This document shows, piece by piece, positions 1 through 63,806 of a DNA stretch of 63,806 bases (position 1 is its first letter; each line of letters begins with the position of its first letter). The notes below the pieces were generated by a model that searched no databases, had not been told where the DNA came from, and worked only from the letters and a program-made list of their open reading frames with translations. The stretch is from Bacteroidota bacterium (GTDB lineage: Bacteria > Bacteroidota > Bacteroidia > Bacteroidales > UBA12077). Made by a program: the position numbers and the translations under genes. Location of the stretch: positions 1 through 63,806 of the forward strand of contig JAYEKP010000088.1 of the NCBI GenBank assembly GCA_034661075.1, written 5' to 3'.

Positions 1-104
1 TATTTATCAACTTAGGAAGCTTAAATACAATCTTTACCTATTTTTCAAAATATCCTGAACATAAAAACAAAATTAAAGAAGTATTATGGACTACAAATTA
101 TAAA

Positions 105-1001
105 ATGCCTTCTAAAGATTTTAACTATTGTCTGGATTCCTCCGCTTATCATTCCTTTCTCAACTTAAACCTTCCTTTAACGGCTATACATAACGAAATG
201 TTTAAGCAGTATAATGATCATTGGATAAAACAACTCAAAGAAACAGAAACACTTCTAAGCGAAGATATCTCAAGAAGTATCAATCAACCCAATAATATAT
301 TTTCTAAAAATTTATATGATGAAACTGCATTTTTATATTTATTAAACCCCGATTTTTTTACTCAAAAAATAGAAGGAAACATACTAAAACGAGACCTAGA
401 AACTGACATAGAGTCATTAAATACGGTAATGGATTCGATTTTTTCGAGCAATACGGTGAGTACTCAGGCTTTTTCTCATTTTCCGGAAGGGGCCTCGGAT
501 TATATCGAAGATATTCAAAATATTATGAGAGAAACTATTCAGAAGTGGGGCAAAGATGAATGGGCAACGTGTGTTCTAACCTGCGAAATACACCGGCATG
601 TTGGCGTTTATACATTAATAGGTGCAAAAATGGGAGTTCGGGCCAGAGAATATTTTGGTGCCGGTATGGATGAGCTCAAAATTGTGTCTTATGCCGGGCT
701 GGAACCTCCTTTTAGTTGTTTGAATGATGGATTACAGGTAAGCACGGGAGCAACACTTGGACATGGCTTGATTTCTGTTCAGAAAATCAGTAAAATTCCT
801 CAAGCAGATTTCTATTATCTTGGACAAAAAATTACGATATCATTAAAAGATGAGTATAAAACACAGATAGCTTCAGAAATCAAAAAGCTAAGTTATATCT
901 ACGGATTAGATAGCAATATTTATTGGGATCTGGTTCGGGATATAGCTATTAATGGATGGAAAAACTGGGATAGACATGAAATTTTTGAAATAAAAAAATA
1001 A
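105..1001 (+). CDS. FmdE-domain protein (formylmethanofuran dehydrogenase subunit E-like C-terminal half; N-terminal half unassigned)
   Basis: 298-aa ORF. The C-terminal segment CEIHRHVGVYTLIGAKMGVRAREYFGAG...FSCLNDGLQVSTGATLGHGLI resembles the FmdE family core as I remember it. TAA stop. Confidence 0.5.
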   Translation: MPSKDFNYCLDSSAYHSFLNLNLPLTAIHNEMFKQYNDHWIKQLKETETLLSEDISRSINQPNNIFSKNLYDETAFLYLLNPDFFTQKIEGNILKRDLETDIESLNTVMDSIFSSNTVSTQAFSHFPEGASDYIEDIQNIMRETIQKWGKDEWATCVLTCEIHRHVGVYTLIGAKMGVRAREYFGAGMDELKIVSYAGLEPPFSCLNDGLQVSTGATLGHGLISVQKISKIPQADFYYLGQKITISLKDEYKTQIASEIKKLSYIYGLDSNIYWDLVRDIAINGWKNWDRHEIFEIKK

Positions 1002-1047
1002 ACCCGGAAGTAAAAAACTGCCGGGTATATATTTTTCAATAACAAAT

Positions 1048-2304
1048 TTATCCTCCAAAATCATCAAAGTCGACCATTTCATCGGGTACTCCTAAGTTAT
1101 ACAGCATATCCTGAACTGCATCATTCATCACCGGAGGACCGCACAAATAATATTCTATCTCTTCGGGTTCTTCGTGTTTGCTCAAATACTCATCATGAAC
1201 CACCTGGTGAATAAATCCGGTTAAGCCATTCCAGTTATCCTCTTCTTTTGGTTCTGATAATGCAAGATGGAATGAAAAATTAGGAAATTGTTTTTCAATT
1301 TCTCTGAACTCATCTTCGTAAAATACTTCACGTAAGGATCGGGCACCATACCAATATGATACTTTCCGATCGGTTTTGAGAGTATGGAACAAATGGAAAA
1401 TATGTGACCGTAAAGGAGCCATACCGGCACCACCACCAATATACACCATCTCGCGATCCGTATCTTTAATAAAAAATTCACCGTAAGGGCCAGATAAGGT
1501 TACCTTATCACCCGGTTTCCTGGAAAAGATATAAGAGGAGCAAATACCAGGATTAACCTTTTTAAAGGCTCCTTTTGAGCGATCCCATGGTGGTGTTGCA
1601 ATTCGTATATTTAACTTAACAATATTTCCCTCGGCAGGATGATTGGCCATAGAATAAGCACGGAATGTTTCTTCCGGATTTTTCATCTTCAAATTCCACA
1701 TATTAAATTGATCCCAATCTTCACGGAAACGTTCATCCACTTCTATATCTTTAAAATCCACTTCTATTTTTGGGACATCTATCTGTACATATCCACCCGG
1801 TTTAAAGTCAAGGTTTTCGCCTTCGGGCAATTTAACTACAAACTCTTTAATAAATGTGGCCACATTTCTGTTGGAAACAACTTCGCATTCCCATTTTTTA
1901 ATGCCCATAACCTCTTCAGGAACTTTAATCTTCATGTCGTTCCTGATTTTCACCTGACAACCCAACCGCCAATAGTTTTGTTGTTCTTTACGAGAAAAAA
2001 ATCCGGTTTCGGTAGGAAGAATACTACCACCTCCTTCTAACACCTGACATTTACACATTCCGCAAGTTCCTCCTCCACCACAAGCTGATGGAAGATAAAC
2101 ATCATTATTCGAAAGTGTAGCTAAAATTGTATTTCCGGGGTCAACTTCAATCTCTTTTTCATCGTTAATTGTTAGTTTTACTTTTCCCTGAGGGGTAAGT
2201 TTTTTTCTTGCCAATAGAAGAATTAAAACCAATGCAAGAATAATGGTTAAAAATACTGCTATACTAAGTAATATAACCGTTGTTTGTGATGTTAGTAATA
2301 TCAT
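1048..2304 (-). CDS. nqrF: Na+-translocating NADH:quinone oxidoreductase subunit F
   Basis: 418 aa. N-terminal TM helix, 2Fe-2S ferredoxin Cys pattern (SACGGGGTCGMCKC...GC), FNR-like FAD/NADH domain (RAYSMAN, GGGAGMAP). Last gene of an nqrA-F array. Confidence 0.95.
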   Translation of the reverse strand: MILLTSQTTVILLSIAVFLTIILALVLILLLARKKLTPQGKVKLTINDEKEIEVDPGNTILATLSNNDVYLPSACGGGGTCGMCKCQVLEGGGSILPTETGFFSRKEQQNYWRLGCQVKIRNDMKIKVPEEVMGIKKWECEVVSNRNVATFIKEFVVKLPEGENLDFKPGGYVQIDVPKIEVDFKDIEVDERFREDWDQFNMWNLKMKNPEETFRAYSMANHPAEGNIVKLNIRIATPPWDRSKGAFKKVNPGICSSYIFSRKPGDKVTLSGPYGEFFIKDTDREMVYIGGGAGMAPLRSHIFHLFHTLKTDRKVSYWYGARSLREVFYEDEFREIEKQFPNFSFHLALSEPKEEDNWNGLTGFIHQVVHDEYLSKHEEPEEIEYYLCGPPVMNDAVQDMLYNLGVPDEMVDFDDFGG

Positions 2305-2398
2305 TCTTAATATTTTTTAATGAGCCGATTCATTTGTTTTATTGTATGATAAATAATCCACGGCTTTTGGTATATTAATCTTTTTAAAAAAAATTCGT

Positions 2399-3016
2399 TT
2401 ATAATTTTATACCCATAAATCCCATAAAGGCAATGCCCATTAATCCGGTAATGATAAAAGTTATGCCAAGTCCTTTTAATGGAGCAGGGACATTCGAATA
2501 TCGTATTTTTTCTCGAATAGCAGCAATCCCAACAATGGCAAGAAACCAACCAACCCCGGAACCAAGTCCAAAGGCAGTTGCCTCAGCAATGCTATTATAA
2601 TCTCGCTCCTGCATAAATAAAGAACCACCAAGTATTGCACAGTTAACCGCAATCAATGGTAAAAATATTCCTAGTGAGTTATATAACGTCGGTGAAAATT
2701 TCTCGATAATCATTTCTACCAACTGAACCATGGAAGCAATTACGGCAATAAAAATAATAAAACTTAAGAAGCTTAGGTCTACATCAGCAAACCTGGGACT
2801 TAACCAGGCAAGAGCCCCTTCTTTTAATAAATAATTATGAATTAAATAATCAATTGGAACCGTAAATCCTAATACAAAAATTACGGCAATCCCTAAACCT
2901 GTGGATGTTTTTACCGTTTTCGATACAGCTAGATAGGAACACATACCCAAAAAGTATGCGAATATCATGTTATCGATAAATACTGACTTGACAAATATGT
3001 TAATTAAATTTTCCAT
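2399..3016 (-). CDS. nqrE: Na+-translocating NADH:quinone oxidoreductase subunit E
   Basis: 205-aa polytopic membrane protein of NqrE/RnfA type. Position between nqrD and nqrF. Confidence 0.93.
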
Positions 3017-3036
3017 GTTTATATCATTTCAGATTC

Positions 3037-3684
3037 TTAGTTTGATTCAATTAGTTTTCTATTTTTGGAACGCTGTACCCAAATAATTATTCCTACAACA
3101 ATCAGCGCCATAGGTGGAAGTATCATTAATCCATTATTTTCATAGCCAAAATTATAAACCCCCTGAGGGATAACCTGGTAATCCAAAATCGTTCCTGAAC
3201 CTAAAAATTCTCTAAAAAAAGCAACAATAATAAGGATAATGCCATAACCGGCAGCATTCCCTAAACCATCCAAAAAGGAGGGCCAGGGTTTGTTGGCTAA
3301 TGCAAAAGCTTCCAAACGGCCCATGATAATACAATTGGTAATAATCAGCCCCACAAAAACAGATAGTTGTTTGCTTATTTCAAATAAAAACGCTTTTAGT
3401 ACCTGATCAACCAAAATAACTAACGAAGCAATAACAACCAGTTGAACAATGATGCGGATTCTGGGTGGAATAGATTTTCGCAATAACGAAATAACAACAT
3501 TTGCTACAGCCATTACAAATACAACCGAAAGTGCCATAACAATGGCCGGTTTAAGTTTTACGGTTATTGCAAGTGCCGAGCAAATACCCAGAACCTGAAC
3601 TGTAATCGGATTACTATCGTTTAAAGGTTCGCGTAGTAATTTTAAATTTTTAGCTGAAAATAAAGGTTCTTTTTCTTTATTCAT
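3037..3684 (-). CDS. nqrD: Na+-translocating NADH:quinone oxidoreductase subunit D
   Basis: 215-aa polytopic membrane protein of NqrD/RnfE type. Operon position. Confidence 0.93.
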   Translation of the reverse strand: MNKEKEPLFSAKNLKLLREPLNDSNPITVQVLGICSALAITVKLKPAIVMALSVVFVMAVANVVISLLRKSIPPRIRIIVQLVVIASLVILVDQVLKAFLFEISKQLSVFVGLIITNCIIMGRLEAFALANKPWPSFLDGLGNAAGYGIILIIVAFFREFLGSGTILDYQVIPQGVYNFGYENNGLMILPPMALIVVGIIIWVQRSKNRKLIESN

Positions 3685-3687
3685 TGT

Positions 3688-4398
3688 TTATTGATTTTTA
3701 ATATTTTCGAAATAGGGAATATAGCTTTTTAAGCAATCGTTTAACATTTCATCAACACCCTCACTAGTAATGGTTCCTCCAGATATTCCATCTACTTCAT
3801 ATTTAGAATCCGGCTTGGCAGTTCCTCCTTTTTTTACTCTCACAGAAACAAACTCGCCTTTATCGTCAAAAATTTCTTTCCCAATAAATTGATTTTGGAA
3901 ATCTTCTGTGGCTATCTCCGCTCCCAGTCCCGGTGTTTCTCCCTGATGACTAAAATTGGCACCATAAATGGTAGACAAATTACTTTTTAAAGAAACATAA
4001 CCCCAAACCGGACCCCACAATCCTTTACCATAAACAGGAAGAATATATTGCTTTTCTTCCTTATCATTCAAACTAATAAATACAGGTAAGTTCCTTTCTT
4101 CTAACGGTTTTGCCATCTCTTTTTTCATATCTACCTCAAATACATCCACCCCTTCTTTCACTTTCCCTTTATGGCCTACAACATAGCTTTCGACAATATA
4201 TTTATCGTAAAGTTCAACAGCATTTGCTGCTGTACTTTCAATATTTATGGAGGTAAGAATATTTTCTTTTTTATTGATTTCTACATTTTTCTTTTGAAAA
4301 GGCTGAAGAGTCATTGCCGCGATAGAAAGTATTGCTGCAACCACAACAACCATAATGGTAGAAAAAACAAAAATATAGGTGTTACTGAATGACTTCAT
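3688..4398 (-). CDS. nqrC: Na+-translocating NADH:quinone oxidoreductase subunit C
   Basis: 236 aa. One N-terminal TM helix plus an FMN-binding domain with a flavinylation-type motif DGISGGTITS. Operon position. Confidence 0.9.
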   Translation of the reverse strand: MKSFSNTYIFVFSTIMVVVVAAILSIAAMTLQPFQKKNVEINKKENILTSINIESTAANAVELYDKYIVESYVVGHKGKVKEGVDVFEVDMKKEMAKPLEERNLPVFISLNDKEEKQYILPVYGKGLWGPVWGYVSLKSNLSTIYGANFSHQGETPGLGAEIATEDFQNQFIGKEIFDDKGEFVSVRVKKGGTAKPDSKYEVDGISGGTITSEGVDEMLNDCLKSYIPYFENIKNQ

Positions 4399-4416
4399 AG
4401 TTTATTTAATGTTTTA

Positions 4417-5580
4417 TTATGCACTTACTTTAGCTCTTTTCATTCTTTTTTTCATATTGGCTTGTAATACGTAATAATCAATTAATGGAGCAAATACGTT
4501 CATTAACAAAATAGCCAACATTACTCCTTCGGGATAAGCCGGATTAATAACTCTAATCAGAATTGCCAGGAACCCGATTAAAAATCCATAAATAATTTTT
4601 CCTTTAGGAGTTTGTGCTGCAGAAACCGGATCGGTGGCCATAAATACGGCACCAAAAGCAAATCCGCCAAGCAGTAGGTGTTCCCAGGCCGGTATTTCCA
4701 TAAATGGATTTACGGCAAAAATATTAAGCAAAAGCCCCATAACTAATCCACCGATAAAAGTGGAAAACATAATCCGTGCACTTCCAATACCGGTAAAAAG
4801 TAACAAGGCTGCGCCAATTAATACAGCAAGTGTAGAAGTTTCTCCAATTGATCCGGGAATGGTTCCAAAAAACATTTCGGCTACACTTGGTAAATTATTA
4901 ATATTTCCGGCAGCAGCTTCGGCCAAGGGAGTAGCTCCTGTGTATGAATCAATAATTCCTTCTCCTGCTGACATTCCGTGTGTCCAAACAGCATTACCCG
5001 ACATATATGAAGGATAGGCAAAGAAAAGAAAAGCTCTGGCTGTAAGTGCCGGATTTAAAATATTCATTCCGGTACCACCAAAAACCTCTTTGCCAATAAC
5101 TACTGCAAAAGCTGTAGCTACAGCAACCATCCATAAAGGAATATCAACGGGCAATACAAGCGGAATAAGCATTCCGGAAACCAAGAATCCTTCGTTTACC
5201 TCATGGCCGCGAATTTGAGCAAATGCAAATTCTATGGCTAACCCTGTAACATAAGAAACAACAATAATCGGAAATACTGCCTTAAATCCAATCCAAAACA
5301 GTTCTAAAATGGTTCCTCCCTCCTGTCCTGTGGCATTAATATGTTGCAATCCAATATTCCACATGCCAAAAAGAAGGGATGGAACTAACGCCAGCACAAC
5401 CATAATCATGGTTCGTTTCATATCATTGGCGTCTCTTATGTGAGCTCCTTTTGTAGTTACTGTATTTGGAACAAACAAAAAAGTTTCGAAAGCTTCGAAA
5501 GTTGATTGTAATTTTTCAAACTTCCCTCCCTTTTCAAACTGAGGTTTTATTTTATCAACAATTTTTCTTAATGAATTCAC
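4417..5580 (-). CDS. nqrB: Na+-translocating NADH:quinone oxidoreductase subunit B
   Basis: 387-aa membrane protein of NqrB/RnfD type with a YTGATPL flavin-attachment-type motif. Operon position. Confidence 0.93.
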   Translation of the reverse strand: MNSLRKIVDKIKPQFEKGGKFEKLQSTFEAFETFLFVPNTVTTKGAHIRDANDMKRTMIMVVLALVPSLLFGMWNIGLQHINATGQEGGTILELFWIGFKAVFPIIVVSYVTGLAIEFAFAQIRGHEVNEGFLVSGMLIPLVLPVDIPLWMVAVATAFAVVIGKEVFGGTGMNILNPALTARAFLFFAYPSYMSGNAVWTHGMSAGEGIIDSYTGATPLAEAAAGNINNLPSVAEMFFGTIPGSIGETSTLAVLIGAALLLFTGIGSARIMFSTFIGGLVMGLLLNIFAVNPFMEIPAWEHLLLGGFAFGAVFMATDPVSAAQTPKGKIIYGFLIGFLAILIRVINPAYPEGVMLAILLMNVFAPLIDYYVLQANMKKRMKRAKVSA

Positions 5581-5636
5581 TATTAAAAATTTTTTATGTT
5601 AAAATATTTCTTTCTTTCATTATCCTTAATCGATGA

Positions 5637-6992
5637 TTAGCTCATTTCTTTTCGCATCAAGTCAAGCCCTTCTCGAATAATCGATTGAACTTCCGTTTTG
5701 GAAGTACATACATATTCGCAAAGTGCAAAATCTTCTTCATCCACTTCGTAAATCCCAAGTTTTTCCATCAAATCAATATCTTCAATCATAATAGCTTTAA
5801 TTAATTGTACAGGATAAATATCCATGGGAAAAACTTTTTCATACTCCCCGGTCATCACATAAGCTCTTGGGCCACCATGCAAATTGGTATCCAATTTAAA
5901 TTTACGCCCGGGAATTAGCCACGAAAGCACAGCCCTGGAAACGCTAAATTTATTAAATCCGGGTTTAGCCCATCCAAACATCTCATAATAATCTCCTTCA
6001 GGTATTACTGTTATCATATTATCATAATAACCTACATATCCCTGGCTATAAATTTTTGATCCGGTAAGTACATCCCCGCTAATGTAACGCAATGGTTTAT
6101 CTTCTGTAACATTGTCTTTTACCAAATTAGCAATACAGGCACCACTTATAATTTTATAATATTTTGGATGAATAACTTCTGAGCCAGTGAGGGCAATAAT
6201 CTTGGATGCATCATAAATTCCTTTGTTAAATAAGCGCCCAATCATAATTATTTCCTGTGGATAAGTATACCACATTACCTCTCCCTTATTAATCGGATCA
6301 ATTTTATTGATTTGAACACCAACATTTCCTGCAGGATGTGGCCCTTTAAAATAATAAAATTCTACTCCTTTCACCTTGGTATAAGTATCTGCGGGAGGAT
6401 AGTCGGCATTTAAGCTAAGGTGAATTTTACCATCGGTAAGTTTAGATAAAATATCAATACCCTGCTGAAATTCATTTCCATATTCTTTAGCGATATAATC
6501 CATATCGGGAGCTAAAGGAGCGGAATCAAAAGCAGAAATAAAAATAGCTTTCGGGATATCATTTGCCTGTGCAATAATAGAATATGGCCTTTGCCTTATG
6601 GCAGGCCATAAACCCGATTGCTGTAGAACAGCAATAATTTCTTCTCTGGTAAGGCTTTTGGTGTCGGGAACGTCAAAGCTTTCAAATTCTATCTCAGGGT
6701 CTGCCTTAACCACAACTTCAAGAATTATCCTACGTTCTCCTCGATTAATTTCAATTACTTCTCCACTAACTGGTGATGTGAATTGAACCTCTGGCTGAAA
6801 CTTATCAAAAAACAATGGAGTCCCTGCTTTTACTCTATCCCCGATTTTAACCAAAAGCTTTGGCCTTATTCCCTGAAAATCTGTCGGTTTTACTGCGTAA
6901 GTATCCGCTTGTTCTGCTTTTTTTAAAATCTTTTCTGCCGTTCCGACAAGTTTAATATCTAAACCTTTTTTAATTTTTATAACTTTCGACAT
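5637..6992 (-). CDS. nqrA: Na+-translocating NADH:quinone oxidoreductase subunit A
   Basis: 451-aa soluble protein. Typical NqrA N-terminus (IKIKKGLDIKLVG). First gene of the array. Confidence 0.93.
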   Translation of the reverse strand: MSKVIKIKKGLDIKLVGTAEKILKKAEQADTYAVKPTDFQGIRPKLLVKIGDRVKAGTPLFFDKFQPEVQFTSPVSGEVIEINRGERRIILEVVVKADPEIEFESFDVPDTKSLTREEIIAVLQQSGLWPAIRQRPYSIIAQANDIPKAIFISAFDSAPLAPDMDYIAKEYGNEFQQGIDILSKLTDGKIHLSLNADYPPADTYTKVKGVEFYYFKGPHPAGNVGVQINKIDPINKGEVMWYTYPQEIIMIGRLFNKGIYDASKIIALTGSEVIHPKYYKIISGACIANLVKDNVTEDKPLRYISGDVLTGSKIYSQGYVGYYDNMITVIPEGDYYEMFGWAKPGFNKFSVSRAVLSWLIPGRKFKLDTNLHGGPRAYVMTGEYEKVFPMDIYPVQLIKAIMIEDIDLMEKLGIYEVDEEDFALCEYVCTSKTEVQSIIREGLDLMRKEMS

Positions 6993-7189
6993 ATTATATT
7001 GTTAGGTTATATTAATCAATAGGTTAAACAAATTTAACTAAAATATTAATACTGCTACTTTTTTTATCAATAATAACTATTCTAATAGTTATTTGTTTAC
7101 CTGTTGTGTTATTTTTTTAACAACTTAGTTGTCCATATAGCATGATCTAAATAAAAATCAGATACTTAATTATTTTATATTTTTGATTA

Positions 7190-7197
7190 CAAATATA
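7190..7197 (-). promoter_or_regulatory. Candidate Bacteroidota -7 promoter box (TATATTTG) upstream of nqrA
   Basis: Minus strand reads TATATTTG, matching the TAnnTTTG consensus. It lies within a 17-mer TTTTGATTRCAAATATA that recurs at 8009-8025. About 200 nt upstream of the nqrA start. Confidence 0.35.
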
Positions 7198-7277
7198 AAT
7201 TTATCTATTAATATATGTGTATTCATAAATCTATTTTTCATTCTTCAATGATTTCGTGATAACTACTACTTTTGTTA

Positions 7278-7976
7278 TCAACCACTTTGACTAATTTTTT
7301 TTAATAAGTCAACATTTTTAATATCAATTTTCCCTTTTTCATCTTTAATAATTCCTTCTTTCCGTAAATTTTTCAACGTACGAACTACACTCATGGTTGA
7401 CATTCCTGTAAATTCTGCCAAATCTTTCCGTGATAGAATCATCTCAAATTCCTTGGATTTAAATATATTTTCTGATAAATACATTAATGCATCAGCTACC
7501 CTTCCGTTCATTTGTTTTTGGGTTAAACTTGCCATTTTATCATAAAACTGCAAAGCTTCAGCGTTTAATGAGGAGATAATCGATTTTGCAAATTTATGAT
7601 TCTTATAAATTAACTTTTCAATTACATTACGATCAATGGCACATACAACTGTATCGGATAAAGCTGCAACAGAAAAACGGGCAATATTATCCGGATTAAA
7701 TAATGAAGTTAAACCTATTAGTTTCCCTTCAGGAATAATATCTAAAATAAGATTACTGTCCACATCAGTTTCTTTATAAACTTTAACAAAACCTTCTTTT
7801 ATGTACATTATATGAGTAACAAAAGAACCCTGTTTGGAAATTATTTCCCCCTTTTTAAATCGAATCTGAACTTTATTTTCATTGGTCAGCAATAACTCCT
7901 TTTCATCTAACTGTTTAAAACAAAGAGATTTATTTTTGCATTCCAGGCATTCCGTTATCAATAATGATTTCATCAT
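7278..7976 (-). CDS. FNR-like Crp/Fnr-family transcriptional regulator (predicted [4Fe-4S] O2 sensor)
   Basis: N-terminal Cys motif C-x2-C-x5-C (ECLECKNKSLC) followed by FKQLDEKEL. Additional central Cys (VVCAIDRN). cNMP-binding-like domain. C-terminal HTH (RKDLAEFTGMSTMSVVRTLKNL). The ORF-track start at 8003 is a TTG; the ATG-ATG at 7976/7973 (MMKSLL) is more plausible. Confidence 0.85.
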   Translation of the reverse strand: MMKSLLITECLECKNKSLCFKQLDEKELLLTNENKVQIRFKKGEIISKQGSFVTHIMYIKEGFVKVYKETDVDSNLILDIIPEGKLIGLTSLFNPDNIARFSVAALSDTVVCAIDRNVIEKLIYKNHKFAKSIISSLNAEALQFYDKMASLTQKQMNGRVADALMYLSENIFKSKEFEMILSRKDLAEFTGMSTMSVVRTLKNLRKEGIIKDEKGKIDIKNVDLLKKISQSG

Positions 7977-8017
7977 GGAATTAAAAATAATAAAAAAATG
8001 CAATTTATTTTTGATTG

Positions 8018-8025
8018 CAAATATA
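8018..8025 (-). promoter_or_regulatory. Candidate -7 promoter box (TATATTTG) of the FNR-like gene
   Basis: Minus strand reads TATATTTG about 40 nt upstream of the ATG at 7976. Same 17-mer context as at 7181-7197. Confidence 0.35.
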
Positions 8026-8184
8026 TATCTATTTTTTTATAGATTTATATCTATATATAAATAGATTTTTATAATACATACATCAATCAAATTTATATTA
8101 AAAACATATTTTATAAAAGCTTATTTGTGAATAATTATTAGGAATTTATATTGTAGTTTTACAATGTATAAATATTTAAATATA

Positions 8185-8220
8185 TGTAATAATATATACA
8201 ATTGTAATAATATATACAAT
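8185..8220. repeat. Perfect 18-bp tandem direct repeat (TGTAATAATATATACAAT x2) ending 2 nt before the mrpE-like start codon
   Basis: Read directly: 8185-8202 is identical to 8203-8220. A related ACAATGTATAAATAT lies at 8161. Confidence 0.9.
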
Positions 8221-8222
8221 AT

Positions 8223-8717
8223 ATGAAAATCAAAAACTTCCTTGCATTATTTCTCATCTTAATGGTTGTTTGGGTATTAGTAAACAACTCCTTTTCCGGG
8301 AAAATTATTATTATAGGATTTATACTTTCAGCATTTATTGCATTTTTTTTCGGAACAAATTTACGGATTTTCGATGAGCTTAAATTTACGCCAACAGCGG
8401 TAGGGTACACTTTAATTTATCTTTTTGTATTTTTAATCGAATTAATCAAATCAAACCTCGATGTTGCCCGCCGGGTACTTACTCCCTCATTACCCATTAA
8501 TCCGGGAATTGTAAAAACCAAAACAGTATTAAAATCAAAAATGGGGCGTATGATTTTAGCTAATTCAATTACGCTTACCCCCGGAACACTTACCGTTGAT
8601 ATAGATGGCGATACTTTATATATACACTGGATTGATGTATGTTGCGACGATATTGACAAAGCAACACAAACCATTATTAAAAAATTTGAAAAACATTTAG
8701 TCAAAATATATGATTAA
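8223..8717 (+). CDS. mrpE: Mrp/Mnh-type cation:proton antiporter subunit E (MbxA/MbhA-like)
   Basis: 164 aa. MnhE-type sequence (ANSITLTPGTLTVD). First gene of the operon. Its stop overlaps the next start by 8 nt. Confidence 0.88.
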   Translation: MKIKNFLALFLILMVVWVLVNNSFSGKIIIIGFILSAFIAFFFGTNLRIFDELKFTPTAVGYTLIYLFVFLIELIKSNLDVARRVLTPSLPINPGIVKTKTVLKSKMGRMILANSITLTPGTLTVDIDGDTLYIHWIDVCCDDIDKATQTIIKKFEKHLVKIYD

Positions 8718-8970
8718 TAAAATTCTATTTATAGCAGCAATCATCATGTTGTTAGCGATTTTGCTAACACTTTACCGATTTATTAAAGGCCCTTCCGCTG
8801 CTGATAGGTTGGTGGCCTTTGATGTAATGACTGTAAGCTCTCTTGCACTTATAGCGCTCATTGCAAATTTTGCATCCCGGGTAATATATATTGATGTAGC
8901 ATTAGTTTACGGATTACTTAGCTTCCTGGGGATTATAATTGTTTCACGTTTTCTGGAAGGGGGGTTATAA
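8710..8970 (+). CDS. mrpF: Mrp/Mnh-type antiporter subunit F
   Basis: 86 aa, 3 TM helices, GPSAADRLVAFDVMT motif typical of MnhF. Confidence 0.88.
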   Translation: MINKILFIAAIIMLLAILLTLYRFIKGPSAADRLVAFDVMTVSSLALIALIANFASRVIYIDVALVYGLLSFLGIIIVSRFLEGGL

Positions 8971-8972
8971 TT

Positions 8973-9344
8973 ATGGATAGTACAATAGGTATAATTGGTG
9001 CAATTTTGGTGTTGTCAGGCTCCATATTTATCTTTTTAGGGGCTTTGGGCTTAGTGCGTATGCCTGATATATTTAATCGCATTCAGGCAGGAACTAAAGC
9101 ATCTACGTTGGGAACTTTTCTTTCTCTCATCGGATTATTGTTAATTACACCCGAATGGTGGGGCAAATTAATTTTATTAATGATATTTATCTTAATTACC
9201 AATCCTGTTTCGTCCCATGTTTTAGCAAGAGCAGCTCATTTTATTGGTGTTCCGCTGGCGGATAAAACGATAACCGATAAATATAAACAGGAAAAAAAAA
9301 CACTTTTGATTAACGACGAAATAAAAAACGATACCCATGATTAA
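8973..9344 (+). CDS. mrpG: Mrp/Mnh-type antiporter subunit G
   Basis: 123 aa. GALGLVRMPDIFNRIQAGTKASTLG is typical of MnhG. Confidence 0.88.
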   Translation: MDSTIGIIGAILVLSGSIFIFLGALGLVRMPDIFNRIQAGTKASTLGTFLSLIGLLLITPEWWGKLILLMIFILITNPVSSHVLARAAHFIGVPLADKTITDKYKQEKKTLLINDEIKNDTHD

Positions 9345-9582
9345 TCTTTTAATAACAATTGTCATCGGGATTTTAATTTTGATTATGGCCATTGTTGCCA
9401 TACACAATAAAAATCTAATAGTAGGCATTATAGCAGCAGGAGCCGTTAGTTTATTTGCTTCTATTCTGTATTTACTACTTGCCGCACCCGATGTTGCCAT
9501 GACCGAAGCCGCCATAGGGAGTGGTCTTTCTACAATTATTTTCTTTTATGTACTCAATAAAATAAAGAAACAAAATGGTTAA
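9337..9582 (+). CDS. MbhD-like small membrane subunit (DUF4040 / MnhB N-terminal-like)
   Basis: 81 aa, 3 TM helices, LLAAPDVAMTEAAIG motif. Overlaps both neighbours by 8 nt. Confidence 0.8.
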   Translation: MINLLITIVIGILILIMAIVAIHNKNLIVGIIAAGAVSLFASILYLLLAAPDVAMTEAAIGSGLSTIIFFYVLNKIKKQNG

Positions 9583-10273
9583 GAACACTTTTATATTTGT
9601 TTTGCTAGTAGGTTTTGTATTTCTGTTCTTCAATCTTTTTGCTGATTTTACCGGGAATACAGAACTTAATGAGCTTGCCGGCCATTATGCCGGCTCGGGG
9701 CATGAAGAAGTTGGTGCTGCTAACCTTGTAACTGCCGTGATTGTTACTTATCGTGGATTAGACACCTTGGGCGAAGTTACCATTTTGTTCTTATCGGCTG
9801 CCATTGTCAGCTTCTTGCTTAAAATTGAAACCTCAACAACAGATGACCGGAAGCTAAGAGCAACAAGTGAAATTTTGGATACTGCATCCAAAGTTTTAGT
9901 TCCCGTAATTTTTATTTTTGGTATTTATGTTTTTATCAACGGGCACCTTACACCCGGTGGTGGATTTCAAGGGGGAGCAATTATAGCATCAGGCCTTGTA
10001 TTAATATTACTTGCAAAACCAATAAGACGGATTAGCCATAAGCTGATTTCTATTGTTGAATCCATTTCGGGTTTAAGCTTTGTATTATTAGGTGTTGCAG
10101 GAATTCTTTTTGCTGCAGGGTTTTTAGACAATAAAATATTGTCGCTCGGTGAATTCGGAACTATTTTTAGCGCTGGCTTAATCCCTATCATATACATTTT
10201 TGTAGGATTAAAAGTTGGCGCCGAGTTATCGTCAATTATAACTAATTTACAGGAAAATCAGAACGAAGCATAA
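9575..10273 (+). CDS. MnhB-domain membrane subunit (MbhE/F-like)
   Basis: 232 aa. ANLVTAVIVTYRGLDTLGEVTILF and GHLTPGGGFQGGAI motifs of the MnhB family. Confidence 0.82.
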   Translation: MVKNTFIFVLLVGFVFLFFNLFADFTGNTELNELAGHYAGSGHEEVGAANLVTAVIVTYRGLDTLGEVTILFLSAAIVSFLLKIETSTTDDRKLRATSEILDTASKVLVPVIFIFGIYVFINGHLTPGGGFQGGAIIASGLVLILLAKPIRRISHKLISIVESISGLSFVLLGVAGILFAAGFLDNKILSLGEFGTIFSAGLIPIIYIFVGLKVGAELSSIITNLQENQNEA

Positions 10274-10644
10274 TGGAAAACTTAAATATAGAAACCGTAA
10301 CATTAATTACTGGAATAGTCCTTTTACTCATAGGTATATGGGGCTTACTTACCCAAAAAAATCTGATAAAAATGGTGATTGGGTTTGCTTTATTCGATAC
10401 CGGGATACATATTATAATGGTAAGTATCGGATATGTTAAAAATCGCACCGCTCCAATACTCGACCAGGCAGTAAAAACAAACGAAGCAGCAGAAAAAATT
10501 GTAGACCCTGTTCCACAGGCACTCGTTCTTACTGCTATTGTCATCGGGCTGGGAATTACAGCATTAATGCTTGCCTATGTTTTAAAAATGTATCAGAAAA
10601 AGAAATCTTTAGAAATCAATAATTATAACGATTTAAAATGGTAA
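10273..10644 (+). CDS. MnhC/NuoK-like membrane subunit (MbhG-like)
   Basis: 123 aa, 3 TM helices, NuoK/MnhC-like. The start shares 1 nt with the upstream stop (TAATG). Confidence 0.82.
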   Translation: MENLNIETVTLITGIVLLLIGIWGLLTQKNLIKMVIGFALFDTGIHIIMVSIGYVKNRTAPILDQAVKTNEAAEKIVDPVPQALVLTAIVIGLGITALMLAYVLKMYQKKKSLEINNYNDLKW

Positions 10645-13600
10645 GACCTTTATATATTATTGCTATTGCATTAGGAACAGCTTTTTCGTTGGGATTTTTT
10701 AAAAAGGCCAATCGAAATATTCCTTATGCATTCATGTTTTTGGCCATGGCTTTCATGGCATTTATTTCGGGCCAGTGGCTTTATGCTTTTTTAGCCAATC
10801 AGCAAGAAGCGATTCAAATTTTTACAGCAGGTTTTCAACCCCCATTTTCTATTAGCTTGCAAATGGGATTGCACGAAGCGGTTTTTCTGAGTTTGATTAA
10901 TGGAATTGGAGTATTATCTGCAATCTATTTATACGAACAATTCCGGGATAAAGGGGTGCAAATGATGATGGTTTTTATTTTGCTGTTTATGGGATTAAAC
11001 GTAATCATCATGACCCGCGATATTTTTAACCTGTTTGTTTTTCTCGAAATCTCAACCATTGCCCTTATTGGATTAATTTTATTAGAGAAAAAAGAGCATG
11101 CGATGAGTTCGGGATTTAAGTATCTGATTGCATCAGGAATAATAAGCGGGATATTGCTCATCGGAATTATTGCCATCTATTATTACAACGGCACATTATT
11201 CATGAATGACATTATTAGCTCTAACCCGCTTCTTCTAAAGGGTGGTTCAGTAGCTATTTTTCTTACCTTAATAGCAATCGTATTAGAATTAAAACCATTC
11301 CCGGCCAATGGATGGGCTTTAGATGTTTATGAAAGTGCACACCCGGGAGTTGGAGCCATTTTATCTGCCGCAATGGGCACGGCAATGCTATTTGTATTGT
11401 ATAAAATAACTCCCTTCATTGCTGATCCATGGTTTAATGTAATTGCTACCATTGGAATCATCACGTTTATTGGATCAAACCTCTTAGGAATTCAGCAAGA
11501 TAATGCCCAGCGCTTGTTAGGCTACTCTTCCGTAGGGCAGTTAGGATTAATTATGCTTGTTATCGGATTATCACCGTATCTTGGGGATAATTATCTATTT
11601 ATAGGGTTCACCCTTTTAATTAGCCACTTCCTGGCAAAAGCAGGTTTATTTTGGATAGCCGGTATTATCAAACAAAAAAAATTAAAAGGATGGTCTGTGC
11701 TTCGAAAAAAACCACTTTTAATGGTATTGTTTGGTACATTTATTTTTGCATTAATTGGGTTTCCTCCATTCCCATCATTTATGGGAAAATGGGAATTAAT
11801 TATGCAATTATCCCTATCAGGACAACATATATGGATGTTTTTGATTTTAATTGGTTCTTTGTTTGAATCAATATATCTTATAAGATGGTTTAGTGTGTCC
11901 CTTAAAACTGATAATACGGGGTTAAAAACTTTCAAAATTAAGCTTCATTCGATTCTGCCTCCTGCAATTTTTGGAATTGCAATTTATATATTTGGGTATA
12001 TTGCTGGAACATATCTAGATGCAGCAAAAGCTATCAATTATATCCCATTATTATTCATTATTTTTATAGCTTTAATTGATTTCTTACCTGCATGGGTGAA
12101 AAATATTATTTCAATATTTGGAGTTATTTTATATATAATATTTATTTATCCTACAGTAGAAGGTGATTTATTGAGACAAATTTTCCTTGGAATATTTTTA
12201 GGTGGTGCAGTTATAACATTATTTTCTGGATTTTATTATAAGGGTAAACGAGTGGGGTTTTATCCAATGGCATTAGCTATGTTTGCTGGTTTGGCAATGC
12301 TTATTACTGCTACTAATCTGTTTGAGATACTTTATGGTTGGGAATTAATGACAATTGGCTCATATTTTTTACTCATTAGAGGTAAAAAATCACAACCCCA
12401 CGGTTATAGCTATATGATGTTTTCAATTGGAGGTTCTTATGCTATAATGTTTGGATTTGCATTAGCGTTCACTAGTGCTGGAAATTTAGGATTAATTGCA
12501 TTAACTGGCATTAATGTCCTTCCAACTTTAGCATATTCTTTAATTTTATTAGGTTTCATGACAAAAACAGCCTCTTTCGGAGTGCATATATGGTTACCTG
12601 GAGCCCATGGAGAAGCTGTTGCAGATATTCATTTTATGGCATCCGCAATTTTACTTAAAGCCGGTGTGTTTGGAATTATTTTAGTGTTATTCGGAATGGG
12701 TTCTGAAGCAACTTATGCTAAAAATATATTATTAGCTCTTGGTTGGATTGGAGCCATTTCAGCTTTAATTGGAAATATGGCAGCAACATTTCAGGAAAGT
12801 GCAAAACGATTGCTTGCTTGGTCAAGTATTGGACAATTAGGATATATTATTTTTGGTCTTGCCACAATGTCGTATTTAGGTTGGATAGCTGGATTATTTT
12901 ATACCGTAACTCACTTTTTATATAAAGGTGTTTTATTTTTAATTATAGGAGGCATTGCTCTCAAATTAGGAACTCCTCTAATGTACAAAATGGGTGGGCT
13001 AATTAAAAAAATGCCATTTTCTTTTATTGCTGTATTAATTGCGATTATAACTTTGGCTGGAGTACCTCCCCTAGTTGGTTTTGCAGGTAAATGGCTGTTT
13101 TATAATACAATTATTAGCGAAGGTTTTTATTTTCAAGGAGTTGTTGTATTGTTTTCTGGAATAGTTGCATTCCTTTACCTTTTTAGATTAATACATACCA
13201 TTTTTTTAGGCCAGCTTAAAGATGAACATAGATATGTAAAAGAAATATCTCCATGGTTGTTAATTCCTGTATACTTGCTTTTAATAGGTATAATGATAAT
13301 ATCGGCAAGACCGGAAATTATTTTAAAACCTTTAGGAAATTATTTAATTGCCTATTTCCCAAATGGGGCAATTACTTGGAATGGAACAATGGCTAGTACA
13401 GGATTAGGATACTGGAATGGATATTGGGTAATGATAATCATCGGTGTAATGTTTGTATTTGTTCTTGGATGGTTACTTTACACCAATGCCAAAGCACAAA
13501 AAGTAAAACAATTTAACATGGTATACAGTGGCGAAAGGCCATTTACTCCGGAAACAACACATATTGCTCACAATATGTATGCCGGATACAGTAAAGCTTT

Positions 13601-13763
13601 AGGATTTATTGTGGAGCCATATATTACAAGATTCTGGAATAATATGTCTGATGCATTAGTACATTTAGGCGGGCTGATTAAAAGGATATATAATGGCAAT
13701 GGACAAACCTATGCCTTTTACATTATTGCCTATATTGTAATTACATTTTTTCTTGTTTTTTAA
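10638..13763 (+). CDS. Fused double NuoL/M/N (MrpD)-type antiporter-like subunit (MbxH-H'-like fusion)
   Basis: 1041 aa, all membrane. There are two successive proton-conducting-membrane-transporter-like halves. The first contains GYSSVGQLG, and the second contains WLPGAHGEA and WSSIGQLGY. Confidence 0.85.
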   Translation: MVRPLYIIAIALGTAFSLGFFKKANRNIPYAFMFLAMAFMAFISGQWLYAFLANQQEAIQIFTAGFQPPFSISLQMGLHEAVFLSLINGIGVLSAIYLYEQFRDKGVQMMMVFILLFMGLNVIIMTRDIFNLFVFLEISTIALIGLILLEKKEHAMSSGFKYLIASGIISGILLIGIIAIYYYNGTLFMNDIISSNPLLLKGGSVAIFLTLIAIVLELKPFPANGWALDVYESAHPGVGAILSAAMGTAMLFVLYKITPFIADPWFNVIATIGIITFIGSNLLGIQQDNAQRLLGYSSVGQLGLIMLVIGLSPYLGDNYLFIGFTLLISHFLAKAGLFWIAGIIKQKKLKGWSVLRKKPLLMVLFGTFIFALIGFPPFPSFMGKWELIMQLSLSGQHIWMFLILIGSLFESIYLIRWFSVSLKTDNTGLKTFKIKLHSILPPAIFGIAIYIFGYIAGTYLDAAKAINYIPLLFIIFIALIDFLPAWVKNIISIFGVILYIIFIYPTVEGDLLRQIFLGIFLGGAVITLFSGFYYKGKRVGFYPMALAMFAGLAMLITATNLFEILYGWELMTIGSYFLLIRGKKSQPHGYSYMMFSIGGSYAIMFGFALAFTSAGNLGLIALTGINVLPTLAYSLILLGFMTKTASFGVHIWLPGAHGEAVADIHFMASAILLKAGVFGIILVLFGMGSEATYAKNILLALGWIGAISALIGNMAATFQESAKRLLAWSSIGQLGYIIFGLATMSYLGWIAGLFYTVTHFLYKGVLFLIIGGIALKLGTPLMYKMGGLIKKMPFSFIAVLIAIITLAGVPPLVGFAGKWLFYNTIISEGFYFQGVVVLFSGIVAFLYLFRLIHTIFLGQLKDEHRYVKEISPWLLIPVYLLLIGIMIISARPEIILKPLGNYLIAYFPNGAITWNGTMASTGLGYWNGYWVMIIIGVMFVFVLGWLLYTNAKAQKVKQFNMVYSGERPFTPETTHIAHNMYAGYSKALGFIVEPYITRFWNNMSDALVHLGGLIKRIYNGNGQTYAFYIIAYIVITFFLVF

Positions 13764-13781
13764 TTTAAGATTACCATAGCT

Positions 13782-14690
13782 ATGAACGATATTATAGTCA
13801 AACTTTTATGGACATTATTAGGTTTATTCATTGTGCTGAATTGGGGATTGTTAATGGGTGCAACCATGCGAAAAATTGTAGCACGCGTAGCACATAGATA
13901 TGGAATCCCTTTTTATCAACCCTGGCTCGACCTGATTAAATTGTATTCTAACCGTTCATCGATTAGTCATGGTGTCATGTTTTACTTAGGCCCTGTTTTC
14001 AGGCTTGGTGGCGGATTAGGAATTTTCCTTTTTTTACCGCTCATCTATGGTTCTGAGCATTTTAGTAATTTCTCATGGGCCGGTGATTTAGTATTGATTT
14101 TATACTTCCAGTTTTTTGGGATGTTAGGCATGGCCTTAGGTGCAGGCGAAGGGGGGCACCCAAATTCTGTCATTGGAATTACCAGGGGATTAGGACAGTT
14201 TACCACGGTTGAGCTACCATTAACCCTGGCAGTAATATCTATTGCACTCCAATATAATACTCTTTCAATCTCAGAAATAGTAGCAGCACAACAAGGTGGA
14301 TTTCAAAACTGGACCTTAGTTACCAATCCTATTGCCACAGCAGCAGCTATGCTTTCATTACTTGGATTATTCAGACACGCACCTTTTAACTTAGTTATGG
14401 CACCGAATGAAGTTCCTATTGGGCCACCAACCGAGTATCACTCCGCCTTTTTAGGTGTTCTTAGAACCAATGGTGCAATTTTACATGTAGTTGAAGCGGC
14501 GTTATTTATGAATTTGTTTTTTGGGGGAGCAACCCATTGGGTAGAATTTATTGTAAAAACATTCCTGATTTATTTCTGGTCTGTTTTTGTTGGTGTTGTT
14601 TCACCACGTTTCAGAATAGAACAATCGGTAACCTGGTTCTTAAAAATACCTTTAGCGATAGGTATTTTGGCTGTAATTCTTTACATCTAA
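13782..14690 (+). CDS. NuoH/HycD-like membrane subunit (MbxM-like)
   Basis: 302-aa polytopic protein, complex I subunit-1 family-like. Placed before the NuoB-like gene. Confidence 0.8.
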   Translation: MNDIIVKLLWTLLGLFIVLNWGLLMGATMRKIVARVAHRYGIPFYQPWLDLIKLYSNRSSISHGVMFYLGPVFRLGGGLGIFLFLPLIYGSEHFSNFSWAGDLVLILYFQFFGMLGMALGAGEGGHPNSVIGITRGLGQFTTVELPLTLAVISIALQYNTLSISEIVAAQQGGFQNWTLVTNPIATAAAMLSLLGLFRHAPFNLVMAPNEVPIGPPTEYHSAFLGVLRTNGAILHVVEAALFMNLFFGGATHWVEFIVKTFLIYFWSVFVGVVSPRFRIEQSVTWFLKIPLAIGILAVILYI

Positions 14691-14706
14691 TTAAAAATCA
14701 TTTAGC

Positions 14707-15390
14707 ATGTCAGATAATACTAAAAATATAGAAGAAAAAAAGGATAAATTTCTCGCTGAAGAAAACAAAAAAAGAATAGTAACCGGCCCGGATGGGGTAC
14801 AATTTGAAGTAGACCCTTTACAGGATTATTTTTGCGATCAGCGTCCTGTTGCAAAGGATCCCAAAAATAAAGTTATTGAAAAATTTTTAAATTGGGCTCG
14901 GGCAGAATCTTTATGGGTTTTGGGCTTTGGAACCGGCTGTGGGAGTATTGAAATCCCTCCACTACTAACTCCAAGGTTTGATGCTTTTAGATATGGTGTT
15001 CAAATGAGGCCTACTCCCAGACAATCATCGGTACTTATAATTTCCGGATATTTAGCGGTAAAAACATTAAAAAGAGCGATCCGCTCTTACGAGCAAATGC
15101 AAAATCCGAAATATGTACTTGCCTTAGGCAGCTGTACCATTAACGGAGGAATGTACTATGATAGTTATAATACCATTAACCGTTTAGATTATTATTTGCC
15201 GGTAGATGTATATGTGGCCGGTTGTATGCCACGTCCGGAAGCACTATTAGCCGGATTTAATAAACTAAAAGAACGAATAAAAGCCGGAAAAGCTGAAGGA
15301 GCCAACGATTATGCCAACAAATTTGACTGGTACAAAGCCAATCAAAAAAAAATTATTAAAGATTGGAACATGCCTGATTATAATTGGTAA
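14707..15390 (+). CDS. NuoB / hydrogenase small-subunit-like protein (MbxJ-like) with only three cluster cysteines
   Basis: 227 aa. NuoB-like blocks are SLWVLGFGTGCGSIE (canonical FGLACCxxE), PRQSSVLIISG, LGSCTINGGMY and VAGCMPRPE. Only Cys78, Cys143 and Cys173 are present. Confidence 0.85.
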   Translation: MSDNTKNIEEKKDKFLAEENKKRIVTGPDGVQFEVDPLQDYFCDQRPVAKDPKNKVIEKFLNWARAESLWVLGFGTGCGSIEIPPLLTPRFDAFRYGVQMRPTPRQSSVLIISGYLAVKTLKRAIRSYEQMQNPKYVLALGSCTINGGMYYDSYNTINRLDYYLPVDVYVAGCMPRPEALLAGFNKLKERIKAGKAEGANDYANKFDWYKANQKKIIKDWNMPDYNW

Positions 15391-15417
15391 AAACCGAACA
15401 AAGTAAAATATTTAAAA

Positions 15418-15951
15418 ATGAAGGAAATCATTCAAGATATAAAAAAGAGATTCAATTGTACTGATGAGATTGAGCAATCAAAAACGCAGAGTTATATTAC
15501 AGTTCAAAAAGAGTTAGCCATTGCTTTAATTACACATCTAAGAGATATTAAAGGTTTTACACACCTGGTTCTTTTAACGGCTGTAGACTGGATTGAAAAC
15601 AACCAGTTCCAGCTAACCTACATGCTAAATAATCCAACAAAAAAAATTGACTTAGGCGTGCGGGTTTTTATCGACCGCGAAACAGCAACCATGGACAGCG
15701 CACATCATTTATGGGAGCAGATGGCAACCTATCAGCGTGAGTTAAAAGAGATGTTTGGTATTGATTTCCCGGGTAGTCCAAGACTTAACGAACCCTTTAT
15801 ATTAGAAGGATGGGATAACATCCCTCCATACCGTAGAGATTTCGACACCTTAAAATATGCACAGGAAACTTTCTTCCCGCGCGAAGGAAGAGAGACCAAT
15901 GATCCTGCTGAATTTATGAAGAAAAAGATGTATCCCGATGAAGAAAAATAA
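15418..15951 (+). CDS. NuoC-like 30-kDa subunit (MbxK-like)
   Basis: 177 aa. NuoC-type core (LVLLTAVDW..., FGIDFPGSPRL...LEGWD). Overlaps the next gene by 14 nt. Confidence 0.82.
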   Translation: MKEIIQDIKKRFNCTDEIEQSKTQSYITVQKELAIALITHLRDIKGFTHLVLLTAVDWIENNQFQLTYMLNNPTKKIDLGVRVFIDRETATMDSAHHLWEQMATYQRELKEMFGIDFPGSPRLNEPFILEGWDNIPPYRRDFDTLKYAQETFFPREGRETNDPAEFMKKKMYPDEEK

Positions 15952-17128
15952 TAAAATATGGCCAGGCGACCGGTCTAAATACCCGGCTTTTGATGAGAAT
16001 GGAAACCCTATCATCGACTTAAAGTCGCATAAATTAACCAAATTGTGGCATGGGCCTAACCATCCCGGAGTTACAGGAAATATGTCGCTTGAGCTTACCC
16101 TAAGCGGAGATGAAGTAGTGGAAGCGAAAACGCATGTTGGATACTTACACCGTGGATTTGAAAAACTAATGGAACGTCGGTTATATATTCAATGTTTCCC
16201 TACATGTATCAGGATGTGTGTTCCTGAAGCGGACTCAAATGAATATGTTTTGGCAGCATCTATTGAAGATTTAGGGGGAATAGAAATTCCTGAAGCTGCC
16301 TCATGGATGAGAACACTCGTTCTTGAGATGGCCAGATTACAAGTTTTATTAAGAACAGTTCCGGGACAGGCTGCAACTCTTTCATTAGGCATGGGGGCTC
16401 AATGGGGAATGTATTTAAGAGACCTCATACTAGACCGCTTCGAAGAACTCACCGGAGGTCGTATTTATCATATGTTTATTATTCCCGGAGGGGTTCGTGG
16501 ACTATTACCTGCCGGATTCAAAAAACGAATGGAAGAGAATTTAGTAGAGATTGAAGAATTTATCGATAAAATTGAGGATTTAATATTTACCAATGCCATA
16601 TTTAAAAAACGAACTATTGGAATAGGTTACATTGATCCTTCATGGGTAGATAAATATGGCATTGTCGGCCCAAATGCAAGAGCTGCAGGGTATAACCGCG
16701 ATGTTCGAAAAGACTACCCCTATTTAAAATATAATGAACTGGATTTTGAACCTTATGTTGGCAAAGATTCTGATGTATTCACCCGTTCACAAGTAAGAAA
16801 ACATGATTTAATTCAAACGGTTGATTTAATCCGACAAATTCTGGCAAAAGTTCCTGAAAAAGGAGACATTCGGGCAAAAACGCCTAATGTACTACATTGG
16901 CAGCTTCCCAAAGGAGAAACCTATCAAAGAAGTGAATCTTCAAGAGGGGAATATGGTTTATATGTAGTTTCCGATGGTTCCAAATACCCAAGGAGGGTAA
17001 ATCTTAGAGGACCCAGTTATACTCATGCTGTAGCTTTACTCGAAAAATTATTAATCAATGCAAACATTGCTGATGTTCATTCTATCATGGTATCATTACA
17101 AACTTGTCCGCCTGAAATTGAACGATAA
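15938..17128 (+). CDS. NuoD / [NiFe]-hydrogenase large-subunit-like protein (MbxL-like) lacking two of four NiFe cysteine ligands
   Basis: 396 aa. Contains GPNHPG and HVGYLHRGFEKLME blocks. The N-terminal ligand motif reads R-M-C94-V-P-E97 instead of R-x-C-G-x-C. The C-terminus reads Q-T-C390-P-P-E393-I-E-R-stop instead of D-P-C-x-x-C-x-x-R. Confidence 0.85.
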   Translation: MKKNNKIWPGDRSKYPAFDENGNPIIDLKSHKLTKLWHGPNHPGVTGNMSLELTLSGDEVVEAKTHVGYLHRGFEKLMERRLYIQCFPTCIRMCVPEADSNEYVLAASIEDLGGIEIPEAASWMRTLVLEMARLQVLLRTVPGQAATLSLGMGAQWGMYLRDLILDRFEELTGGRIYHMFIIPGGVRGLLPAGFKKRMEENLVEIEEFIDKIEDLIFTNAIFKKRTIGIGYIDPSWVDKYGIVGPNARAAGYNRDVRKDYPYLKYNELDFEPYVGKDSDVFTRSQVRKHDLIQTVDLIRQILAKVPEKGDIRAKTPNVLHWQLPKGETYQRSESSRGEYGLYVVSDGSKYPRRVNLRGPSYTHAVALLEKLLINANIADVHSIMVSLQTCPPEIER

Positions 17129-17145
17129 CTTGTGGTGATTTGTGT

Positions 17146-17568
17146 ATTTGGTTATATGATTATTTGAAAAATTGATATAAATATGAGACTTTATTCTTTT
17201 GAAAAACTTGAAGTATGGAAGTTATCACGAAAATTGAATAAAAATATTTATCAAATTAGTGAGAAATTTCCTGATAGTGAGAAATTTGGATTAACATCTC
17301 AAATAAGAAGAGCTTCAGTTTCAATTTCTTCAAATATTGCAGAGGGAAACTCAAGAAAATCAGGAATTGAACAAGCTAGATTCACAGAATTTGCATTTGG
17401 AAGTTTAATGGAAGTGTTGAATCAACTAATACTTGCTAATGATCTGGAGTTTATTAATGAACAAATTTTAAATAATGAAAGATTATTAATAGAAGAGATA
17501 GGTAATAAGATAAATAAATTGAAAGAAGTTCAATTGAGAAAAGGGCACAATTCTTCATATAACCAAAT
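17146..17568. repeat. 14-bp perfect inverted repeat bracketing the four-helix-bundle gene (arms 17146-17159 ATTTGGTTATATGA and 17555-17568 TCATATAACCAAAT)
   Basis: Read directly. The left arm is 24 nt upstream of the start codon. The right arm lies inside the last codons of the ORF. Confidence 0.8.
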
Positions 17569-17578
17569 CAACAAATAA
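17183..17578 (+). CDS. Four-helix-bundle protein (23S rRNA intervening-sequence protein / Avd-like family)
   Basis: 131 aa. YSFEKLEVWKLSRKL...FGLTSQIRRASVSISSNIAEGNSR...FAFGSLMEV is the family signature as I remember it. It interrupts the L-N gene junction of the operon. Confidence 0.85.
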   Translation: MRLYSFEKLEVWKLSRKLNKNIYQISEKFPDSEKFGLTSQIRRASVSISSNIAEGNSRKSGIEQARFTEFAFGSLMEVLNQLILANDLEFINEQILNNERLLIEEIGNKINKLKEVQLRKGHNSSYNQINK

Positions 17579-17594
17579 TCTAATAAACAATAAA

Positions 17595-19391
17595 ATGAAA
17601 TTAAAAGACATATTAACACCTTTTACCGCCTGGAAAAATGTTTTTGAAGATCCCAAAACGGTAAAAGACCCTTTAAATGACCGGCCAGGAGCCGAAAGAT
17701 ATAGAGGCTTTCATAAAAATGATATCGAAACCTGTATTGGGTGTGGTACGTGTGAGGAAATCTGTGAAAATCAAGCCATTGATTTGGTTCCTGTAGAAGG
17801 CATCGAAACAAAAGACGGGGACAGTGGATTACGGCCCAGAATTGATTACGGAAGATGTTGCTGGTGTGCCCTATGTGTGGATGTTTGTACCACAGGGTCG
17901 CTAACTCTAAGTAACGAATATACCTGGGTTTCTGAAGATCCTGAAGACTTTAGATATACCCCTGGGGTTGATAAAAAAACCTGGGACAAAAATGAAGCAG
18001 GATGGAAAAAACCTGAACATGGGTATGAATTATATCCTCTTGAGCGGGTGAAAATCGAGCATCTGAAACCGGAAGAGAGGGATCAATCATTTATAGAGAT
18101 AATAAAAGGTTACTCCAAAGAAGAAGCACAAAAAGAAGCCGACCGTTGTGTGGAATGTGGGATATGTGTTGCAACCTGCCCTGCACATATGGGAATCCCT
18201 GAATATATTAAAGCCGTTCGGGAAGATAATATTGAAGAAGGACTTAGAAAATTGTATGAAACCAACCCCTTACCCGAGATTTGTGGAAGGATATGTACGC
18301 ATAAATGTGAAACGGTTTGTTCTGTCGGGAATCTGGGTGAGCCTCTATCTATCCGATGGCTCAAAAGATATATTGCCGACCAGGTGGATTCTGAAGACTA
18401 TAAACGAATTTTAGGAACCGATGGCATTGAAAATAAAGATAAAAAAATAGCGATTATTGGCTCTGGGCCATCGGGATTATCAGCAGCATACTATCTGGCT
18501 CTCATGGGATATCAGGTTAAAATATTTGAAGCTTATCCACAAGCCGGTGGAATGATGCGTTATGGAATCCCGGAGTATCGATTACCTTACGGCCAGATTG
18601 ACAAAGATATAAATTATATTCTGTCATTAGGTGTTGAAATAAAATACAATACACGAATAGGCAAAGATATAACCCTTGAAAATCTTCAGAAAGAATACGA
18701 CGCAGTATTTTCAGGTACAGGATTGCATTTGGGCAGAAGTACCCGAATACCGGGAACAGACCATGAAAATGTTTATCAGGCAATCGATCTACTGCGAGAT
18801 ATTACTATGGGGAAAGAAGTCCCTGTTGCTGAAAAGATAGTTGTAATTGGAGGGGGAAATGTAGCAATGGATATTACCCGCTCGCTGGCACGTTTACAAA
18901 ATCAGAAGTATGGTAAAGTACATATAACAGCAACCTCGCTTGAATCTGAGGATATTATGCCCGCCGACCGGGAAGAAGTGGTAGAGGCGCGCGAAGAAAA
19001 AGCAACCATTGAACCCGGATGGGGACCGACATCCATCGAGATTGAAAACAATAAAATTAAAGGATTGCATGTGCAGAAATGTACTTCTGTTTTTGATAAA
19101 GATGGCCGCTTCAATCCAAAATTTGATGAATCACAAACAAAATTCTTCGAAGCTGATATGGTGATTGAATCCATAGGACAGGGAATGGATATTGAATACA
19201 TCAGTAAAGATACCCGCGAACAAATGGAGTTTGACCCTCGAGGTAGAATTATTGTTGATAATTATTTCCAGACAGGTGCCAAATGGCTGTTTGTAGGTGG
19301 TGATATTATCCAGGGGCCGGATGTTATCCATGGTATTGCCAACGGACATAAAGCAGCCATAGGAATTGACCGGTTTTTAATGAATAAATAA
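17595..19391 (+). CDS. Fusion protein: NuoI/MbxN-like 2x[4Fe-4S] ferredoxin domain + GltD/NfnB/PreT-like FAD- and NAD(P)H-binding iron-sulfur flavoprotein
   Basis: 598 aa. N-terminal CIGCGTCEEIC and CCWCALCVDVC motifs. GltD-type Fe-S region follows (RCVECGICVATCP...GRICTHKCETVC). FAD fold IAIIGSGPSGLSAAYYL...AGGMMRYGIPEYRLP, and a second dinucleotide fold IVVIGGGNVAMD. Confidence 0.85.
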   Translation: MKLKDILTPFTAWKNVFEDPKTVKDPLNDRPGAERYRGFHKNDIETCIGCGTCEEICENQAIDLVPVEGIETKDGDSGLRPRIDYGRCCWCALCVDVCTTGSLTLSNEYTWVSEDPEDFRYTPGVDKKTWDKNEAGWKKPEHGYELYPLERVKIEHLKPEERDQSFIEIIKGYSKEEAQKEADRCVECGICVATCPAHMGIPEYIKAVREDNIEEGLRKLYETNPLPEICGRICTHKCETVCSVGNLGEPLSIRWLKRYIADQVDSEDYKRILGTDGIENKDKKIAIIGSGPSGLSAAYYLALMGYQVKIFEAYPQAGGMMRYGIPEYRLPYGQIDKDINYILSLGVEIKYNTRIGKDITLENLQKEYDAVFSGTGLHLGRSTRIPGTDHENVYQAIDLLRDITMGKEVPVAEKIVVIGGGNVAMDITRSLARLQNQKYGKVHITATSLESEDIMPADREEVVEAREEKATIEPGWGPTSIEIENNKIKGLHVQKCTSVFDKDGRFNPKFDESQTKFFEADMVIESIGQGMDIEYISKDTREQMEFDPRGRIIVDNYFQTGAKWLFVGGDIIQGPDVIHGIANGHKAAIGIDRFLMNK

Positions 19392-19408
19392 TTTAAAATT
19401 ATTTTGCT

Positions 19409-20389
19409 ATGATAGATCTTTCGACCGAATACATGGGGTTAAAACTAAAAAACCCAATTATCGCAGCCAGCTCGGGACTAACCGACACGGCAGAAAAAGT
19501 AAAAAAACTGGAAGATAGTGGTGTAGGTGCTGTTGTTTTAAAATCATTGTTCGAAGAACAAATCCGTATGAAAGTTGATTCTTTAGGTATGAACAACATG
19601 TTTAATACCTATTCGGATAACGAAAATTACATAGCCTTTTACACCAAACAAAATACTGTAAACGAATATTTAACGCTTATCAAAGACTCCAAAGCAAAAG
19701 TTAATATTCCGGTTATTGCCAGCATTAATTGCTACTCTATGGGCGAATGGGTTGAGTTTACCCAAAAAATTGAAGAAGCAGGAGCTGACGGTATTGAATT
19801 AAATATGTTTATATTACCCGGAGATATTGAACAAAAAGGAGAAGAAATTGAACAAAAATATTTTGACATTATCCGGAAGGTTCAGGAACATACATCGCTA
19901 CCTGTTGCTGTGAAATTAAGCTACTATTTTTCGGGAATGGGCGAAATTTTAAAGCGTATCTCTCAAACCGGAATAAAAGGAATGGTATTATTTAATCGTT
20001 TTTATAATCCTGATGTTGATTTGGAAAATGAAAAAATAAAACCTTCGAGAATTTTTAGTGTCCCTGAAGAAAACTCCATGTGTATCCGTTGGATTGGTTT
20101 ACTATCGGGTAAAGTAACTTGCGACATGGCTGCTTCAACGGGTATCGATGATGGATATGGCGCATTAAAAAATATTCTGGTCGGCGCCAAAGCCGTTCAG
20201 GTAGCATCTGCTTTATATCAAAATAAATTAGAACATATTAACCAAATGCTAACCCAGATGGAATCGTGGATGCAGAATAAAGGGTACAATTCTATCCAGG
20301 AAATTATTGGAAAATTAAATTACTCCAAACACAATGTTGAATTGTACGAAAGAGCCCAGTTTATGAAATATTACTCGAGTTACGAATAA
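19409..20389 (+). CDS. Dihydroorotate dehydrogenase-like (PyrD/PreA-fold) FMN TIM-barrel protein lacking the class-1 catalytic Cys
   Basis: 326 aa. N-terminus LSTEYMGLKLKNPIIAASSGLT and GADGIELN are DHOD-like. Where class-1 DHOD/DPD has LN(L)SCPN, this protein has LNMFILPG. No C-terminal ferredoxin domain. Confidence 0.75.
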   Translation: MIDLSTEYMGLKLKNPIIAASSGLTDTAEKVKKLEDSGVGAVVLKSLFEEQIRMKVDSLGMNNMFNTYSDNENYIAFYTKQNTVNEYLTLIKDSKAKVNIPVIASINCYSMGEWVEFTQKIEEAGADGIELNMFILPGDIEQKGEEIEQKYFDIIRKVQEHTSLPVAVKLSYYFSGMGEILKRISQTGIKGMVLFNRFYNPDVDLENEKIKPSRIFSVPEENSMCIRWIGLLSGKVTCDMAASTGIDDGYGALKNILVGAKAVQVASALYQNKLEHINQMLTQMESWMQNKGYNSIQEIIGKLNYSKHNVELYERAQFMKYYSSYE

Positions 20390-20402
20390 CGAAATAAGGA
20401 GA

Positions 20403-20432
20403 ATGACCGGTATTTTGCCGGTCATTTTTTTA
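20403..20432 (+). terminator. Rho-independent terminator ending the 8223-20389 operon
   Basis: ATGACCGG-tattttg-CCGGTCAT followed by T7, 14 nt after the stop codon. Confidence 0.8.
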
Positions 20433-20512
20433 TCATACAAATATAATTATATAGATATATTGATTTATATAATATTTTTCCCTATTTTTACGTAAACTAA
20501 AATTTTACACCT

Positions 20513-20989
20513 ATGCTAGCCAAAGAGATTTTAGAAAAAAAGAAAGAACAAGGGAATCATAAAGTGAGTACAATAACAGAAAACACTTCTGCTTTTGAAG
20601 CCATAGCTCAATTGGACAAATTAAAAATTGGTTCGTTATTAGTCATCAACAATAAAAATGAAATCTTAGGAATTGTTTCGGAGCGTGATATTTTATATAA
20701 ATGCTATAACTCAGGTATCCCTCTAAAAGAAAGAACCATCAAAGATTTAATGACTCCTAAGGAAGATCTTATCATTGGCAAATTGGAAGATGATACGCAC
20801 TATTTGCGAAATGTAATGACTCAAAAACGAATCCGGCATATTCCCATTATTGATAATTCAGGCCAATTAGCAGGTATTATTTCTTCAGGCGATATCCTGA
20901 AAAATGAACTGAAAGTAACCGAAAAAGAAGCCCGATTATTACGCGAACATATCAGGAATCCTTTCGGAATACATTTGTATGATGAATAA
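20513..20989 (+). CDS. CBS-pair domain protein
   Basis: 158 aa. Two CBS-like repeats (GIVSERDIL..., HIPIIDNSGQLAGIISSGDILK). Confidence 0.8.
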   Translation: MLAKEILEKKKEQGNHKVSTITENTSAFEAIAQLDKLKIGSLLVINNKNEILGIVSERDILYKCYNSGIPLKERTIKDLMTPKEDLIIGKLEDDTHYLRNVMTQKRIRHIPIIDNSGQLAGIISSGDILKNELKVTEKEARLLREHIRNPFGIHLYDE

Positions 20990-21003
20990 ACAAAACGATT
21001 AAA

Positions 21004-21267
21004 TTATATATCAAGTTTTCCGGGTTTAATCTTACTATCCGGATACTCAACCTCCTGATCGGGATGATCGGCAAAAAATTGCAAATCTTTAACAAACCCG
21101 TCAATATCCTGATCAGAAAATCCCTTCTCTTTTGCAGCCTCTTCGAGTGTACCCCAAATAGGTTCTCCACAGGCAATACATTTTATCCCTTCGTTCATTA
21201 AATATTTTACCGCTTGTGGAACTTCTTCCACCAGTTCATCAATGGTTATGTCTTTTGTAATTTTCAT
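21004..21267 (-). CDS. DUF1858-type small redox protein (hybrid-cluster-protein-associated disulfide domain family)
   Basis: 87 aa. ITKDITIDELVEEVPQAVKYLMNEGIKCIACGEPIWGTLEEAAKEKG matches the DUF1858 pattern with CxxC. Confidence 0.7.
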   Translation of the reverse strand: MKITKDITIDELVEEVPQAVKYLMNEGIKCIACGEPIWGTLEEAAKEKGFSDQDIDGFVKDLQFFADHPDQEVEYPDSKIKPGKLDI

Positions 21268-21424
21268 ATGTTTATTTTTTGTTTTTTTAAGGTCATATGG
21301 AACCGCATAATTAAAATAATCATTATCGTGTGTGTATTTTTTGATTAAAAAAATTCATATTCGTTTCATATGATCTCTTTTTTATTCCTAACCTATAACA
21401 TTAAAAAATGTTCACAAAAGAAAA

Positions 21425-22246
21425 TTAATGAATAATATATTTATTTCCCTTCGCATGACAAGACGGACTTGTTTCGGTTTCCGGGAAATATTCACCAATT
21501 AAATGATATAAGTCAATATCGTACTCTCTCATCTCTTCGCGGGTATTTACTGCATTATGTTTACCATCCGGTGCAGGAACTTCTGCATTAACATCAAACC
21601 AGTTTTGAACTCCTTCGGCCCAATACTCCCAGATATTGGTTGCGGCATAGGTATTATTATATTTACCTTGAGAAATTGCATTATCTAACAAATCCTGTAA
21701 AATAGCATTAAAATCTTCCCGGACAGGTAAAATTCCTACCGCATGAATCGTATGTGCAAATTCATGAATAAGAATATCCTCGGCATGATATTTATCGATT
21801 TGATAACAAAGAAGATTCTCTTCTGCACAAGAGGTTAAAGGCAACTCTACAGTACCTCCTAATCCTCTGGCCCTTACATCCCAGTTAAGACTTGTATCAT
21901 TTTCCAGATGAGCATGTTCCGGGATATCTGTCGTTCCCTCATATCGGGCCATTATGGCAACTCTCGTATCTACTTTAACCATTTCTTGCAATACAACTTT
22001 TGGCAACCCATTGGTCATAAACAAAATAATTTCATAAGCTTTAGACAATGCCTCATCAGGCACTTTACGTGATGAAATAATATGAATACCGTTAGCATTC
22101 ACATATTTTTTATAAAAAGGGTCTAATTCCAAACTTACGGGAGGTGAGATAATGGATACGTTTGACTTACTTTTTATTTGTGCAATCCCAGACAATGACA
22201 AAAATAAAATACTCGTAATTGTAAACAGAACTATAATTGATCTCAT
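21425..22246 (-). CDS. Secreted putative zinc metallopeptidase (HExxH)
   Basis: 273 aa. N-terminal signal peptide. HEFAHTIH zinc-binding-type motif. Family not recognised. Confidence 0.5.
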   Translation of the reverse strand: MRSIIVLFTITSILFLSLSGIAQIKSKSNVSIISPPVSLELDPFYKKYVNANGIHIISSRKVPDEALSKAYEIILFMTNGLPKVVLQEMVKVDTRVAIMARYEGTTDIPEHAHLENDTSLNWDVRARGLGGTVELPLTSCAEENLLCYQIDKYHAEDILIHEFAHTIHAVGILPVREDFNAILQDLLDNAISQGKYNNTYAATNIWEYWAEGVQNWFDVNAEVPAPDGKHNAVNTREEMREYDIDLYHLIGEYFPETETSPSCHAKGNKYIIH

Positions 22247-22350
22247 CGGTTTATACTTTTAAGTTGTCATGTAAAATTACAAAATCTTTACTATTTACCT
22301 TAATAAAAAAATTTTTATGAACGAACAAATTTAGTGTGAGCAGTAAAAAT

Positions 22351-23649
22351 TTAAATTTTTCGATATATCTTTTTAGGAGCATACAAGCTAAGCGTAACCA
22401 CCCGGGCAATCATAAACAGCATAAATGCAGCCCATAACCCATGGTTCTGAAAGAAATGATGCAGTAAAAAATATGCCGGCAGAAAAATTAAAAAAGCAGA
22501 TATCAACATCGAGTTACGCATACTGGCTGAGGCCGTTACACCGATAAATATGCCATCCCAGATAAATGCTCCAAAAGTTAAAACAGGGATTAAATATACC
22601 CAAACCAAATAAGGCTGAATCGATTGAATAACCTCCTGATTATCGGTAAAAATACTTAGCAATAAACTATCGCCAAAATAATATGCTGCCGTAAATATTC
22701 CGGACATTAATAAACCCCAGTAGAAAAGCAGTTTAGAAACTTTAATTAACCGTTCTTTATCTCTGGCACCAAAATATTTTCCGGCCAGCGCCTCCCCTGC
22801 ATAAGCAAATCCATCCACGATGTAAGCATAAATAGTAAAAAACTGTAAAAGAAGTGTATTTACGGCCAGAAGTGTATCACCATATTGGGCCGACTTTGCG
22901 GTAAAAAACGATAAGGTAAAAACCAGGCTTAAGGTTCTGATAAATATATCTTTATTTACATTAAAGAAAATTTTAAGCTTATCAACTTGAACAATATCTT
23001 TAAAACGAAAATATTTTATCAGCCTTTTTTTATGATTTAAGATAAACAAAAAGACCACAATTAATCCGGAATACTGGGCTAAAACGGTTCCCAATGCCAC
23101 GCCGTCCGATTTCATCCCAAAAAATCTAACCAATGTAACATTAAAAACAATATTTAATACATTGATGGTTATCGCAATCATCATCGGGATTTTTGCATTT
23201 TGCATTCCGATAAACCACCCGGTTATTGAGTAAATAGCAATAGTAGCCGGTGCGGCCCAAATACGAATATAAAAATATTCGCGGGCAAAATACTCTACCT
23301 CCTCACTCCCATTGATAATAAAAAAACTCAGCCACTCAATAGGGATTTGCAAAATAATTAACCCTATGGCTCCGGCTAATCCTACAAAAAGCGCACGATA
23401 CAATAACTGGAAACTTTCTTTAAGATCTCTTTTTCCAAACGATTGGGCGGTAAAGCCACTGGTTCCCATCCGCAAAAAACTAAATCCCCAGTAAATAAAA
23501 TTAAAAATCATGCTTCCCAGAGCAATCGCACCTATATACACTTTTGATTCAAGGTGGCCAACCAGCGATAAATCAACAATGCCCAATAACGGAATGGTGA
23601 TATTGCTGATAATGTTAGGAATGGCGATATTTAAAATTCGTCGGTTCAT
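22351..23649 (-). CDS. MATE-family efflux transporter
   Basis: 432 aa, 12-TM-type. N-terminus ILNIAIPNIISNITIPLLGIVDLSLVGHL is typical of MATE/DinF-like proteins. Confidence 0.85.
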   Translation of the reverse strand: MNRRILNIAIPNIISNITIPLLGIVDLSLVGHLESKVYIGAIALGSMIFNFIYWGFSFLRMGTSGFTAQSFGKRDLKESFQLLYRALFVGLAGAIGLIILQIPIEWLSFFIINGSEEVEYFAREYFYIRIWAAPATIAIYSITGWFIGMQNAKIPMMIAITINVLNIVFNVTLVRFFGMKSDGVALGTVLAQYSGLIVVFLFILNHKKRLIKYFRFKDIVQVDKLKIFFNVNKDIFIRTLSLVFTLSFFTAKSAQYGDTLLAVNTLLLQFFTIYAYIVDGFAYAGEALAGKYFGARDKERLIKVSKLLFYWGLLMSGIFTAAYYFGDSLLLSIFTDNQEVIQSIQPYLVWVYLIPVLTFGAFIWDGIFIGVTASASMRNSMLISAFLIFLPAYFLLHHFFQNHGLWAAFMLFMIARVVTLSLYAPKKIYRKI

Positions 23650-23779
23650 GAGTTATTTCGATGCACGAAAATAATTTTTTAAAAATTAGTAAACAATACC
23701 AATTTTCTTTTGTTATACAACTAAATCATTTAGAACGATTCTAAATAACAAAATGTCTAACTATTAAAATTACAAAATT

Positions 23780-24376
23780 ATAGCTTTTAAATTACCAAAT
23801 TTATCATACAGTTACGATGCATTAGAACCATATATTGATGCACGAACCATGGAGATACACCATACCAAACATCATGGTGGATATACCAATAAGTTAAACG
23901 ATGCAATAAAAGGAACTCCGATTGAAAATCAATCGATTGAAGAGATATTAAAAAAAGTTTCAAAACATCCAACGGCTGTTAGAAATAATGGCGGCGGGTA
24001 TTATAACCACAAACTCTTTTGGGACATTATGTCGCCCGAAGGAGGTGGTGAACCTTCAGGAAAATTGATGGATACCATAAAAAAAGACTTTGGCTCTTTC
24101 GATAAATTCAAAGAAGAGTTTAATCAGGCTGCGGCCACCCGTTTTGGCTCGGGTTGGGCATGGCTGATGAACCAGAACGGGAAATTAGTAATTGCCTCTA
24201 CTCCAAACCAGGATAATCCGTTAATGGATATCAGTGAAGTAAAAGGAACCCCCATATTAGGACTTGATGTATGGGAACATGCATATTACTTAAAATACCA
24301 AAACAGAAGGCCCGAATATATTGATGCTTTCTGGAGTATAGTTGACTGGAATAAAGTAAAAAAGCGTTTTGTTTAG
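23780..24376 (+). CDS. sodA: Mn-type superoxide dismutase with ATA at the Met1 position (non-canonical start or start-loss pseudogene)
   Basis: The frame is open from 23768. The translation (I)[31 protein letters not shown]... is a full SOD N-terminus. There is no ATG/GTG/TTG between the upstream TAA (23765) and the internal Met at 23849. [11 protein letters not shown] and [18 protein letters not shown] motifs are present. Confidence 0.7.
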
Positions 24377-24436
24377 TTGTTTTACCAACTGCCCTTAGGC
24401 AGTGCAGATTTGTAAATGTAATTTAGGTTTAGTAAG

Positions 24437-24460
24437 GCCGGGATTTTTCCCGGCCTTTTT
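24437..24460 (+). terminator. Rho-independent terminator after the first SOD gene
   Basis: GGCCGGG-attttt-CCCGGCC followed by TTTTT. Confidence 0.75.
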
Positions 24461-24530
24461 GTTGTAATTCCCTTTTTTATTCATTAAATTTATTTAACAA
24501 TTTGATGTCAAACCTAAAAAAATAATCATT

Positions 24531-25106
24531 ATGGCTTTCGAATTACCTAATTTACCCTATGCATACGACGCACTAGAACCAGAAATATCCAAACAAACGC
24601 TCGAGTTCCATCACGATAAGCATCACGCTGCTTATGTAAACAAGTTAAATAATTTAATTAAAGGAACCGAGTTTGAGAATGCAGATATTGTAGATATCAT
24701 TATGAAATCGGATGGTGGTATTTTTAACAATGCTGCACAGACCTGGAATCATACCTTTTACTTTGATCAATTTGGCAAAGACAAAAGCAATGAACCCAAA
24801 GGACAGCTGAAAGATGCAATAAATGAGACATATGGTTCATTTAATGAATTCAAAGAAAAATTCGCAGATGCAGCAAAAACCTTATTTGGATCGGGTTGGG
24901 CATGGTTAGTTAAAAAACCGAACGGCAGCCTGGATATTGTCCAAACACCCAATGCGGCGAATCCGTTAACCGAGGGGTTAATCCCTATTTTAACCTGCGA
25001 TGTATGGGAACATGCTTACTATTTAGATTATCAGAATAAGCGTCCCGATTACATCGAGAGTTTCTGGAAAATTCTCGATTGGGATATCATCTCCGGCCGC
25101 TATTAA
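24531..25106 (+). CDS. sodB: Fe-type superoxide dismutase
   Basis: 191 aa. MAFELPNLPYAYDALEP, AAQTWNHTFYF (Fe-type signature as I recall) and [18 protein letters not shown]. Confidence 0.9.
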   Translation: MAFELPNLPYAYDALEPEISKQTLEFHHDKHHAAYVNKLNNLIKGTEFENADIVDIIMKSDGGIFNNAAQTWNHTFYFDQFGKDKSNEPKGQLKDAINETYGSFNEFKEKFADAAKTLFGSGWAWLVKKPNGSLDIVQTPNAANPLTEGLIPILTCDVWEHAYYLDYQNKRPDYIESFWKILDWDIISGRY

Positions 25107-25159
25107 ACATATTTAAAACCATTTTAAATTACCTATTCAGGTAATACAATACTTTTTTT

Positions 25160-25195
25160 GTTCCCGGAAATTTTTATCTTCGGGAACATTTTTTA
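25160..25195 (+). terminator. Rho-independent terminator after sodB
   Basis: GTTCCCG...CGGGAAC stem followed by ATTTTTT. Confidence 0.65.
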
Positions 25196-25222
25196 TGATC
25201 AAAACTTACTAAATTTAATATT

Positions 25223-25798
25223 ATGAGCTCATTGAAAGGAACACGTACAGAACAAAACCTGTTAAAATCATTTGCCGGAGAATCGCAGGCAAAAAACCGA
25301 TATGAATTTTTTGCTAAGGTTGCCAAAAAAGAAGGCTACGAACAAATAGCCGAATTCTTTTTAGAAACAGCCGCACAAGAACAACAACATGCCAAAACAT
25401 TTTTCAAATTGCTTGAAGGAGGAATGGTTGAAATCACGGCTTCGTATCCGGCAGGAGTTATTGGAACTACCACAGAAAATTTAAAAGCGGCAGCCGAAGG
25501 TGAAAACGAAGAATGGTCTGAGCTTTATCCTGAGTTTGCAAAGATTGCAGAAGAAGAAGGATTCAAAAAAATTGCTACTACTTTCAAGCTTATTGCAAAA
25601 GTTGAAGCCGAGCATGAAAAGCGGTACCTTAAACTACTTGAAAATATTGAACAAGGTAAAGTTTTTGAACGCGAAGAAAAAGTGCGTTGGGTATGCCGCA
25701 AGTGCGGACATGTACACGAAAGTAAAAAAGCACTTAAAAATTGCCCGGTTTGTGGCCATCCGGAAGCTTATTTTGAGATAGAAAAAACAAACTATTAA
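25223..25798 (+). CDS. rbr: Rubrerythrin
   Basis: 191 aa. Ferritin-like diiron domain (TEQNLLKSFAGESQAKNRY...EQQHA...EAEHEKRY). C-terminal rubredoxin-type CxxC...CxxC (CRKCGH...CPVCGH). Confidence 0.92.
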   Translation: MSSLKGTRTEQNLLKSFAGESQAKNRYEFFAKVAKKEGYEQIAEFFLETAAQEQQHAKTFFKLLEGGMVEITASYPAGVIGTTTENLKAAAEGENEEWSELYPEFAKIAEEEGFKKIATTFKLIAKVEAEHEKRYLKLLENIEQGKVFEREEKVRWVCRKCGHVHESKKALKNCPVCGHPEAYFEIEKTNY

Positions 25799-25856
25799 TA
25801 AGAGTTTAAACTTATATCTAAGAGGATGTCCTAAAAGTGTTTATTTCAATATACAC

Positions 25857-25916
25857 TTCGACAGGCTCAGTGTGACATCTTAGTTGTTAGCTCATTGTCA
25901 TATTGAGCTTGTCGAA
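25857..25916 (+). repeat. 21-bp-arm hairpin of the TTCGACARGCTCA...TGACA repeat type
   Basis: Arms are 25857-25877 and 25896-25916. The three non-Watson-Crick positions are all G.U pairs when the plus strand is folded (C.A on the minus strand). Confidence 0.7.
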
Positions 25917-25969
25917 ATATGAATAACTAATGAACACTCTCTTTTATCTTACGCAAAAAATTATGCATT

Positions 25970-26548
25970 ATGATTAGAGAACTCATAACCAAAAACCGCA
26001 GTTATCGCAGATATTACCAAAATCACAAACTCTCCATCGAAGAATTAAAGGATTTGGTAGAGTTAGCGCGCTTATCTGCATCAGGAAGAGATTTACAACC
26101 CTTAAAATATTATTTATCTGCCGATGAAGAAACCAACCAAAAAGTTTTTTCCACCTTAGCCTGGGCCGGATATTTAAAAGACTGGGATGGCCCGGAAGAA
26201 GGAGAACGGCCAACAGGCTATATCATTATTCTAAGCGATACACGGCTTACCACTAACTATTTCTGTGATCAAGGGATTGCGGCACAAAGCATGCTACTGG
26301 GCGCAGTGGAAAAAGCATTAGGAGGATGTATTTTTGCTTCTATCCAACGAGAAAAATTAAAACAACTGCTGAATATCGAAGAATATTTTGAAGTTTTATT
26401 AGTTATTGCCCTGGGCAAACCAAAAAAAGAAGTTGTAGTTGAAGAGGTAAGAAATGGAGATATAAAATATTACCGCGACGAAAATCAGGTGCATCATGTT
26501 CCTAAACGTAGTTTGGATGAATTAATTATTTCCGGTGTAATTGATTAA
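25970..26548 (+). CDS. Nitroreductase-family protein
   Basis: 192 aa. N-terminus RSYRRY...LKDLVELARLSASGRDLQPLKY and GIAAQSMLLGA are typical of the family. Confidence 0.85.
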   Translation: MIRELITKNRSYRRYYQNHKLSIEELKDLVELARLSASGRDLQPLKYYLSADEETNQKVFSTLAWAGYLKDWDGPEEGERPTGYIIILSDTRLTTNYFCDQGIAAQSMLLGAVEKALGGCIFASIQREKLKQLLNIEEYFEVLLVIALGKPKKEVVVEEVRNGDIKYYRDENQVHHVPKRSLDELIISGVID

Positions 26549-26552
26549 ATGC

Positions 26553-26598
26553 TATACATTCAAAACCTCACTAACTATTGAGGTTTTGAATGTATAGA
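26553..26598. terminator. 19-bp perfect hairpin between convergent genes (bidirectional terminator candidate)
   Basis: CTATACATTCAAAACCTCA-ctaactat-TGAGGTTTTGAATGTATAG. Confidence 0.7.
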
Positions 26599-26606
26599 AA
26601 ATAGTA

Positions 26607-28979
26607 TTACAATAAATTACCTATTTTAATTCCAAAATAGATGGTTCTGGGTTGCCCGGGGCCATAGATATATCCCGGATCCCGTTCCTCTCCGGTATCA
26701 AAATCATCCTGATAGGAATTAAACATATTTTTAATCCCCACAAAGATTTGCATACTGGCTCCATTTAAGTGGTACTGATAGCTTAATTTTGCACCCAGGT
26801 CAACAAACGGATTTGTTTCTCTTAGCTCACCATCTTCTGGTTCAGCCAGGGTTGGGCCAAAATAGGGTACTAACATACTCCCGGTATAATTTCCTGTTGC
26901 CATAAGGCAAAATCCTTTAATAAAATCCCAGTCGATGGTTGCATATCCATATTGGTTAGGTGTTCGAAAGAATTCTTTCTTTCCAAATTCCTGGGCTTCT
27001 TCATACCTACTTTGTTGAAAAGTGAATCCTCCGGTAAAACTAAAATCTTCGGACGGAATAACATTTAACTCCATATTCACCCCTTGAACCACAGCTCCAC
27101 CATCAGCGTTAATCCGCGTATAAGTTACCACTCTGTTTTCATCAGGCATACCGTAATCTTGTACAAATGCATCCTTTAACTGGGTATAAAACCCTTCAAC
27201 TAAAAACCCAACGTTGGTGTGTTCAATTAACTTATTAAAATCGAGCGATACCATATAACTATGACTGGTTTCTTGTTTTAGATCAGGATCATTGATATGA
27301 ATAACTTGTCTGAAACCAGAGGTTTCAATGTGTAAATCCTCATCAAAAATTTGAGGAGCCCGATATCCTTGTGAGTAACTTGCCCGTGCCTGAAGATAGT
27401 TGAAAATATCATATTTTAAAGTAATTCGCGGACTTATAACATTCCCGGACGAAGAAGTCCCATCCACCTTGTTTTCAATAGCGTAATGATCAAACCGGGC
27501 ACCCACAGAAGCATTAAACTTACCAAAACGATGATCGTATTGAGAAAATACTCCGTAAATATTTGATATTTGATCGGCAACAATCGTATTATCCCTATGA
27601 GGAACAATCAATTCGTCCCCATCGAATTGTACCTTTTTATAATCTGCATAGCCAAGTTTCTGATCATCTAGTGTTTCTCCACGAAATTCAATCCCTGAGA
27701 TTAAGCTTGATTGTTTAAATCTAGCATCATACTGGGCTCCAATATCATAAGTAAGGCCTTTTGTTGCTCCATAATCCTCTAAGGAGTAATTTGCCCCATA
27801 ATAAGAATCCCTATTTACCAGTTGTCCAGAAACATATAAAGATAATTTATCTTCATCGCGTAAAAACTGATCAAAAGTAACAGCTCCTGAAGTTATTTTA
27901 TGTTTAACCGCTTCGGTAATCTGAGATTCATGGTAAGGTTTGTCAAATCCATCGCCACCTCTTCGGGTTTCATTGATAGTAAAAAAATCAACATATAATT
28001 TATTTTTATAACCCAAACGGTGAAATAATCGTGTTCCCAACGTAATATTATTTAATTCTGATAATTCAGAAAAACCGTCGTTATTGGCATCAAAATGTTC
28101 TTTATCGCGATGAAACCCATAAAGGGTCATCCCTGTTTTTCCATCAGACGATACCACCGAAGTGTTTAAGTTTACGCTATAATCAAAAGCTGGTTTTCCC
28201 GAACCGTCCAATCCCACACCGGTATATCCGGATTGAGCGGATGCTTCGTACGAGTTATTCACCGGATCCTTTAATATTAAGTTGATGGTTCCGGCAATGG
28301 CATTACTTCCATATAAAGCTGACCCTCCACCACGTACAACCTCAATTCGTTCAATAACAGAGGATGGAATAAGCTCTAACCCATACACTCCGGCTAATCC
28401 GCTAAAAATTGACCGGTTGTTTATTAATATCTGAGAGTAAGGGCCTTCCATTCCATTCATTCTTACTTGGGTAAATCCACAATTCTGACAATTATTTTCC
28501 ATTCTTAACCCAGGGCAAAAATTCAACCCATCGCTTAAAGTAATGGTTTGTGCAACATTAAAAATTTTAGGTGTTATCGTATTTACAATAACCGATGCAT
28601 CTTTCCTGCGTTTGTCGTTCCGATCGGCGGTTACGACAACCTGCTCAAGGCCCAACACATCAGCCTGTAATATAAATTTTAATTCAATGGTATTCCCTTC
28701 GGTAAGCTCAACATCCTTTTCAACATCCTTATATCCAATAAATGATGCTTTAACGGTATATTTACCGGTTGGCATGTTGATCAGTTGGAAATGCCCGGTT
28801 TCGTCGGTAGCAGTTCCAATGGTTGTATTTTTAAGAATAATCGTTGCAAATGGTATATGCTCACCATCCGTATCGACAACATGTCCTACAATATTCGCAT
28901 CGGTTCGTTGAGCATAAGTAGATGAAATTATGATGATATATATTCCTAAAGTTAGTATTGATTGAAAAAAATTTTTCAT
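26607..28979 (-). CDS. TonB-dependent outer-membrane receptor with N-terminal carboxypeptidase-regulatory-like domain
   Basis: 790 aa. Signal peptide, then a CarboxypepD_reg-like segment (GHVVDTDGEHIPFATIILKNTTIGTATDETGHFQL). Plug domain, beta-barrel, and a C-terminal aromatic-rich end. Confidence 0.9.
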   Translation of the reverse strand: MKNFFQSILTLGIYIIIISSTYAQRTDANIVGHVVDTDGEHIPFATIILKNTTIGTATDETGHFQLINMPTGKYTVKASFIGYKDVEKDVELTEGNTIELKFILQADVLGLEQVVVTADRNDKRRKDASVIVNTITPKIFNVAQTITLSDGLNFCPGLRMENNCQNCGFTQVRMNGMEGPYSQILINNRSIFSGLAGVYGLELIPSSVIERIEVVRGGGSALYGSNAIAGTINLILKDPVNNSYEASAQSGYTGVGLDGSGKPAFDYSVNLNTSVVSSDGKTGMTLYGFHRDKEHFDANNDGFSELSELNNITLGTRLFHRLGYKNKLYVDFFTINETRRGGDGFDKPYHESQITEAVKHKITSGAVTFDQFLRDEDKLSLYVSGQLVNRDSYYGANYSLEDYGATKGLTYDIGAQYDARFKQSSLISGIEFRGETLDDQKLGYADYKKVQFDGDELIVPHRDNTIVADQISNIYGVFSQYDHRFGKFNASVGARFDHYAIENKVDGTSSSGNVISPRITLKYDIFNYLQARASYSQGYRAPQIFDEDLHIETSGFRQVIHINDPDLKQETSHSYMVSLDFNKLIEHTNVGFLVEGFYTQLKDAFVQDYGMPDENRVVTYTRINADGGAVVQGVNMELNVIPSEDFSFTGGFTFQQSRYEEAQEFGKKEFFRTPNQYGYATIDWDFIKGFCLMATGNYTGSMLVPYFGPTLAEPEDGELRETNPFVDLGAKLSYQYHLNGASMQIFVGIKNMFNSYQDDFDTGEERDPGYIYGPGQPRTIYFGIKIGNLL

Positions 28980-29125
28980 TATTCAGATGGTTATTAGTGT
29001 AATACAATTATTGGTTGTTTAATTTTTAGATATTTTTAATGGTGTAGCAAAAATATTTTTGCTATCACACCCTCTGTTTTTATTCAATAAATTATTTTAT
29101 TGATATAAAATGGAAAGAGAGGAAA

Positions 29126-29518
29126 TTAAAATAGAAAGAAATTGGCAGGTGGTGCCCTGTAATTAATTAAATTATAAAAAAAGGAATTTTTAGAATAACA
29201 TTTTGGAATGTCATATTTTGTAATAAGAAAATATTCTGGATTTAAATGATCCTGAACATTATGAATATTTACAAAAAATTCAAGGGTTTGTATAATCTGT
29301 AACTCAAAGTTATTATGCTGATGTTGGGTATTTGGTTTTTTATTTTCTCTGCTTTTATTAAACGGATGTGCATGAATAATAATATTACCACAAGTCGTTC
29401 TATGCGTATGAATGAAAAATGAAGCATTAAAAACAATACCTCCAATAATTCCCAAAAAGAGGAAGGAAATAATTACCTTTTTTATATATCTTATGCTTAT
29501 TTTCATTATCTGCGACAA
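29126..29518 (-). CDS. Hypothetical His-rich membrane protein upstream of the TonB-dependent receptor
   Basis: 130 aa. One TM helix, HTHRTTCGNIIIHAHPF and QHQH motifs. No family recognised. Start uncertain. Confidence 0.35.
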   Translation of the reverse strand: MSQIMKISIRYIKKVIISFLFLGIIGGIVFNASFFIHTHRTTCGNIIIHAHPFNKSRENKKPNTQHQHNNFELQIIQTLEFFVNIHNVQDHLNPEYFLITKYDIPKCYSKNSFFYNLINYRAPPANFFLF

Positions 29519-29671
29519 AAATAGGTTAAATCAAATAAACAGCCCATACCAATATTTAGGTATTTTTAGTTTTGTTTAACTCTATATATTATTCGTTACT
29601 ATTAAACAAACTTACAAATTATCTAATTTGACTTATCTATTTTAAAACCGTTTAAAAAGACGAAACAAAAA

Positions 29672-29701
29672 AGCTGATTCCCAAGCATTCGGGAATCAGC
29701 T
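29672..29701 (-). terminator. Rho-independent terminator downstream of aor
   Basis: Arms AGCTGATTCCC and GGGAATCAGCT. On the minus strand they are followed by TTTTTTGTTT. Confidence 0.75.
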
Positions 29702-29727
29702 AAATAAAATTTTATTATAAACAAAGA

Positions 29728-31884
29728 CTATTGTAAATCTTTAATTACTTCAATCAATTCAGGGAGATCCATCCCTAAGTTTTTAAGATGTTCGATTTTA
29801 GGTACTCCATTTTTATTCCAGCCACGACGCTCGTATACAGCATCAAGTAGCTGTTCATATCTATCTTCTCTGTATTTTCGAGTTATAGCCATTTTTTCTT
29901 CGGTGGTTTTTCCTTCAGGATCAATACCTATAATTTCTTTCATCTGTTTATCATAACGCTCGGCTCTTGATTCGTACTCCTCAACAGTAACCGGCCCTGC
30001 GGCACGGTATGGTTGAGCATCATGTTTACGTAAACCATACCCTCTACGGATATTAAAGATACGCTGGAAATTGTATACACGTTCACTCTGACGAATCAGC
30101 TCATCCTTATCGAAAGGTTTTCCTGTTACACCTTCGTATATAGCTACATAGTTGTCCACGTGTTCAGGAATTTTATGAGGCTCATCCGCTTCGGCATTAC
30201 TTTCAGGAACAACATCGTTCCAGCAAAGTTTACAAAGCCCTTGTAACCCAAACCAGGTTCTGAACATTGGCATATAGTGTAATGCTTCGGCTTTATCTTC
30301 GAACGTAGGAATCTGGTTGTTCACCATATCCATAAAGATAAGCCATGCTTCATCGTGCTGAGGGCCTTTATTGGTCATGGCATAACCACCTTGCTGTGCC
30401 AATGATTCTTTAGAAACATATTGTGAATATTCAAGCCCTTTATTTTCCATTCCAATATCATTAAGGAATTGCTCATCGGCGCCATATTCTTTCACAAATT
30501 TTTCTTTCATCTTACGGATACCCATACCTGCAACGACACCAAATCCTTCACCTCGGGCTAATTGATGCATCAATTCCATCATTGCTTCGAAATTACCAAA
30601 CTTTAATTCCAATCCTCCGGTACGTTCTTTGTTAAGAATACCTTCTTCGTAACATTCCATAATAAAGGCCACAAGCGTACCCCAAGTGATGGTACAAATA
30701 CCATACGTATCACAATAAAAGTTTGCTTCAATAATTCCTTCTGGATCGAAAACACCAACATTAGAACCTAATCCGGCTCCGTTTTCGTATTCAGGCCCGT
30801 CAACAAGAACTTTTTGTCCTTTGTATGGCCCTGTTTTTAATTCAAAGTCGTCCACTCCTTTTGAGCAACTCATTGCACATCCAATCCAGCATCCGTCCGG
30901 AATATTTTGGGTAAAATATTTATCACGAAAAACATTACTATGTATTTTCAATGCGTCTTCAGAGCTTCCATATTTAAAGTTATGCGTAGGTAGCAAGTCG
31001 TAATCGTTCATTACGTTAAGAATATTTACCGTTCCCTTTCTACGCATTTGACATTGCTGATCATCAAGTTCGCGCATTTCACGCTGAAATCTGCGTCCAC
31101 GCTCTTTAATCTTATCTAAGTCCGCAACATGGTTAAGGTTTCCTTTAACCCCCTCGACTCTGGCCACAATGGCTTTAATATTTTTATCACGCATAACGGT
31201 ACCTAACCCGCCACGTCCTGCTTGTTTAAGCCTTATCTTTTTACGTTTTTGATCGTAAAAAGTAAAATTAATCATTCCGATTAATGAATGTTCTGCGCCA
31301 GCTCCTGTAGAAACGATTCCAATATTTTTATAATCTTTTTCATTTTCAGCAAAAGCTTCAGTTAGCTCTTCGGCCAATATATGTGAGTCGGTTGAAAATC
31401 CTGGATCATCCAAAACCTCAACAGTACCTTTTGTTCCATCAATATATATGATAACATCTTTGTCGGCTTTTCCCTGAAGTTCTAAAGCATCATATCCTGA
31501 AAATTTCAAGAATGGGCCAAAGAATCCTCCCACGTTAGAATCCATAACCGAATCGGTTTGAGGGGAAATGGAAACTAAAAGTGATTTACCGGCTCCTGAA
31601 TACTGAGTAATTCCTGCTACCGGGCCCGGACTAATAATAATTTCATTCTCAGGATCATTCCATTTGGTATCTGGTTTGGTTGCATCCCATAATAATCGTA
31701 AACCGAAACCCTTCCCTCCAATAAATTTTTCTTTCATTTCTTCGGAAACAGGCTTTTCCTTAATTTCATTGGTTCCAACATTCATATACAAAATTCGGTT
31801 GGCATAACCTCTTTCTAACGGACGAAGCTCATATTTAAACTCTTTAAGCTTTTTCTGAGCTGCTCTTAATTTTTTCACATCCAT
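29728..31884 (-). CDS. aor: Aldehyde:ferredoxin oxidoreductase family (tungsto/molybdo-pterin, [4Fe-4S]) enzyme
   Basis: 718 aa. AOR N-terminal domain (GYANRILYMNVGTNEIKEKPVSEEMKEKFIGGKGFGLRLLWD) and long AOR catalytic domains. TAG stop. Confidence 0.88.
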   Translation of the reverse strand: MDVKKLRAAQKKLKEFKYELRPLERGYANRILYMNVGTNEIKEKPVSEEMKEKFIGGKGFGLRLLWDATKPDTKWNDPENEIIISPGPVAGITQYSGAGKSLLVSISPQTDSVMDSNVGGFFGPFLKFSGYDALELQGKADKDVIIYIDGTKGTVEVLDDPGFSTDSHILAEELTEAFAENEKDYKNIGIVSTGAGAEHSLIGMINFTFYDQKRKKIRLKQAGRGGLGTVMRDKNIKAIVARVEGVKGNLNHVADLDKIKERGRRFQREMRELDDQQCQMRRKGTVNILNVMNDYDLLPTHNFKYGSSEDALKIHSNVFRDKYFTQNIPDGCWIGCAMSCSKGVDDFELKTGPYKGQKVLVDGPEYENGAGLGSNVGVFDPEGIIEANFYCDTYGICTITWGTLVAFIMECYEEGILNKERTGGLELKFGNFEAMMELMHQLARGEGFGVVAGMGIRKMKEKFVKEYGADEQFLNDIGMENKGLEYSQYVSKESLAQQGGYAMTNKGPQHDEAWLIFMDMVNNQIPTFEDKAEALHYMPMFRTWFGLQGLCKLCWNDVVPESNAEADEPHKIPEHVDNYVAIYEGVTGKPFDKDELIRQSERVYNFQRIFNIRRGYGLRKHDAQPYRAAGPVTVEEYESRAERYDKQMKEIIGIDPEGKTTEEKMAITRKYREDRYEQLLDAVYERRGWNKNGVPKIEHLKNLGMDLPELIEVIKDLQ

Positions 31885-31942
31885 ATTTAATTCTCCTTTA
31901 AATTTATGTCAATTTTACTGATTTAACTTACTTTTCACATTT

Positions 31943-31950
31943 CAAAGTTA
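31943..31950 (-). promoter_or_regulatory. Candidate -7 promoter box (TAACTTTG) for aor
   Basis: Minus strand matches TAnnTTTG about 60 nt upstream of the aor start. Confidence 0.3.
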
Positions 31951-32103
31951 TAAAAATATAGTTTGAAAAGATATTATAAAATGACTTAAATCAATATGTT
32001 GCAATTTGCATATCGTTTTTTTTTCAATAAGAAGAATAACAACATGATAATTAGTTTCATCGCTCAAAAATCGAATAATCATTGGATTAAAATGAATATA
32101 TTT

Positions 32104-32111
32104 TAAATTTG
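32104..32111 (+). promoter_or_regulatory. Candidate -7 promoter box (TAAATTTG) for the DUF364-thiF-thiS cassette
   Basis: Matches TAnnTTTG 20 nt upstream of the ATG at 32131. Confidence 0.3.
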
Positions 32112-32130
32112 TTGCTTAAAATAAATAAAA

Positions 32131-32829
32131 ATGCAAGAACCTCTGAATTATTTTTTTGAAAAATACGGAATCAATCTACAAGAAATTAAACAGATCATTT
32201 GCGGCCAAAAGTATGTAGCTGTATTATTAAAGAACGGGCATATTGGTGTATGTGCTACCCTCGGGCATTATGTTGATGTAGCCATACAGGATTTAAGATT
32301 TCCTGATTTAGATAATGTACAGCACAGAATTGTGCTTAATGCATATTTTAATGCCCACTTTAATTATCAAAATCATTATGATAACACCAGCGATATTTTT
32401 GATAAAATAGATTTTAAAAAATATCACAAAATTGTGATGATCGGATTTTTTAAATCATTGGTAGAAAAATTTGAACGTGAAAAAATTGCGCTAACTATTT
32501 TTGATAAAGCTGTTGAAGATGAGAAATTAGCTCCCATGTCAAAACAATTAGAAGAGATTGCCACCGCTGATGCTATCATTCTTTCTTCAACCACAATTTT
32601 CAACCATACTTTTTCACAATTAATAAAAGCTACCAAAGAAAATTGCGACACTTATACATTAGGGCCTTCAACCATTATGCACCCTGAAATGTTTCAATAC
32701 AAAAACATTAAATTTTTGTTTGGCTCGGTATTCGATCCTAATGATATGAATACCTTAAAAATTATTGAGAATGGAGGGGGAACAAAACAATTTTTACCAT
32801 TTATGCACAAAGTTTTTTTAAACCCTTAA
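32131..32829 (+). CDS. DUF364/DUF4213-type Rossmann-like protein (putative metal/cofactor handling)
   Basis: 232 aa. The pattern YVAVLLKNGHIGVCATLG...IVMIGFF...ADAIILSSTTIFNHT resembles the DUF4213+DUF364 family as remembered. Confidence 0.55.
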   Translation: MQEPLNYFFEKYGINLQEIKQIICGQKYVAVLLKNGHIGVCATLGHYVDVAIQDLRFPDLDNVQHRIVLNAYFNAHFNYQNHYDNTSDIFDKIDFKKYHKIVMIGFFKSLVEKFEREKIALTIFDKAVEDEKLAPMSKQLEEIATADAIILSSTTIFNHTFSQLIKATKENCDTYTLGPSTIMHPEMFQYKNIKFLFGSVFDPNDMNTLKIIENGGGTKQFLPFMHKVFLNP

Positions 32830-32831
32830 GC

Positions 32832-33440
32832 ATGACTTTTGAGGAAATTAAATCCATTTTAAAAAATCATACAGTGGGTATTGCTGGTGCAGGAGGCCTT
32901 GGTTCTAACTGTGCAGTAGCATTATCCAGAGTTGGTGTTGGCAAATTAATCATTGCCGATTTTGATGTAATAAATGAAACCAACTTAAATCGACAATATT
33001 TCTTTAAAGACCAACTTGGAGAAAAAAAAGTACGTGCTTTAAAAAATAATATCCAACGTATTAATCCTGAGATTGAGATAATTATCCATGATCTTAAACT
33101 AAATGAAAACAATCTTGTTAACATTTATAAAGATTGCGATATTATTGTAGAGGCGTTTGATTTAGCCGAAATGAAACAAATGATTATTGAAACCTGTATG
33201 AGCAAGCTCCCTGATAAACCATTAATTATTGGATCGGGAATAGCCGGATGGGGTAAAAGTAATGAAATAAGAATCAGGCAATCTGAAAATTTATATATTT
33301 GCGGCGATGAGATGGCTGAAACATCAACACAAAACCCACCTTTAGCACCTAGAGTGGGAATAGTAGCAAATATGCAGGCAAATACAGTTTTAGAAATTTT
33401 ATTAAACACAAACCACAAGGATAAAGATTACGCTAAATAA
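32832..33440 (+). CDS. thiF: ThiF/MoeB-family sulfur-carrier adenylyltransferase (short ThiF type)
   Basis: 202 aa. GIAGAGGLGSNCAVALSRVGVGKLIIADFDVINETNLNRQYFF. Confidence 0.85.
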   Translation: MTFEEIKSILKNHTVGIAGAGGLGSNCAVALSRVGVGKLIIADFDVINETNLNRQYFFKDQLGEKKVRALKNNIQRINPEIEIIIHDLKLNENNLVNIYKDCDIIVEAFDLAEMKQMIIETCMSKLPDKPLIIGSGIAGWGKSNEIRIRQSENLYICGDEMAETSTQNPPLAPRVGIVANMQANTVLEILLNTNHKDKDYAK

Positions 33441-33624
33441 TACGGAAGAAAAGTTTGATAAAAATAAACTTACGATTAGTGAATTGCTTGAACTTAGCAA
33501 CTTTTCTTACAAGCTACTTATTGTTAAGGTTAATGGGAAACTTGTACGAAAAGAAGCTTACCATAATACCATTGTTAAAGATGGCGATGATGTAACGGTT
33601 TTGCATCTTGTTACCGGTGGATAA
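33421..33624 (+). CDS. thiS: ThiS/MoaD-like sulfur-carrier protein ending in Gly-Gly (absent from the ORF track; ATA/ATT start)
   Basis: Hand translation: (I)KITLNNTEEKFDKNKLTISELLELSNFSYKLLIVKVNGKLVRKEAYHNTIVKDGDDVTVLHLVTGG-stop. There is no ATG/GTG/TTG after the in-frame TAA at 33403. It overlaps the thiF end by 20 nt. Confidence 0.7.
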   Translation: MKITLNNTEEKFDKNKLTISELLELSNFSYKLLIVKVNGKLVRKEAYHNTIVKDGDDVTVLHLVTGG

Positions 33625-33701
33625 CATTTTTATACTTTATGCTTATTTTCTTTGATTTGATGCACAAATTCTTTTACTATTGTAAAAAAGATTACCAGGT
33701 C

Positions 33702-34013
33702 ATGAATACCTTAGAAAAAATATGGAAAATAATTTTACCTATTATCAAAAATAAGTATATCATGACTTTACTTATCTTTTTAATCTGGCTTCTGTTTTTC
33801 GACCGTAATAACTTAGTGGACAGAATTAAAGAAATGAATCATTATAACCAGCTGCAAAAAGATAAAAAGTATTTTAAAGAACGCATTGATGCAGACACTA
33901 AACGGTTAGAGCAATTAAAGACCAACAACAAAAACCTGGAAAAATTTGCCCGTGAGCAATACTTCATGAAAAAAGCAGACGAAGATATTTTTGTGGTAGT
34001 TGAAGAAAATTAA
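33702..34013 (+). CDS. ftsB: FtsB/DivIC-family septum formation initiator
   Basis: One TM helix plus a coiled coil (FFDRNNLVDRIKEMNHYNQLQKDKKYFKERID...FAREQYFMKKADEDIFVV). The ORF track starts at 33639; the Met at 33702 is more plausible. Confidence 0.75.
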   Translation: MNTLEKIWKIILPIIKNKYIMTLLIFLIWLLFFDRNNLVDRIKEMNHYNQLQKDKKYFKERIDADTKRLEQLKTNNKNLEKFAREQYFMKKADEDIFVVVEEN

Positions 34014-35275
34014 AACTCCCGATCTACGTTTCTGAATACCTCCAACCATGATTTATGATTTTTTGATTCAGGAACAGTCAGTTTTAGCTTTTTTGCCAGT
34101 TTTTCTACTTCGGACAACAAATTCGTTTTGGGATAATACTTTTCCGTTGTTGCATTCAAATATTTAAGCACCTTAAATGCATTAAACCAAACAAAGAATC
34201 TTTTTAGAAAAGAATTTAAACCAGCGCAGTTTTGATGAATCTCTTCAATTGCAATAAAAAAATGGTTCTCATTTAAAAAGTCGGCAATAGGAAGTGGTAA
34301 TTGATAGATAATATCATTTAATTCTTCCGGTGAGCTTTTATACAACTGATTAACAATTTGTAAAAAGGCTTTTAAATCGGTAAAACAACGTAAATCATAC
34401 GTTAATAAATCATCATTCCCTGAATTTATAATTTGATTAACCATTGGGCCGGTACCAAAGGGAACTCTTTGCGATATGCGTGGCGAAGGATAAACGCAGG
34501 TAGTATTTATCTCATCGCAATTACCCAAAGGAAAAACCTTATGTAGAAAATAAAAATCTTCCCCTGCTTGTTTACTATTCATACCACCTTGTTTTGCATA
34601 GGCTTTCGCCGACACGGCAAAGCACGACCCAACGGCATAATACGAATACGGGAATTTTACAAACTGAAAAGCAAACTTATAGTATCTTAAGTATAGTTCA
34701 TAAATGGTAATGGCATGATAGATTTCCGGCGGATAACGATTGCCTTCCACAGGATGTTCAAAATAAATCGTTGTCAGGTTGGTTTTAGGATTTTGCTCAA
34801 AATACTTCTCTATTTCAATCAGGTAATCAGCTTTAACTTCAGCATCTGCATCCATGGAAAGAATTACCCCTTTTTCCTGGCCTATCGCATTAAAACGATA
34901 AAGTGCTTCATCCATTCCCAGCTTACGGGCATATCCGGCTCCGGCAACCCTGGAGGAAATATTTTGTTCGTGAAACACAAAAAAACGAAATGCAGCATCG
35001 GTATGTGACTGAATCCAACCCTGCACTTCGTAAAATGTTTTTCTATTTTGTTTTTTTATTCGCTCATGGGCTGTTTCTGGCTCATTAACAACAACAATAA
35101 CTTCCACAGCAAATTCAGGCCGCTGACAATTCCATAAAGAGTTTAGGGTGGTTAAAATATGATCCTCATCAAAACAAGGAATTACAACAATATACTTTAC
35201 CTTGTTGGTTATTGGCTCAGCGATTTTTGCTTCAAAAATTTTTTGTCTTTCAAAGTAAAAATCAGCAAAGCTCAT
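34010..35275 (-). CDS. Family-2 glycosyltransferase
   Basis: 421 aa. N-terminal GT2 core (YIVVIPCFDEDHILTTLNSL...ILSMDADAEV). Confidence 0.7.
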   Translation of the reverse strand: MSFADFYFERQKIFEAKIAEPITNKVKYIVVIPCFDEDHILTTLNSLWNCQRPEFAVEVIVVVNEPETAHERIKKQNRKTFYEVQGWIQSHTDAAFRFFVFHEQNISSRVAGAGYARKLGMDEALYRFNAIGQEKGVILSMDADAEVKADYLIEIEKYFEQNPKTNLTTIYFEHPVEGNRYPPEIYHAITIYELYLRYYKFAFQFVKFPYSYYAVGSCFAVSAKAYAKQGGMNSKQAGEDFYFLHKVFPLGNCDEINTTCVYPSPRISQRVPFGTGPMVNQIINSGNDDLLTYDLRCFTDLKAFLQIVNQLYKSSPEELNDIIYQLPLPIADFLNENHFFIAIEEIHQNCAGLNSFLKRFFVWFNAFKVLKYLNATTEKYYPKTNLLSEVEKLAKKLKLTVPESKNHKSWLEVFRNVDREF

Positions 35276-35290
35276 TTTTTAGAAATAAAA

Positions 35291-35938
35291 TTACTTCTTC
35301 TTATTTTCTTCTTGATATTGCTCATTAAGCCCGTTTAGTACATCTCGGGTAATATTAAGGCTCGTATCTGCAAATAATACCTGGCTTCCAAATGTTTTAC
35401 TTAAAACATATCGGTAATCATGTTCTTTGTTATATTCTTCCAGAAATTTCATTATACGATCCAGTCCTTGTCGTAACATTACCTGCTCCTCTTCTGATAA
35501 CTGCTGCGCAATGTTATCTCTGGTAGCATATAGTTCTTGTTCTTTCTGAGCTAGTTCTTGTTGCAACATTTGCGCTTTGGTGCGGGTAATCAAACCTTTA
35601 TTCATTTGCTCCTGAAAATCGCGAACTTCACGTTCAAAATTGCGAGATTTTAACTGAAGTTCAGCTTCCGACTCTCCCATTTTTTGATTTAAATCGTCTC
35701 GCTTATCCACAAAAAACTGATATTCAGATATGATGGTATCAATATTCACATAGGCTATGGAAAAACTACGGTCTATAACTTCTCCATCAACTTTTTCTTT
35801 TGTGTCCGAAGTATCCGCTATCGTATCTTTTCCTATGCCTGTAAAATATAATACATAAATTCCCGCTACTGCAAGTATTAAAATGATATTTAACCAAAGT
35901 GTTGTTTTTTTCATGATGATCTTTTTTATTAGCTTCAA
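35291..35938 (-). CDS. OmpH/Skp-family periplasmic chaperone
   Basis: 215 aa. TM/signal anchor plus a long coiled coil rich in Q/E/K, typical of OmpH. Confidence 0.75.
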   Translation of the reverse strand: MKLIKKIIMKKTTLWLNIILILAVAGIYVLYFTGIGKDTIADTSDTKEKVDGEVIDRSFSIAYVNIDTIISEYQFFVDKRDDLNQKMGESEAELQLKSRNFEREVRDFQEQMNKGLITRTKAQMLQQELAQKEQELYATRDNIAQQLSEEEQVMLRQGLDRIMKFLEEYNKEHDYRYVLSKTFGSQVLFADTSLNITRDVLNGLNEQYQEENKKK

Positions 35939-36103
35939 TTGATTTTAACAAAGCAAATATAAGTGAATATCATTCAAGCAAAAAATTTTATTTACGAATT
36001 TTTAGAATTGAGCGATGAAAAATAAAAACTTAACGTTTTTTAACAATTATAAAAATAAATATAAACCCCAAGTCGCTCCAGGTGGTTTCGTTGAATTTCT
36101 AAT

Positions 36104-36138
36104 AATCCGTCTAGCCGCTTTGAGCGGTTTGGCGGATT
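36104..36138. repeat. REP-like nested hairpin (AATCCG..AGCCGCTTTGAGCGGTT..CGGATT)
   Basis: Read directly. Positions 36113-36134 are the exact reverse complement of 51471-51492. Confidence 0.75.
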
Positions 36139-36188
36139 ACACTTTCACCACATTGAAAGCTGCTGCAAAAAAAATTCATCAATTATTC

Positions 36189-36208
36189 AGCACACAAGAA
36201 TGTGTGCT
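36189..36208 (-). terminator. Hairpin downstream of the PorP/SprF gene
   Basis: AGCACACA-agaa-TGTGTGCT, 25 nt past the stop. A T-run follows further along the minus strand. Confidence 0.5.
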
Positions 36209-36232
36209 ATACTGAACTGTACTATACTTTGA

Positions 36233-37216
36233 TTAGATGGTAGGACAAGGAAGCATTTTACGCTTTTCCCGATCGGTTATACCCTGATTGAATTGAAAGA
36301 TAACGGAAATCTCATGTGAGCCACCGGTAAATCCTACCAGTTTCGAGATGGTTAAATCATAGCTATATCCAATTTGAAACTGGTCTATTTTAAATCCAAC
36401 CAGAAAAGCCAATACATCGTTACTGGTTAATTCTTTAAGTACGGGAATTCCCCTATACCAAACACCAATTACCAAAGGCATTTTGTACCAGTACAATCCC
36501 AAATCGAGCTGACTGTATTGATCCTGCATCTTAAAAAGAAATGCAGGGGACAAGCTTTGCCCACTAGACCAGTTGTATCGATCCATAATCGTAAATTTTG
36601 CTCCTCCGTAAAGGGAAAATTTAAAAGGATCCTGGCTGATATCACCCGTAAGCGATCGATTAGGTTTAAGCATTCGATCCCACGTAAAGCCAACCCAATA
36701 ATTTCTATTAAAAGCCAATACCGAAAAAGAAGCATCAATATCGGATTTTCTTTGTAAAATAGGAATTTCTGCAGTTCCTTCCGTATCCGGATTTTCTAAT
36801 TCATCCCCAAAAACAAGATCATCAAAAGCAATGCTGCGCTGGGTATAGAAAAAACTTAACCCGGGACTAACCTGCCATCCTGAGTTGAACTGGAATTTAT
36901 AGGAATAGGCCAGCCCAATATTGGTGGTCGCCAAATTACTTGTTCCTGCTTGTTCGCGATACAATAACACACCGACTCCACTATTCAAATGTGGAAAATA
37001 GTGATCGTAGGAAAGTGCATAGGTTTGAAATGCCCTGGTTAAAGATGGCCACTGATTCCGGTAGTTTGCCGCAATTCTGTCGCCATCGGTTGACCCTGCA
37101 AATGATGGGGCCAAATAAAGAAAACTGGCATAAAACTGTGAAAACTGAGAATCCTGAGCAACAACTTTAATTTGTGCTAAAAGAATAAATAAAAGGATAT
37201 ATACTATTCTGTTCAC
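36233..37216 (-). CDS. PorP/SprF-family type IX secretion system membrane protein
   Basis: 327 aa. Signal peptide, then QDSQFSQFYASFLYLAPSFAG, the family's N-terminal signature. Directly downstream of a type-B CTD cargo gene. Confidence 0.88.
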   Translation of the reverse strand: MNRIVYILLFILLAQIKVVAQDSQFSQFYASFLYLAPSFAGSTDGDRIAANYRNQWPSLTRAFQTYALSYDHYFPHLNSGVGVLLYREQAGTSNLATTNIGLAYSYKFQFNSGWQVSPGLSFFYTQRSIAFDDLVFGDELENPDTEGTAEIPILQRKSDIDASFSVLAFNRNYWVGFTWDRMLKPNRSLTGDISQDPFKFSLYGGAKFTIMDRYNWSSGQSLSPAFLFKMQDQYSQLDLGLYWYKMPLVIGVWYRGIPVLKELTSNDVLAFLVGFKIDQFQIGYSYDLTISKLVGFTGGSHEISVIFQFNQGITDREKRKMLPCPTI

Positions 37217-37351
37217 AATGGTTCACTTTCTTTTTAAGGGTTTTCATACCCTACTGTTGAGCATTTAAAAATATAAAAATAAAAATATTTTAATTCTTTT
37301 AATATTTTAGTTATAAACATCATCAAATCAAGTAAAAATCTCCGTTGTTAA

Positions 37352-40300
37352 TTACCGGATTAACGTAACATCTCCGGCGAGTTCAAAAGCTCTTCCATTG
37401 GTAAATCTACCTTCGGCTTTCCAAACATAAACATCCGATTTTGCTTCTTTTCCTCCTACTTTTCCATTCCAACCCATTTCCAAATTATTGGTTTCAAAGA
37501 TTAACTCTCCCCATCGATTGTAAATCAATAATTCATATTCAACGACTCCTTTAGCTACGGGTTTAAAAACATCGTTTATACCATCTTCATTGGGAGTAAA
37601 AGCATTTGGGAAAGCAATTTCGCCCTCACCAATTACTTTAACAGCTCTTTCTTTAATCAGGGAATCTACACATCCCTGGCTATTGATAACCACCAGTTTA
37701 ACATCATACTCTTTTGGCATTTCGTCATCGGGTGGTTTCTCATAGTAATGGGTTACATTCGTAGCTATAGACGTTTTTCCATCGCCAAAATCCCATAAAT
37801 AAGAGCAACCAGAAGTATCATTACACATCGATTGATTATAGAACTCAACCCGTGCTTCTAATGTCTCGGCATCAAGCATCGTTATACTGGGTAATAACTC
37901 AAACTTGGCTACAGGATTGGAATACACGCGTATCTTTTTATATTCGTAATCTTCACCACCTTCGCCCGTGGCGGTTAATTTTACATTATAGGTGCCAGGT
38001 TCGGTATAGGTATGGGTAATTTCAGCTCCTTCGCCTATTTCTCCATCACCAAAATCCCAAATGTATTCATACACTTCGGAATATATGGATGCCGCTGCAA
38101 TAAAATCAACATCCAACCCGTCATTTAAACAGCCGACATCAACACTCGTGGTAAAATCAGCGTTAATATCCGGAGGTAAAATGGTTACCGTTTTCGTTAA
38201 GGCATCATTACAATCACTCGTTTGACTGGTTACGGTTAGGGTAATATCTTTTTCACCCCAATGTTCATAATCAAAATAATTAGGTTCTACATCCGTAGAT
38301 GTATTTTCCTCCAGATCGCCATATTCCCATAAATAATTAAAGGGCCCATCGTTGGTTTTATTATCAATAAACACCCTGTTCTCGGGAAATTTTTGTACAA
38401 GTGGGTTTACATCAAACTCTACAATTGGTTGAACATAAGCTGTAACCGGCTTGGTAATGGTATCCCAGCAATTATATTCAGACGATGCGCGCAAGAATAC
38501 ATTGTAAGTACGGTTAGTATTCCATGTATTTGTAAATCGATGTACCGGATTTTCCTGGTTGGAAGTGTTTCCATCATCAAAATTCCAGTAAAAATATTGT
38601 GCCGGAGATGTTGATTCATTGATAAATGATGAAACAAAAGGGCTACAACCGGCTTCGTCATAAGTAAAATCTGCAATTACATCAGGGAATACACTAAGTT
38701 CCAATGATGTACTGTCTTTACAGCCTTCATTTGTTCCTACCCAAAGCTCAAGCGTGTAATTTTGTACCACATCAACCAGTGTGTTAGGATAGGTATGTGT
38801 TAATGTCTGGTCAGTTGTGTTATTTGTACCATCGCCAAATCGCCACTCGAACATATCTTCGCCAACAGATTCATTTTCCATATAAGAAACCAATGGCGGG
38901 CATGATGATGTGTTATCTATAAAAAATTTAGATAATGGCTGATGATAAACAGTAACCACTGCACTCGTATCGTCGGTACAGAAATTTGGTGACTGTACTG
39001 TTAAATCAACAGTAAAAGTCCTGTCATCGGTACGGCTTGAATTATAAAATGTATGCGACGGATTAGCAGATCCGGATGTAGCACCATCGCCAAAGCTCCA
39101 GGTGTACTTGGTTGCGGGAGGAACAGATGATAAATCGGTAAATTCAATATCTAAAGGCGTACATCCATTATCAGTATCCATATCATAAAGTGCACGTACA
39201 AATTCATATACGGTTACCGTATCGATATATTCTGATGAACAACCATGCTCATTTTCTGCAACCAACCTTACCTGGTAAGGACGCAAACTGGTGGTTGTAT
39301 TTTCGTAGGTATAGTCAAAGTCGGCCAATCCGGTAGATGAAAATTCATCTGCTCCGTCTACATACCATGTGTAGGTATTAGCAGCATTGCCAACAGAAGC
39401 ATTTTGAATTGTTGTTGTAAATGGCGGACATCCTTCATTTTCCTCGATGGAGTAGTCGGCAATAACTTTTGAATAAACCGTAATATAGTCGGTATGCGAA
39501 TCGGTACATCCATTTTCCGATTCGGCTGTCATAACCACTTCGAACGTTTTATTATCTGTTGTGTTATTGGTAAAGGTTTTGTTTACCGGGCTGGATAATG
39601 TTGTTAATGAACTGCCATCGCCAAAGTTCCAGTTCATGGTATATGAACCGCCTCCCGAGGATGTATTGGTAAATACCACATCGGATGGATTACAGGCATT
39701 GTTTTGTACGTAAGAAAAATCGGCAAGGATGGATGAATGGATCGTAATCCCTCGTTTTAACGTATCGTAACATCCATGTCCGTTACCTACTATTAAAGTA
39801 AGACTATCTGTACGGCTCGTTCCGGAGGTATTATAATATGTTTTCGAAAATGAGGATGTAATGGTACTGTCTGGATTTCCTAAATCTAAATCATCATTAT
39901 CCCAGAACCAGTAATATTCTGTGCCTGATGAATTGTTGGAAATATTCACGGTAAGCGGGGAACAATCTTCCGATAAATCAATATCAAAGTCAGCATTCGT
40001 GTATGGATAAACTTTTATTAACCCCGTGGTGTCGTGGGTACATCCATTGGTTGTTGTAACTTTAAGATTCACATCAAACGGCCGGGTCGTCGGGGTAGTG
40101 TTCTCAAACTGGTGGGCAGGCTCAGTAACAGAAGAGGTGGTGCCATCCTTAAAGTCCCAGGTATATTGATTCGCATTAATTGAATAATCTCGGAACGAAA
40201 ATTTAAACGGATTACACCCTATGGTATCCATAGGACCAAAATCTGCTTTGGCTTCGGCAAAAACCGTATCGGTTCTTGAGAAAGTTTTGGTACAGGTAGC

Positions 40301-42244
40301 ATTTCCATTGCTTACGGTCAATGTAACATCATACATATCGTTCGCATTGGTTGTACTTGTATTTCTTGGGAATACATTGGTTTGTGGGTCTGCATTAGGG
40401 GTATTTAGTACAGGGGACCCATCTCCAAAATCCCATGAATATTCACTAATTCCGGGGTAGTACATGGGCGTAACGGTAATCGTATCGGGTGAGCATCCCG
40501 AGGATGCATCCATCGTAAAAAATGCACGTACTCGTGGATGAACCGTAACATTAACAGAGGAAGAATCCAGGCATCCGTATTTGGTTTCCACGTCGAGTTG
40601 GACATTCCGAACTACTGCACCTGTCTGGTTGATATTCCGGAATAAATTGGTTGCAGGGTTGGTATTTGCTGAGGCACCATCATCAAAGTCCCATGTATAG
40701 GATACATTAGGGAGTAAAGTATCTGAAATATCTGCTTCAAAATCAACTTGAGTTGAATCACAAACTTCGCTGGCAGATGGGACTATATCCGTAATGTGAA
40801 CTTCAGGATAGACCGTAATGGTAACAGTTTGGTCGGTGCTGCAAAACCCATCGGTACTGGATACCGTTAAGGATAAATAATGTTCGGTAACCGCATCAGA
40901 AGTATTGTTATAAGAAATAGGATTGGTTGGGTCCTCATCATTTGATGTTGGATTTCCATTATCGAACTCCCACAGATAATCAATTCCGGTACCTTTCGAC
41001 TGATTGGTAATGTTTACCTCCAAGGGTGAGCAGCCATCGTTTTCATCCAGCACAAAGTCAGCCTGAGCTCTGTATGCCAAAACATCGCGGTAAACCGTAT
41101 CGGCACATCCATACTGGGATTGAGCCACCAAACGTACCGTATAGGTCTGATCACTATCGGTAGTATTGGCATAAAACTTATTAAAAGTGATTACGGTAGA
41201 ATCGGTATTCATGTTTGAACCATTGCCAAAAGTCCAGTAAAAATCCGAAGCGATATGCTCGCCATGAGGCGAAGTTCGGGTAAACTCGATGGTATCAGCG
41301 TTACATACCCTTCCGGTATCCAGGTCGAAAGCAGCCTGTACCTCGGGATACACGGTGATGGTATCGCGATGTATTCTTTTACATCCTGCATGATTATAAA
41401 CCCGGAGTTCAACCGGGAAATGTGCAACAGTATCTCCTGTATTAACATATTCATGAGGTAAAGAACCAAAAAATGCTCCAGTATAAGGGGTTGCACCATC
41501 ACCATAAAATAATGTGTCAGTAACATCTCCCGCAGATGCATTAGTAAAAGTAACCGTTAAGGGTGAACATCCGTTGTTATTATCAATGGTAAAATCAGCC
41601 TCGATATGAGGAAAAACCCTGATAGTTGTATGGGCAGTATCTTTACATAAATAAGGTGAAGTTAACCGCAGCTCGACATCATATTCAACCGTATCGGAAG
41701 TATTGATGTGGCTAAAGGTATGAATTTTATCGCCGGGGCCATTAGTTGTATTTCCATCATTAAAGTCCCATACATATCGGTCAGGATCAATATTCCCGTA
41801 TGAACTATCTGCAAAATGCACCTCTAGAGGATTGCAACCTATAAGCGTATCCGGGATAAAATCAGCATGTATTTCCGGTTTTACATGAACATCAACAGTA
41901 TGCTCATTGGTACATACAGACCCATCGTAACGGGTTAACATACGAATGGTATAGGTGCTATCTGTAGACGATGTATTATCATAAGTAAACGTGGATGGAG
42001 CTACTGTAAAATCATATGTGTCTTCATCCCACGACCCATCATTGGTATAATCCCATCTATAGATATATGATGAATCAGATTCATTAATAATATCAGGAGT
42101 AAACGGTGCACAACCACTATAATCTGATAACCTAAAAAAAGCATTGGGTGCGTCCTGAGCATCCACTTGAAGTGTAATGTTTGTATCTAAATCACATGCT
42201 CCAATTATGTGGACATTAAAGGTATATACATCTCCCGGTGGCAA
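37352..42244 (-). CDS. PKD-repeat surface protein with T9SS type-B C-terminal sorting domain (SprB-like cargo); C-terminal segment of a gene split by an in-frame TAG
   Basis: 1630 aa. At least 15 W-x-F-G-D-G-type PKD-like repeat cores counted by eye. The C-terminus AFPNAFTPNEDGINDVFKP...LLIYNRWGELIFE...GWNGK matches the gliding-motility-associated CTD. There is no ATG and no signal peptide. The frame continues from 42329-43984. Confidence 0.85.
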   Translation of the reverse strand: MPPGDVYTFNVHIIGACDLDTNITLQVDAQDAPNAFFRLSDYSGCAPFTPDIINESDSSYIYRWDYTNDGSWDEDTYDFTVAPSTFTYDNTSSTDSTYTIRMLTRYDGSVCTNEHTVDVHVKPEIHADFIPDTLIGCNPLEVHFADSSYGNIDPDRYVWDFNDGNTTNGPGDKIHTFSHINTSDTVEYDVELRLTSPYLCKDTAHTTIRVFPHIEADFTIDNNNGCSPLTVTFTNASAGDVTDTLFYGDGATPYTGAFFGSLPHEYVNTGDTVAHFPVELRVYNHAGCKRIHRDTITVYPEVQAAFDLDTGRVCNADTIEFTRTSPHGEHIASDFYWTFGNGSNMNTDSTVITFNKFYANTTDSDQTYTVRLVAQSQYGCADTVYRDVLAYRAQADFVLDENDGCSPLEVNITNQSKGTGIDYLWEFDNGNPTSNDEDPTNPISYNNTSDAVTEHYLSLTVSSTDGFCSTDQTVTITVYPEVHITDIVPSASEVCDSTQVDFEADISDTLLPNVSYTWDFDDGASANTNPATNLFRNINQTGAVVRNVQLDVETKYGCLDSSSVNVTVHPRVRAFFTMDASSGCSPDTITVTPMYYPGISEYSWDFGDGSPVLNTPNADPQTNVFPRNTSTTNANDMYDVTLTVSNGNATCTKTFSRTDTVFAEAKADFGPMDTIGCNPFKFSFRDYSINANQYTWDFKDGTTSSVTEPAHQFENTTPTTRPFDVNLKVTTTNGCTHDTTGLIKVYPYTNADFDIDLSEDCSPLTVNISNNSSGTEYYWFWDNDDLDLGNPDSTITSSFSKTYYNTSGTSRTDSLTLIVGNGHGCYDTLKRGITIHSSILADFSYVQNNACNPSDVVFTNTSSGGGSYTMNWNFGDGSSLTTLSSPVNKTFTNNTTDNKTFEVVMTAESENGCTDSHTDYITVYSKVIADYSIEENEGCPPFTTTIQNASVGNAANTYTWYVDGADEFSSTGLADFDYTYENTTTSLRPYQVRLVAENEHGCSSEYIDTVTVYEFVRALYDMDTDNGCTPLDIEFTDLSSVPPATKYTWSFGDGATSGSANPSHTFYNSSRTDDRTFTVDLTVQSPNFCTDDTSAVVTVYHQPLSKFFIDNTSSCPPLVSYMENESVGEDMFEWRFGDGTNNTTDQTLTHTYPNTLVDVVQNYTLELWVGTNEGCKDSTSLELSVFPDVIADFTYDEAGCSPFVSSFINESTSPAQYFYWNFDDGNTSNQENPVHRFTNTWNTNRTYNVFLRASSEYNCWDTITKPVTAYVQPIVEFDVNPLVQKFPENRVFIDNKTNDGPFNYLWEYGDLEENTSTDVEPNYFDYEHWGEKDITLTVTSQTSDCNDALTKTVTILPPDINADFTTSVDVGCLNDGLDVDFIAAASIYSEVYEYIWDFGDGEIGEGAEITHTYTEPGTYNVKLTATGEGGEDYEYKKIRVYSNPVAKFELLPSITMLDAETLEARVEFYNQSMCNDTSGCSYLWDFGDGKTSIATNVTHYYEKPPDDEMPKEYDVKLVVINSQGCVDSLIKERAVKVIGEGEIAFPNAFTPNEDGINDVFKPVAKGVVEYELLIYNRWGELIFETNNLEMGWNGKVGGKEAKSDVYVWKAEGRFTNGRAFELAGDVTLIR

Positions 42245-42328
42245 AATTGCAAAAGTTTTACTGGCATAAATATCATCAATATAATCTACTGGAGACCATT
42301 CATAGAATCTACCACCTGATGCTTCAAG

Positions 42329-43984
42329 CTAAGCAGTATCACCAGGACAGACAATTCCAATAGACCCACCCTCTGCACTTACCATTCCACTTCCTTCCAT
42401 TACATTATAATTGGAAAAATAACCATAAAATGCATCCTCTTCAGTATGTCCATTAATAACCCCCAGGTGAAAAAGTTCTACATCGTTGGAAAGTAAAAAA
42501 GCTGTATCTTTACTTAAAGCATTGGCATTAAATCGTGCATATTTCCACTCATCATATGGGGCCCCTGTTTCGGGTAAAGGATTAAAATTTGTTGGGTCAT
42601 TAATTTCATCCAACACATTTTGTTCATCTGCTGTTAAAGGAACATCTTTGGTTAAACTAAAATTACTCATTGCAGCATTACGGGCCAGAATGGTTAAATA
42701 AAATTCATAAGTTTCTCCCTTTGTCCTGTTAAATGCGACATCATAAGAACCAGTACATTTGGATATGGTAGGAATTAATGAGCCTGCTTTTTGGCGGCCT
42801 GCCCCAGACATATGAAATACATACACCGGGTAATCTGATTTAACTGATACAATCTTATAGTCAGGATCATTCATTGAAAAAGTTTTAGTTTCTCCGACAC
42901 CTATATTATCAGTCTCTGTATAACCGGCAGGGTCACATTTTATAGTAATATTTGTATTTGGTTCTGTCCCTACAATATAAATATAATCTTCTATTTCAGT
43001 ATTATCATACCCAATACCTTGAATAATAGCGTAATCTGTTCCGATATGGTCAATGGGTACAATTTGGTCGGTAACATAATCGGGATTAAGTGAATGTTGT
43101 GATTTAACAACATCATCATGGGTTATAATAGCAATAGGGGCACCGCTTGAATTCGGATCTATAGTATCTACTTCAACAAAAGTTCCGGCAAGTCGGTCAT
43201 CTTCTTCAAAAGATGTTTGATACTCATAACCTGCATTACTCTGGTAAGGTGTAATAATAGATGTTTCCCCTTTATCCAACCATATTTCATAAGTTCCCCC
43301 AGCGGGTAAACTAATCGGAGAACCATCCTTTACCCAGATTGAATTGGTTGGAGAAATTAAAATTTTTGTATTATCTTCTGTGGCAACAATATCAATTGAA
43401 CTATAAGGCCTATAATCACAATAATAAGCTCGTGTGCAATTAGTATTTTGAAAAGGTACATAAAACTGTTTTCCTAAAGCATTATTCCCCTTTAATGAAA
43501 TTAATTCCATATTATACTGAACACCAATTTCATAATAGGCTGTAATCATTTCATCCGAAGTAATTTTAATCCCTTTATTATTTCTATTAATGTAAGGTCT
43601 TGCAGCAACAAGATCCGATGTAGTCCAACGTAATTTATTTTCCATAGAATTCCATTGTATTACTAAGGCATCATCAATGAAGCTTGAAAGATCTTCACGA
43701 TGAGTATCGTTAGCAGGAATATTAATTACTAAAGGATTTCCTCCATTAAAATTAGGGTTTGCAGGCATAGATATAGACACATTGGCTGGTTCATCAAAAG
43801 TGGTTAAATGGAGATATACAGGGGTTCCATTTTGTATTTCCTCACAAGTATACCCTCCTTGTGAGTGATACCTATTTGTTTCAGGGGCAGAAAACCAAAA
43901 GACTGTATCTTTTTGTGCAAAACCTTGTTTTGAAAAAAATACCAGAAAAAATAAAATAGGAAGATAAACTATATTTTTTTTCAT
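42329..43984 (-). CDS. N-terminal segment (signal peptide + beta-rich domain) of the same surface protein, ended by an in-frame TAG
   Basis: 551 aa. Signal peptide MKKNIVYLPILFFLVFFSKQGFAQ. It ends ...IVCPGDTA-TAG, and the same frame continues LEASGGRFYEWSP... Confidence 0.8.
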   Translation of the reverse strand: MKKNIVYLPILFFLVFFSKQGFAQKDTVFWFSAPETNRYHSQGGYTCEEIQNGTPVYLHLTTFDEPANVSISMPANPNFNGGNPLVINIPANDTHREDLSSFIDDALVIQWNSMENKLRWTTSDLVAARPYINRNNKGIKITSDEMITAYYEIGVQYNMELISLKGNNALGKQFYVPFQNTNCTRAYYCDYRPYSSIDIVATEDNTKILISPTNSIWVKDGSPISLPAGGTYEIWLDKGETSIITPYQSNAGYEYQTSFEEDDRLAGTFVEVDTIDPNSSGAPIAIITHDDVVKSQHSLNPDYVTDQIVPIDHIGTDYAIIQGIGYDNTEIEDYIYIVGTEPNTNITIKCDPAGYTETDNIGVGETKTFSMNDPDYKIVSVKSDYPVYVFHMSGAGRQKAGSLIPTISKCTGSYDVAFNRTKGETYEFYLTILARNAAMSNFSLTKDVPLTADEQNVLDEINDPTNFNPLPETGAPYDEWKYARFNANALSKDTAFLLSNDVELFHLGVINGHTEEDAFYGYFSNYNVMEGSGMVSAEGGSIGIVCPGDTA

Positions 43985-44064
43985 ATTTTAAACATTTATC
44001 TAAATAAATCGTATATCTATCAAAAACTATATGTTGCTTATCAAAATCTTTTACGCAAAAGTAT

Positions 44065-44072
44065 TAATTTTG
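44065..44072 (+). promoter_or_regulatory. Candidate -7 promoter box (TAATTTTG) for the 2019-aa surface protein gene
   Basis: Matches TAnnTTTG about 60 nt upstream of the ATG at 44134. Confidence 0.3.
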
Positions 44073-44133
44073 TTTTAACTTTTTAATATAATTTAATATA
44101 AATTAACCGAGTAGCTATTAAATTTATTACATC

Positions 44134-47100
44134 ATGAATATCAAAGATATAATTATTTTATGTGTTTTTTCGTTTATAAGCCTATTTTCTTATGGTCAGG
44201 AGATATACATAAACGAAAATTTCGATGGCAGTACAAAACCTGCTGACTGGACTTACTTTTATGAATCAGGAGATATAAACTGGAGTTATCTCGATGGTGG
44301 TTATACTACTGGAGAGCCAGGGTCAAGTGAACCACCTTATGCGTTTCAGGGAGAAAGAAATGCTGTTTTTTATTTTGCCAGCCCCTATAATGAAACAACA
44401 AAATTAATTACCCCTCCTATTGATTTAAGTTATGCTATAAAACCCAAACTGGTTTTTTGGCACGCTCAGGCTGATAAATTATATGGAGGCGGATACAATC
44501 ACGATGAACTACGTATTTATTATAAAACTTCATTTACAAGTCCCTGGGTACTTTTAGCTGAATATACTGATGAAGTACCTGATTGGACAGAGCGAAACAT
44601 ACTATTACCTGACTCTTCTCTAACAAGTACTTATTATATTGCTTTTGAAGGAAAAACAAAAAATGGTTTTGGAACTTGTGTTGATAGTATGTTTGTTATT
44701 GAAACAGGTATAATCCCCAGGTATGTAGAATCAATAAACACTAAACAGGCATCTTCACTAATTGTACCAACATCATCAGAAAATAATAAAATGGTTCGTG
44801 TAGATATTTCTGTTAAAGGAAATGATGGTACAATTATTTTAGATTCAATCGCTTTTAAATCTTTAAACACCAATGATACTGATATTTCTGCAAACGGAGT
44901 AAAGCTTTTTGTCTCTAATGATACTACCTATTACAGTGCCACACAGATTAGTACCGGAAAGAATTTTAATGATGAAACGGTAAGTTTTTATAATTTAAAC
45001 TATGAACTGCCAACCGGCCTATCGTCTGTTTGGCTTACCTATGATATAAAAGAGGATGAGAATCACAATTTACAAAATCACATCTTAGATGCCTATGTCC
45101 CCACCAATGGCATAAAGATAAACGGAAACTATTTTCCATCTTCTGATCAATCGCCCTCCGGAAATAGAAAAATTGCCGAGTCCATTTTCTTTGACAATTT
45201 TGAAAATGTAGGTTTCTGGACTTTTACTGGAGAATTCGAACGAGATACTGCGCAAGGAAAAGGAGGCGGACTAGGAGATCCTGACCCGGAAAATGCTGTT
45301 TCTGGTTCTTATATTATTGGGACGGATATATCTGATAATGGCAATTATGAAAACAATATGAATTATCATGATGACCAAGCAATTACACCTTTAATTGATG
45401 CAGAGTATTATAAAGATACCCGAATTTATTTTCACCGATGGCTAAATATTGAAGTAAATGACTCTGCATTTATTGAATATTCAACTAATGGTGGCACAGA
45501 CTGGCATAGAATCTGGTTTAGTAATGCAACGATTAATGATAGTAAATGGAAATTTATTAATCTGGATACCAAAAACTTTTTGGATAAAAAGTCAGATTTT
45601 CAGGTTAACATCTCTTTAGGTGGTACGAGTGAATCATGGGTTTTATCTGGATGGAATATCGATGATTTTTTCATCACTGGCGATTATATTTCAAAAGATG
45701 TTGGAATAACCGATTGGATTTATCCCACAGGAGGTTGCGGACATACGGATGAAGAATATATAACAGTTGAAATAACAAACTTTGCAGGAGATCCATTAAC
45801 AGATCCTCTACCCTTAAGTTTTTCTTTTGACGGAGGTACTTCAATATACCAGGATACCATTCTAGCCCCGAACCTTGCAGTAAAATCTTCAATGACCTAC
45901 GAAATTAAAACACCGATTGACTTAACAACACCCGGTTGGTTCCTGGATGTTTATGCTGAAACGAACCTCCCCGGCGATGAGGTATCTACCAACAACAGAC
46001 TTACAACAGAAATATTTATCACTCCTACTTACTCTCTTCCTTATATCGAAAATTTTGAAACCAATGACGGGTATTATTTAAGCGGAGGTGATTATTCCAG
46101 CTGGTCATATGGAATTCCTGCAGGAACCATAATTAACGGTGCAGCTTCAGGCGATAATGCCTGGGTAACTTCCTTATCAGGAACTTATAATAATAATGAA
46201 GATTCGTATCTTGAAACACCCTGTTTTAATTTTGGTGGAGCCGATTCAATTATTTTCGAATTTAAGTGTAAAGGATTGTCCGAAGATCAAACCGATGGAC
46301 TAACCATAATGTACACTTTTAACGAAGGAGAAACCTGGGAACCACTACCCAATGATCATGACTATTCCTGGAACTGGTATAACGAAGGAAACATCAGTGC
46401 ATTAGGATTACCCGGAATTGATGATACGAATGAAGAATGGCTTACTTACAGGCAGTTACTTCCTGAAATATTTAGTAACCAGAGCCTGGTTAAATTCCGT
46501 TTTGCATTTAAAAGTAATAGCTCATTAAGATACGAAGGTTTTGGGATTGATGATATCAAAATTTATGAAGCACCTTATGATGTAGGAGTCAGTGCGATGA
46601 CTTACCCTTATGATGCCTGTGAATGGAAGGATACCACGCATGTAAAAATTTATATCGAAAATTATGGACCAAATGCCGTTAAAACCGGTACTGATATTCC
46701 ATTGGTAATGAAGTTTAAAACATCAACCCTGCGCGATACACTAACCCTTAGTGAAGATTTAGCGGTTCAAGATTCAGTATTATATACATTTGGCTCAACC
46801 GTAGATATGTCGTATGCCGGCGATTATGATTTCATCCTTTACACCAAACTGGAAAACGATCCGTTCTATTACAGTGAAAGCTGTAACGATTCGCTGGTTA
46901 CTTCCGCAAGTGTACTGGGTATGCCCAATTACAATCCCTTCCCGGATGTTATCGGAGAAGAAACACCCATAAACATTACCCTGGATGCAGGGGAAGAATC
47001 GCCAGGGGTAGATTATACTTCTTATGCATGGAGTCCCGCGGGATCGAACCGGACTCTAAATGTCAGCTCTGCCGGGACATATAGTGTTACGGTAACCAAC

Positions 47101-50100
47101 AGCGAAAGTTGTCCCGCCTCCGACCAGGTGGAAGTAGTTGCTTCGGAAGTTGACTTAACCATGACACAAATCTATACCGTACTGGAAGATTCCTGTGAGC
47201 GCGAAGATTTAACCGAATTGTCGGTTCAAGTTACCAACAACAGCCTGAAAAACCTTGAACCCGTTACGGATACTGTCGACCTGGCCTATCAGGTCAATAA
47301 CCAGGATCCGGTTACGCAGTCCTTTGCTTTAACATCAACCTTTGCAATAGGAGCTACCCAGGATTTCACTTTTACTCAAGAGGCTGATTTCAGGACAGTT
47401 AATGATTATACGTTAAAAGTTTTTGTAGATTTGGCTGACGACCTGAATCCTCTGGACGATACACTGACTTCTACCTTTAGTACCAAAGGGTATGTGGATA
47501 TTCATTTTGACCAGGATACCATTTACACCTCTCAAACAGATACGCTTGAATTATCCCCAATCCCTGCATACGACAATTACACCTGGAGTACAGGCGAAAC
47601 GAGCGACACCATTACACCTGCTGACAATATCAGTCAATGGTACATAGTGACGGTAAATGATAATTTTGTTTGCGGTTCGGATACCGACTCCGTATATGTA
47701 GAAACCTATGATTTAGGTGTTACAGCTATAAATAATCCAACCAATGGATGCGAAGATACAGTATCTTTATCCATACCTTTATCAGTTACAATTAAAAATT
47801 ACAGTGGGAATACCTATCCTGCAGATAAAGAGATAAACATTTCCTATAATTTTGACAACAATGGATGGAATGATGTTACTGTAACACCAGGAGCAGATTT
47901 TGGCCCGAACAGTACAAGAACAATTAATATTGGTTCAATTGAACCTACTGAACCAGGATTACACACATTTATTGTAACTACTTTATCTAATATCGATGCC
48001 AACCATTCGAATGATACTATTTTTCATCATTTTGAAACATATCAGCTGCCAGATGTAGAGCTAGCCTACGATACAATTTTTACAACCCGGGCAGACACGG
48101 TACTACTCATTGCTGAAACACAGGGTGATATTGATTCTTACTTATGGAATACAGGAAATACAAATGACACTTTATTTGTTAGTGATAATTATTCATCTAA
48201 TTATATAGTAGAAGTAACTGATATTAATAGTTGTGGCAGTGATAAAGATTCAACTTCTATTATTACTTACGATTTCAAACTAGATGCTCTTACTTTTCCA
48301 AAAGATGGATGTTCACATACTAACGCTGAACATGTAACAATAAATATTAAAAATAACGGAGACGACCTATTTCATACCGGACAAAAAATTATGGTCGGTT
48401 ATATTTTTAATAATTCAACACCTGTTCTAGAAGAAATTATTTTAGAAACTAATCTTTTCCCTTCTCAAACGATTGAATATACATTTACAGAAAAAATAAA
48501 TATGCAACAAGTTGGCTCGTATTCACTTTCAGTTTTTACTGACTTTAATTATGATGCCAATCGCACAAACGACACCATTTCTAATATAATTAATACTTTT
48601 GGTTATCCTGTTGTTGATATTGGAGAAGACATTTACACTTCACAACCTGATACTGTGATGCTGATTGCTGATCCAGGTTATAATAATTACAGCTGGAATG
48701 ATGGAACAAAAGATGACACTTTACAGGTAAGCTATCCGGCTTCCTACAACTATATTGTTACAGTTACCAGTATTAACGGTTGTAGCACAAGAGACAGTCT
48801 AAATGTTTTCACTTACAATGTCAATGCCTCCGGGCTGGTTGCACCCGAAAATCAATGCGAACTAACCGATACTGAAGAGATCACCCTTGCTGTGCACAAC
48901 AACAGCATGGACACTTTACTCCATGGAGAATCCATCAGTGCAAGCTACAACCTTAACAATGGTTCTCCGGTTACAGAAACCTTTAACTTACCCGAAACCT
49001 TATATCCGGATAGCACATACGGTTATACATTTACCCAAACGGCTGATTTATCCGTTAATCAAACCCATCAGTTTAAATTATTTGCAAAACTTACGGATAT
49101 AGATGTTAACCTTGAGGATACCACAAGTGCAAGTGTTGATTTTCTGAAACCGGAGTTTGATCTGGGAGATGATGTAAATGTGGGAACCGGAGAATATACA
49201 ATAGATGCTGGAGCCGGTTATACCTCCTACTTGTGGTACGACGGATCAACCGAACAAACCTACACCGTGGATATCAATGACCAGACACCTAACCAATACT
49301 ATGCGGTTACGGTTACCAACAATTACGGTTGCGAAGCAACCGACTCGGTTAAAGTAACCTTCGATCTTGAGCCGGATATTGCCGTTACCAATATGTTCTC
49401 TCCCACAGCAACATGCTGGATTGATGGAGAGTCGTATCCTGTAGAAATAGAAATTACCAATGCGGGTGTTATTAACCTGGCTTCAGGAACAGAAATTCAG
49501 GTAGGATATAGAATTGCGAATGAAACACCTTTTACCGATACCTATGTCTTATCATCTGATTTAACAGGTGCTGAAAGTATATATTATACATTCGACCAGG
49601 AAATATCATTTCCTGAGGGGGATGATTACCTCATCAAAACTTTTGCTAAATTACCTGTGAATGACGAAGATATAGCCAATGACACCCTCCCCATGAATGT
49701 AAATATCAGTTCTCCGGATGTTAGCTTAAGTCCGGATGATACAATTTACTTTACCGATCAGGTAACCCTGAATGCAGGCAACTGGGAAAATTATCTGTGG
49801 CAGGATGGTAGCACCAAAAAAACCTATGAGGTTACTACCGAAGGATTATATTCGGTTACCGTTACCGATGCCCTCGGCTGCCAGGGATATGATGAAGTAT
49901 ATTGTGCTATTTCCACCGGTATGGATAACATTATTCAACATCATGATTACATAATCACCTATTTCCCCAATCCTGTTCATGAGGAGTTAAAAATCGTCAT
50001 AAACGCTCAACGGAACCTCGATGTTCATCTGGATTTAATCAACACCCACGGGCAGGTTGTTTATAACCAGAAGCTAAGCCGTGTAAAAGATGTGGTTGAA

Positions 50101-50193
50101 AGAATTTATGTCCGTAACTATGCACAGGGAGTATATTATCTGCGCTTCAGAATGGATGAAAAGTTTTATGTACGAAAGATTATTATCCAATAA
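44134..50193 (+). CDS. Giant modular cell-surface protein with T9SS type-A (Por_Secre_tail) C-terminal sorting domain
   Basis: 2019 aa. Signal peptide. MAM/choice-of-anchor-like N-terminal modules (FDNFEN..., IENFETNDG...). These are followed by alternating CARDB-like (YDxGV..P...C...I.N.G) and Y-x-W-x-x-G-x-T...VTVTD..GC modules. The C-terminus YFPNPVHEELKIVI...GVYYLRF...RKIIIQ is the sorting domain. Confidence 0.88.
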   Translation: MNIKDIIILCVFSFISLFSYGQEIYINENFDGSTKPADWTYFYESGDINWSYLDGGYTTGEPGSSEPPYAFQGERNAVFYFASPYNETTKLITPPIDLSYAIKPKLVFWHAQADKLYGGGYNHDELRIYYKTSFTSPWVLLAEYTDEVPDWTERNILLPDSSLTSTYYIAFEGKTKNGFGTCVDSMFVIETGIIPRYVESINTKQASSLIVPTSSENNKMVRVDISVKGNDGTIILDSIAFKSLNTNDTDISANGVKLFVSNDTTYYSATQISTGKNFNDETVSFYNLNYELPTGLSSVWLTYDIKEDENHNLQNHILDAYVPTNGIKINGNYFPSSDQSPSGNRKIAESIFFDNFENVGFWTFTGEFERDTAQGKGGGLGDPDPENAVSGSYIIGTDISDNGNYENNMNYHDDQAITPLIDAEYYKDTRIYFHRWLNIEVNDSAFIEYSTNGGTDWHRIWFSNATINDSKWKFINLDTKNFLDKKSDFQVNISLGGTSESWVLSGWNIDDFFITGDYISKDVGITDWIYPTGGCGHTDEEYITVEITNFAGDPLTDPLPLSFSFDGGTSIYQDTILAPNLAVKSSMTYEIKTPIDLTTPGWFLDVYAETNLPGDEVSTNNRLTTEIFITPTYSLPYIENFETNDGYYLSGGDYSSWSYGIPAGTIINGAASGDNAWVTSLSGTYNNNEDSYLETPCFNFGGADSIIFEFKCKGLSEDQTDGLTIMYTFNEGETWEPLPNDHDYSWNWYNEGNISALGLPGIDDTNEEWLTYRQLLPEIFSNQSLVKFRFAFKSNSSLRYEGFGIDDIKIYEAPYDVGVSAMTYPYDACEWKDTTHVKIYIENYGPNAVKTGTDIPLVMKFKTSTLRDTLTLSEDLAVQDSVLYTFGSTVDMSYAGDYDFILYTKLENDPFYYSESCNDSLVTSASVLGMPNYNPFPDVIGEETPINITLDAGEESPGVDYTSYAWSPAGSNRTLNVSSAGTYSVTVTNSESCPASDQVEVVASEVDLTMTQIYTVLEDSCEREDLTELSVQVTNNSLKNLEPVTDTVDLAYQVNNQDPVTQSFALTSTFAIGATQDFTFTQEADFRTVNDYTLKVFVDLADDLNPLDDTLTSTFSTKGYVDIHFDQDTIYTSQTDTLELSPIPAYDNYTWSTGETSDTITPADNISQWYIVTVNDNFVCGSDTDSVYVETYDLGVTAINNPTNGCEDTVSLSIPLSVTIKNYSGNTYPADKEINISYNFDNNGWNDVTVTPGADFGPNSTRTINIGSIEPTEPGLHTFIVTTLSNIDANHSNDTIFHHFETYQLPDVELAYDTIFTTRADTVLLIAETQGDIDSYLWNTGNTNDTLFVSDNYSSNYIVEVTDINSCGSDKDSTSIITYDFKLDALTFPKDGCSHTNAEHVTINIKNNGDDLFHTGQKIMVGYIFNNSTPVLEEIILETNLFPSQTIEYTFTEKINMQQVGSYSLSVFTDFNYDANRTNDTISNIINTFGYPVVDIGEDIYTSQPDTVMLIADPGYNNYSWNDGTKDDTLQVSYPASYNYIVTVTSINGCSTRDSLNVFTYNVNASGLVAPENQCELTDTEEITLAVHNNSMDTLLHGESISASYNLNNGSPVTETFNLPETLYPDSTYGYTFTQTADLSVNQTHQFKLFAKLTDIDVNLEDTTSASVDFLKPEFDLGDDVNVGTGEYTIDAGAGYTSYLWYDGSTEQTYTVDINDQTPNQYYAVTVTNNYGCEATDSVKVTFDLEPDIAVTNMFSPTATCWIDGESYPVEIEITNAGVINLASGTEIQVGYRIANETPFTDTYVLSSDLTGAESIYYTFDQEISFPEGDDYLIKTFAKLPVNDEDIANDTLPMNVNISSPDVSLSPDDTIYFTDQVTLNAGNWENYLWQDGSTKKTYEVTTEGLYSVTVTDALGCQGYDEVYCAISTGMDNIIQHHDYIITYFPNPVHEELKIVINAQRNLDVHLDLINTHGQVVYNQKLSRVKDVVERIYVRNYAQGVYYLRFRMDEKFYVRKIIIQ

Positions 50194-50211
50194 TGATATT
50201 GATCAATATAA

Positions 50212-50401
50212 AACCGACGGGTTAACCCGTCGGTTACAGCAATCATGACCTATTTTTCCGGTTGTTTTTATCGGATGATTTTCCCGTCTGCTTTAGCTGA
50301 CGGATAACATAGGATAGAAAATAACAGGCTTTAGCCGGTTATGATGAAAGTAAGGGCTTCGCTCAAAACGAAACCTGCCACAGGCGGGTAAACCCTTACT
50401 T
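50212..50401. repeat. Cluster of four REP-like hairpins between convergent genes
   Basis: Four hairpins were read directly:
- 50212-50235: AACCGACGGG-ttaa-CCCGTCGGTT.
- About 50284-50302: CCGTCTGC-ttta-GCTGACGG.
- About 50322-50343: ATAACAGGC-ttta-GCCGGTTAT.
- 50349-50401: outer stem AAGTAAGGG/CCCTTACTT enclosing two small stems. Confidence 0.7.
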
Positions 50402-50431
50402 AAACTTACCCCTAAATTGGATTATCAATGA

Positions 50432-51343
50432 TTATCCTTTCACAAAAATCGCTTTGATAATCTGGCTGGCCATTTTGGGATTTTCCTTTAATCGGCGGGT
50501 TGAATATCCAAACCACTCTTTTCCAAAGGGGACATACACTCTCATTCGATGACCATCGTCAACAATTTTTTGACGCAAGTGGGGTGTAACCCCATAAAGC
50601 ATCTGGAACTCATATTTATCTTTGGGCACCTTGTATTTCTCTATTAACCGGTAAGCACCCTCAACCACCGGCTTGTCGTGGGTTGCTATCCCCGGATAAA
50701 TACCCTTCTGAAAACAAAACTCGATATCCTCTAAAAAATGCTGATTTACTTCTTCGTATTTTTTATAAGCAATCTCCCTGGGCTCAACGTAAATCCCTTT
50801 ACACAAACGATAGTTTAAAGGTGCTTCTTCGGAGTGCATATCCATTAAATTTTCCAGGTCGGAATAAGTTCTTCGCATATAAGCCTGAAATACCAGCCCT
50901 ACATTTTTCGGAAACTCGGCTTTGAGTTTTCGAAAAAGCTCAATTTCAAGGTCTGTACATGAAGAATCTTCCATGTCGACACGAATAAAATTATCATATT
51001 CAGCAGCTTTAGCTACAATTTCACGAATGTGCTGATAACAAACATCTTTATCAATCAATAAACCAAACATGGTTGGTTTTAATGAGTAGTTACCATCAAT
51101 CTTCTCTGCTTCAATACGGTCAATCAATTCGAGATACTCTTTTTTATTTTGCTCGGCTTCGTCGAGATTTTCTATAAACTCTCCCAGGATATCAAGGGTT
51201 ACCATGATTCCTTCACGATTGAGATCTTTAGACACCTTAATGGCATCTTCTACCGTTTCACCGGCGATATAAGTTTTGGAAAATAACCATACAAATTTCT
51301 TAGGAAAGTATGGTAAAATAGCTGCAATAAATTTATTAAACAT
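50432..51343 (-). CDS. Proline dehydrogenase (monofunctional PutA-like)
   Basis: 303 aa. PRODH TIM-barrel family pattern (YIAGETVEDAIKVSKDLNREGIMVTLDILGE...YVPFGKEWFGYSTRRLKENP). Confidence 0.85.
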   Translation of the reverse strand: MFNKFIAAILPYFPKKFVWLFSKTYIAGETVEDAIKVSKDLNREGIMVTLDILGEFIENLDEAEQNKKEYLELIDRIEAEKIDGNYSLKPTMFGLLIDKDVCYQHIREIVAKAAEYDNFIRVDMEDSSCTDLEIELFRKLKAEFPKNVGLVFQAYMRRTYSDLENLMDMHSEEAPLNYRLCKGIYVEPREIAYKKYEEVNQHFLEDIEFCFQKGIYPGIATHDKPVVEGAYRLIEKYKVPKDKYEFQMLYGVTPHLRQKIVDDGHRMRVYVPFGKEWFGYSTRRLKENPKMASQIIKAIFVKG

Positions 51344-51470
51344 ATCTTAATTGTTCATTAGTTATAATTATACAATATAAACATCTAACTATTTAAATAG
51401 TTTGGCATAATTATAAATTTTTTTGCAAATAATCAATTAAAAAAGGGAGATTACAGTAGATTATTTAATA

Positions 51471-51492
51471 CGCCAAACCGCTCAAAGCGGCT
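51471..51492. repeat. REP-like hairpin, inverted copy of 36113-36134
   Basis: CGCCAAACCGCTCAAAGCGGCT. This is a 22-nt exact reverse-complement match to 36113-36134. Confidence 0.75.
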
Positions 51493-51524
51493 TGGTGAGT
51501 TAGACAACAAGGTTATCTTTAATT

Positions 51525-52490
51525 CTAATTATACTTATGATCTTTTAAATAATTTTGCACATAATCTTTCACTCCATCTTCCAGCGTGGTAAAAGAATTA
51601 TCATAACCAATTGATCTAAGTTTGTCCATATTTGCTTCGGTAAAATACTGGTATTTATCGCGAATATCTTCGGGCGTATCTATAAATTCAATATTTTCTT
51701 TAACGCCCATGGCTTTAAATGTATTTTTGGCCAGGTCGAGAAAAGAACGCGCTTTGCCGGTTCCCAGGTTATAAATTCCAGAATCTTTACGATGATTCAT
51801 TAAGAAATAGATAACATTCACCACATCTTTTACATAAATAAAATCACGAAGCTGTTCCCCATCTTTGAAATCAGGGCGGTGCGACCGGAAAAGTTTCATT
51901 TTTCCCGTATTCGAAATCTGATGATAAGCATGAAAAATTACCGATGCCATGCGTCCTTTATGATACTCATTGGGGCCGTAAACATTAAAGAATTTTAATC
52001 CGGCCCAGAAATAAGGTTTATGTTCCTGCGGTAAAGCCCATTTATCAAATTCATTTTTCGATTCTCCATACGGATTTAATGGTTTTAATTTTTCCACTAT
52101 CTCATGATTATCATCATAGCCATGCTCACCCCCTCCGTAAGTTGCCGCGGACGAGGCATAAATCAATGGCAAACCATATTCAACACATTTATTCCATACC
52201 CGCTGGGTATAACCAATATTTAATTTTTCAAAAACGGATGGATCAAATTCAGCAGTATCGGTTCGTGCACCAATATGCAAAATAATTTGCACCCATTTAT
52301 GGTTAGCATCCAGCCATTCCATCAGATCATCACGATGTACTTTTTGCGAAAACTCCTTTCCTTCAAAATTCTTATTTTTCTCCTCACGCGAAAAATCATC
52401 CACTAAAACGATATCTTTAAAACCTTCATCATTTAGTTTACGCACTAAATTACTGCCGATAAACCCGGCGGCTCCTGTAACTATAATCAT
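51525..52490 (-). CDS. hldD: ADP-L-glycero-D-manno-heptose 6-epimerase
   Basis: 321 aa. MIIVTGAAGFIGSNLVRKLNDEGFKDIVLVDDF and the overall SDR-extended pattern closely resemble HldD/RfaD. Confidence 0.85.
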   Translation of the reverse strand: MIIVTGAAGFIGSNLVRKLNDEGFKDIVLVDDFSREEKNKNFEGKEFSQKVHRDDLMEWLDANHKWVQIILHIGARTDTAEFDPSVFEKLNIGYTQRVWNKCVEYGLPLIYASSAATYGGGEHGYDDNHEIVEKLKPLNPYGESKNEFDKWALPQEHKPYFWAGLKFFNVYGPNEYHKGRMASVIFHAYHQISNTGKMKLFRSHRPDFKDGEQLRDFIYVKDVVNVIYFLMNHRKDSGIYNLGTGKARSFLDLAKNTFKAMGVKENIEFIDTPEDIRDKYQYFTEANMDKLRSIGYDNSFTTLEDGVKDYVQNYLKDHKYN

Positions 52491-52519
52491 AACTTTACTT
52501 TTTAATCATTTTGCGTTTG

Positions 52520-53353
52520 CTAAGTTAAAAATATTTGTTGACTCATTGGTGGAACAATTCCTAAAGAGGATGCTTTTTTATACAGACTTTTTATGGCTTC
52601 TTTTCCATCATTACCCAAATCGAGCGTATAATTATTTACATACAATGCAATATGTTTATACATTACCTCTTCGTCCATTTCCTGTGCATGTTTTTTTATA
52701 TAAGGATATGCTGATTTTGGATTTTCAAAAGCATACTCAACACTTTTCTGTAAAATGCGGTTAATTTTTAACTTTAGTTCAATATCCATATCCCGTTTAA
52801 TGGCTATGCCGCCCAATGGAATGGACAGGTTCATCTCTTTCTCCCAGTACTCCCCTAAATCTAAAATTTTTTGCAATCCTTTTTTTTCATAGGTAAACCT
52901 ATTCTCGTGAATAATAAGCCCGGCATCTGCTTCTCCGCTTAAAACAACCTCCTCAATATCCGAAAACAGATACGCTTTCTTTTGTTTAGCATAGGGGTAA
53001 GCTATACTTAGCAATAAATTAGCTGTGGTATTTATGCCAGGGATTGCAATGGTTACATCATTCACTTCATCGGGATAAATTTTATGTTTACTGATTAATA
53101 GCGGGCCGTTATTTTTTCCTAAAGCACTTCCTGCATCTAACAAACAATAATTGTCAGCAATCTTTGCATAAGCATGATAACTTACTTTGGTAACATCCAG
53201 CAATTGACGAGCAGCTTTTTTGTTCAACTCTTCCACATCAGCCAATAAAACATCAAAATCAAGCCCCTCAGTATCCACTTTATGATGAACCATGGCATCG
53301 AAAATAAAAGTATCGTTGGGGCAGGGGGAATAGCCAAGTGTTATTTTTCTCAT
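52520..53353 (-). CDS. mqnD: 1,4-dihydroxy-6-naphthoate synthase (futalosine pathway)
   Basis: 277 aa. ITLGYSPCPNDTFIFDAMVHHKVDTEGLDFDVLLADVEELN is the MqnD N-terminal signature as remembered. Confidence 0.8.
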   Translation of the reverse strand: MRKITLGYSPCPNDTFIFDAMVHHKVDTEGLDFDVLLADVEELNKKAARQLLDVTKVSYHAYAKIADNYCLLDAGSALGKNNGPLLISKHKIYPDEVNDVTIAIPGINTTANLLLSIAYPYAKQKKAYLFSDIEEVVLSGEADAGLIIHENRFTYEKKGLQKILDLGEYWEKEMNLSIPLGGIAIKRDMDIELKLKINRILQKSVEYAFENPKSAYPYIKKHAQEMDEEVMYKHIALYVNNYTLDLGNDGKEAIKSLYKKASSLGIVPPMSQQIFLT

Positions 53354-53368
53354 CGTTTATAAAACATT

Positions 53369-54052
53369 TTATTTGTAAACATTTATTATCTCAAAAAGTT
53401 TATGGTTAAGGTTTTTAATGGCTAACGGAATATTCCAATTTTGGGAATTACGCTCTTCCACAAAATTAGAAATTGCCCGGATAGCCATAAACCGAACGCC
53501 TTCTTTTAAACAAACATAAAAAAAGGCAGCACTTTCCATCGTTTCAATATCTGCAGAAAATTTTTGTTTTATTTTTTCAATCGAGTCTTCGTTGCCATGG
53601 GTTATATCTGAAGTTAATGCCTTTACTTTTTGCAATGATTGGAAAATATTTTGTTTGAATTGATTCGGATTTACGAGCTGTCCGTTTTTAAACGGAAAGT
53701 CATTGGAATCCAGAAATTTTTTATCAAATAAAGTGTAAAAACTATCCCCATCTTCAATGCCTAACCCGGCAAACTCATCTTTTTCAACCCAAACCACATC
53801 GCCAATCTTTAAATCAGAGTTAAAACTACCGGCTATGCCTGCATTAATTACTAAATCATATTTTTTAGCTTGTAATTTTTGGCTCAATGCGTATGTTGTA
53901 AAAGTGCAACCCACTCCGGTAATTAAATAATCAACCACCAAATCTTTCACAACGGTATATTTCATCATGCAAGCGTTTGATACATTGATTTTTAAATTTT
54001 TCTTTACAGAAAAAATCTCCTTTTCTGTTGCTGAAACAATTAAAATCTTCAC
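53369..54052 (-). CDS. mqnB: Futalosine hydrolase (nucleoside phosphorylase superfamily)
   Basis: 227 aa. MKILIVSATEKEI..., PNP/UDP fold length. Adjacent to mqnD. Confidence 0.7.
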   Translation of the reverse strand: MKILIVSATEKEIFSVKKNLKINVSNACMMKYTVVKDLVVDYLITGVGCTFTTYALSQKLQAKKYDLVINAGIAGSFNSDLKIGDVVWVEKDEFAGLGIEDGDSFYTLFDKKFLDSNDFPFKNGQLVNPNQFKQNIFQSLQKVKALTSDITHGNEDSIEKIKQKFSADIETMESAAFFYVCLKEGVRFMAIRAISNFVEERNSQNWNIPLAIKNLNHKLFEIINVYK

Positions 54053-54162
54053 GGTATTTTGTACTTTTGGAAACTCAAAGATATTGTTTTTGTGGTAAAA
54101 TTATTGTTATTTTAAGGGAACAACAATTTATTTGAAATAAAAACAATATAAAATGACGTATT

Positions 54163-54576
54163 ATGATGTACTTAACCCGACGAGAACGATTTTGTGCTGC
54201 TCACCGGCTATTCCGCAAAGAATGGGATGATGCAAAAAACCTTGAAGTTTTCGGACAGTGTTCACATAAAAACTGGCATGGACATAATTACATTCTTTAT
54301 GTTACAGTAAAAGGCGAATTAAATCCTGAAACCGGATTTGTGGTTAACATTAAACAATTAAGTACCATCATAAAAGAAAGGGTCATCGAAAAACTTGACC
54401 ATAAAAACATTAATATAGATGTAGATTTTATGCAGGAAAAAATTGCTTCGACTGAAAATTTAGCCATTGGGATATGGGAACAATTAAAACCCGCGATTGA
54501 AACATTGGGTATTGAACTACATTGTGTTAAGATACAGGAAACCGAAAACAATTTTGTCGAATATTTTGGAAATTAA
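54163..54576 (+). CDS. 6-pyruvoyl-tetrahydropterin / 6-carboxy-tetrahydropterin synthase family protein (PTPS/QueD)
   Basis: 137 aa. RRERFCAAHRL, FGQCSHKNWHGHNY, LDHKNINIDV, STENLAIGIWEQL. Strongly PTPS-like. Followed by folE. Confidence 0.88.
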   Translation: MMYLTRRERFCAAHRLFRKEWDDAKNLEVFGQCSHKNWHGHNYILYVTVKGELNPETGFVVNIKQLSTIIKERVIEKLDHKNINIDVDFMQEKIASTENLAIGIWEQLKPAIETLGIELHCVKIQETENNFVEYFGN

Positions 54577-54585
54577 TAACAAATC

Positions 54586-55224
54586 ATGGAAATAGTTAAT
54601 AATGGAGTAAAAACATTTGAAGATAGTGGGTACGCACGTATCGACAAATGGAACGAAGAAAAAACAGAAGAATTATCAAAGCATTACAAAGCTATACTCG
54701 AACTTATTGGTGAAGATCCTAAACGAGAAGGATTATTGGATACTCCTCTGCGTGTTGCCAAAGCCATTCAGTTTTTAACCAAAGGGTATAATATTGAACC
54801 GAAAGATATTTTAAAATCGGCCATTTTTAAGGAAGATTACAAGCAAATGGTTATTGTTAAAGATATTGAGCTTTACTCCATGTGCGAACATCATATGATT
54901 CCTTTTTATGGTAAAGCGCATGTGGCTTATATCCCGAATGAATATATCACCGGATTGAGTAAAATTGCCCATGTGGTTGAAGCTTACGCCCGTCGTTTAC
55001 AGGTTCAGGAACGTTTAACCATGCAAATCAGGGACTGTATACAGGAAACATTAAACCCTATGGGTGTTGCAGTAGTTATTGAAGCAGCACATATGTGCAT
55101 GCAGATGCGCGGGGTGCAAAAACAAAATTCGGTAACTACTACCTCTGCTTTTACCGGAGCGTTTTTACGCGATACAAAAACCCGCGAAGAGTTTATACAC
55201 CTTATTGGTTCGAAACTGCATTAA
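54586..55224 (+). CDS. folE: GTP cyclohydrolase I
   Basis: 212 aa. [46 protein letters not shown]. Confidence 0.93.
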
Positions 55225-55358
55225 TCATCTCATTAAGATTAAATTTCTAAAAATCCTAAGCATAGACAAATATTGCCTTTTGGTTAGGATTTTTATATTT
55301 TTGTCGACCGATTATAGGAATAACAATTAAACGTTAAATATTAACTAAAATTAATGAT

Positions 55359-56231
55359 ATGAAAGCATATGTATTCCCAGGCCAGGGAGCACAATTTGTT
55401 GGAATGGGTAAGGATTTATATGAAAATTACCCGGTAGCCAAAGAATTATTCGAGAAAGCCAACGAAATTTTAGGTTTTAGGATTACTGATTTGATGTTTG
55501 AGGGAACAGAAGATGACCTGAAACAAACCAGGGTAACGCAACCGGCTATCTTTTTACATTCGGTAATTTTAGCTAAAACACTGGAAGATTTTAAACCCGA
55601 GATGGTTGCAGGGCATTCGTTAGGAGAATTTTCTGCGTTGGTAGCCAATGGTGCACTATCCTTCGAAGATGGATTAAAATTAGTTTATAAACGTGCAATG
55701 GCCATGCAAAAAGCCTGTGAATTGGAGCAATCGACCATGGCAGCCATTATCGGATTAGAAGATAAAGTGGTAGAAGATGTTTGTGCGGCAATAGACGAGA
55801 TTGTGATTCCGGCCAACTACAATTGCCCGGGACAACTTGTTATTTCAGGCTCAATGAAAGGAGTTGATATTGCCTGTGAAAAATTAAAAGAAGCAGGAGC
55901 AAAACGTGCTTTACCCCTTAAAGTTGGTGGTGCATTCCACTCGCCTTTAATGGAACCTGCTCGTGTTGAATTAGCGGAAGCAATTAACAGCACAAACTTT
56001 AACACTCCGATTTGCCCGGTATACCAAAATGCAGACGCAAAACCCTATACCGATCCGGTAAAAATTAAAGAAAACTTAATTAAGCAATTAACCTCACCTG
56101 TAAGATGGACACAAACCATGCAAAATATGATTGCGGATGGAATGACCTCATACACCGAAGTTGGGCCCGGAACGGTTTTGCAAGGATTACTAAAAAAAGT
56201 AGATCGGCAAATACCAGCACAGAGTGCATAA
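55359..56231 (+). CDS. fabD: Malonyl-CoA:ACP transacylase
   Basis: 290 aa. FPGQGAQFVGMG, active-site GHSLGEFSAL, GAFHSPLM. Confidence 0.93.
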   Translation: MKAYVFPGQGAQFVGMGKDLYENYPVAKELFEKANEILGFRITDLMFEGTEDDLKQTRVTQPAIFLHSVILAKTLEDFKPEMVAGHSLGEFSALVANGALSFEDGLKLVYKRAMAMQKACELEQSTMAAIIGLEDKVVEDVCAAIDEIVIPANYNCPGQLVISGSMKGVDIACEKLKEAGAKRALPLKVGGAFHSPLMEPARVELAEAINSTNFNTPICPVYQNADAKPYTDPVKIKENLIKQLTSPVRWTQTMQNMIADGMTSYTEVGPGTVLQGLLKKVDRQIPAQSA

Positions 56232-56257
56232 ATGTAAAAGAAAAATATAGTAAGAGG

Positions 56258-56350
56258 GTGTCCAAAAAGCCATAAGAAAGTCATTGCTTCATTTCCTGCC
56301 TGCCGGCAGGCATGGCATTCGCAATGACACTTGTAATTATTTTTGGACAG
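56258..56350. repeat. Nested imperfect palindrome of about 90 nt between convergent fabD and osmC
   Basis: Outer arms GTCCAAAAA (56260-68) and TTTTTGGAC (56340-48). Middle arms GTCATTGC (56280-87) and GCAATGAC (56321-28). Central palindrome TGCCTGCC/GGCAGGCA (about 56297-56312). Confidence 0.7.
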
Positions 56351-56359
56351 CCTCTTTTT

Positions 56360-56779
56360 TTATTCTTTAAATTTTATACTTATATTCTGTTTGGTATCAG
56401 GGTGTAAGCTTAATGGCACTGGTGATACTTTAACCAACCCCTCCAAAAGCCTCTTTTGTTTATCGGTTAAATCACACATCGAAAAATCGTACTCAATTTT
56501 TACCTCTGCCACACGACGTGGATTCTCCGACATAATTTTCCATGTTTTAGCGGTGGCGCCATCGATACTAAATCCCGCGGCTTCGGCTTTTATACCCATA
56601 ATGGTAAAAATACAACTGGCTAAGGAGGTTGCCAGTAAATCGGTGGGAGAAAAAGTTTCTCCTTTACCATGATTATCTACCGGAGCATCCGTGATTAGTT
56701 TATTTCCCGAACGTACATGTACTGCTTCCGTTCGTAATTGCCCGGTATACGTAGTTTTTATTGTTTCTTTATTTTCCAT
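56360..56779 (-). CDS. OsmC/Ohr-family peroxiredoxin-like protein
   Basis: 139 aa. GETFSPTDLLATSLASCIFT and C-terminal HPD... are typical of the OsmC family. Confidence 0.85.
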   Translation of the reverse strand: MENKETIKTTYTGQLRTEAVHVRSGNKLITDAPVDNHGKGETFSPTDLLATSLASCIFTIMGIKAEAAGFSIDGATAKTWKIMSENPRRVAEVKIEYDFSMCDLTDKQKRLLEGLVKVSPVPLSLHPDTKQNISIKFKE

Positions 56780-56780
56780 G

Positions 56781-56815
56781 ATCCATAAATTTTATTATGA
56801 AACAAATTTATGGAT
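56781..56815. promoter_or_regulatory. Perfect 12-bp inverted repeat (ATCCATAAATTT-N11-AAATTTATGGAT) abutting the osmC start codon
   Basis: Read directly. The left arm begins 2 nt from the ATG of the minus-strand osmC gene. Confidence 0.5.
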
Positions 56816-56969
56816 TTTATGTTCTTGAAAAAATGTTAGAAAAATTTAAAGTGATAATAAATAGTCACTTATAAACCAATTGATAAATACTTAGTATTTG
56901 GGCTTGTACGATATATTTTAATTATATTTGTTTTAGAGATTACTTGTAATTAAAAATAAACCAATCTCT

Positions 56970-57692
56970 ATGGAATATAACATATATTGTGATGAAAGCT
57001 GCCATTTAGAGAATGATCCTCATAAAGCCATGGTATTAGGTGCCATATGGTGTGCTAAAGCAGACAAAGGAATGCTTTTTGACCGAATTAAAGAGATAAA
57101 ATTAAAATATGGCTTTCCTTCCACATTTGAAATAAAGTGGAATAAAGTTTCCTCTTCAAAAATATATTTCTATAAAGAAATAATCAACTTTTTTTTCGAT
57201 ACCGATAAATTAAACTTCAGGGCCTTAGTTATTCCAAATAAAAAGATATTAAATCATAAACAATTTGAGCATACGCATGATGATTTTTACTATAAAATTT
57301 ATTTCGATATGCTCAAAATTATTATTTCACCAGATGATACCTATAATATTTTTCTTGATATTAAAGATACCCAAGGTTTCGAAAAAGTGAATAAGTTACA
57401 TGAAGTAATATCAAATGCCCATTATGATTTTTCTCAAACTATTGTTAAAAATATTCAAGAAGTACGTTCAGAAGAGGTTAGTCTTTTACAAATAACTGAT
57501 TTATTAATTGGAGCTATGTCATATTTTCATCGCCAACTGGAAACAAGCAAAGCTAAATTAGAACTTATTAGATTAATAAAAAAACGCAGTAATTATAGCT
57601 TATTAAAGTCTACATTACCTAATGAGCGTAAATTTAATTATTTTATTTGGCGTACAGGATATACAAGGAGGGAAAGAAATGGAGGTTTTTGA
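56970..57692 (+). CDS. DUF3800-family protein
   Basis: 240 aa. N-terminus YNIYCDESCHLENDPHKAMVLGAIWC is the DUF3800 signature as remembered. Confidence 0.75.
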   Translation: MEYNIYCDESCHLENDPHKAMVLGAIWCAKADKGMLFDRIKEIKLKYGFPSTFEIKWNKVSSSKIYFYKEIINFFFDTDKLNFRALVIPNKKILNHKQFEHTHDDFYYKIYFDMLKIIISPDDTYNIFLDIKDTQGFEKVNKLHEVISNAHYDFSQTIVKNIQEVRSEEVSLLQITDLLIGAMSYFHRQLETSKAKLELIRLIKKRSNYSLLKSTLPNERKFNYFIWRTGYTRRERNGGF

Positions 57693-58185
57693 ATTGCCTG
57701 AACTTATTGAACTTAGTGATTTTGGCGGTAATTTTGATACTTACCTTTCAGCAGTATATGAAATATTTAAAAATGATTTTATAAAAAACAAACCTGTTTT
57801 TCAAGGAAAAAGATTGGGTTTAAAAAAATTCCCACTAATAGAAGGTAAAGAATATACTTTTTATCATATGACCCATGAAGGAAATATTGAAAACGAAAGA
57901 TTACCTGATTTAAGGCGGATGGAACGCATAGCCTGGCCTCGTCCAATGATTGATTATTCAACTCATTCTTACTTAAAAGTCTGGCGCAATATACGCAGAG
58001 GTAAGGGAGGAACACGAAACAGAATACTTATCTTACATGAGAAAGAAAAATATTTAGTAGTACTGGAAGAGCGAACCAATTATATTTTACCCTGGACAGC
58101 CTATTTAATAAAAGGATCTCATCAATTAGGAAAACATTTAAAAGAGTACGATAGCTATAACAAGCAGAAGCCGCTACAAAAGTAA
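57679..58185 (+). CDS. Hypothetical protein, translationally coupled partner of the DUF3800 gene
   Basis: 168 aa from the ATG at 57679. That ATG is preceded by AAGGAGG (57665-57671) and overlaps the DUF3800 stop by 14 nt. No family recognised. The ORF track lists an upstream start at 57622. Confidence 0.6.
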   Translation: MEVFELPELIELSDFGGNFDTYLSAVYEIFKNDFIKNKPVFQGKRLGLKKFPLIEGKEYTFYHMTHEGNIENERLPDLRRMERIAWPRPMIDYSTHSYLKVWRNIRRGKGGTRNRILILHEKEKYLVVLEERTNYILPWTAYLIKGSHQLGKHLKEYDSYNKQKPLQK

Positions 58186-58366
58186 CGGCTTCGTTTCTCT
58201 TTCAACACTTACACCTTTCAGATGGTTGGTGAGATATTTTGAGTATCCTTCTTATTACCTAAACGAATATAAAACAAAAATGTTTAATTAAAAAACTAAA
58301 TGAATACTTTTTATTATATTCTTTTACATTGCAAATACCAAATAAACTATCATTCCAAAACTAATA

Positions 58367-58600
58367 TCATACCTCACCACAACCTGCACAACCTGCAGTA
58401 CCTGTTAGTTTGGCAACCTCACTCCTACACTTTATTTCTTCTGATCGGGCACACGTCAACCCCAGTTTACGCATGTCTTTATTTTTACCTACTGAAGTTT
58501 CAGGGAATTTTTTATTCTTTCGGAAGAACACATTAAATCCCATAGCAATTACAGCAATTACCATCAATCCAACAACTAAAAAAAACAATTCAATAAACAT
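58367..58600 (-). CDS. Small single-TM Cys-rich membrane protein
   Basis: 77 aa. N-terminal TM helix, basic stretch, and five Cys in the C-terminal half (LTC, IKC, GCAGCG). Family not recognised. Confidence 0.45.
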   Translation of the reverse strand: MFIELFFLVVGLMVIAVIAMGFNVFFRKNKKFPETSVGKNKDMRKLGLTCARSEEIKCRSEVAKLTGTAGCAGCGEV

Positions 58601-58746
58601 TCTATAAATTTTGTTGTTATTAGTTTACCGATGCAAAGATAAGCATTTTAACTTTTAAAAAAGAAGAACGATACTTTACAATGAACCAATAGTTTTGTAA
58701 ATCATACATCTACAAATAATTATATCCGTTGATAAACTATAATATT

Positions 58747-61181
58747 ATGAGTACAAAAAGCACAGCGAAGAAGAATACAAAATCAAAAACTTCATGGAAC
58801 AAGCAGGAAGTATTAAACGATTATAAATTAGCCAATGTAAGCCGCCAAGTAAGTCTATTAGGGCGAAAAGAAGTCCTTACCGGGAAGGCCAAATTTGGCA
58901 TTTTTGGTGATGGAAAAGAAATCGCACAAATTGCTATGGCTAAGCAGTACAAAGATGGTGACTGGCGTTCGGGCTATTACCGCGACCAAACCTTTATGAT
59001 GGCTGCCGGATTATTTACCCCCGAAGAATTTTTTGCCCAATTATATGGCGAAACCGATATTGAGCTAAATCCCGGAAACGGAGGCCGTTCGTTTAACAAT
59101 CACTTTTCTACCCGCAGTTTAAACGATGATGGAACCTGGAGAAACATAATGAAACAAAAAAACTCATCGGCTGATATCTCCCCACAGCAGGACAGATGGC
59201 CCGTTGGGTAGGATTAGCTTATGCATCCAAACTTTTTAGAAATGTAGAAGTGATGCAGGAATTTAAAACCTTATCGGATAAAGGAAACGAAGTAGCCTTT
59301 GGTACGATTGGAGATGCCAGTACATCCGAAGGACAGTTCTGGGAAGCTATAAACGCAGTGGGTGTATTACAGGTGCCTGCAGCTATAGCCGTTTAGGATG
59401 ACGGATACGGAATTTCCGTGCCTAAAAAATTCCAAACCACCAAAGGCAATATATCGGAGGTACTAAAAGGTTTTGAACGAACCAAAGATAAACCCGGTAT
59501 CGTAATCTTAAAAGGCAAAGGATGGAATTATCCAGGATTAATAAAATTGTTTGAAGAAGGTGTTGAAATTGCCCGAAAAGAGCATATTCCTGTTCTTTTT
59601 CATATCGATGAAATTACACAACCTCAGGGACACTCAACTTCCGGATCGCATGAAAGATATAAACCGGAAGAACGATTGAAGTGGGAAGAAGAATTTGACG
59701 GCATCCGCAAAACACGCGAATGGATACTAAAAGAAAAAATTGCTACGGAAAAAGAACTGGATAAAATTGAACAAGAAGCAATAGATGAAGCTAAAGCTGC
59801 CAAAAAAGCAGCCTGGAAAAAATTTAAAGATCCGGTAAAAGCAGAAAGGGATAAGTTAATTGAAATCATCGATAACCGCTCGTGTGTCTGTAAGCGCGAA
59901 GGGATTGACAAAGTAGGGATGTATACCGAGGAGTTAAAAAAGATAATGAGTCCCATCCGTAAAGATATTTTTAGTACCGCAAAAAAAATTCTACGCCACG
60001 TGTGCTTGGATTGTAATATCCGCGAAAAGCTTCAAAACGATTTATCCGAGTGGCTGGAAAGAAATTATGAAGATAACTATGAACGTTACAATACAAAATT
60101 AAATAATGAATACCCAACATCGGCATTAAATGTTAGTGAAGTAAAAGCTGATATTAAGCCAAACTCGCCCGAAGTAGCCGGACGTGAAATTCTGAGAGAT
60201 AATTTCGATTATCTGTTTAAAAAATATCCAAAAATGGTAGCCTTTGGCGAAGATTTAGGAAATATTGGCGGAGTAAACCAAACCTACCAGGGATTACAGG
60301 AAAAATACGGCGAACTTCGTGTAACCGATACAGGAATTCGTGAGCAAACCATCCTGGGACAAGGTATTGGCCTTGCTTTACGCGGATTAAGGCCGATTGC
60401 AGAGATTCAATATTTTGATTATTTGTTGTATGCTTTGCAAACCCTAAGTGATGATTTGGCTACTACGCATTATCGTACGGCAGGCGGACAGGTTATTCCC
60501 GTCATTATCAGTACCCGCGGACACCGACTGGAAGGAATATGGCATGCCGGATCGCCATTAAGTATGGTGATTAACTCCATCCGTGGCGTTTATGTTTGTG
60601 TGCCACGAAACATGACGCAAGCAGCAGGATTTTATAATACCTTAATGGAAGGTGAAGACCCGGCATTAGTGATTGAACCACTAAACGGATACCGTTTAAA
60701 AGAAAAACGGCCGGAAAATATTGGCGAATATAAAATTCCACTGGGTGTTCCTGAAATCCTTAACGAAGGAAATGATATTACGCTGGTAACATACGGTTCA
60801 TGTGTTCGTATCGCACAGGATGCCGTAGAACAATTAAAAGAATTTAATATTTCGGTTGAGTTGATCGATGTGCAAACATTGTTGCCGTTTGACCGAAAGC
60901 ATATCATAACTGATTCTATCAAAAAAACCAATAAGGTGGTATTTTTTGATGAAGATGTTCCGGGTGGAGCAACAGCATTTATGATGCAGAAAGTTCTTGA
61001 AGATCAAAGTGCATATTATTATCTTGATGCTGAGCCAAGAACCGTAACTGCAACAGAGCACAGGCCTGCTTACACCAGCGATGGAGACTATTTTTCCAAT
61101 CCAAACGCCGAGGATGTTTTTGAAGCTATCTATTCCATGATGAATGAAGTGGACCCGAAAAAATATCCGGAATTATATTAA
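58747..61181 (+). pseudogene. Fused E1 alpha/beta 2-oxoacid dehydrogenase (TPP-dependent), disrupted by a 1-nt frameshift and an in-frame TAG
   Basis: Three consecutive ORFs (58729-59211, 59196-59396, 59418-61181) read as one protein. The frame switches at the C4 run 59180-59183 (..SSADIS / PTAGQMARWVGLAYASKL..). The TAG at 59394-59396 interrupts ..PAAIAV-stop-DDGYGISVP... The beta-like half (..GIREQTILGQGIGLALRGLRPIAEIQYFDY..) is intact. Confidence 0.8.
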
Positions 61182-61321
61182 AAATCAAACATAAATGATA
61201 AAAGTGCATTTTCAAATTGAAAATGCACTTTTTTTTGCATAAAAAAAATAACTATTTTTCAGCTATATAAAATTTGCATTCATAAAATTAAAAACCGAAT
61301 TTTATGGTAAAATTTAATTCT

Positions 61322-61555
61322 ATGGCATTCAATCTGTTTAAGAAAAATAAAAAGATAACATTACAAGATTTGTCCGGGGCTCCTTTATACCCTGGTGATA
61401 AAATAGAATCCCTGCGCTATGACTTAGGTGAGTGCATATTAATTGAAGGCGAAAACGGATTTGAATATGAATCGTTGAAAGACGGAAGAAAGGTAAGTTA
61501 TACAAAAATGATTGATGCATCCACCAGCTACCAAAAAGTTCGTAAGTTAAATTAA
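61322..61555 (+). CDS. Hypothetical small protein
   Basis: 77 aa from MAFNLFKK. No family recognised. Followed by a strong terminator. Confidence 0.4.
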   Translation: MAFNLFKKNKKITLQDLSGAPLYPGDKIESLRYDLGECILIEGENGFEYESLKDGRKVSYTKMIDASTSYQKVRKLN

Positions 61556-61624
61556 GCTTCTTTTATCAAACTAAAGTTTCTTTATTTAAACCAATTAAAG
61601 ATTATAAGATTTTAACCTGACTGT

Positions 61625-61660
61625 AAAAAATCAAAGGTTTAGCTAAACCTTTGATTTTTT
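61625..61660 (+). terminator. Rho-independent terminator
   Basis: AAAAAATCAAAGGTTT-agc-TAAACCTTTGATTTTTT. Confidence 0.8.
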
Positions 61661-61740
61661 CTATGGCAGCAGCATTATTCATTAAATTCATGAATGATGG
61701 AGGTTAAGTATTGAAATACTCCTTTTCTGAAAGAATTTTA

Positions 61741-61748
61741 TATATTTG
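61741..61748 (+). promoter_or_regulatory. Candidate -7 promoter box (TATATTTG) for nrfHA
   Basis: Matches TAnnTTTG 40-50 nt upstream of the candidate nrfH start. Confidence 0.35.
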
Positions 61749-61798
61749 GTATAGAGACATAACCGCTAACTCTTTTCATTAATAATATGGTGTAGCAA

Positions 61799-62372
61799 AT
61801 AAAAAAACTAACCCCGCCCCCACAATGGAGATTCCCCGTAATCATAATCCTTGGGGTTTTTGTTGGCTTGTCCATTTATTCATTTTATGTTTCCAAAGCA
61901 CACTCCTATTTATCCGACAATCCGCAAACCTTTATTCAGTTGTCATATTATGGTTCCTCAGTATGCAACATGGAACCACAGTTCGCATCGCGAGATTGCT
62001 CATTGTAACGATTGTCATGTTCCTCATGATAATTTTTTCTCGCATTATTATTTTAAAGCCAAAGATGGGTTACGGCATGCCACTATATTTACCTTGCGAG
62101 CAGAACCACAGGTTATTCATATAAAAGAAGCCGGAATAAATGTTGTACAGCAAAATTGTTTACGTTGCCATGAAGAACTAATAAAAAATGCAGCATTACA
62201 GGTAAATCATCCGGATTTTCATAATAATAGAGAAACTCGTTTATGCTGGTACTGTCATAAAGAAACACCCCACGGAACAGTCAACAGTTTATCTGTAGTC
62301 CCTGATGCACGGGCGCCATTACCCAAAAGCCCGGTTCCTGAATGGCTTAAAGAAGTTACCAAAGAAAATTAA
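61799..62372 (+). pseudogene. nrfH: Cytochrome c nitrite reductase small subunit NrfH (NapC/NirT family), apparently frameshifted and lacking an ATG
   Basis: - The frame from 61941 gives CHIMVPQYATWNHSSH, CNDCH, CLRCH and CWYCH.
- The conserved N-terminal TM helix and SKAHSYLSDNPQT lie in another frame (61799-61939).
- A 1-nt excess near 61940 joins the two frames.
- The first heme motif reads F-I-Q-C-H instead of C-x-x-C-H.
- Upstream, the frame reads ATG GTG TAG CAA ATA AAA AAA. Confidence 0.7.
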
Positions 62373-62383
62373 AATAAACACCT

Positions 62384-63806
62384 ATGAAACCAATTAGCGA
62401 ACAAATAAAAGAAAAACCCTGGAAAGGATGGCTTATTTTTATTGCTACTATTGTTATTGTTTTCTTTTTAGGGCTTTTAGCTTCATCCATCGTTGAACGC
62501 AGAGCCGAAGCAATATTTGCTTACACCCCACAAGTAGAGCATTCGCAATGGGAACCCCGCAATGAAATCTGGGGAAAAAACTTTCCAAGGCAATACGACA
62601 GGTTTTTAAAAACAGCCGACACCACGTTCAAAAGTAAACACAACGGAAGTGCTTTCCGCGATATGCTTGCAGAAGATCCTAAATTAGTGGTTTTATGGGC
62701 TGGATATGGTTTTTATAAAGAATATAATCAGGGAAGAGGCCATTATCATGCGATTAATGATATTCGCGATATCTTACGAACCGGAGCTCCGGTTGATGGG
62801 AACGTAAGTCCTATGCCGAACACATGCTGGACATGTAAAAGCCCCGATGTTCCTAGAGTGATGGAACAAATTGGTGTAGCCGAATTTTATAGCGGAACTT
62901 GGGAAATGCTGGGCCATGAAATTGTAAACCCCATAGGTTGCGCCGATTGTCATGATGCTGAAAATATGAATCTCAGAATTTCAAGGCCAGCATTAATAGA
63001 GGCTTTTCAGCGACAAGAGAAAGATATTCGTTCAGTAAGTCATCAATATATGCGAAGCCTGGCTTGTGCACAATGTCATGTGGAGTATTATTTTAAGGGT
63101 GAGGGCACTTACCTTACGTTACCCTGGGATAAAGGAATGTCTGTGGATGCCATGGAAGCGTATTACGATGAATATGAATTCTCCGATTGGACTCACTCCA
63201 TTCGTAAAGCGCCTATGTTGAAAGCCCAACATCCCGATTATGAAATTTTTACTACAGGAATACATGCCCAACGAGGGCTGTCTTGTGCCGATTGTCATTT
63301 ACCATACATTAATGAAGGCGGTCAAAAATTTACCGATCATAAAATTCAAAGTCCGCTTAATAATGTGGAAAATACTTGTTTGGTATGCCATAGAGAAAAA
63401 ACAGAAGAACTAATTGCCAATGTTTATGAACGACAGGATAAAGTTAGAGAAAGTATGTATAAACTGGAAGAATTATTGGTGCGCGCTCATGTAGAAGCAG
63501 GAAAAGCATGGGAATTAGGTGCATCTAAAGAAATAATGGATCCAGTGCTTCAGGATATCAGACATGCACAATGGCGATGGGATTATGTTACGGCAAGTCA
63601 TGGTGGTTCTTTCCACAGCCCGATTGAATGCTCCAGAATTTTATCTAGCGGAATAAATATTGCCTTTGAAGCAAGGATCAAACTAGCCAGAATATTTGCT
63701 TCGTTAGGTTTTAATGAGGAGGTTCCGTATCCTGATATTTCGACCAAAGCAAAAGCACAGGAATATATCGGATTAGATATGGATAAATTAAATGCTGAAA
63801 AGAAAA
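62384..63806 (+). CDS. nrfA: Pentaheme cytochrome c nitrite reductase NrfA (3' end beyond the window)
   Basis: Hand translation is open from the ATG at 62384 to the window end (474 codons). N-terminal TM anchor. Heme motifs are CWTCK (the NrfA-specific CxxCK), CADCH, CAQCH, CADCH and CLVCH. Confidence 0.9.
   Translation, partial: MKPISEQIKEKPWKGWLIFIATIVIVFFLGLLASSIVERRAEAIFAYTPQVEHSQWEPRNEIWGKNFPRQYDRFLKTADTTFKSKHNGSAFRDMLAEDPKLVVLWAGYGFYKEYNQGRGHYHAINDIRDILRTGAPVDGNVSPMPNTCWTCKSPDVPRVMEQIGVAEFYSGTWEMLGHEIVNPIGCADCHDAENMNLRISRPALIEAFQRQEKDIRSVSHQYMRSLACAQCHVEYYFKGEGTYLTLPWDKGMSVDAMEAYYDEYEFSDWTHSIRKAPMLKAQHPDYEIFTTGIHAQRGLSCADCHLPYINEGGQKFTDHKIQSPLNNVENTCLVCHREKTEELIANVYERQDKVRESMYKLEELLVRAHVEAGKAWELGASKEIMDPVLQDIRHAQWRWDYVTASHGGSFHSPIECSRILSSGINIAFEARIKLARIFASLGFNEEVPYPDISTKAKAQEYIGLDMDKLNAEKK

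What the first reader, a model, noticed from the sequence alone, without database searches (positions are those of the whole stretch)
8223..20389. Mrp + Mbx/MBS-type ion-pumping module hard-wired to a GltD/NfnB-like flavoprotein and a DHOD-like FMN protein: candidate undescribed respiratory complex
Seen:
- There are 14 co-directional ORFs. Six junctions overlap by 1-14 nt and the other gaps are 2-54 nt.
- The only strong terminator follows the last gene (20403-20432).
- The gene order is: MrpE, MrpF, MrpG, MbhD-like, MnhB, MnhC/NuoK, a fused double NuoL/M/N-type antiporter subunit (1041 aa), NuoH-like, NuoB-like, NuoC-like, NuoD/[NiFe]-large-subunit-like, an inserted four-helix-bundle gene, a NuoI-like ferredoxin fused to a GltD-like flavoprotein, and a DHOD-like protein.

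Known (from memory, not checked here):
- A duplicated antiporter subunit (H, H') and the NuoH homologue placed before the NuoB homologue is the arrangement of archaeal Mbx/MBS (membrane-bound sulfane reductase). It is not the arrangement of Mbh hydrogenase or complex I.
- Those complexes receive electrons from free ferredoxin through subunit N.

Inference:
- Here subunit N is covalently extended by an NAD(P)H/FAD iron-sulfur flavoprotein and followed by an FMN barrel protein.
- The electron input/output module therefore differs from MBH, MBS, Ech, FHL and complex I as I know them.
- A Na+/H+-translocating NAD(P)H-linked oxidoreductase with an unknown second substrate is the simplest reading.
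- No hyp or protease maturation genes are present in the window.
Basis: partly seen in the sequence, partly recalled or inferred. Interest (0 to 1): 0.9.

Follow-up and report, generated by a model that had tools for sequence, protein, structure and literature searches.

The report
Bacterial MBX respiratory complex, Bacteroidota variant
This is the Bacteroidota version of "MBX", a widespread but biochemically untested bacterial relative of the archaeal sulfur-reducing ion pump MBS that has its own NAD(P)H-reading flavoprotein, and it carries an extra, lineage-specific FMN protein that appears not to have been described.

Summary
In detail: 14 co-directional, tightly packed genes at 8223-20389, ending in a clean terminator. 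Every domain call was confirmed.

All six core subunits tested (H, H', M, J, L, N) match the P. furiosus MBS structure (6u8y) best. MBS hallmarks tested here are met:
- a proximal Fe-S cluster with only three Cys ligands;
- no [NiFe] CxxC pairs;
- no quinone His/Tyr.

Subunit N is fused to an NfnB/GltD-like flavoprotein. This is not undescribed. The same 13-gene cluster occurs in Thermotogae ("MBX", mbxA induced by sulfur in T. maritima), and Proteobacteria, Spirochaetota and others carry it. The gltD replacement of NuoI was noted in silico in 2015. No purification or assay turned up in the papers I could search.

The gene after the flavoprotein varies by clade:
- rubrerythrin-like in Proteobacteria and Thermosipho (once fused to the flavoprotein);
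- DHOD-like in 24 of 30 Bacteroidota-clade loci;
- a CBS protein alone in others.

The DHOD-like protein keeps FMN-contact residues but lacks the DHOD/DPD catalytic base. The four-helix-bundle gene is a passenger.

Best reading: an NAD(P)H-linked, ion-translocating sulfane-sulfur oxidoreductase with an optional FMN side module.

The parts
7278..8003 (-). Divergent Crp/FNR-family regulator with an FNR-like N-terminal Cys motif (C-x2-C-x5-C) plus a central Cys
   Evidence: Pfam cNMP_binding + HTH_Crp_2. Cys spacing read from the translation. A homologue lies upstream and divergent in about 19 of the 80 loci, almost all in the Bacteroidota-type clade. An O2-sensing role is an inference.
8223..8717 (+). 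MrpE / MbxA-type subunit
   Evidence: PF01899 MNHE, E 5e-42. First gene of the conserved order in all loci.
8710..8970 (+). MrpF / MbxB-type subunit
   Evidence: PF04066, E 4.5e-15.
8973..9344 (+). MrpG / MbxC-type subunit
   Evidence: PF03334, E 2.3e-27.
9337..9582 (+). MbhD / MbxD-type subunit
   Evidence: PF13244, E 5.5e-20.
9575..10273 (+). MnhB (+MbhE) / MbsE-type subunit
   Evidence: PF04039, E 5.8e-26; PF20501, E 7.7e-07.
10273..10644 (+). MrpC / NuoK / MbxG-type subunit
   Evidence: PF00420, E 7.2e-25.
10638..13763 (+). Fused antiporter-like subunits H (N-terminal half) and H' (C-terminal half), 1041 aa
   Evidence: Two Proton_antipo_M stretches. Best PDB matches are 6u8y_H for residues 6-236 and 6u8y_X (H') for residues 531-1035. 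The two are fused in 50 of 59 loci and split in 9 loci and in Thermosipho.
13782..14690 (+). Subunit M (NuoH-like membrane anchor of the peripheral arm)
   Evidence: PF00146. Best PDB match 6u8y_M, E 3.4e-35; the next best is E 4.4e-13.
14707..15390 (+). Subunit J (NuoB-like), carrying the proximal [4Fe-4S] cluster with only three Cys ligands
   Evidence: Best PDB match 6u8y_J, E 4.9e-61. The MbsJ C28, C93 and C123 equivalents are invariant in 68/68 family members. The non-ligand C25 position is Gly in the window and in 57/68. The loop has the same length as in MbsJ.
15418..15951 (+). Subunit K (NuoC-like)
   Evidence: PF00329, E 6.6e-25.
15938..17128 (+). Subunit L (NuoD / [NiFe]-large-subunit-like, without a NiFe site)
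   Evidence: Best PDB match 6u8y_L, E 3.5e-86, against Nqo4 at 3.5e-57 and MbhL at 1e-30. It keeps the MbsL C85 and C385 equivalents. The second Cys of both CxxC motifs is E or D in 73/73. Nqo4 H38 is Thr and Y87 is Val.
17183..17578 (+). Four-helix-bundle gene (23S rRNA IVS protein / TIGR02436): a passenger, not a conserved component
   Evidence: PF05635, E 8.9e-35. At this position only in the window, L001 and a subclade (L081-L084). Absent here in the other 79 loci of the genome scan.
17595..19391 (+). Subunit N (NuoI-like, 2x[4Fe-4S], residues ~1-125) fused to an NfnB/GltD-like flavoprotein (2x[4Fe-4S] + FAD + NAD(P)H sites)
   Evidence: Pfam Fer4_7 + Fer4_20 + Pyr_redox_2. NCBIfam PRK13984 matches end to end at 915.8 bits (cut-off 946). 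PDB: residues 5-115 match 6u8y_N best (E 2.4e-21), and the remainder matches NfnB-type chains at ~1e-78. Sixteen Cys and both Gly-rich dinucleotide motifs are invariant across 14 diverse members. The gene always follows L in the conserved cluster.
19409..20389 (+). DHOD-like FMN barrel protein (NCBIfam NF005741): clade-specific accessory
   Evidence: PF01180, E 4.2e-14. NF005741 at 413.6 bits, above the 303 cut-off. FMN-contact residues are invariant but the catalytic base and substrate Asn residues are missing. The AF2 model is closest to the pig DPD FMN domain. The gene follows the fusion in 24 Bacteroidota-clade loci and lies upstream of mrpE in 2 Spirochaetota loci.
20402..20434 (+). Rho-independent terminator
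   Evidence: 9-bp G+C-containing stem, 7-nt loop, T8 tail.
20513..20989 (+). CBS-pair protein, co-conserved with the cluster (candidate regulatory partner)
   Evidence: PF00571, 2 stretches. A homologue follows the fusion or the DHOD-like gene in 15 loci from several phyla and in L081-L084.

Best explanation
The cluster encodes the Bacteroidota form of bacterial MBX. This is an MBS-type, Mrp-based, ion-translocating membrane oxidoreductase in which ferredoxin-accepting subunit N is fused to an NfnB/GltD-like NAD(P)H flavoprotein.

Proposed path: NAD(P)H -> FAD -> two [4Fe-4S] (GltD N-terminal domain) -> two [4Fe-4S] (N domain) -> the three-Cys proximal [4Fe-4S] in subunit J. The open iron of that cluster reduces sulfane sulfur (polysulfide) in the J/L/M chamber, as in P. 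furiosus MBS. The reaction drives H+ pumping by H and H' and Na+/H+ exchange by the Mrp module. The reaction is near equilibrium (about 60 mV, roughly 12 kJ per 2 e-), so it could run in reverse in sulfur oxidisers.

The DHOD-like FMN protein is a clade-specific accessory that most likely docks on the flavoprotein and exchanges electrons with its Fe-S chain, as the FMN domain does in dihydropyrimidine dehydrogenase. That would give a side branch to an unknown soluble substrate. It occupies the gene slot that a rubrerythrin-like protein holds in other phyla. The CBS protein is a candidate regulator. The four-helix-bundle gene is a passenger.

Shown: the architecture, the homologies, the residue patterns and the co-conservation. 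Inferred: the substrate, the direction, the ion coupling and the physical attachment of the DHOD-like protein.
For: MBS-type core:
- All six core subunits tested match 6u8y best, by wide margins.
- The gene order is that of mbxABCDFGHH'MJKLN.
- J has exactly three invariant cluster Cys with an MbsJ-length loop. L has no CxxC pair and no quinone His/Tyr. These are the features PMC7684303 ties to sulfane reduction.

Integral NAD(P)H module:
- N and GltD form one polypeptide with 16 invariant Cys and both dinucleotide motifs.
- No free NuoI-like gene lies in the cluster.
- The order E-F-G-D-B-C-H-H'-M-J-K-L-(N-GltD) is kept in every one of about 60 loci with upstream DNA, across more than 10 phyla.

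Sulfur link:
- Thermosipho has the same cluster, with a fusion protein 53% identical.
- T. maritima mbxA rises 4.4-fold with S0 (PMC9431562).
- Many hosts are sulfur reducers or oxidisers: Halanaerobium, Thiothrix, Sedimenticola, Thiodiazotropha.

Accessory slot:
- P0121 fuses a rubrerythrin domain to the C-terminus of N-GltD.
- Accessory type is clade-specific.
- The DHOD-like gene is linked in two gene orders in two phyla.
- The DHOD-like protein keeps FMN-contact residues, and its model is closest to the DPD FMN domain.
- DPD itself joins GltD-like and DHOD-like domains.
Against: - No member of the fused family was found purified or assayed, so the substrate is inferred from residue patterns and one qRT-PCR result in a distant relative.
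- NAD(P)H to polysulfide yields little energy for a machine with two pumps plus an antiporter.
- The literature models assume ferredoxin as the donor (PMC9431562, 10.1101/322537).
- The host makes menaquinone, so a quinone acceptor cannot be excluded on physiology alone.
- The DHOD-like gene is missing from most of the family, and a paralogue sits away from the cluster in relatives. Its attachment to the complex is therefore unproven.
- A terminator separates the CBS gene from the operon.
Confidence: 0.5

Rival explanations
1. An Rnf-like ferredoxin:NAD(P)+ oxidoreductase. Reduced ferredoxin docks on the N domain, electrons flow to FAD and NAD(P)+ (or the reverse), and this drives or consumes the ion gradient. 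No third substrate is involved. This is the older Mbx model.
For: This role is proposed in PMC4758237 and in the Mesotoga preprint 10.1101/322537. The window encodes a ferredoxin-dependent AOR. In Endoriftia, Mrp-Mbx is co-expressed with the ferredoxin-requiring rTCA cycle (PMC11636981).
Against: Such an electron path would bypass the proximal cluster and the J/L/M chamber, where coupling occurs in MBS, MBH and complex I (PMC7684303). Yet the three-Cys catalytic-type cluster is invariant in 68/68 members. P. furiosus Mbx itself was reassigned from this role to sulfane reduction (PMC7684303).
Confidence: 0.15
2. A complex-I-like NAD(P)H:menaquinone oxidoreductase that uses the GltD module in place of NuoEFG.
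For: The host has menaquinone biosynthesis genes. The energy span would comfortably drive pumping. The MBS chamber is as wide as that of complex I (PMC7684303).
Against: The quinone head-group ligands are absent throughout: Nqo4 H38 is Thr and Y87 is Val in 73/73. J lacks the tandem-Cys motif of NuoB. The same complex occurs in Thermotogae and Halanaerobiales, which to my knowledge lack quinones (not tested here). The window already has Nqr next door.
Confidence: 0.08
3. A membrane-bound flavin-based electron-bifurcating or confurcating enzyme. The NfnB-like FAD splits NADPH electrons between the Fe-S chain leading to the membrane site and a second branch through the DHOD-like FMN (or through the rubrerythrin-like di-iron protein in other clades).
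For: The flavoprotein is closest to bifurcating NfnB-type chains at ~1e-78. GltD scores ~1e-50 and DPD ~1e-31. A second redox protein occupies the adjacent slot in most clades and is fused in P0121.
Against: No NfnA/PyrK-like partner is present. Some clades have no accessory at all. GltD-like modules also act as plain NADPH entry points in solved complexes. Sequence alone could not settle the cluster ligation.
Confidence: 0.08
4. The DHOD-like gene is only a co-transcribed neighbour: a soluble FMN enzyme of separate function, not a subunit of the complex.
For: It is absent from most of the family. Paralogues lie elsewhere in relatives. It has no Fe-S domain of its own.
Against: The gap is 17 nt and there is no terminator before it. 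It follows the fusion in 24/24 loci of several Bacteroidota subclades. It is independently linked in Spirochaetota in a different position. It lacks a catalytic base, so it is unlikely to be a stand-alone dehydrogenase of the DHOD type.
Confidence: 0.35

Closest known systems
P. furiosus MBS (membrane-bound sulfane reductase, formerly Mbx; PDB 6u8y)
   Same: Same gene order. Best structural-sequence match for H, H', M, J, L and N. Three-Cys proximal cluster. Vestigial C85/C385 in L. No NiFe site. No quinone His/Tyr. Complete Mrp module.
   Different: N is fused to an NAD(P)H/FAD flavoprotein instead of standing free to accept ferredoxin. H and H' are one polypeptide. The dispensable MbsJ C25 is Gly. 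Extra DHOD-like and CBS genes are present. The host is a mesophilic bacterium.
Thermotogae 'MBX' (T. maritima 13-subunit cluster; Thermosipho melanesiensis, L085)
   Same: Same family. The N-GltD fusion is 53% identical over its full length. Same order of all subunits. mbxA is sulfur-induced in T. maritima.
   Different: Thermotogae have H and H' split, a rubrerythrin-like last gene instead of the DHOD-like one, and a Rex-type rather than an FNR-type neighbouring regulator.
NfnAB / GltD-type NADPH modules (4ylf_B, 5jca_L, Stn and Bfu-type fusions)
   Same: The 2x[4Fe-4S] + FAD + NAD(P)H domain of the fusion aligns end to end at ~1e-78.
   Different: No NfnA/PyrK partner. The domain is attached to a NuoI-like domain of a membrane complex.
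Dihydropyrimidine dehydrogenase (pig DPD; bacterial PreT/PreA)
   Same: Same set of parts: a GltD-like module, four [4Fe-4S] clusters and a DHOD-like FMN barrel. The DHOD-like model's best fold match is the DPD FMN domain.
   Different: The ferredoxin domain is at the N-terminus of the GltD protein rather than the C-terminus of the barrel. The catalytic Cys and pyrimidine-binding Asn residues are absent. The whole assembly sits on a membrane pump.
Respiratory complex I / NDH-1 and group-4 [NiFe] hydrogenases (MBH, Ech, FHL)
   Same: Shared ancestry of the B, C, D, H, I, K and L/M/N-like subunits.
   Different: No NuoEFG. No tandem-Cys N2 motif. No quinone ligands. No NiFe ligands.

Membership tests
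MBS/Mbx-type membrane oxidoreductase | Gene order mbxABCDFGHH'MJKLN with a complete Mrp module | tested here: met
   ORFs and Pfam. The order is conserved in about 60 loci.
MBS/Mbx-type membrane oxidoreductase | Proximal [4Fe-4S] in J held by three Cys only, with a shortened loop | tested here: met
   C28/C93/C123 equivalents invariant in 68/68. The C25 position is Gly in the window. No indel relative to MbsJ.
MBS/Mbx-type membrane oxidoreductase | L keeps one Cys of each former CxxC pair (C85, C385) and lacks Nqo4 H38/Y87 | tested here: met
   The window has both Cys, with Thr and Val at the quinone positions.
MBS/Mbx-type membrane oxidoreductase | Two antiporter-like subunits, H and H' | tested here: met
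   Both are present, fused in a 1041-aa protein. Best hits are 6u8y_H and 6u8y_X.
MBS/Mbx-type membrane oxidoreductase | Free-standing subunit N that accepts electrons from ferredoxin | tested here: not met
   N is the N-terminal domain of a 598-aa flavoprotein.
MBS/Mbx-type membrane oxidoreductase | Polysulfide / DMTS reductase activity coupled to ion translocation | not testable with these tools
   Needs a biochemical assay.
Bacterial MBX with N-GltD fusion (Thermotogae / proteobacterial type) | NuoI-like domain fused to a GltD-like flavoprotein as the gene after L | tested here: met
   53% identity to the Thermosipho protein in the same context. The fusion was noted in PMC4758237.
Bacterial MBX with N-GltD fusion (Thermotogae / proteobacterial type) | Cluster ends with a rubrerythrin-like gene | tested here: not met
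   The window has a DHOD-like gene in that slot. Rubrerythrin-like genes occupy it in other clades.
Group-4 [NiFe] hydrogenase (MBH / Ech / FHL) | Four Cys NiFe ligands (two CxxC motifs) in the large subunit | tested here: not met
   The second Cys of both motifs is Glu in the window, and E or D in 73/73.
Respiratory complex I / NDH-1 | Tandem Cys in NuoB, His/Tyr quinone ligands in NuoD, NuoEFG input module | tested here: not met
   The J motif is GTGCG. H38 is Thr and Y87 is Val. No NuoE, NuoF or NuoG domains lie in the cluster.
NfnAB transhydrogenase | NfnB-like subunit paired with an NfnA (PyrK-like FAD/[2Fe-2S]) subunit | tested here: not met
   An NfnB-like domain is present. No PyrK-like gene lies in the cluster.
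Dihydroorotate / dihydropyrimidine dehydrogenase | Catalytic Cys/Ser base and substrate-binding Asn residues in the FMN barrel | tested here: not met
   C130 is I/L/V, N132 is deleted and N67 is hydrophobic in 34/34. FMN-contact residues K43, N127, K164 and G250 are kept.
NCBIfam NF005741 'dihydroorotate dehydrogenase-like protein' | Whole-protein score above the curated cut-off | tested here: met
   413.6 bits against a cut-off of 303.

The most novel reading that the evidence does not exclude
In Bacteroidota, MBX is a three-site redox hub. An NfnB-like flavin takes NAD(P)H electrons and divides them (or gathers them) between the sulfur-reducing, ion-pumping membrane site and a docked FMN barrel that acts on an unknown soluble substrate. 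That would make it a membrane-bound, ion-coupled electron-bifurcating or confurcating enzyme, with the rubrerythrin-like and CBS proteins as interchangeable modules of the same slot in other phyla.
Probability: 0.08. Interest if true: 0.9.

Novelty: new variant of a known kind. Interest (0 to 1): 0.55.

Why it matters
MBS and MBH are the accepted evolutionary stepping stones to complex I. The only versions studied biochemically come from hyperthermophilic archaea and use free ferredoxin.

The bacterial form has a built-in NAD(P)H module and is spread across many phyla, including gut-related and sediment Bacteroidota, sulfur-oxidising symbionts and Thermotogae. A 2024 paper still lists it as of unknown function and direction.

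If it is an NAD(P)H-linked, ion-pumping sulfur oxidoreductase, it adds an unrecognised energy-conserving step to the sulfur cycle of mesophilic anaerobes. It would also be an independent solution to the step that turned a ferredoxin-driven pump into an NADH-driven one.

Two observations give concrete handles for experiments: the variable accessory slot (FMN barrel, di-iron protein or CBS protein) and the natural Gly at the dispensable MbsJ C25 position. Several hosts are cultured: Prolixibacter denitrificans, Thiothrix caldifontis, Halanaerobium saccharolyticum and Tropicimonas isoalkanivorans.

Tried and rejected
- **[NiFe] hydrogenase:** rejected on ligand residues.
- **Complex I:** rejected on the NuoB and NuoD motifs and the missing NuoEFG.
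- **DHOD-like protein as a real DHOD or DPD:** rejected, because the catalytic base and substrate Asn residues are missing.
- **Four-helix-bundle gene as a subunit:** rejected, because it is restricted to a subclade.
- **Bifurcating versus non-bifurcating flavoprotein:** I tried to decide this from Fe-S ligand patterns against NfnB alignments. It was not decisive, so I dropped it.
- **Second DHOD-like copy in the window:** none found.
- **FNR box or repeat in the 8003-8223 intergenic region:** only AT-rich imperfect inverted repeats turned up.
- **Promoter scan:** not above shuffled expectation.
- **Literature:** ten searches found no biochemical or structural study of the fused bacterial complex. 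Schut et al. 2013 (FEMS Microbiol Rev), which probably discusses it, is not held.
- **Count of 594 genome hits:** this may include GltD-only relatives, because one search pattern lies in the GltD domain. Only the 80 fetched loci were verified. Nearly all of those align over the full length; a few are cut by contig ends.

Full report
**Observation.** The 14 co-directional ORFs between 8223 and 20389 are exactly as described. Six junctions overlap by 8, 8, 8, 1, 7 and 14 nt. Seven gaps measure 2, 18, 16, 27, 54, 16 and 17 nt. A canonical terminator follows the last gene at 20402-20434: a 9-bp stem, a 7-nt loop and T8. Other terminator-like matches in the region are at chance level. Pfam confirmed every domain call with strong scores.

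**The core is MBS/Mbx-type.** Against all PDB sequences, each core subunit tested matches the P. furiosus MBS structure 6u8y best, and by wide margins.

| Subunit | Best match | E-value | Next best |
|---|---|---|---|
| L | 6u8y_L | 3.5e-86 | Nqo4 3.5e-57; MbhL 1e-30 |
| J | 6u8y_J | 4.9e-61 | 3.7e-38 |
| M | 6u8y_M | 3.4e-35 | 4.4e-13 |
| 1041-aa protein, C-terminal half | 6u8y_X (H') | 5.5e-52 | see next row |
| 1041-aa protein, N-terminal half | 6u8y_H | 9.4e-43 | MbhH 2.3e-38 |
| N (first ~115 residues of the 598-aa protein) | 6u8y_N | 2.4e-21 | 1.1e-10 |

The gene order equals mbxABCDFGHH'MJKLN.

**MBS hallmarks tested across the family.** The MBS structure paper (PMC7684303) defines the enzyme by three features:
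- a proximal cluster held by only three Cys of MbsJ (C28, C93, C123), with C25 out of reach because the loop is short;
- two vestigial Cys in MbsL (C85, C385);
- absence of the quinone ligands Nqo4 H38 and Y87.

I extracted 68 J and 73 L subunits from related loci and aligned them.
- The three J ligands are invariant, and the loop has the MbsJ length.
- The C25 position is Gly in the window and in 57 of 68 sequences. This fits the published finding that C25 is dispensable.
- In L, the second Cys of both former CxxC motifs is E or D in all 73, so no NiFe site is possible.
- C85 is kept in 55 of 73 and C385 in 33 of 73. The window keeps both.
- H38 is Thr in most and Y87 is Val in all.

The complex is therefore neither a hydrogenase nor a canonical quinone reductase.

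**The flavoprotein fusion.** The 598-aa protein has two parts.
- The N-terminal part is a NuoI/MbsN-like 2x[4Fe-4S] domain.
- The remainder is an NfnB/GltD-like module, which aligns end to end with NfnB-type chains at about 1e-78.
- Across 14 diverse members, 16 Cys and both Gly-rich nucleotide motifs are invariant.
- NCBIfam already has a full-length model for it, PRK13984 'putative oxidoreductase' (915.8 bits).
- An exhaustive search of 1.84 billion representatives found only about a dozen 50%-identity clusters with the full-length fusion. All other hits match only the GltD part.

**Distribution and synteny.** A scan of species-representative genomes returned 80 loci. Nearly all align over the full length of the fusion; a few are cut by contig ends. 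The sources include:
- Bacteroidota;
- MAGs labelled Chlorobiota, Cloacimonadota, Neomarinimicrobiota, Fermentibacteraceae, Bipolaricaulota and Anaerolineales;
- Spirochaetota and Halanaerobiales;
- Alpha-, Beta- and Gammaproteobacteria, including Thiothrix, Sedimenticola, Thiodiazotropha and Tropicimonas.

L001, a Bacteroidota MAG from a tar biofilm, is nearly identical to the window. Mapping all window proteins onto these loci shows the order E-F-G-D-B-C-H-H'-M-J-K-L-(N-GltD) in every locus with upstream DNA. H and H' are fused in 50 of 59 loci.

One representative, P0122, is from Thermosipho melanesiensis and is 53% identical to the window's fusion. It sits in the same cluster, followed by a rubrerythrin-like gene, with a Rex-type regulator gene upstream.

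**What was already known.**
[quoted passage not shown] He proposed ferredoxin:NAD(P)+ activity.
- The T. maritima cluster is called MBX, and mbxA rises 4.4-fold with S0. The authors assume ferredoxin as donor (PMC9431562).
- A Mesotoga preprint calls it an NADP:ferredoxin oxidoreductase.
- A 2024 Endoriftia study lists 'Mrp-Mbx' among complexes of unknown function and direction (PMC11636981).

I found no purification, assay or structure of the fused form in ten searches. The review most likely to discuss it (Schut et al. 2013) is not held.

**The variable slot after the flavoprotein.** What follows the fusion depends on the clade.
- In the proteobacterial clade, a 150-170-aa rubrerythrin/ferritin-like protein follows in nearly every locus with room. 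Thermosipho has one too.
- In the Bacteroidota clade, a DHOD-like gene follows in 24 of 30 loci with room, a CBS-pair gene alone in 5, and nothing recognisable in 1.
- In the Halanaerobiales / Spirochaetota / Anaerolineales / Bipolaricaulota-type clade, mostly nothing follows.
- P0121 carries NuoI-like, GltD and rubrerythrin domains in one 764-aa chain. This is Rosetta-stone evidence that the slot encodes a physical partner of the flavoprotein.
- In two Spirochaetota loci a DHOD-like gene with the family motifs lies directly upstream of mrpE (27 nt and 284 nt away). The association has therefore arisen in two gene orders.
- A CBS homologue follows the cluster in 15 loci from several phyla. In the window it lies just past the terminator.

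**The DHOD-like protein.**
- It belongs to NCBIfam NF005741, 'dihydroorotate dehydrogenase-like protein' (413.6 bits).
- In 34 family members the FMN-contact residues K43, N127, K164 and G250 (L. lactis DHODA numbering) are invariant.
- The catalytic base C130 is I, L or V; N132 is deleted; N67 is hydrophobic.
- An AlphaFold model (pLDDT 78) is closest to the FMN domain of pig DPD (E 3.6e-17, TM 0.65), then to class-1 DHODs.
- It is therefore an FMN barrel of the DPD/DHOD fold without DHOD chemistry.
- Together with the fusion it reproduces the parts list of DPD, with the ferredoxin domain moved.
- The window's copy belongs to a Bacteroidales subclade in which the gene was duplicated. The second copy lies about 3.4 kb downstream in relatives but is absent from the window.

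**The four-helix-bundle gene.** At this position it occurs only in the window, in L001 and in a subclade (L081-L084). It is absent here from the other 79 loci of the genome scan. It is a passenger.

**Mechanism.** The only continuous Fe-S path runs from FAD through four clusters to the three-Cys proximal cluster. Coupling in this superfamily happens at the J/L/M chamber. A substrate at that site is therefore needed, and the residue pattern points to sulfane sulfur.

NAD(P)H to polysulfide spans about 60 mV, using standard potentials from my own knowledge. That is roughly the 12 kJ per 2 e- that MBH is reported to work with (PMC8165549). The reaction is thus feasible but close to equilibrium, and it could be reversed in sulfur oxidisers. 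The rival readings (ferredoxin:NAD(P)+, menaquinone, bifurcation) are listed with their evidence.

**Verdict.**
The core reading is right, but 'undescribed' is too strong and the DHOD-like protein is not hard-wired to the family.
- This is a new variant of a known, biochemically untested kind.

Noticed in passing
window 1048-6992 (- strand): A six-gene nqr-like operon (Na+-translocating NADH:quinone oxidoreductase) lies divergent from the MBX cluster, with the FNR-like regulator between them. Pfam confirmed NqrA, NqrB-like (NQR2_RnfD_RnfE) and NqrF-like (Fer2 + FAD_binding_6 + NAD_binding_1) products; the three ORFs between them were not scanned. Two NAD(P)H-linked ion pumps would thus sit side by side.
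   Followed up: partly
window 7278-8003 (- strand): The Crp-family regulator has an FNR-like Cys pattern (C-x2-C-x5-C near the N-terminus plus a central Cys), which suggests O2/redox sensing. A homologue is conserved upstream of the cluster in about 19 loci, almost all in the Bacteroidota-type clade. Thermosipho has a Rex-type regulator gene there instead.
   Followed up: partly
window 8183-8222: The sequence TGTAATAATATATACAAT occurs twice in tandem immediately before the mrpE start codon, in a very AT-rich 219-nt intergenic region. It may be an operator. The repeat tool did not report it.
   Followed up: no
window 17183-17578; L013 ~408; L081-L084: Four-helix-bundle genes (TIGR02436 / 23S rRNA IVS protein, distantly Avd-like) sit in intergenic spacers of this operon at different positions in different genomes: between L and N here, and before K in L013. 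They behave like small mobile passengers.
   Followed up: partly
window 20513-20989; 15 related loci: A ~155-aa CBS-pair protein is co-conserved with the cluster across several phyla. It follows the flavoprotein directly where the DHOD-like gene is absent. In the window a terminator separates it from the operon.
   Followed up: partly
P0121 (764 aa, from the representative search): A natural triple fusion of NuoI-like, GltD and rubrerythrin domains in one chain. This implies the small rubrerythrin-like protein of proteobacterial and Thermotogae clusters is a subunit rather than a stress protein.
   Followed up: partly
window 23849-26548: An oxidative-stress block: two Fe/Mn superoxide dismutase genes in tandem (the first with a shortened N-terminal domain), a canonical rubrerythrin with a rubredoxin domain, and a nitroreductase.
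   Followed up: no
window 29728-33440: An aldehyde:ferredoxin oxidoreductase gene lies next to DUF364 and ThiF-family genes (possibly tungsten/pterin cofactor handling). This shows the host uses ferredoxin-linked metabolism.
   Followed up: no
window 52520-54052 (- strand): A VitK2_biosynth (MqnA/MqnD-type) gene and an adjacent nucleoside phosphorylase-family gene suggest menaquinone synthesis by the futalosine route.
   Followed up: no
L081-L084 (relative of the window): A second DHOD-like paralogue (about 63% identical to the window's) lies 3.4 kb downstream of the first, after a MacB/FtsX permease gene and before a T9SS-plug gene. The window lacks this copy.
   Followed up: partly

Follow-up and report, generated by a model that had tools for sequence, protein, structure and literature searches.

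The open reading frame at positions 14,707 to 15,390 (forward strand) of the window, by which we mean the whole analysed stretch of 63,806 nt from a Bacteroidota genome, encodes a 227 aa protein of the NuoB fold which, judged from its sequence, is very probably the bacterial counterpart of MbsJ, with three cysteine ligands for its proximal [4Fe-4S] cluster. This protein is not a NuoB. Ligation by three cysteines is an already published hallmark of the MbsJ family and no oddity of this genome; what is new is that the feature is unchanged in a very large clade of mesophilic bacteria whose proteins the databases label NuoB, and that this clade, of Bacteroidota, Spirochaetales and Proteobacteria, is without the vestigial fourth cysteine at position 75 (numbering of the window protein).

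The reading frame is uninterrupted and its product matched the Pfam family Oxidored_q6 (NuoB 20-kDa family, PF01058) at 7.7e-21. Four cysteines were found, and their codons were read directly: C43 in DYFCDQRP (14,833-14,835), C78 in GFGTGCGSIE (14,938-14,940), C143 in GSCTINGG (15,133-15,135) and C173 in AGCMPRPE (15,223-15,225). We considered C78, which lies in the loop G75-T76-G77-C78-G79 (14,929-14,943), as the first cluster ligand and C143 and C173 as the second and the third, according to alignment, orthologue conservation and the codon check. The earlier note, made from the letters alone, had set the motif FGTGC78GSIE against FGLACCxxE of NuoB, and had described the two later motifs as intact and C43 as the only additional cysteine; both descriptions agree with the sequence and its codons. 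In fact, among 27 canonical NuoB genes of the same phylum, FGLACCAIE was present in 26 and the tandem cysteine in all 27, and the same genes also carried GxCxxxGG (mostly GSCSNCGG) and PGCPPRP.

The nearest solved structure was MbsJ of Pyrococcus furiosus (6u8y_J), aligned over 164 residues with no gap at an E-value of 4.9e-61, so that the comparison which the earlier note had suggested places the window protein nearer to MbsJ than to NdhK/NuoB (~1e-38), MbhJ (9e-27) or HycG (1e-20). The AlphaFold2 model, obtained from 56 sequences with a pLDDT of 84.3, had the same structure as its top fold match (TM 0.88, rmsd 1.4 Å over 163 columns, 53% identity). In the alignment, GFGTGCGSIE lies opposite AFCTGCGGIE and the three ligands pair as C78/C28, C143/C93 and C173/C123 (window protein/MbsJ). 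G79 corresponds to MbsJ G29, that is to the position of the second cysteine of the NuoB tandem, and G75 occupies the site of the vestigial, non-ligating MbsJ C25. Since the three exact MbsJ ligands are kept and position 75 is a glycine, even the vestige of the fourth cysteine has been lost in the window protein. Moreover, according to the alignment end coordinates, residues 68-190 (123 residues) span residues 24-149 of MbhJ (126 residues); the window protein is hence 3 residues shorter over the aligned span and shares the shortened ligand loop of MbsJ.

Residues 1-55 (14,707-14,871) constitute an N-terminal extension that has no counterpart in archaeal MbsJ. The earlier note was right about its presence and overestimated its length, given as 60 residues: the MbsJ alignment starts at query residue 56, opposite MbsJ residue 6, which makes the extension about 50 residues long relative to MbsJ. 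In the AlphaFold2 model it contains a hairpin (residues 23-35) and a short helix (37-40), with a pLDDT of 67-82. Only generic NuoB models of NCBIfam matched the protein (NF005012), and no MbsJ-specific model was found in that collection; the automatic name NuoB is misleading for proteins of the MbsJ type.

The properties of the P. furiosus enzyme agree with the background given in the earlier note, which spoke of a site-differentiated cluster proposed as the catalytic site. Its proximal [4Fe-4S] cluster is ligated solely by MbsJ C28, C93 and C123, and a fourth cysteine near the cluster, C25, does not ligate because, the ligand loop being three residues shorter than in MbhJ, it is too distant (PMC7684303). 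Ferricyanide removes the unique iron, giving a [3Fe-4S] cluster with the loss of ~98% of the polysulfide and dimethyltrisulfide (DMTS) reductase activity, and Fe2+ under reducing conditions restores the enzyme (PMC7684303). The C25A mutant of MbsJ and the C85A/C385A mutants of MbsL keep full DMTS activity (PMC7684303). The unique iron was proposed as the catalytic site, with a three-loop coupling of the chemistry in the chamber to ion pumping (PMC7684303). Because C25A is active in P. furiosus, we did not treat C25 as defining for MbsJ membership. With MbsJ as the closest relative and the same three cysteines kept, sequence and homology support the three-cysteine, MBS-type proximal cluster that the earlier note had suggested.

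Conservation was evaluated in two sets of sequences. The first consisted of the 120 closest database proteins, 75-86% identical and named Salinivirga, Bacteroidales, Bacteroidota or "Chlorobi", which with the window protein make 121. For the second, one genome per species (GTDB) was scanned with a sequence pattern, which returned at least 589 relatives; of these, the best 80 loci, with proteins 69-97% identical, were analysed together with the window (81 sequences). G75, C78, G79, C143 and C173 were invariant in the first set. In the second, the three ligand cysteines were present in 81/81 and G79 was again invariant, with position 75 occupied by Gly in 79 sequences and by Ala in 2. Hence no cysteine was found at position 75 in any of the ~200 orthologues, and, in favour of the reading in the earlier note, none of them carries the tandem cysteine of NuoB. 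No cysteine of the window protein other than C78, C143 and C173 is conserved. Metagenome contigs from sediment, marine and sludge samples of three independent studies differed in the loop by synonymous third-position changes only, in codons 73, 76 and 79. Taken together, the aligned sequences indicate that the three-cysteine site is under strict purifying selection.

The same 13-gene operon was found in Bacteroidota, Marinimicrobia, Spirochaetota and sulfur-oxidising Proteobacteria. It was present in all of the best 80 loci (of at least 589), with a fusion of MbsN and an NfnB-like protein (MbsN::NfnB) wherever the contig extended that far. Among these 80 loci, the Bacteroidota included Salinivirgaceae, Lentimicrobiaceae, Prolixibacteraceae, Draconibacterium and Flavobacteriales, and the Gammaproteobacteria were represented by Ca. 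Thiodiazotropha, Sedimenticola, Ca. Thiosymbion and Thiohalospira, and the Alphaproteobacteria by Profundibacter and Marinosulfonomonas; the other bacteria were Marinimicrobia, Aminicenantes, Spirochaetales and MAGs labelled Chlorobiota. Many carriers of the operon are organisms of the sulfur cycle. DNA of the window was also present in brine and sediment metagenomes, and no RNA data set was listed for it, from which nothing follows about expression. In a sample of 400 genomes of the phylum, MbsJ-type genes occurred in two genomes besides the window's own, which we read as a patchy distribution in the phylum and not as absence. A sister operon was found in two genomes of the same phylum (G029 and G265), with a short J subunit of 183-186 aa, with MbsH and MbsH' as separate proteins and with MbsN::NfnB still fused. 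In the sister operons with unfused MbsH and MbsH' the J subunit has no N-terminal extension; the operon form of these two genomes shows that the extension tracks the fusion of MbsH and MbsH', not the flavoprotein fusion.

Among 1.84 billion representative proteins, a search identified about twenty clusters of the MbsJ type. They have in common the signature TGCG / GxCxxNGG / GCMPRxE and a C-terminal helix with Y..Y..NQ, which is absent from NuoB. Besides the clade of the window, the signature is carried by Thermococcus (including T. kodakarensis), Thermotogota, WOR-3 and Chitinispirillaceae. Position 75 is a Cys in Thermococcus (T. kodakarensis included), in Thermotogota, in Chitinispirillaceae/Deltaproteobacteria and in two further clusters, a Val in WOR-3 and a Gly in the clade of Bacteroidota, Spirochaetales and Proteobacteria. 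In a quick maximum-likelihood tree of 50 rows, all the MbsJ-type proteins were on one long branch apart from NuoB (SH-aLRT 92). The proteins with Gly at position 75 and the N-terminal extension (27 of the 50 rows) formed a monophyletic group (SH-aLRT 98), and the deeper order was not resolved. On these alignments, the vestigial cysteine has been lost at least twice, with Gly or Ala in its place throughout a large clade and Val in WOR-3, and the three ligands never vary. Such repeated loss fits the mutagenesis result in P. furiosus, where C25 is dispensable.

The genes around the J gene, all on the forward strand, are those of an MBS/Mbx-type complex: Mrp-type subunits, two antiporter-like MbsH/H' units, MbsM, J, K, L and N. 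The Mrp-type membrane arm (8,223-13,763), consisting of MnhE, F, G, MbsD, MbsE/MnhB, MbsG and a fused MbsH-MbsH' of 1041 aa, was assigned by Pfam matches and its order is conserved in the 80 loci. It is followed by the MbsM/NuoH-type membrane anchor of the peripheral arm (13,782-14,690; Pfam NADHdh, 7.5e-42), conserved beside the J gene in the related loci, and, after the J gene, by the MbsK/NuoC-type subunit (15,418-15,951; Pfam Complex1_30kDa, 6.6e-25; gene order conserved) and the MbsL-type large subunit (15,938-17,128; 6u8y_L at 3.5e-86), which forms the substrate chamber with MbsJ. The window MbsL-type subunit retains both the relic [NiFe] cysteines, C94 and C390. In its alignment with Nqo4 of T. 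thermophilus, the quinone ligands H38 and Y87 are replaced by T46 and V95, which are invariant in 78 orthologues. In the same 78 orthologues, C94 is kept in 70 (Ala or Thr in 8) and C390 in 44, and every sequence has a cysteine at either position 390 or position 334.

The electron-input subunit (17,595-19,391, 598 aa) is the MbsN::NfnB fusion. Precisely, its residues 5-115 correspond to the MbsN-type domain with 2x[4Fe-4S] (6u8y_N, 2.4e-21) and its residues 150-597 to an NfnB/GltD-like FAD/NAD(P)H domain (4ylf_B and 5jca_L, ~1e-75), and the NCBIfam model PRK13984 covers the subunit at full length. By homology, it is predicted to bind FAD and NAD(P)H. The operon thus has its MbsN domain fused to a flavoprotein in place of a free-standing, ferredoxin-accepting MbsN, and we considered the fusion as a variant input module of the MBS/Mbx-type complex. 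The J gene is the only PF01058 (NuoB-fold) gene in the genome of the window, which is 98% complete; in the absence of another such gene, the MBS-type complex is no paralogue of a complex I in the same genome.

The explanation that we favour, and consider likely, is that the J subunit is MBS-like and holds an open-iron cluster which would act catalytically on sulfane sulfur with NAD(P)H as the input. Of its parts, the proximal cluster probably has an open iron, and for sulfane sulfur as the substrate we regard the chances as about even. As the operon suggests, NAD(P)H, and not free ferredoxin, would reduce the FAD of the NfnB-like flavoprotein fused to MbsN, and electrons would then pass through two NfnB-type clusters and two MbsN clusters to the proximal cluster. 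By homology, one iron of this cluster would have no cysteine ligand and would face the chamber of the MbsL- and MbsM-like subunits, and in the J/L/M chamber this open iron would bind and reductively cleave polysulfide or other sulfane sulfur. Turnover would be coupled to the movement of H+ or Na+ by the Mrp-type arm through three-loop coupling, as proposed for MBS. Indirect support from bacteria comes from the induction of the T. maritima mbx operon by S0, from the brine and sediment metagenomes with DNA of the window and from the many carriers that belong to the sulfur cycle. Against this explanation, the standard potentials of NAD(P)H and polysulfide are only ~60 mV apart, so that little energy would remain for pumping ions. 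Moreover, in the sulfur-oxidising Proteobacteria in which the clade also occurs, the reaction may have another physiological direction or another substrate.

A broader reading, which we hold as tentative and less likely than not, is that the chemistry of an open-iron [4Fe-4S] cluster, so far known from hyperthermophilic archaea alone, also operates in a large, horizontally spread mesophilic clade, where NAD(P)H would be connected directly to sulfane sulfur and ions would be translocated. The clade would comprise anaerobic Bacteroidota, Marinimicrobia and Spirochaetota and sulfur-storing or sulfur-oxidising Gamma- and Alphaproteobacteria. Run forward in fermenters, the reaction would be a low-energy sulfur respiration; in sulfur-oxidising symbionts it might run in reverse, with the ion gradient driving electrons from sulfide or polysulfide onto NAD(P)+.

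The small driving force between NAD(P)H and polysulfide, and the presence of aerobic or microaerobic sulfur oxidisers and of Alphaproteobacteria among the carriers, also speak for a different function of the whole complex. It could be a ferredoxin:NAD(P)+ oxidoreductase (Rnf-like) or another oxidoreductase not acting on sulfur, as in the older Mbx model, with the missing ligand a relic, or else the site could act on organic disulfide or trisulfide, thiosulfate or selenium species. In an account of "mbx-like" operons, the gltD-like subunit was read as the site of NAD(P)+ reduction (Degli Esposti 2015, PMC4758237). However, according to the three-loop argument (PMC7684303), a reaction that bypasses the J/L/M chamber would not be coupled to ion pumping, and for P. 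furiosus the Mbx model has been superseded by direct sulfane reduction. The purifying selection on the three-cysteine site argues against a relic, and we consider this group of alternatives unlikely.

It is also conceivable that the cluster is fully ligated, by the three cysteines together with a protein side chain other than Cys (Asp, Glu, His, Ser or Thr of J or L), and is an electron relay only, with the catalysis elsewhere in the chamber. Invariant, family-specific polar residues do lie near the ligands (T76, N146, S153, Y150 and Y154), and the MBS paper mentions a "non-cysteinyl coordination" of the cluster with no ligand named (PMC7684303). The cysteine always found at 390 or 334 of MbsL is a hint of a thiol needed near the cluster. 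Against this, the unique iron of P. furiosus MBS can be removed by ferricyanide and the activity follows the iron, nearby cysteines are dispensable in that enzyme (PMC7684303), and C94 of MbsL is one of the residues that vary among the orthologues. We judge full ligation quite improbable and keep to the reading with an open iron.

C43 of the N-terminal extension, folded back onto the cluster, would provide a conventional fourth ligand. It is the sole other cysteine of the window protein, and the extension is modelled at moderate confidence. The conservation of C43, which the earlier note had indicated as a point to verify, is variable. Among the 121 sequences of the first set, 63 have Cys at residue 43, 29 have Ser, 23 have Leu and the other 6 have Glu, Ile or Ala; in the second set the residue is Cys in 55/81. 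Overall, Ser, Leu, Ile, Thr, Glu or Ala replaces C43 in a third to half of the orthologues, and 58 of the 121 proteins have three cysteines in total. The whole extension is moreover missing from the short-J sister operons and from the archaeal, Thermotogota and WOR-3 members of the family. Because residue 43 is so often Ser or Leu, we did not consider C43 as a ligand, and a role of this kind is extremely improbable.

There is virtually no chance that the missing cysteine reflects a sequencing error, a mutation of this strain or a decaying gene. These readings were rejected, since the ligands and G79 are kept in ~200 orthologues of several phyla, the metagenomes show synonymous changes only, and the operon is intact around the single NuoB-fold gene of a nearly complete genome.

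The orthologue survey is an independent evolutionary test of the P. furiosus mutagenesis, according to which a fourth cysteine near the proximal cluster is dispensable. Searches of a limited literature library returned nothing specific on a mesophilic bacterial MBS or on a three-cysteine bacterial MbsJ. Proteins of the MbsJ type are annotated as "NADH-quinone oxidoreductase subunit NuoB" and have neither the N2 ligand pair nor a quinone site in the partner subunit; metabolic models that follow this annotation hence miscall the complex as complex I. If the reading of an open iron in mesophiles is true, nature itself would have confirmed, through the complete loss of the vestigial cysteine, that the cluster needs no more than three ligands. 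If, furthermore, the bacterial enzymes share the MBS mechanism, cluster-catalysed sulfane reduction would be common in brines, sediments and symbioses and no curiosity of hyperthermophiles, and cultured mesophilic carriers, among them Salinivirga cyanobacteriivorans, whose J subunit is 86% identical, and Prolixibacter denitrificans DSM 27267, would allow tests of the open-iron mechanism at ordinary temperatures.

Among the known systems, the group 4 [NiFe] hydrogenases (MbhJ, HycG and EchC; 6CFW chain J and 7Z0S chain G) share with the window protein a homologous fold and the cluster position (E-values of 9e-27 and 1e-20). They differ in having a CxxC pair in which both cysteines ligate, in a loop 3 residues longer (PMC7684303) and in a partner subunit with a four-Cys [NiFe] site. 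NuoB and its equivalents Nqo6, PSST and NdhK also have the same fold (TM ~0.85), with cysteines 1, 3 and 4 of the N2 site corresponding to C78, C143 and C173. Unlike the window protein, to which it is ~45% identical, NuoB has the tandem CC and so four cysteine ligands, GCPPRPE in place of GCMPRPE, and no C-terminal helix, and its partner NuoD binds quinone, whereas the partner in the window is without the His and the Tyr.

Operons of the type with a gltD-like subunit were reported from Thermotoga and Proteobacteria in 2015 (Degli Esposti 2015, PMC4758237), and the mbx operon of T. maritima is induced 4.4-fold by S0 (PMC9431562); three-cysteine ligation in bacteria is not discussed in the relevant passages of these two papers. 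The "mbx-like" operons of Thermotoga and Proteobacteria resemble that of the window in having Mrp genes followed by NuoH/B/C/D-like genes and by a GltD-like flavoprotein that replaces a plain NuoI, a large subunit with relic [NiFe] cysteines and a J subunit with TGCG / GCMPRPE. Unlike the window protein, the Thermotogota J subunit keeps the vestigial cysteine (HYCTGCG), and the Bacteroidota/Proteobacteria clade is a separate branch (SH-aLRT 98) with the N-terminal extension.

The closest of the known systems is P. furiosus MBS, with which the window complex shares the J-subunit fold (1.4 Å, 53% identity), the three ligands, the Gly at the site of the second NuoB cysteine, the loop length, the C-terminal helix with Y..Y..NQ, the MbsM, K, L and N-type partners and the Mrp-type membrane arm. 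The differences are that P. furiosus MbsJ has C25 where the window protein has a Gly, that only the window protein has the extension of ~50 residues, and that the ferredoxin-accepting MbsN of P. furiosus has its place taken in the window operon by the fusion with an NfnB-like NAD(P)H flavoprotein, together with a fused MbsH-MbsH'. Finally, MBS is a characterised enzyme of a hyperthermophilic archaeon, whereas the window complex belongs to a mesophilic bacterium and is known from its genes.

We compared positions 334 and 390 of the MbsL-like large subunit (15938-17128, + strand) in the window and in the 80 closest named-genome loci with a related operon (L032-L111, the best 80 of at least 589 relatives). 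In the window these positions correspond to codon S334 (16937-16939) and codon C390 (17105-17107), the latter being the relic [NiFe] cysteine. Over this set, position 390 was Cys in 44 orthologues, all with Ser or Ala at 334, and Tyr in 31, all with Cys at 334. The covariation was perfect, no orthologue having both cysteines or neither. A thiol seems to be retained at either of two alternative positions in this subunit, and the pattern may go back to one double change in an ancestor instead of to compensation.

The J subunits of L087-L111, from Gammaproteobacteria and Alphaproteobacteria, share 70-75% identity with the Bacteroidota protein, and their carriers include the sulfur-oxidising Gammaproteobacteria Ca. 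Thiodiazotropha, Sedimenticola, Ca. Thiosymbion and Thiohalospira. Since these proteobacterial J subunits fall within the same clade as the Bacteroidota protein, their nesting implies transfer of the entire operon between phyla. Two kinds of divergent relative, off the pattern, were also obtained from a search of representative proteins: P0157, in which the first ligand cysteine is lost and replaced by Gly (motif GTGGSA), and P0149 and P0322, which have the motif CSACGA together with CMPRAD.

A small gene for a 23S-rRNA-IVS-protein (four-helix bundle; 17183-17578) varies in position among operons that are otherwise identical, being found at the L-N junction in the window and in four loci (L048, L054, L062, L079). 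L040 has it behind J, and L102 has two copies, at the J-K and L-N junctions; the gene resembles a mobile or selfish element. Downstream of the MbsN::NfnB fusion, the product of 19409-20389 matches over its full length the NCBIfam 'dihydroorotate dehydrogenase-like protein' PRK07565. Among L032-L111, again the best 80 of at least 589 relatives, this DHOD-like gene follows the fusion mainly in Bacteroidota loci, the others being the Chlorobiota-labelled L041 and Thiohalospira L102. Where the contig ran on past the fusion, the remaining proteobacterial loci and those of Marinimicrobia and Spirochaetales lacked it at this place.

We set the operons of two genomes of the same phylum, L112 (G029:C55) and L113 (G265:C51), side by side with the window at 10638-13763 (MbsH-MbsH') and 14707-14871 (N-terminal extension of J). 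In both genomes the operon is the same, but MbsH and MbsH' are unfused (approximately 492 and 625 aa) and the J subunit is short, lacking the extension. In the closer loci, the best 80 of at least 589 relatives, MbsH and MbsH' were instead fused (approximately 1040-1250 aa) wherever the contig spans them whole, and the J gene aligned into the extension in 80/80. The fused antiporter subunit may be a contact partner of the extension.

As regards complex I, the J gene (14707-15390) is the sole PF01058 (NuoB-fold) gene of the source genome, which is 98% complete, and hence this genome has no canonical complex I; a canonical NuoB was found in most other genomes sampled from the same phylum.

Follow-up and report, generated by a model that had tools for sequence, protein, structure and literature searches.

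A probable MbsL/MbxL-type subunit with two Cys-x-x-Glu motifs in a flavoprotein-fused Mrp-Mbx operon of a Bacteroidota bacterium

Organization of the operon and its surroundings

The window, by which we mean the whole stretch of 63,806 nucleotides that was analyzed, contains a Mrp-Mbx operon of typical layout at positions 8223-20389, whose 13 functions follow the gene order of Mbx/MBS, an order conserved in 80 loci. The operon, encoded on the + strand, begins with six small Mrp-type membrane subunits (8223..10644; assigned by Pfam as MnhE, MrpF, MrpG, MbhD, MbhE/MnhB and a NuoK-like protein), which are arranged identically in the 80 genome loci. They are followed by a fused H+H' subunit of 1041 aa with two antiporter modules of the Mrp/NuoL-M-N type (10638..13763; Pfam Proton_antipo_M in two stretches). 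Among the loci scanned, H and H' are fused where L is at least 53% identical and split into proteins of about 500 + 620 aa below that value. The genes of the peripheral arm comprise M, its NuoH-like membrane anchor (13782..14690; Pfam NADHdh, E 7.5e-42), the MbsJ/NuoB-like J subunit with the proximal [4Fe-4S] cluster (14707..15390; 6U8Y_J, E 4.9e-61), the NuoC-like K subunit (15418..15951; Pfam Complex1_30kDa, E 6.6e-25) and the NuoD-like L subunit of the MbsL/MbxL type with 396 aa (15938..17128; Pfam Complex1_49kDa, E 2.6e-60). Between L and N lies a gene for a four-helix-bundle '23S rRNA IVS protein' (17183..17578; Pfam PF05635, E 8.9e-35), which occupies the same spot in two scanned loci (L002, L013), precedes K in another (L016) and is missing elsewhere among the scanned loci, also in the closest genome (L006). 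Because of this sporadic occurrence we rejected it as a subunit of the complex.

The N subunit is a fusion (17595..19391; NCBIfam PRK13984, 915.8 bits) of a NuoI/MbsN-like part (residues 1-135) and an NfnB/GltD-like part (residues ~150-598). Residues 5-115 match 6U8Y_N (2.4e-21), the best match for that domain, and the C-terminal 450 residues align end to end with the NfnB-type chains 9N5U, 4YLF_B and 5JCA_L (~1e-75). The fusion contains three CxxCxxCxxxC motifs and one CxxxCxxxCxxxC motif, and from its motifs two [4Fe-4S] clusters are predicted for the first part and two [4Fe-4S] clusters, FAD and an NAD(P)H site for the second, in which the cysteine clusters C185/188/191/195 and C230/234/238/242 are accompanied by GSGPSG at 289 and GGGNVA at 419. 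Across 72 fusion proteins all 17 cysteines of N are conserved, 14 of them invariantly and three missing in one sequence. In this lineage TSLE and a 6-residue insertion stand in place of the NADPH-type YRRR, for which reason the nucleotide is probably NADH. Most of the 80 scanned loci have the fused type of N, and mbx-like operons in which a gltD-related subunit replaces NuoI were already described in 2015 (PMC4758237). The C-terminal part has the two [4Fe-4S] motifs as well as the motifs for FAD and NAD(P)H in common with NfnB (4YLF_B, 5JCA_L) and GltD. It differs from them in that it is joined to a NuoI/MbsN domain and anchored to a membrane complex, and from NfnB in having a PyrD-like (FMN) partner rather than the PyrK-like NfnA. 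This partner is encoded by the last gene of the operon as a DHOD-like TIM-barrel protein (19409..20389; NCBIfam PRK07565, 413.6 bits, cut-off 303), a probable FMN subunit, which weakly matches DHODA and domain IV of DPD and has an isoleucine at the position of the catalytic cysteine. Its gene is adjacent in 12 of 80 loci and lies beside the cluster in 3 more, nearly all of them from Bacteroidota or Melioribacter.

An intrinsic terminator read directly from the sequence (20402..20434, + strand; AATGACCGG-loop-CCGGTCATT followed by a T run) stands after the DHOD-like gene and closes the operon, which we thus regard as one transcription unit. The terminator scan reported this hairpin on the opposite strand, and the scan for sigma-70 promoters and terminators gave counts equal to those of shuffled sequences. 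Upstream, a Crp/FNR-family regulator with the cysteine pattern C19-x2-C22-x5-C28...C121 is encoded divergently (7278..8003, − strand; Pfam cNMP_binding and HTH_Crp_2). Such a divergent crp gene is found upstream in 12 fetched loci, all of the Bacteroidota/Chlorobiota type, and 9 of the 13 Crp-family ORFs in these loci retain CxxCx5C. An FNR box (TTGAT-N4-ATCAA) was not found upstream of the operon, and its count in the window equals chance expectation; Rfam gave zero matches over the whole window. The window further encodes a complete Nqr operon, genes of the futalosine pathway for menaquinone and a ferredoxin-dependent aldehyde oxidoreductase. A rubrerythrin gene lies near the operon, as has likewise been reported for mbx-like operons (PMC4758237).

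The L subunit and its relation to hydrogenases and complex I

The ORF of the L subunit (15938-17128) is intact over its 396 aa and, according to a script run over the full length, contains cysteines at positions 86, 90, 94 and 390 only. Since the ORF is intact, syntenic and kept across phyla, we excluded that it represents a pseudogene. Two of the cysteines lie in the motifs IRMC94VPE97ADSNE near the N-terminus and LQTC390PPE393IER396-stop at the C-terminus. L was aligned by MAFFT to NuoCD and HycE, both from E. coli and the latter a genuine group-4 [NiFe] hydrogenase. C94 and E97 pair with the HycE motif RVC-G-I-C and C390 and E393 with DPC-Y-S-C-TDR, and the four positions are those of the four [NiFe] cysteines of HycE. 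The codons of C94-V95-P96-E97 (16217..16228, + strand) therefore appear to be the relic of the N-terminal RxCGxC motif (C-G-I-C in HycE, C85-V-P-E88 in MbsL), and those of C390-P-P-E393-I-E-R396 (17105..17125, + strand), directly followed by the stop codon, the relic of DPCxxCxxR (C-Y-S-C-T-D-R in HycE, C385-P-P-D-I-D-R-end in MbsL). The initial annotation had read the protein as carrying CxxE in both ligand motifs, with the first cysteine of each pair kept and the second exchanged for glutamate, and this description holds in both alignments. NuoCD shows E/G and V/D at the four ligand positions.

Group-4 [NiFe] hydrogenases are accompanied by hyp and endopeptidase maturation genes and usually possess a cleavable C-terminal tail. 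In the alignment R396, the final residue of L, pairs with the arginine that precedes the 32-residue tail of HycE and at which HycE is cleaved; hence L has no C-terminal extension, as had been proposed for it. The conserved glutamate of the HycE beta1-beta2 loop, which we take to be the proton-relay residue E21 of MbhL, pairs with Gly47 of L. Furthermore, the histidine of RxCGxCxxxH is replaced by Asn101 and the aspartate of DPCxxC by threonine, and all 19 representatives with a CCCC signature show the full L1/L2 hydrogenase motifs. Families of Hyp and HycI proteins gave no Pfam match among the 48 scanned ORFs of the window. L thus shares with MbhL (6CFW_L) and HycE (7Z0S_E) a homologous fold and has the first and third ligand cysteines and the terminal arginine in register with them, but it has RMCVPEADSN and QTCPPEIER instead of RxCGxCxxxH and DPCxxCxx(R/H) and lacks the second and fourth cysteine, the loop glutamate and the tail. 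With four independent signatures missing, a hydrogenase with unusual ligands was rejected. The earlier statement that two ligand cysteines replaced by glutamate preclude a standard four-cysteine [NiFe] site is supported. One way to refute it would have been another cysteine standing in for the missing ligands; C86 and C90 vary even between close relatives of L, so that none does.

Among solved structures, L best matches MbsL of P. furiosus (6U8Y_L, E 3.5e-86, 293 bits, 39% identity), and the scores of Nqo4 (197.5 bits), MbhL (110 bits) and HycE (97 bits) are weaker. Foldseek against the PDB gave TM values of 0.84/0.89 between L and 6U8Y_L and confirmed the fold, with TM ~0.8 to the complex I subunit, although its E-values do not tell MbsL apart from 49-kDa subunits. 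An AlphaFold2 model of L alone has an acceptable fold (pTM 0.79) but is unreliable (pLDDT <50) at residues 41-48, 69-83, 88-99 and 390-396, the ligand motifs included.

The fold that cannot be told from that of the 49-kDa subunits raises the question of whether L might reduce quinone as part of an alternative complex I, in which the NfnB-like module would oxidize NAD(P)H and menaquinone would be reduced in the L/J/M chamber. The database name of such genes, 'NADH-quinone oxidoreductase subunit D', a score of 358.8 just under the cut-off of 360 for the NCBIfam NuoD model NF004739, and the futalosine-pathway genes of the window all point in this direction. Many carriers belong to proteobacterial groups, which contain quinones, and the energy of electron transfer from NAD(P)H to quinone would suffice for an arm with two antiporters. 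Moreover, the chamber entrance of MBS is wide and complex I-like (PMC7684303). However, the quinone ligands H38 and Y87 of Nqo4 correspond to T46 and V95 in L, of which V95, like G47, is invariant and Thr46 nearly so in the surveyed loci. J has a short loop with GCG and is devoid of the tandem Cys-Cys of NuoB, the window already has its Nqr operon, and the complex is present in Cloacimonadota and Spirochaetes too. L resembles NuoD, Nqo4 and the 49-kDa subunits in its fold, in the acidic fourth position and in having no [NiFe] site, but it keeps two ligand cysteines and lacks H38 and Y87, and the membrane arm of the window complex differs from that of complex I in being Mrp-like (MnhE, MrpF, MrpG), with no NuoEFG module. 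Taken together, we regard quinone reduction by L as unlikely. The absence of both the Nqo4 quinone ligands H38/Y87 and the proton-relay glutamate E21 of MbhL is the criterion by which MBS has been set apart (PMC7684303).

The reading we prefer is that L is an MbsL/MbxL orthologue in a bacterial Mrp-Mbx (MBS-like) ion-translocating complex and that its CxxE...CxxE motifs are a degenerate relic of the [NiFe] site, and we consider it probable, since no other solved relative comes close to MbsL, which has the same motifs, and since MbsJ and MbsN are the top matches for J and the N domain and the gene order is shared. The window complex and P. furiosus MBS have in common the motifs C-V-P-E and C-P-P-(D/E)-I-(D/E)-R-end, in which C85, E88, C385 and D388 match C94, E97, C390 and E393, the absence of quinone ligands, a three-cysteine proximal cluster in the J partner, a Mrp-type arm with two antiporter modules and the M-J-K-L-N gene set. 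They differ in that the fourth position is aspartate in MbsL and glutamate here, that H and H' are fused, that glycine takes the position of C25 of MbsJ and that a DHOD-like subunit is added. In addition, N is free-standing and fed by ferredoxin in MBS but fused here to an NfnB-like NAD(P)H flavoprotein, which makes the window complex a variant of the archaeal enzyme, of the bacterial 'mbx-like' type. The window host is a mesophilic-type Bacteroidota bacterium. In bacterial mbx-like or Mrp-Mbx operons (PMC4758237; Endoriftia, PMC11636981) the operon type and the fused N are the same, and the window operon is distinguished by its Salinivirga-like Bacteroidota origin, the DHOD-like last gene, the inserted IVS-protein gene and the non-YRRR site. 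That MbxL/MbsL retains only two of the four cysteines, as the initial annotation noted, is seen in the RICVPE and CPPDIDR-end of MbsL, and vestigial first and third cysteine ligands have been noted in mbx-like operons of Thermotoga and proteobacteria (PMC4758237). The Cys-x-x-Glu motifs are hence not new but a described leftover that marks MbsL/MbxL subunits, and the window complex is an ordinary member of the known bacterial mbx-like group, represented here by a Bacteroidota operon.

Conservation of the four positions among orthologues

We surveyed orthologues in 80 related genome loci with the same operon from many bacterial phyla, in which position 94 was read in 81 sequences. Of 81 orthologues, 71 have C94 and the other 10 alanine or serine in its place, and position 390 is cysteine in 47 and tyrosine in 33 (n = 80); both cysteines are absent in nine loci. 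Position 97, in contrast, is acidic in all 81 sequences (E 77, D 4), position 393 is always acidic as well (E 77, D 3), and P391, P392 and R396 are invariant. Conservation of the four positions in orthologues had been named as a check on the initial reading, and its outcome is divided: the two glutamates are conserved and the two cysteines are not. In NuoD-type proteins the fourth position is mostly glutamate among representatives of 50%-identity clusters, as had been stated for NuoD, and the view of L as an intermediate between the large subunit of group-4 hydrogenases and NuoD is supported. Residue 390 is cysteine in Bacteroidota and archaea and tyrosine in a clade of proteobacteria, spirochaetes and Cloacimonadota. 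The idea that Tyr390 marks hosts which are aerobic and use quinones was dropped, because with Cloacimonadota and Spirochaetes in the tyrosine clade there is no clean correlation with the host.

These frequencies bear on the idea that a Cys2Glu2 pocket forms a working site of a new kind, with a mononuclear metal or a Cys-persulfide pair as the true catalytic center in this lineage. All 120 homologues of at least 70% identity possess T46-R92-C94-V95-E97-C390-E393-R396, the four residues are likewise invariant in Bacteroidota-type loci, and positions 97 and 393 never lose their acidic character. A review of MBS, moreover, calls the two cysteines 'conserved', though non-catalytic (PMC8165549). The invariance in close homologues, however, says little because ~38% of all columns are invariant at this level of identity, and the exchanges of C390 for tyrosine and of C94 for alanine or serine make an obligatory Cys2Glu2 metal site unlikely as judged from the sequences. 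In MBS, C85 and C385 have been described as a non-catalytic vestige of the [NiFe] site, and no cofactor beyond three [4Fe-4S] clusters has been described for the peripheral arm (PMC7684303, PMC8165549). The P. furiosus C85A/C385A mutant keeps wild-type activity (PMC7684303). We thus consider a catalytic Cys2Glu2 center very improbable. Of the three fates suggested earlier for the pocket, the mutant, the cofactor list and the cysteine losses favor the vestigial one and disfavor binding of a different metal or substrate. Since C94 and C390 are invariant within the Bacteroidota clade, they may still have a lineage-specific role there. For the acidic pair E97/E393, a structural or proton-handling role is more likely than metal binding.

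Proposed electron path and its meaning

In the MbsL/MbxL reading, the C94/E97/C390/E393 site would hold no metal and do no catalysis, and the chemistry would be located, like that of P. furiosus MBS, at the proximal [4Fe-4S] cluster in J. The motif G73-F-G75-T-G-C78-G of J belongs to an ungapped alignment with MbsJ in which GFG75TGC78GS pairs with AFC25TGC28GG. J has cysteines at the ligand positions C78, C143 and C173 only, matching C28, C93 and C123 of MbsJ, and Gly75 is the rule in related loci. As glycine occupies the position of C25, we infer a cluster held by three cysteines only, as in MBS, which would leave one iron free and facing the L/J/M chamber. Redox turnover at this cluster would then power the membrane arm of Mrp type. 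The NfnB/GltD-like flavoprotein fused to N would pass electrons from pyridine nucleotide, or back to it, along a path from NAD(P)H over FAD, two [4Fe-4S] clusters and the two [4Fe-4S] clusters of the N domain to the J cluster, with the co-transcribed DHOD-like protein as a putative FMN side branch.

An older reading of Mbx assigns it the function of an Rnf-like ferredoxin:NAD(P)+ oxidoreductase that pumps ions, with electron transfer at the tip of the peripheral arm. It has been proposed for mbx-like operons with a gltD-type subunit (PMC4758237) and for the Mbx of Mesotoga, and the ferredoxin-dependent aldehyde oxidoreductase of the window would fit it. Against it stand the finding that Mbx of P. 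furiosus is a sulfane-sulfur reductase and not an NADP reductase (PMC7684303, PMC8165549) and the absence of a separate ferredoxin-docking N subunit, and such a path would presumably bypass the conserved J/L/M coupling site. We consider this function highly unlikely for the window complex.

Acceptor, direction and coupling ion of the fused-type bacterial complex are all putative. By analogy to MBS, whose hallmark is polysulfide or DMTS reduction coupled to an ion gradient, sulfane sulfur would be our first choice of acceptor in the chamber, albeit a tentative one. The midpoint potentials of NAD(P)H and polysulfide are about -320 and -260 mV. On this basis we estimate that electron transfer from NAD(P)H to polysulfide would yield little, roughly 12-25 kJ per 2 e-. 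Operon carriers include the Rhodobacterales isolates Aliiruegeria, Sinisalibacter and Tropicimonas, which are aerobic, and sulfur respiration therefore has no obvious role in them. The energy figure given for MBH is similar to our estimate (PMC8165549). In T. maritima S0 induces mbxA 4.4-fold (PMC9431562), and a Mrp-Mbx complex is among the listed functions of the sulfur symbiont Endoriftia (PMC11636981). A doubtful extension of these considerations is that E97/E393 together with the variable residue 390 form a live substrate- or proton-handling site beside the three-cysteine cluster and that the exchange of cysteine for tyrosine signals that the acceptor changed, say from sulfane sulfur to a compound resembling quinone.

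For MbsL/MbxL, a [NiFe] relic with two cysteines is the textbook signature, which has already been used to argue for a transition from hydrogenase via MBS to complex I, in a proposed stepwise order of MBH, then MBS and last NDH and complex I (PMC8165549, PMC7684303, PMC4758237). The value of the present case lies in its context. The orthologue survey shows that the cysteine is expendable whereas the acidic pair is not, which directs functional interest to E97/E393 rather than to the cysteines. Mbx-type complexes with a fused NAD(P)H flavoprotein are widely distributed. They occur in most of the 80 loci, across Bacteroidota, Chlorobiota, Spirochaetes, several proteobacterial classes, Cloacimonadota and others, cultured strains included, of which Prolixibacter bellariivorans has the N fusion. 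The genes of such complexes are annotated in databases as 'NADH-quinone oxidoreductase subunit D' and 'glutamate synthase small chain', and a literature search for Mbx in Bacteroidetes or Ignavibacteria returned nothing relevant. The fused complex could be a sizeable unrecognized route of energy conservation in anoxic sediments. If the pocket around E97/E393 should be live after all, the passage from hydrogenase to complex I would be preserved in extant lineages with the NAD(P)H-fused complex, and the Bacteroidota form, through its DHOD-like FMN subunit, would be a redox hub with three branches, perhaps a bifurcating one, seated on an ion pump.

Ligand positions and identity of the L subunit

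The open reading frame at 15938-17128 (+) is intact, with 396 codons and a stop, and encodes the L subunit, whose motifs IRMC94VPE97ADSN and QTC390PPE393IER-stop are exactly as read in the initial annotation. The ligand assignment was tested by aligning this protein with three homologues, the large subunit HycE of an E. coli group-4 [NiFe] hydrogenase and NuoCD of complex I. R92-M-C94-V-P-E97 aligns to R-V-C-G-I-C of HycE and Q-T-C390-P-P-E393-I-E-R396 to D-P-C-Y-S-C-T-D-R, which upholds the claim that the first cysteine of each pair is kept and the second is glutamate. As had also been stated, there is no C-terminal extension: the protein ends at R396, while HycE runs 32 residues past the aligned arginine. 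The L subunit contains four cysteines in total (86, 90, 94 and 390); since C86 and C90 are variable among close relatives, no other cysteine can substitute for the missing ligands. E. coli NuoCD is without cysteine at all four ligand positions and carries aspartate at the fourth, where most NuoD-type representatives have the glutamate named for NuoD in the initial annotation. The conserved loop glutamate of HycE corresponds to G47. Every hydrogenase or quinone-reductase signature is absent from the L subunit, and a Pfam scan of 48 window ORFs gave no match to a hydrogenase maturation family.

A comparison with all PDB sequences places 6U8Y chain L first, which is MbsL of MBS, the membrane-bound sulfane-sulfur reductase of P. 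furiosus (E 3.5e-86, 293 bits); Nqo4 (197.5 bits), MbhL (110) and HycE (97) score far lower. MbsL reads lRiCVPEpD and slDNCPPDIDR-end and hence has the same terminus and the same pattern of a first and third cysteine each paired with an acidic residue. The predicted structure (pTM 0.79) likewise has 6U8Y_L as its top TM-score match (0.84/0.89, 39% identity), although by E-value the model is not separable from complex I 49-kDa subunits. MBS keeps two of the four [NiFe] cysteines, C85 and C385, as a vestige with which [NiFe] binding is no longer possible; its C85A/C385A mutant has wild-type activity, and hydrogenase, MBH, MBS and complex I form a series of stepwise cysteine loss (PMC7684303; PMC8165549). 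Vestigial first and third cysteines had been noted earlier in 'mbx and mbx-like' NuoD homologues (PMC4758237). The description of a half-way state between hydrogenase and NuoD is thus correct and already published (PMC7684303, PMC8165549, PMC4758237); the earlier interpretation was right in substance, but what it describes is the known MbsL/MbxL hallmark. The L subunit is a Bacteroidota-lineage addition to the known Mrp-Mbx family.

Conservation of the four positions

With an E-value limit of 1e-20, 2492 homologues of the L subunit are present in the protein database. The top 120 of these are 70-96% identical to it, their source-named entries being mostly Bacteroidota MAGs labelled 'NADH-quinone oxidoreductase subunit D', and T46-R92-C94-V95-E97-C390-E393-R396 is found in 120/120. 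The superfamily was surveyed among representatives of clusters built at 50% identity; all 19 with four cysteines have full hydrogenase motifs, many with tails. Many other representatives are of NuoD types (D/N-x-V/I-E), and an intermediate band comprises CDCD, CECD, CDCE, CCCD, CSCE, CVCE and CACE.

A genome scan with one genome per species yielded 80 loci, the closest from Salinivirga (80% identity) and others from further Bacteroidales, Chlorobiota, Spirochaetes, Alpha-, Beta- and Gammaproteobacteria (including cultured Aliiruegeria, Sinisalibacter and Tropicimonas), Cloacimonadota, Calditrichota, Thermoanaerobaculia, Melioribacter, Campylobacterota and two archaea. In the fetched loci having an L subunit, position 94 is C in 71, A in 9 and S in 1, position 97 is E in 77 and D in 4, position 390 is C in 47 and Y in 33, and position 393 is E in 77 and D in 3; R92, V95, P391, P392 and R396 are invariant in the orthologous subunits. 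Proteins with tyrosine at position 390 have the sequence SLHTYPPEIER, which aligns unambiguously. Nine such members also carry C94 to Ala and therefore retain none of the four [NiFe] cysteines, with both glutamates kept. The Tyr390 proteins form a large sister clade within loci L019-L064 (e.g. L020, L031 and L038) that comprises Proteobacteria, Spirochaetes, Cloacimonadota and some Bacteroidales.

Conservation in orthologues, which the initial annotation had raised for all four positions, hence holds for E97 and E393, always acidic, but not for C94 and C390, which are replaceable. Judged from these counts, strict constraint acts on the acidic pair but not on the cysteines, which agrees with the P. 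furiosus C85A/C385A mutant and speaks against a Cys2Glu2 metal site being obligatory. Within the Bacteroidota clade, where both cysteines are invariant, the pair may still have a role.

The gene cluster and its electron-transfer subunits

The L gene lies in a co-directional cluster (8223-20389) that begins with MnhE, MrpF, MrpG, MbhD, MbhE/MnhB and a NuoK-like gene, continues with a 1041-aa fusion of two antiporter modules, M (NuoH-like), J (NuoB-like), K (NuoC-like) and L, and ends with a small four-helix-bundle gene, a 598-aa N fusion and a DHOD-like protein. Behind the last stop come a strong hairpin and a T run (20402-20434), so that the cluster constitutes one transcription unit. Its membrane arm is Mrp-like. 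The 1041-aa protein (10638-13763) joins the counterparts of P. furiosus MbsH and MbsH' in a single chain. When ORFs were called in all loci and matched to the window proteins, the gene order proved to be kept throughout; H and H' form one chain in loci with an L identity of at least 53% and are separate in more distant loci.

The J subunit aligns with MbsJ ungapped (E 4.9e-61). MbsJ reads A-F-C25-T-G-C28-G where the window protein has G-F-G75-T-G-C78-G, leaving only C78, C143 and C173 as proximal-cluster cysteines. In MBS, this cluster has three cysteine ligands, C25 being too distant to bind, and its free Fe is the proposed catalytic site (PMC7684303; PMC8165549). The spare cysteine present in MBS is wholly absent here, and the J subunit can supply only three cysteines to the cluster.

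The N fusion (17595-19391, +) consists of a NuoI/MbsN-like domain with two CxxCxxCxxxC motifs (6U8Y_N match, 2.4e-21) and an NfnB/GltD-like flavoprotein with two further [4Fe-4S] motifs, GSGPSG and GGGNVA, whose closest matches are NfnB-type chains (~1e-75). An unbroken set of Fe-S motifs joins the flavin/NAD(P)H domain to the J cluster. This fusion occurs in most loci and also in cultured Prolixibacter bellariivorans; N is free-standing in archaea, Campylobacterota and two other bacterial loci. The nucleotide-binding strand (residues 419-455 of the N fusion) is of two kinds in the family, an NfnB/GltD-like YRRR (e.g. loci L009, L051 and L068) and a 6-residue insertion followed by T-S/A/C-L-E (e.g. 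the window, L002, L020 and L038). The two kinds suggest an NADPH/NADH switch within the family, and TSLE in place of YRRR suggests NADH rather than NADPH for the window lineage.

The DHOD-like protein (19409-20389, +) passes NCBIfam PRK07565 and matches DHODA and DPD domain IV weakly. It has isoleucine in place of the catalytic cysteine of L. lactis DHODA and lacks the Pro-Asn that comes next there, while the residues that contact FMN look conserved. Its gene directly follows N or adjoins the cluster in 15/80 loci, nearly all Bacteroidota or Melioribacter. Together with the N fusion it makes up the full dihydropyrimidine dehydrogenase cofactor set in permuted order, and it supplies the FMN barrel, the sole DPD-type module missing from the N fusion.

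The four-helix-bundle gene (17183-17578, +; PF05635, '23S rRNA intervening-sequence protein') lies between L and N, with the arms of an imperfect inverted repeat of 29 nt on either side (17138-17166 and 17548-17576, 83% complementary). The L-N gap, 17129-17594 in the window, is only ~45 nt in the closest genome (L006). Sporadic across loci, the gene has the equivalent position in L002 and L013 and precedes K in L016; it resembles a small cassette that has inserted repeatedly into this operon type.

Proposed reaction and genomic setting

By homology with MBS, the reaction would take place at the proximal cluster, on the free Fe that faces the L/J/M chamber; turnover there would drive ion translocation, and the L pocket would be a structural or proton-handling remnant. 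Sulfane sulfur is our first choice of acceptor, based on MBS homology, induction of T. maritima mbxA by S0 (PMC9431562) and the presence of the Mrp-Mbx complex in sulfur symbionts (PMC11636981). NAD(P)H as donor would provide little driving force. Quinone is a rival acceptor; futalosine-pathway menaquinone genes lie in the neighbourhood, but against it the L subunit has T46 and V95 at the positions of the Nqo4 quinone ligands H38 and Y87. Alternatively, ferredoxin could take the place of sulfane sulfur as redox partner, a tungsten-type aldehyde:ferredoxin oxidoreductase being encoded nearby; on the MBS-based scheme, the soluble partner would be a pyridine nucleotide and not ferredoxin. The DHOD-like protein may, speculatively, make a side branch.

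Upstream of the cluster lie a complete Na+-NQR operon (NqrA-F) and a divergent Crp-family regulator (7278-8003, -) with cysteines C19-x2-C22-x5-C28...C121, which is the spacing of E. coli FNR (Cys20/23/29/122). CxxCx5C is kept in 9/13 Crp-family regulators adjoining related operons; the intergenic region 8004-8222 contains no TTGAT-N4-ATCAA box. Two copies of a 17-nt direct repeat, GTAATAATATATACAAT, stand immediately 5' of the first operon gene (~8186-8219). Downstream, two Fe/Mn superoxide dismutases, the first without part of its N-terminal domain, rubrerythrin and a nitroreductase are encoded. These, the Na+-NQR operon, the aldehyde:ferredoxin oxidoreductase and the menaquinone genes, which together occupy 1048-6992 (-), 23849-26548 (+), 29728-31884 (-) and 52520-54052 (-), point to an oxygen-stressed anaerobe or microaerophile with menaquinone and ferredoxin metabolism. 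Type IX secretion cargo is the probable identity of two very large ORFs (37352-42244, -, 1630 aa; 44134-50193, +, 2019 aa). Beside them are a PorP/SprF gene (36233-37216) and a gene whose product has an IgGFc-binding-like domain (42329-43984).

The motif finding itself matters little. The complex of the L subunit is a bacterial subtype with an NfnB/GltD-fused N subunit, already noted in print, and it is this complex that is worth pursuing.
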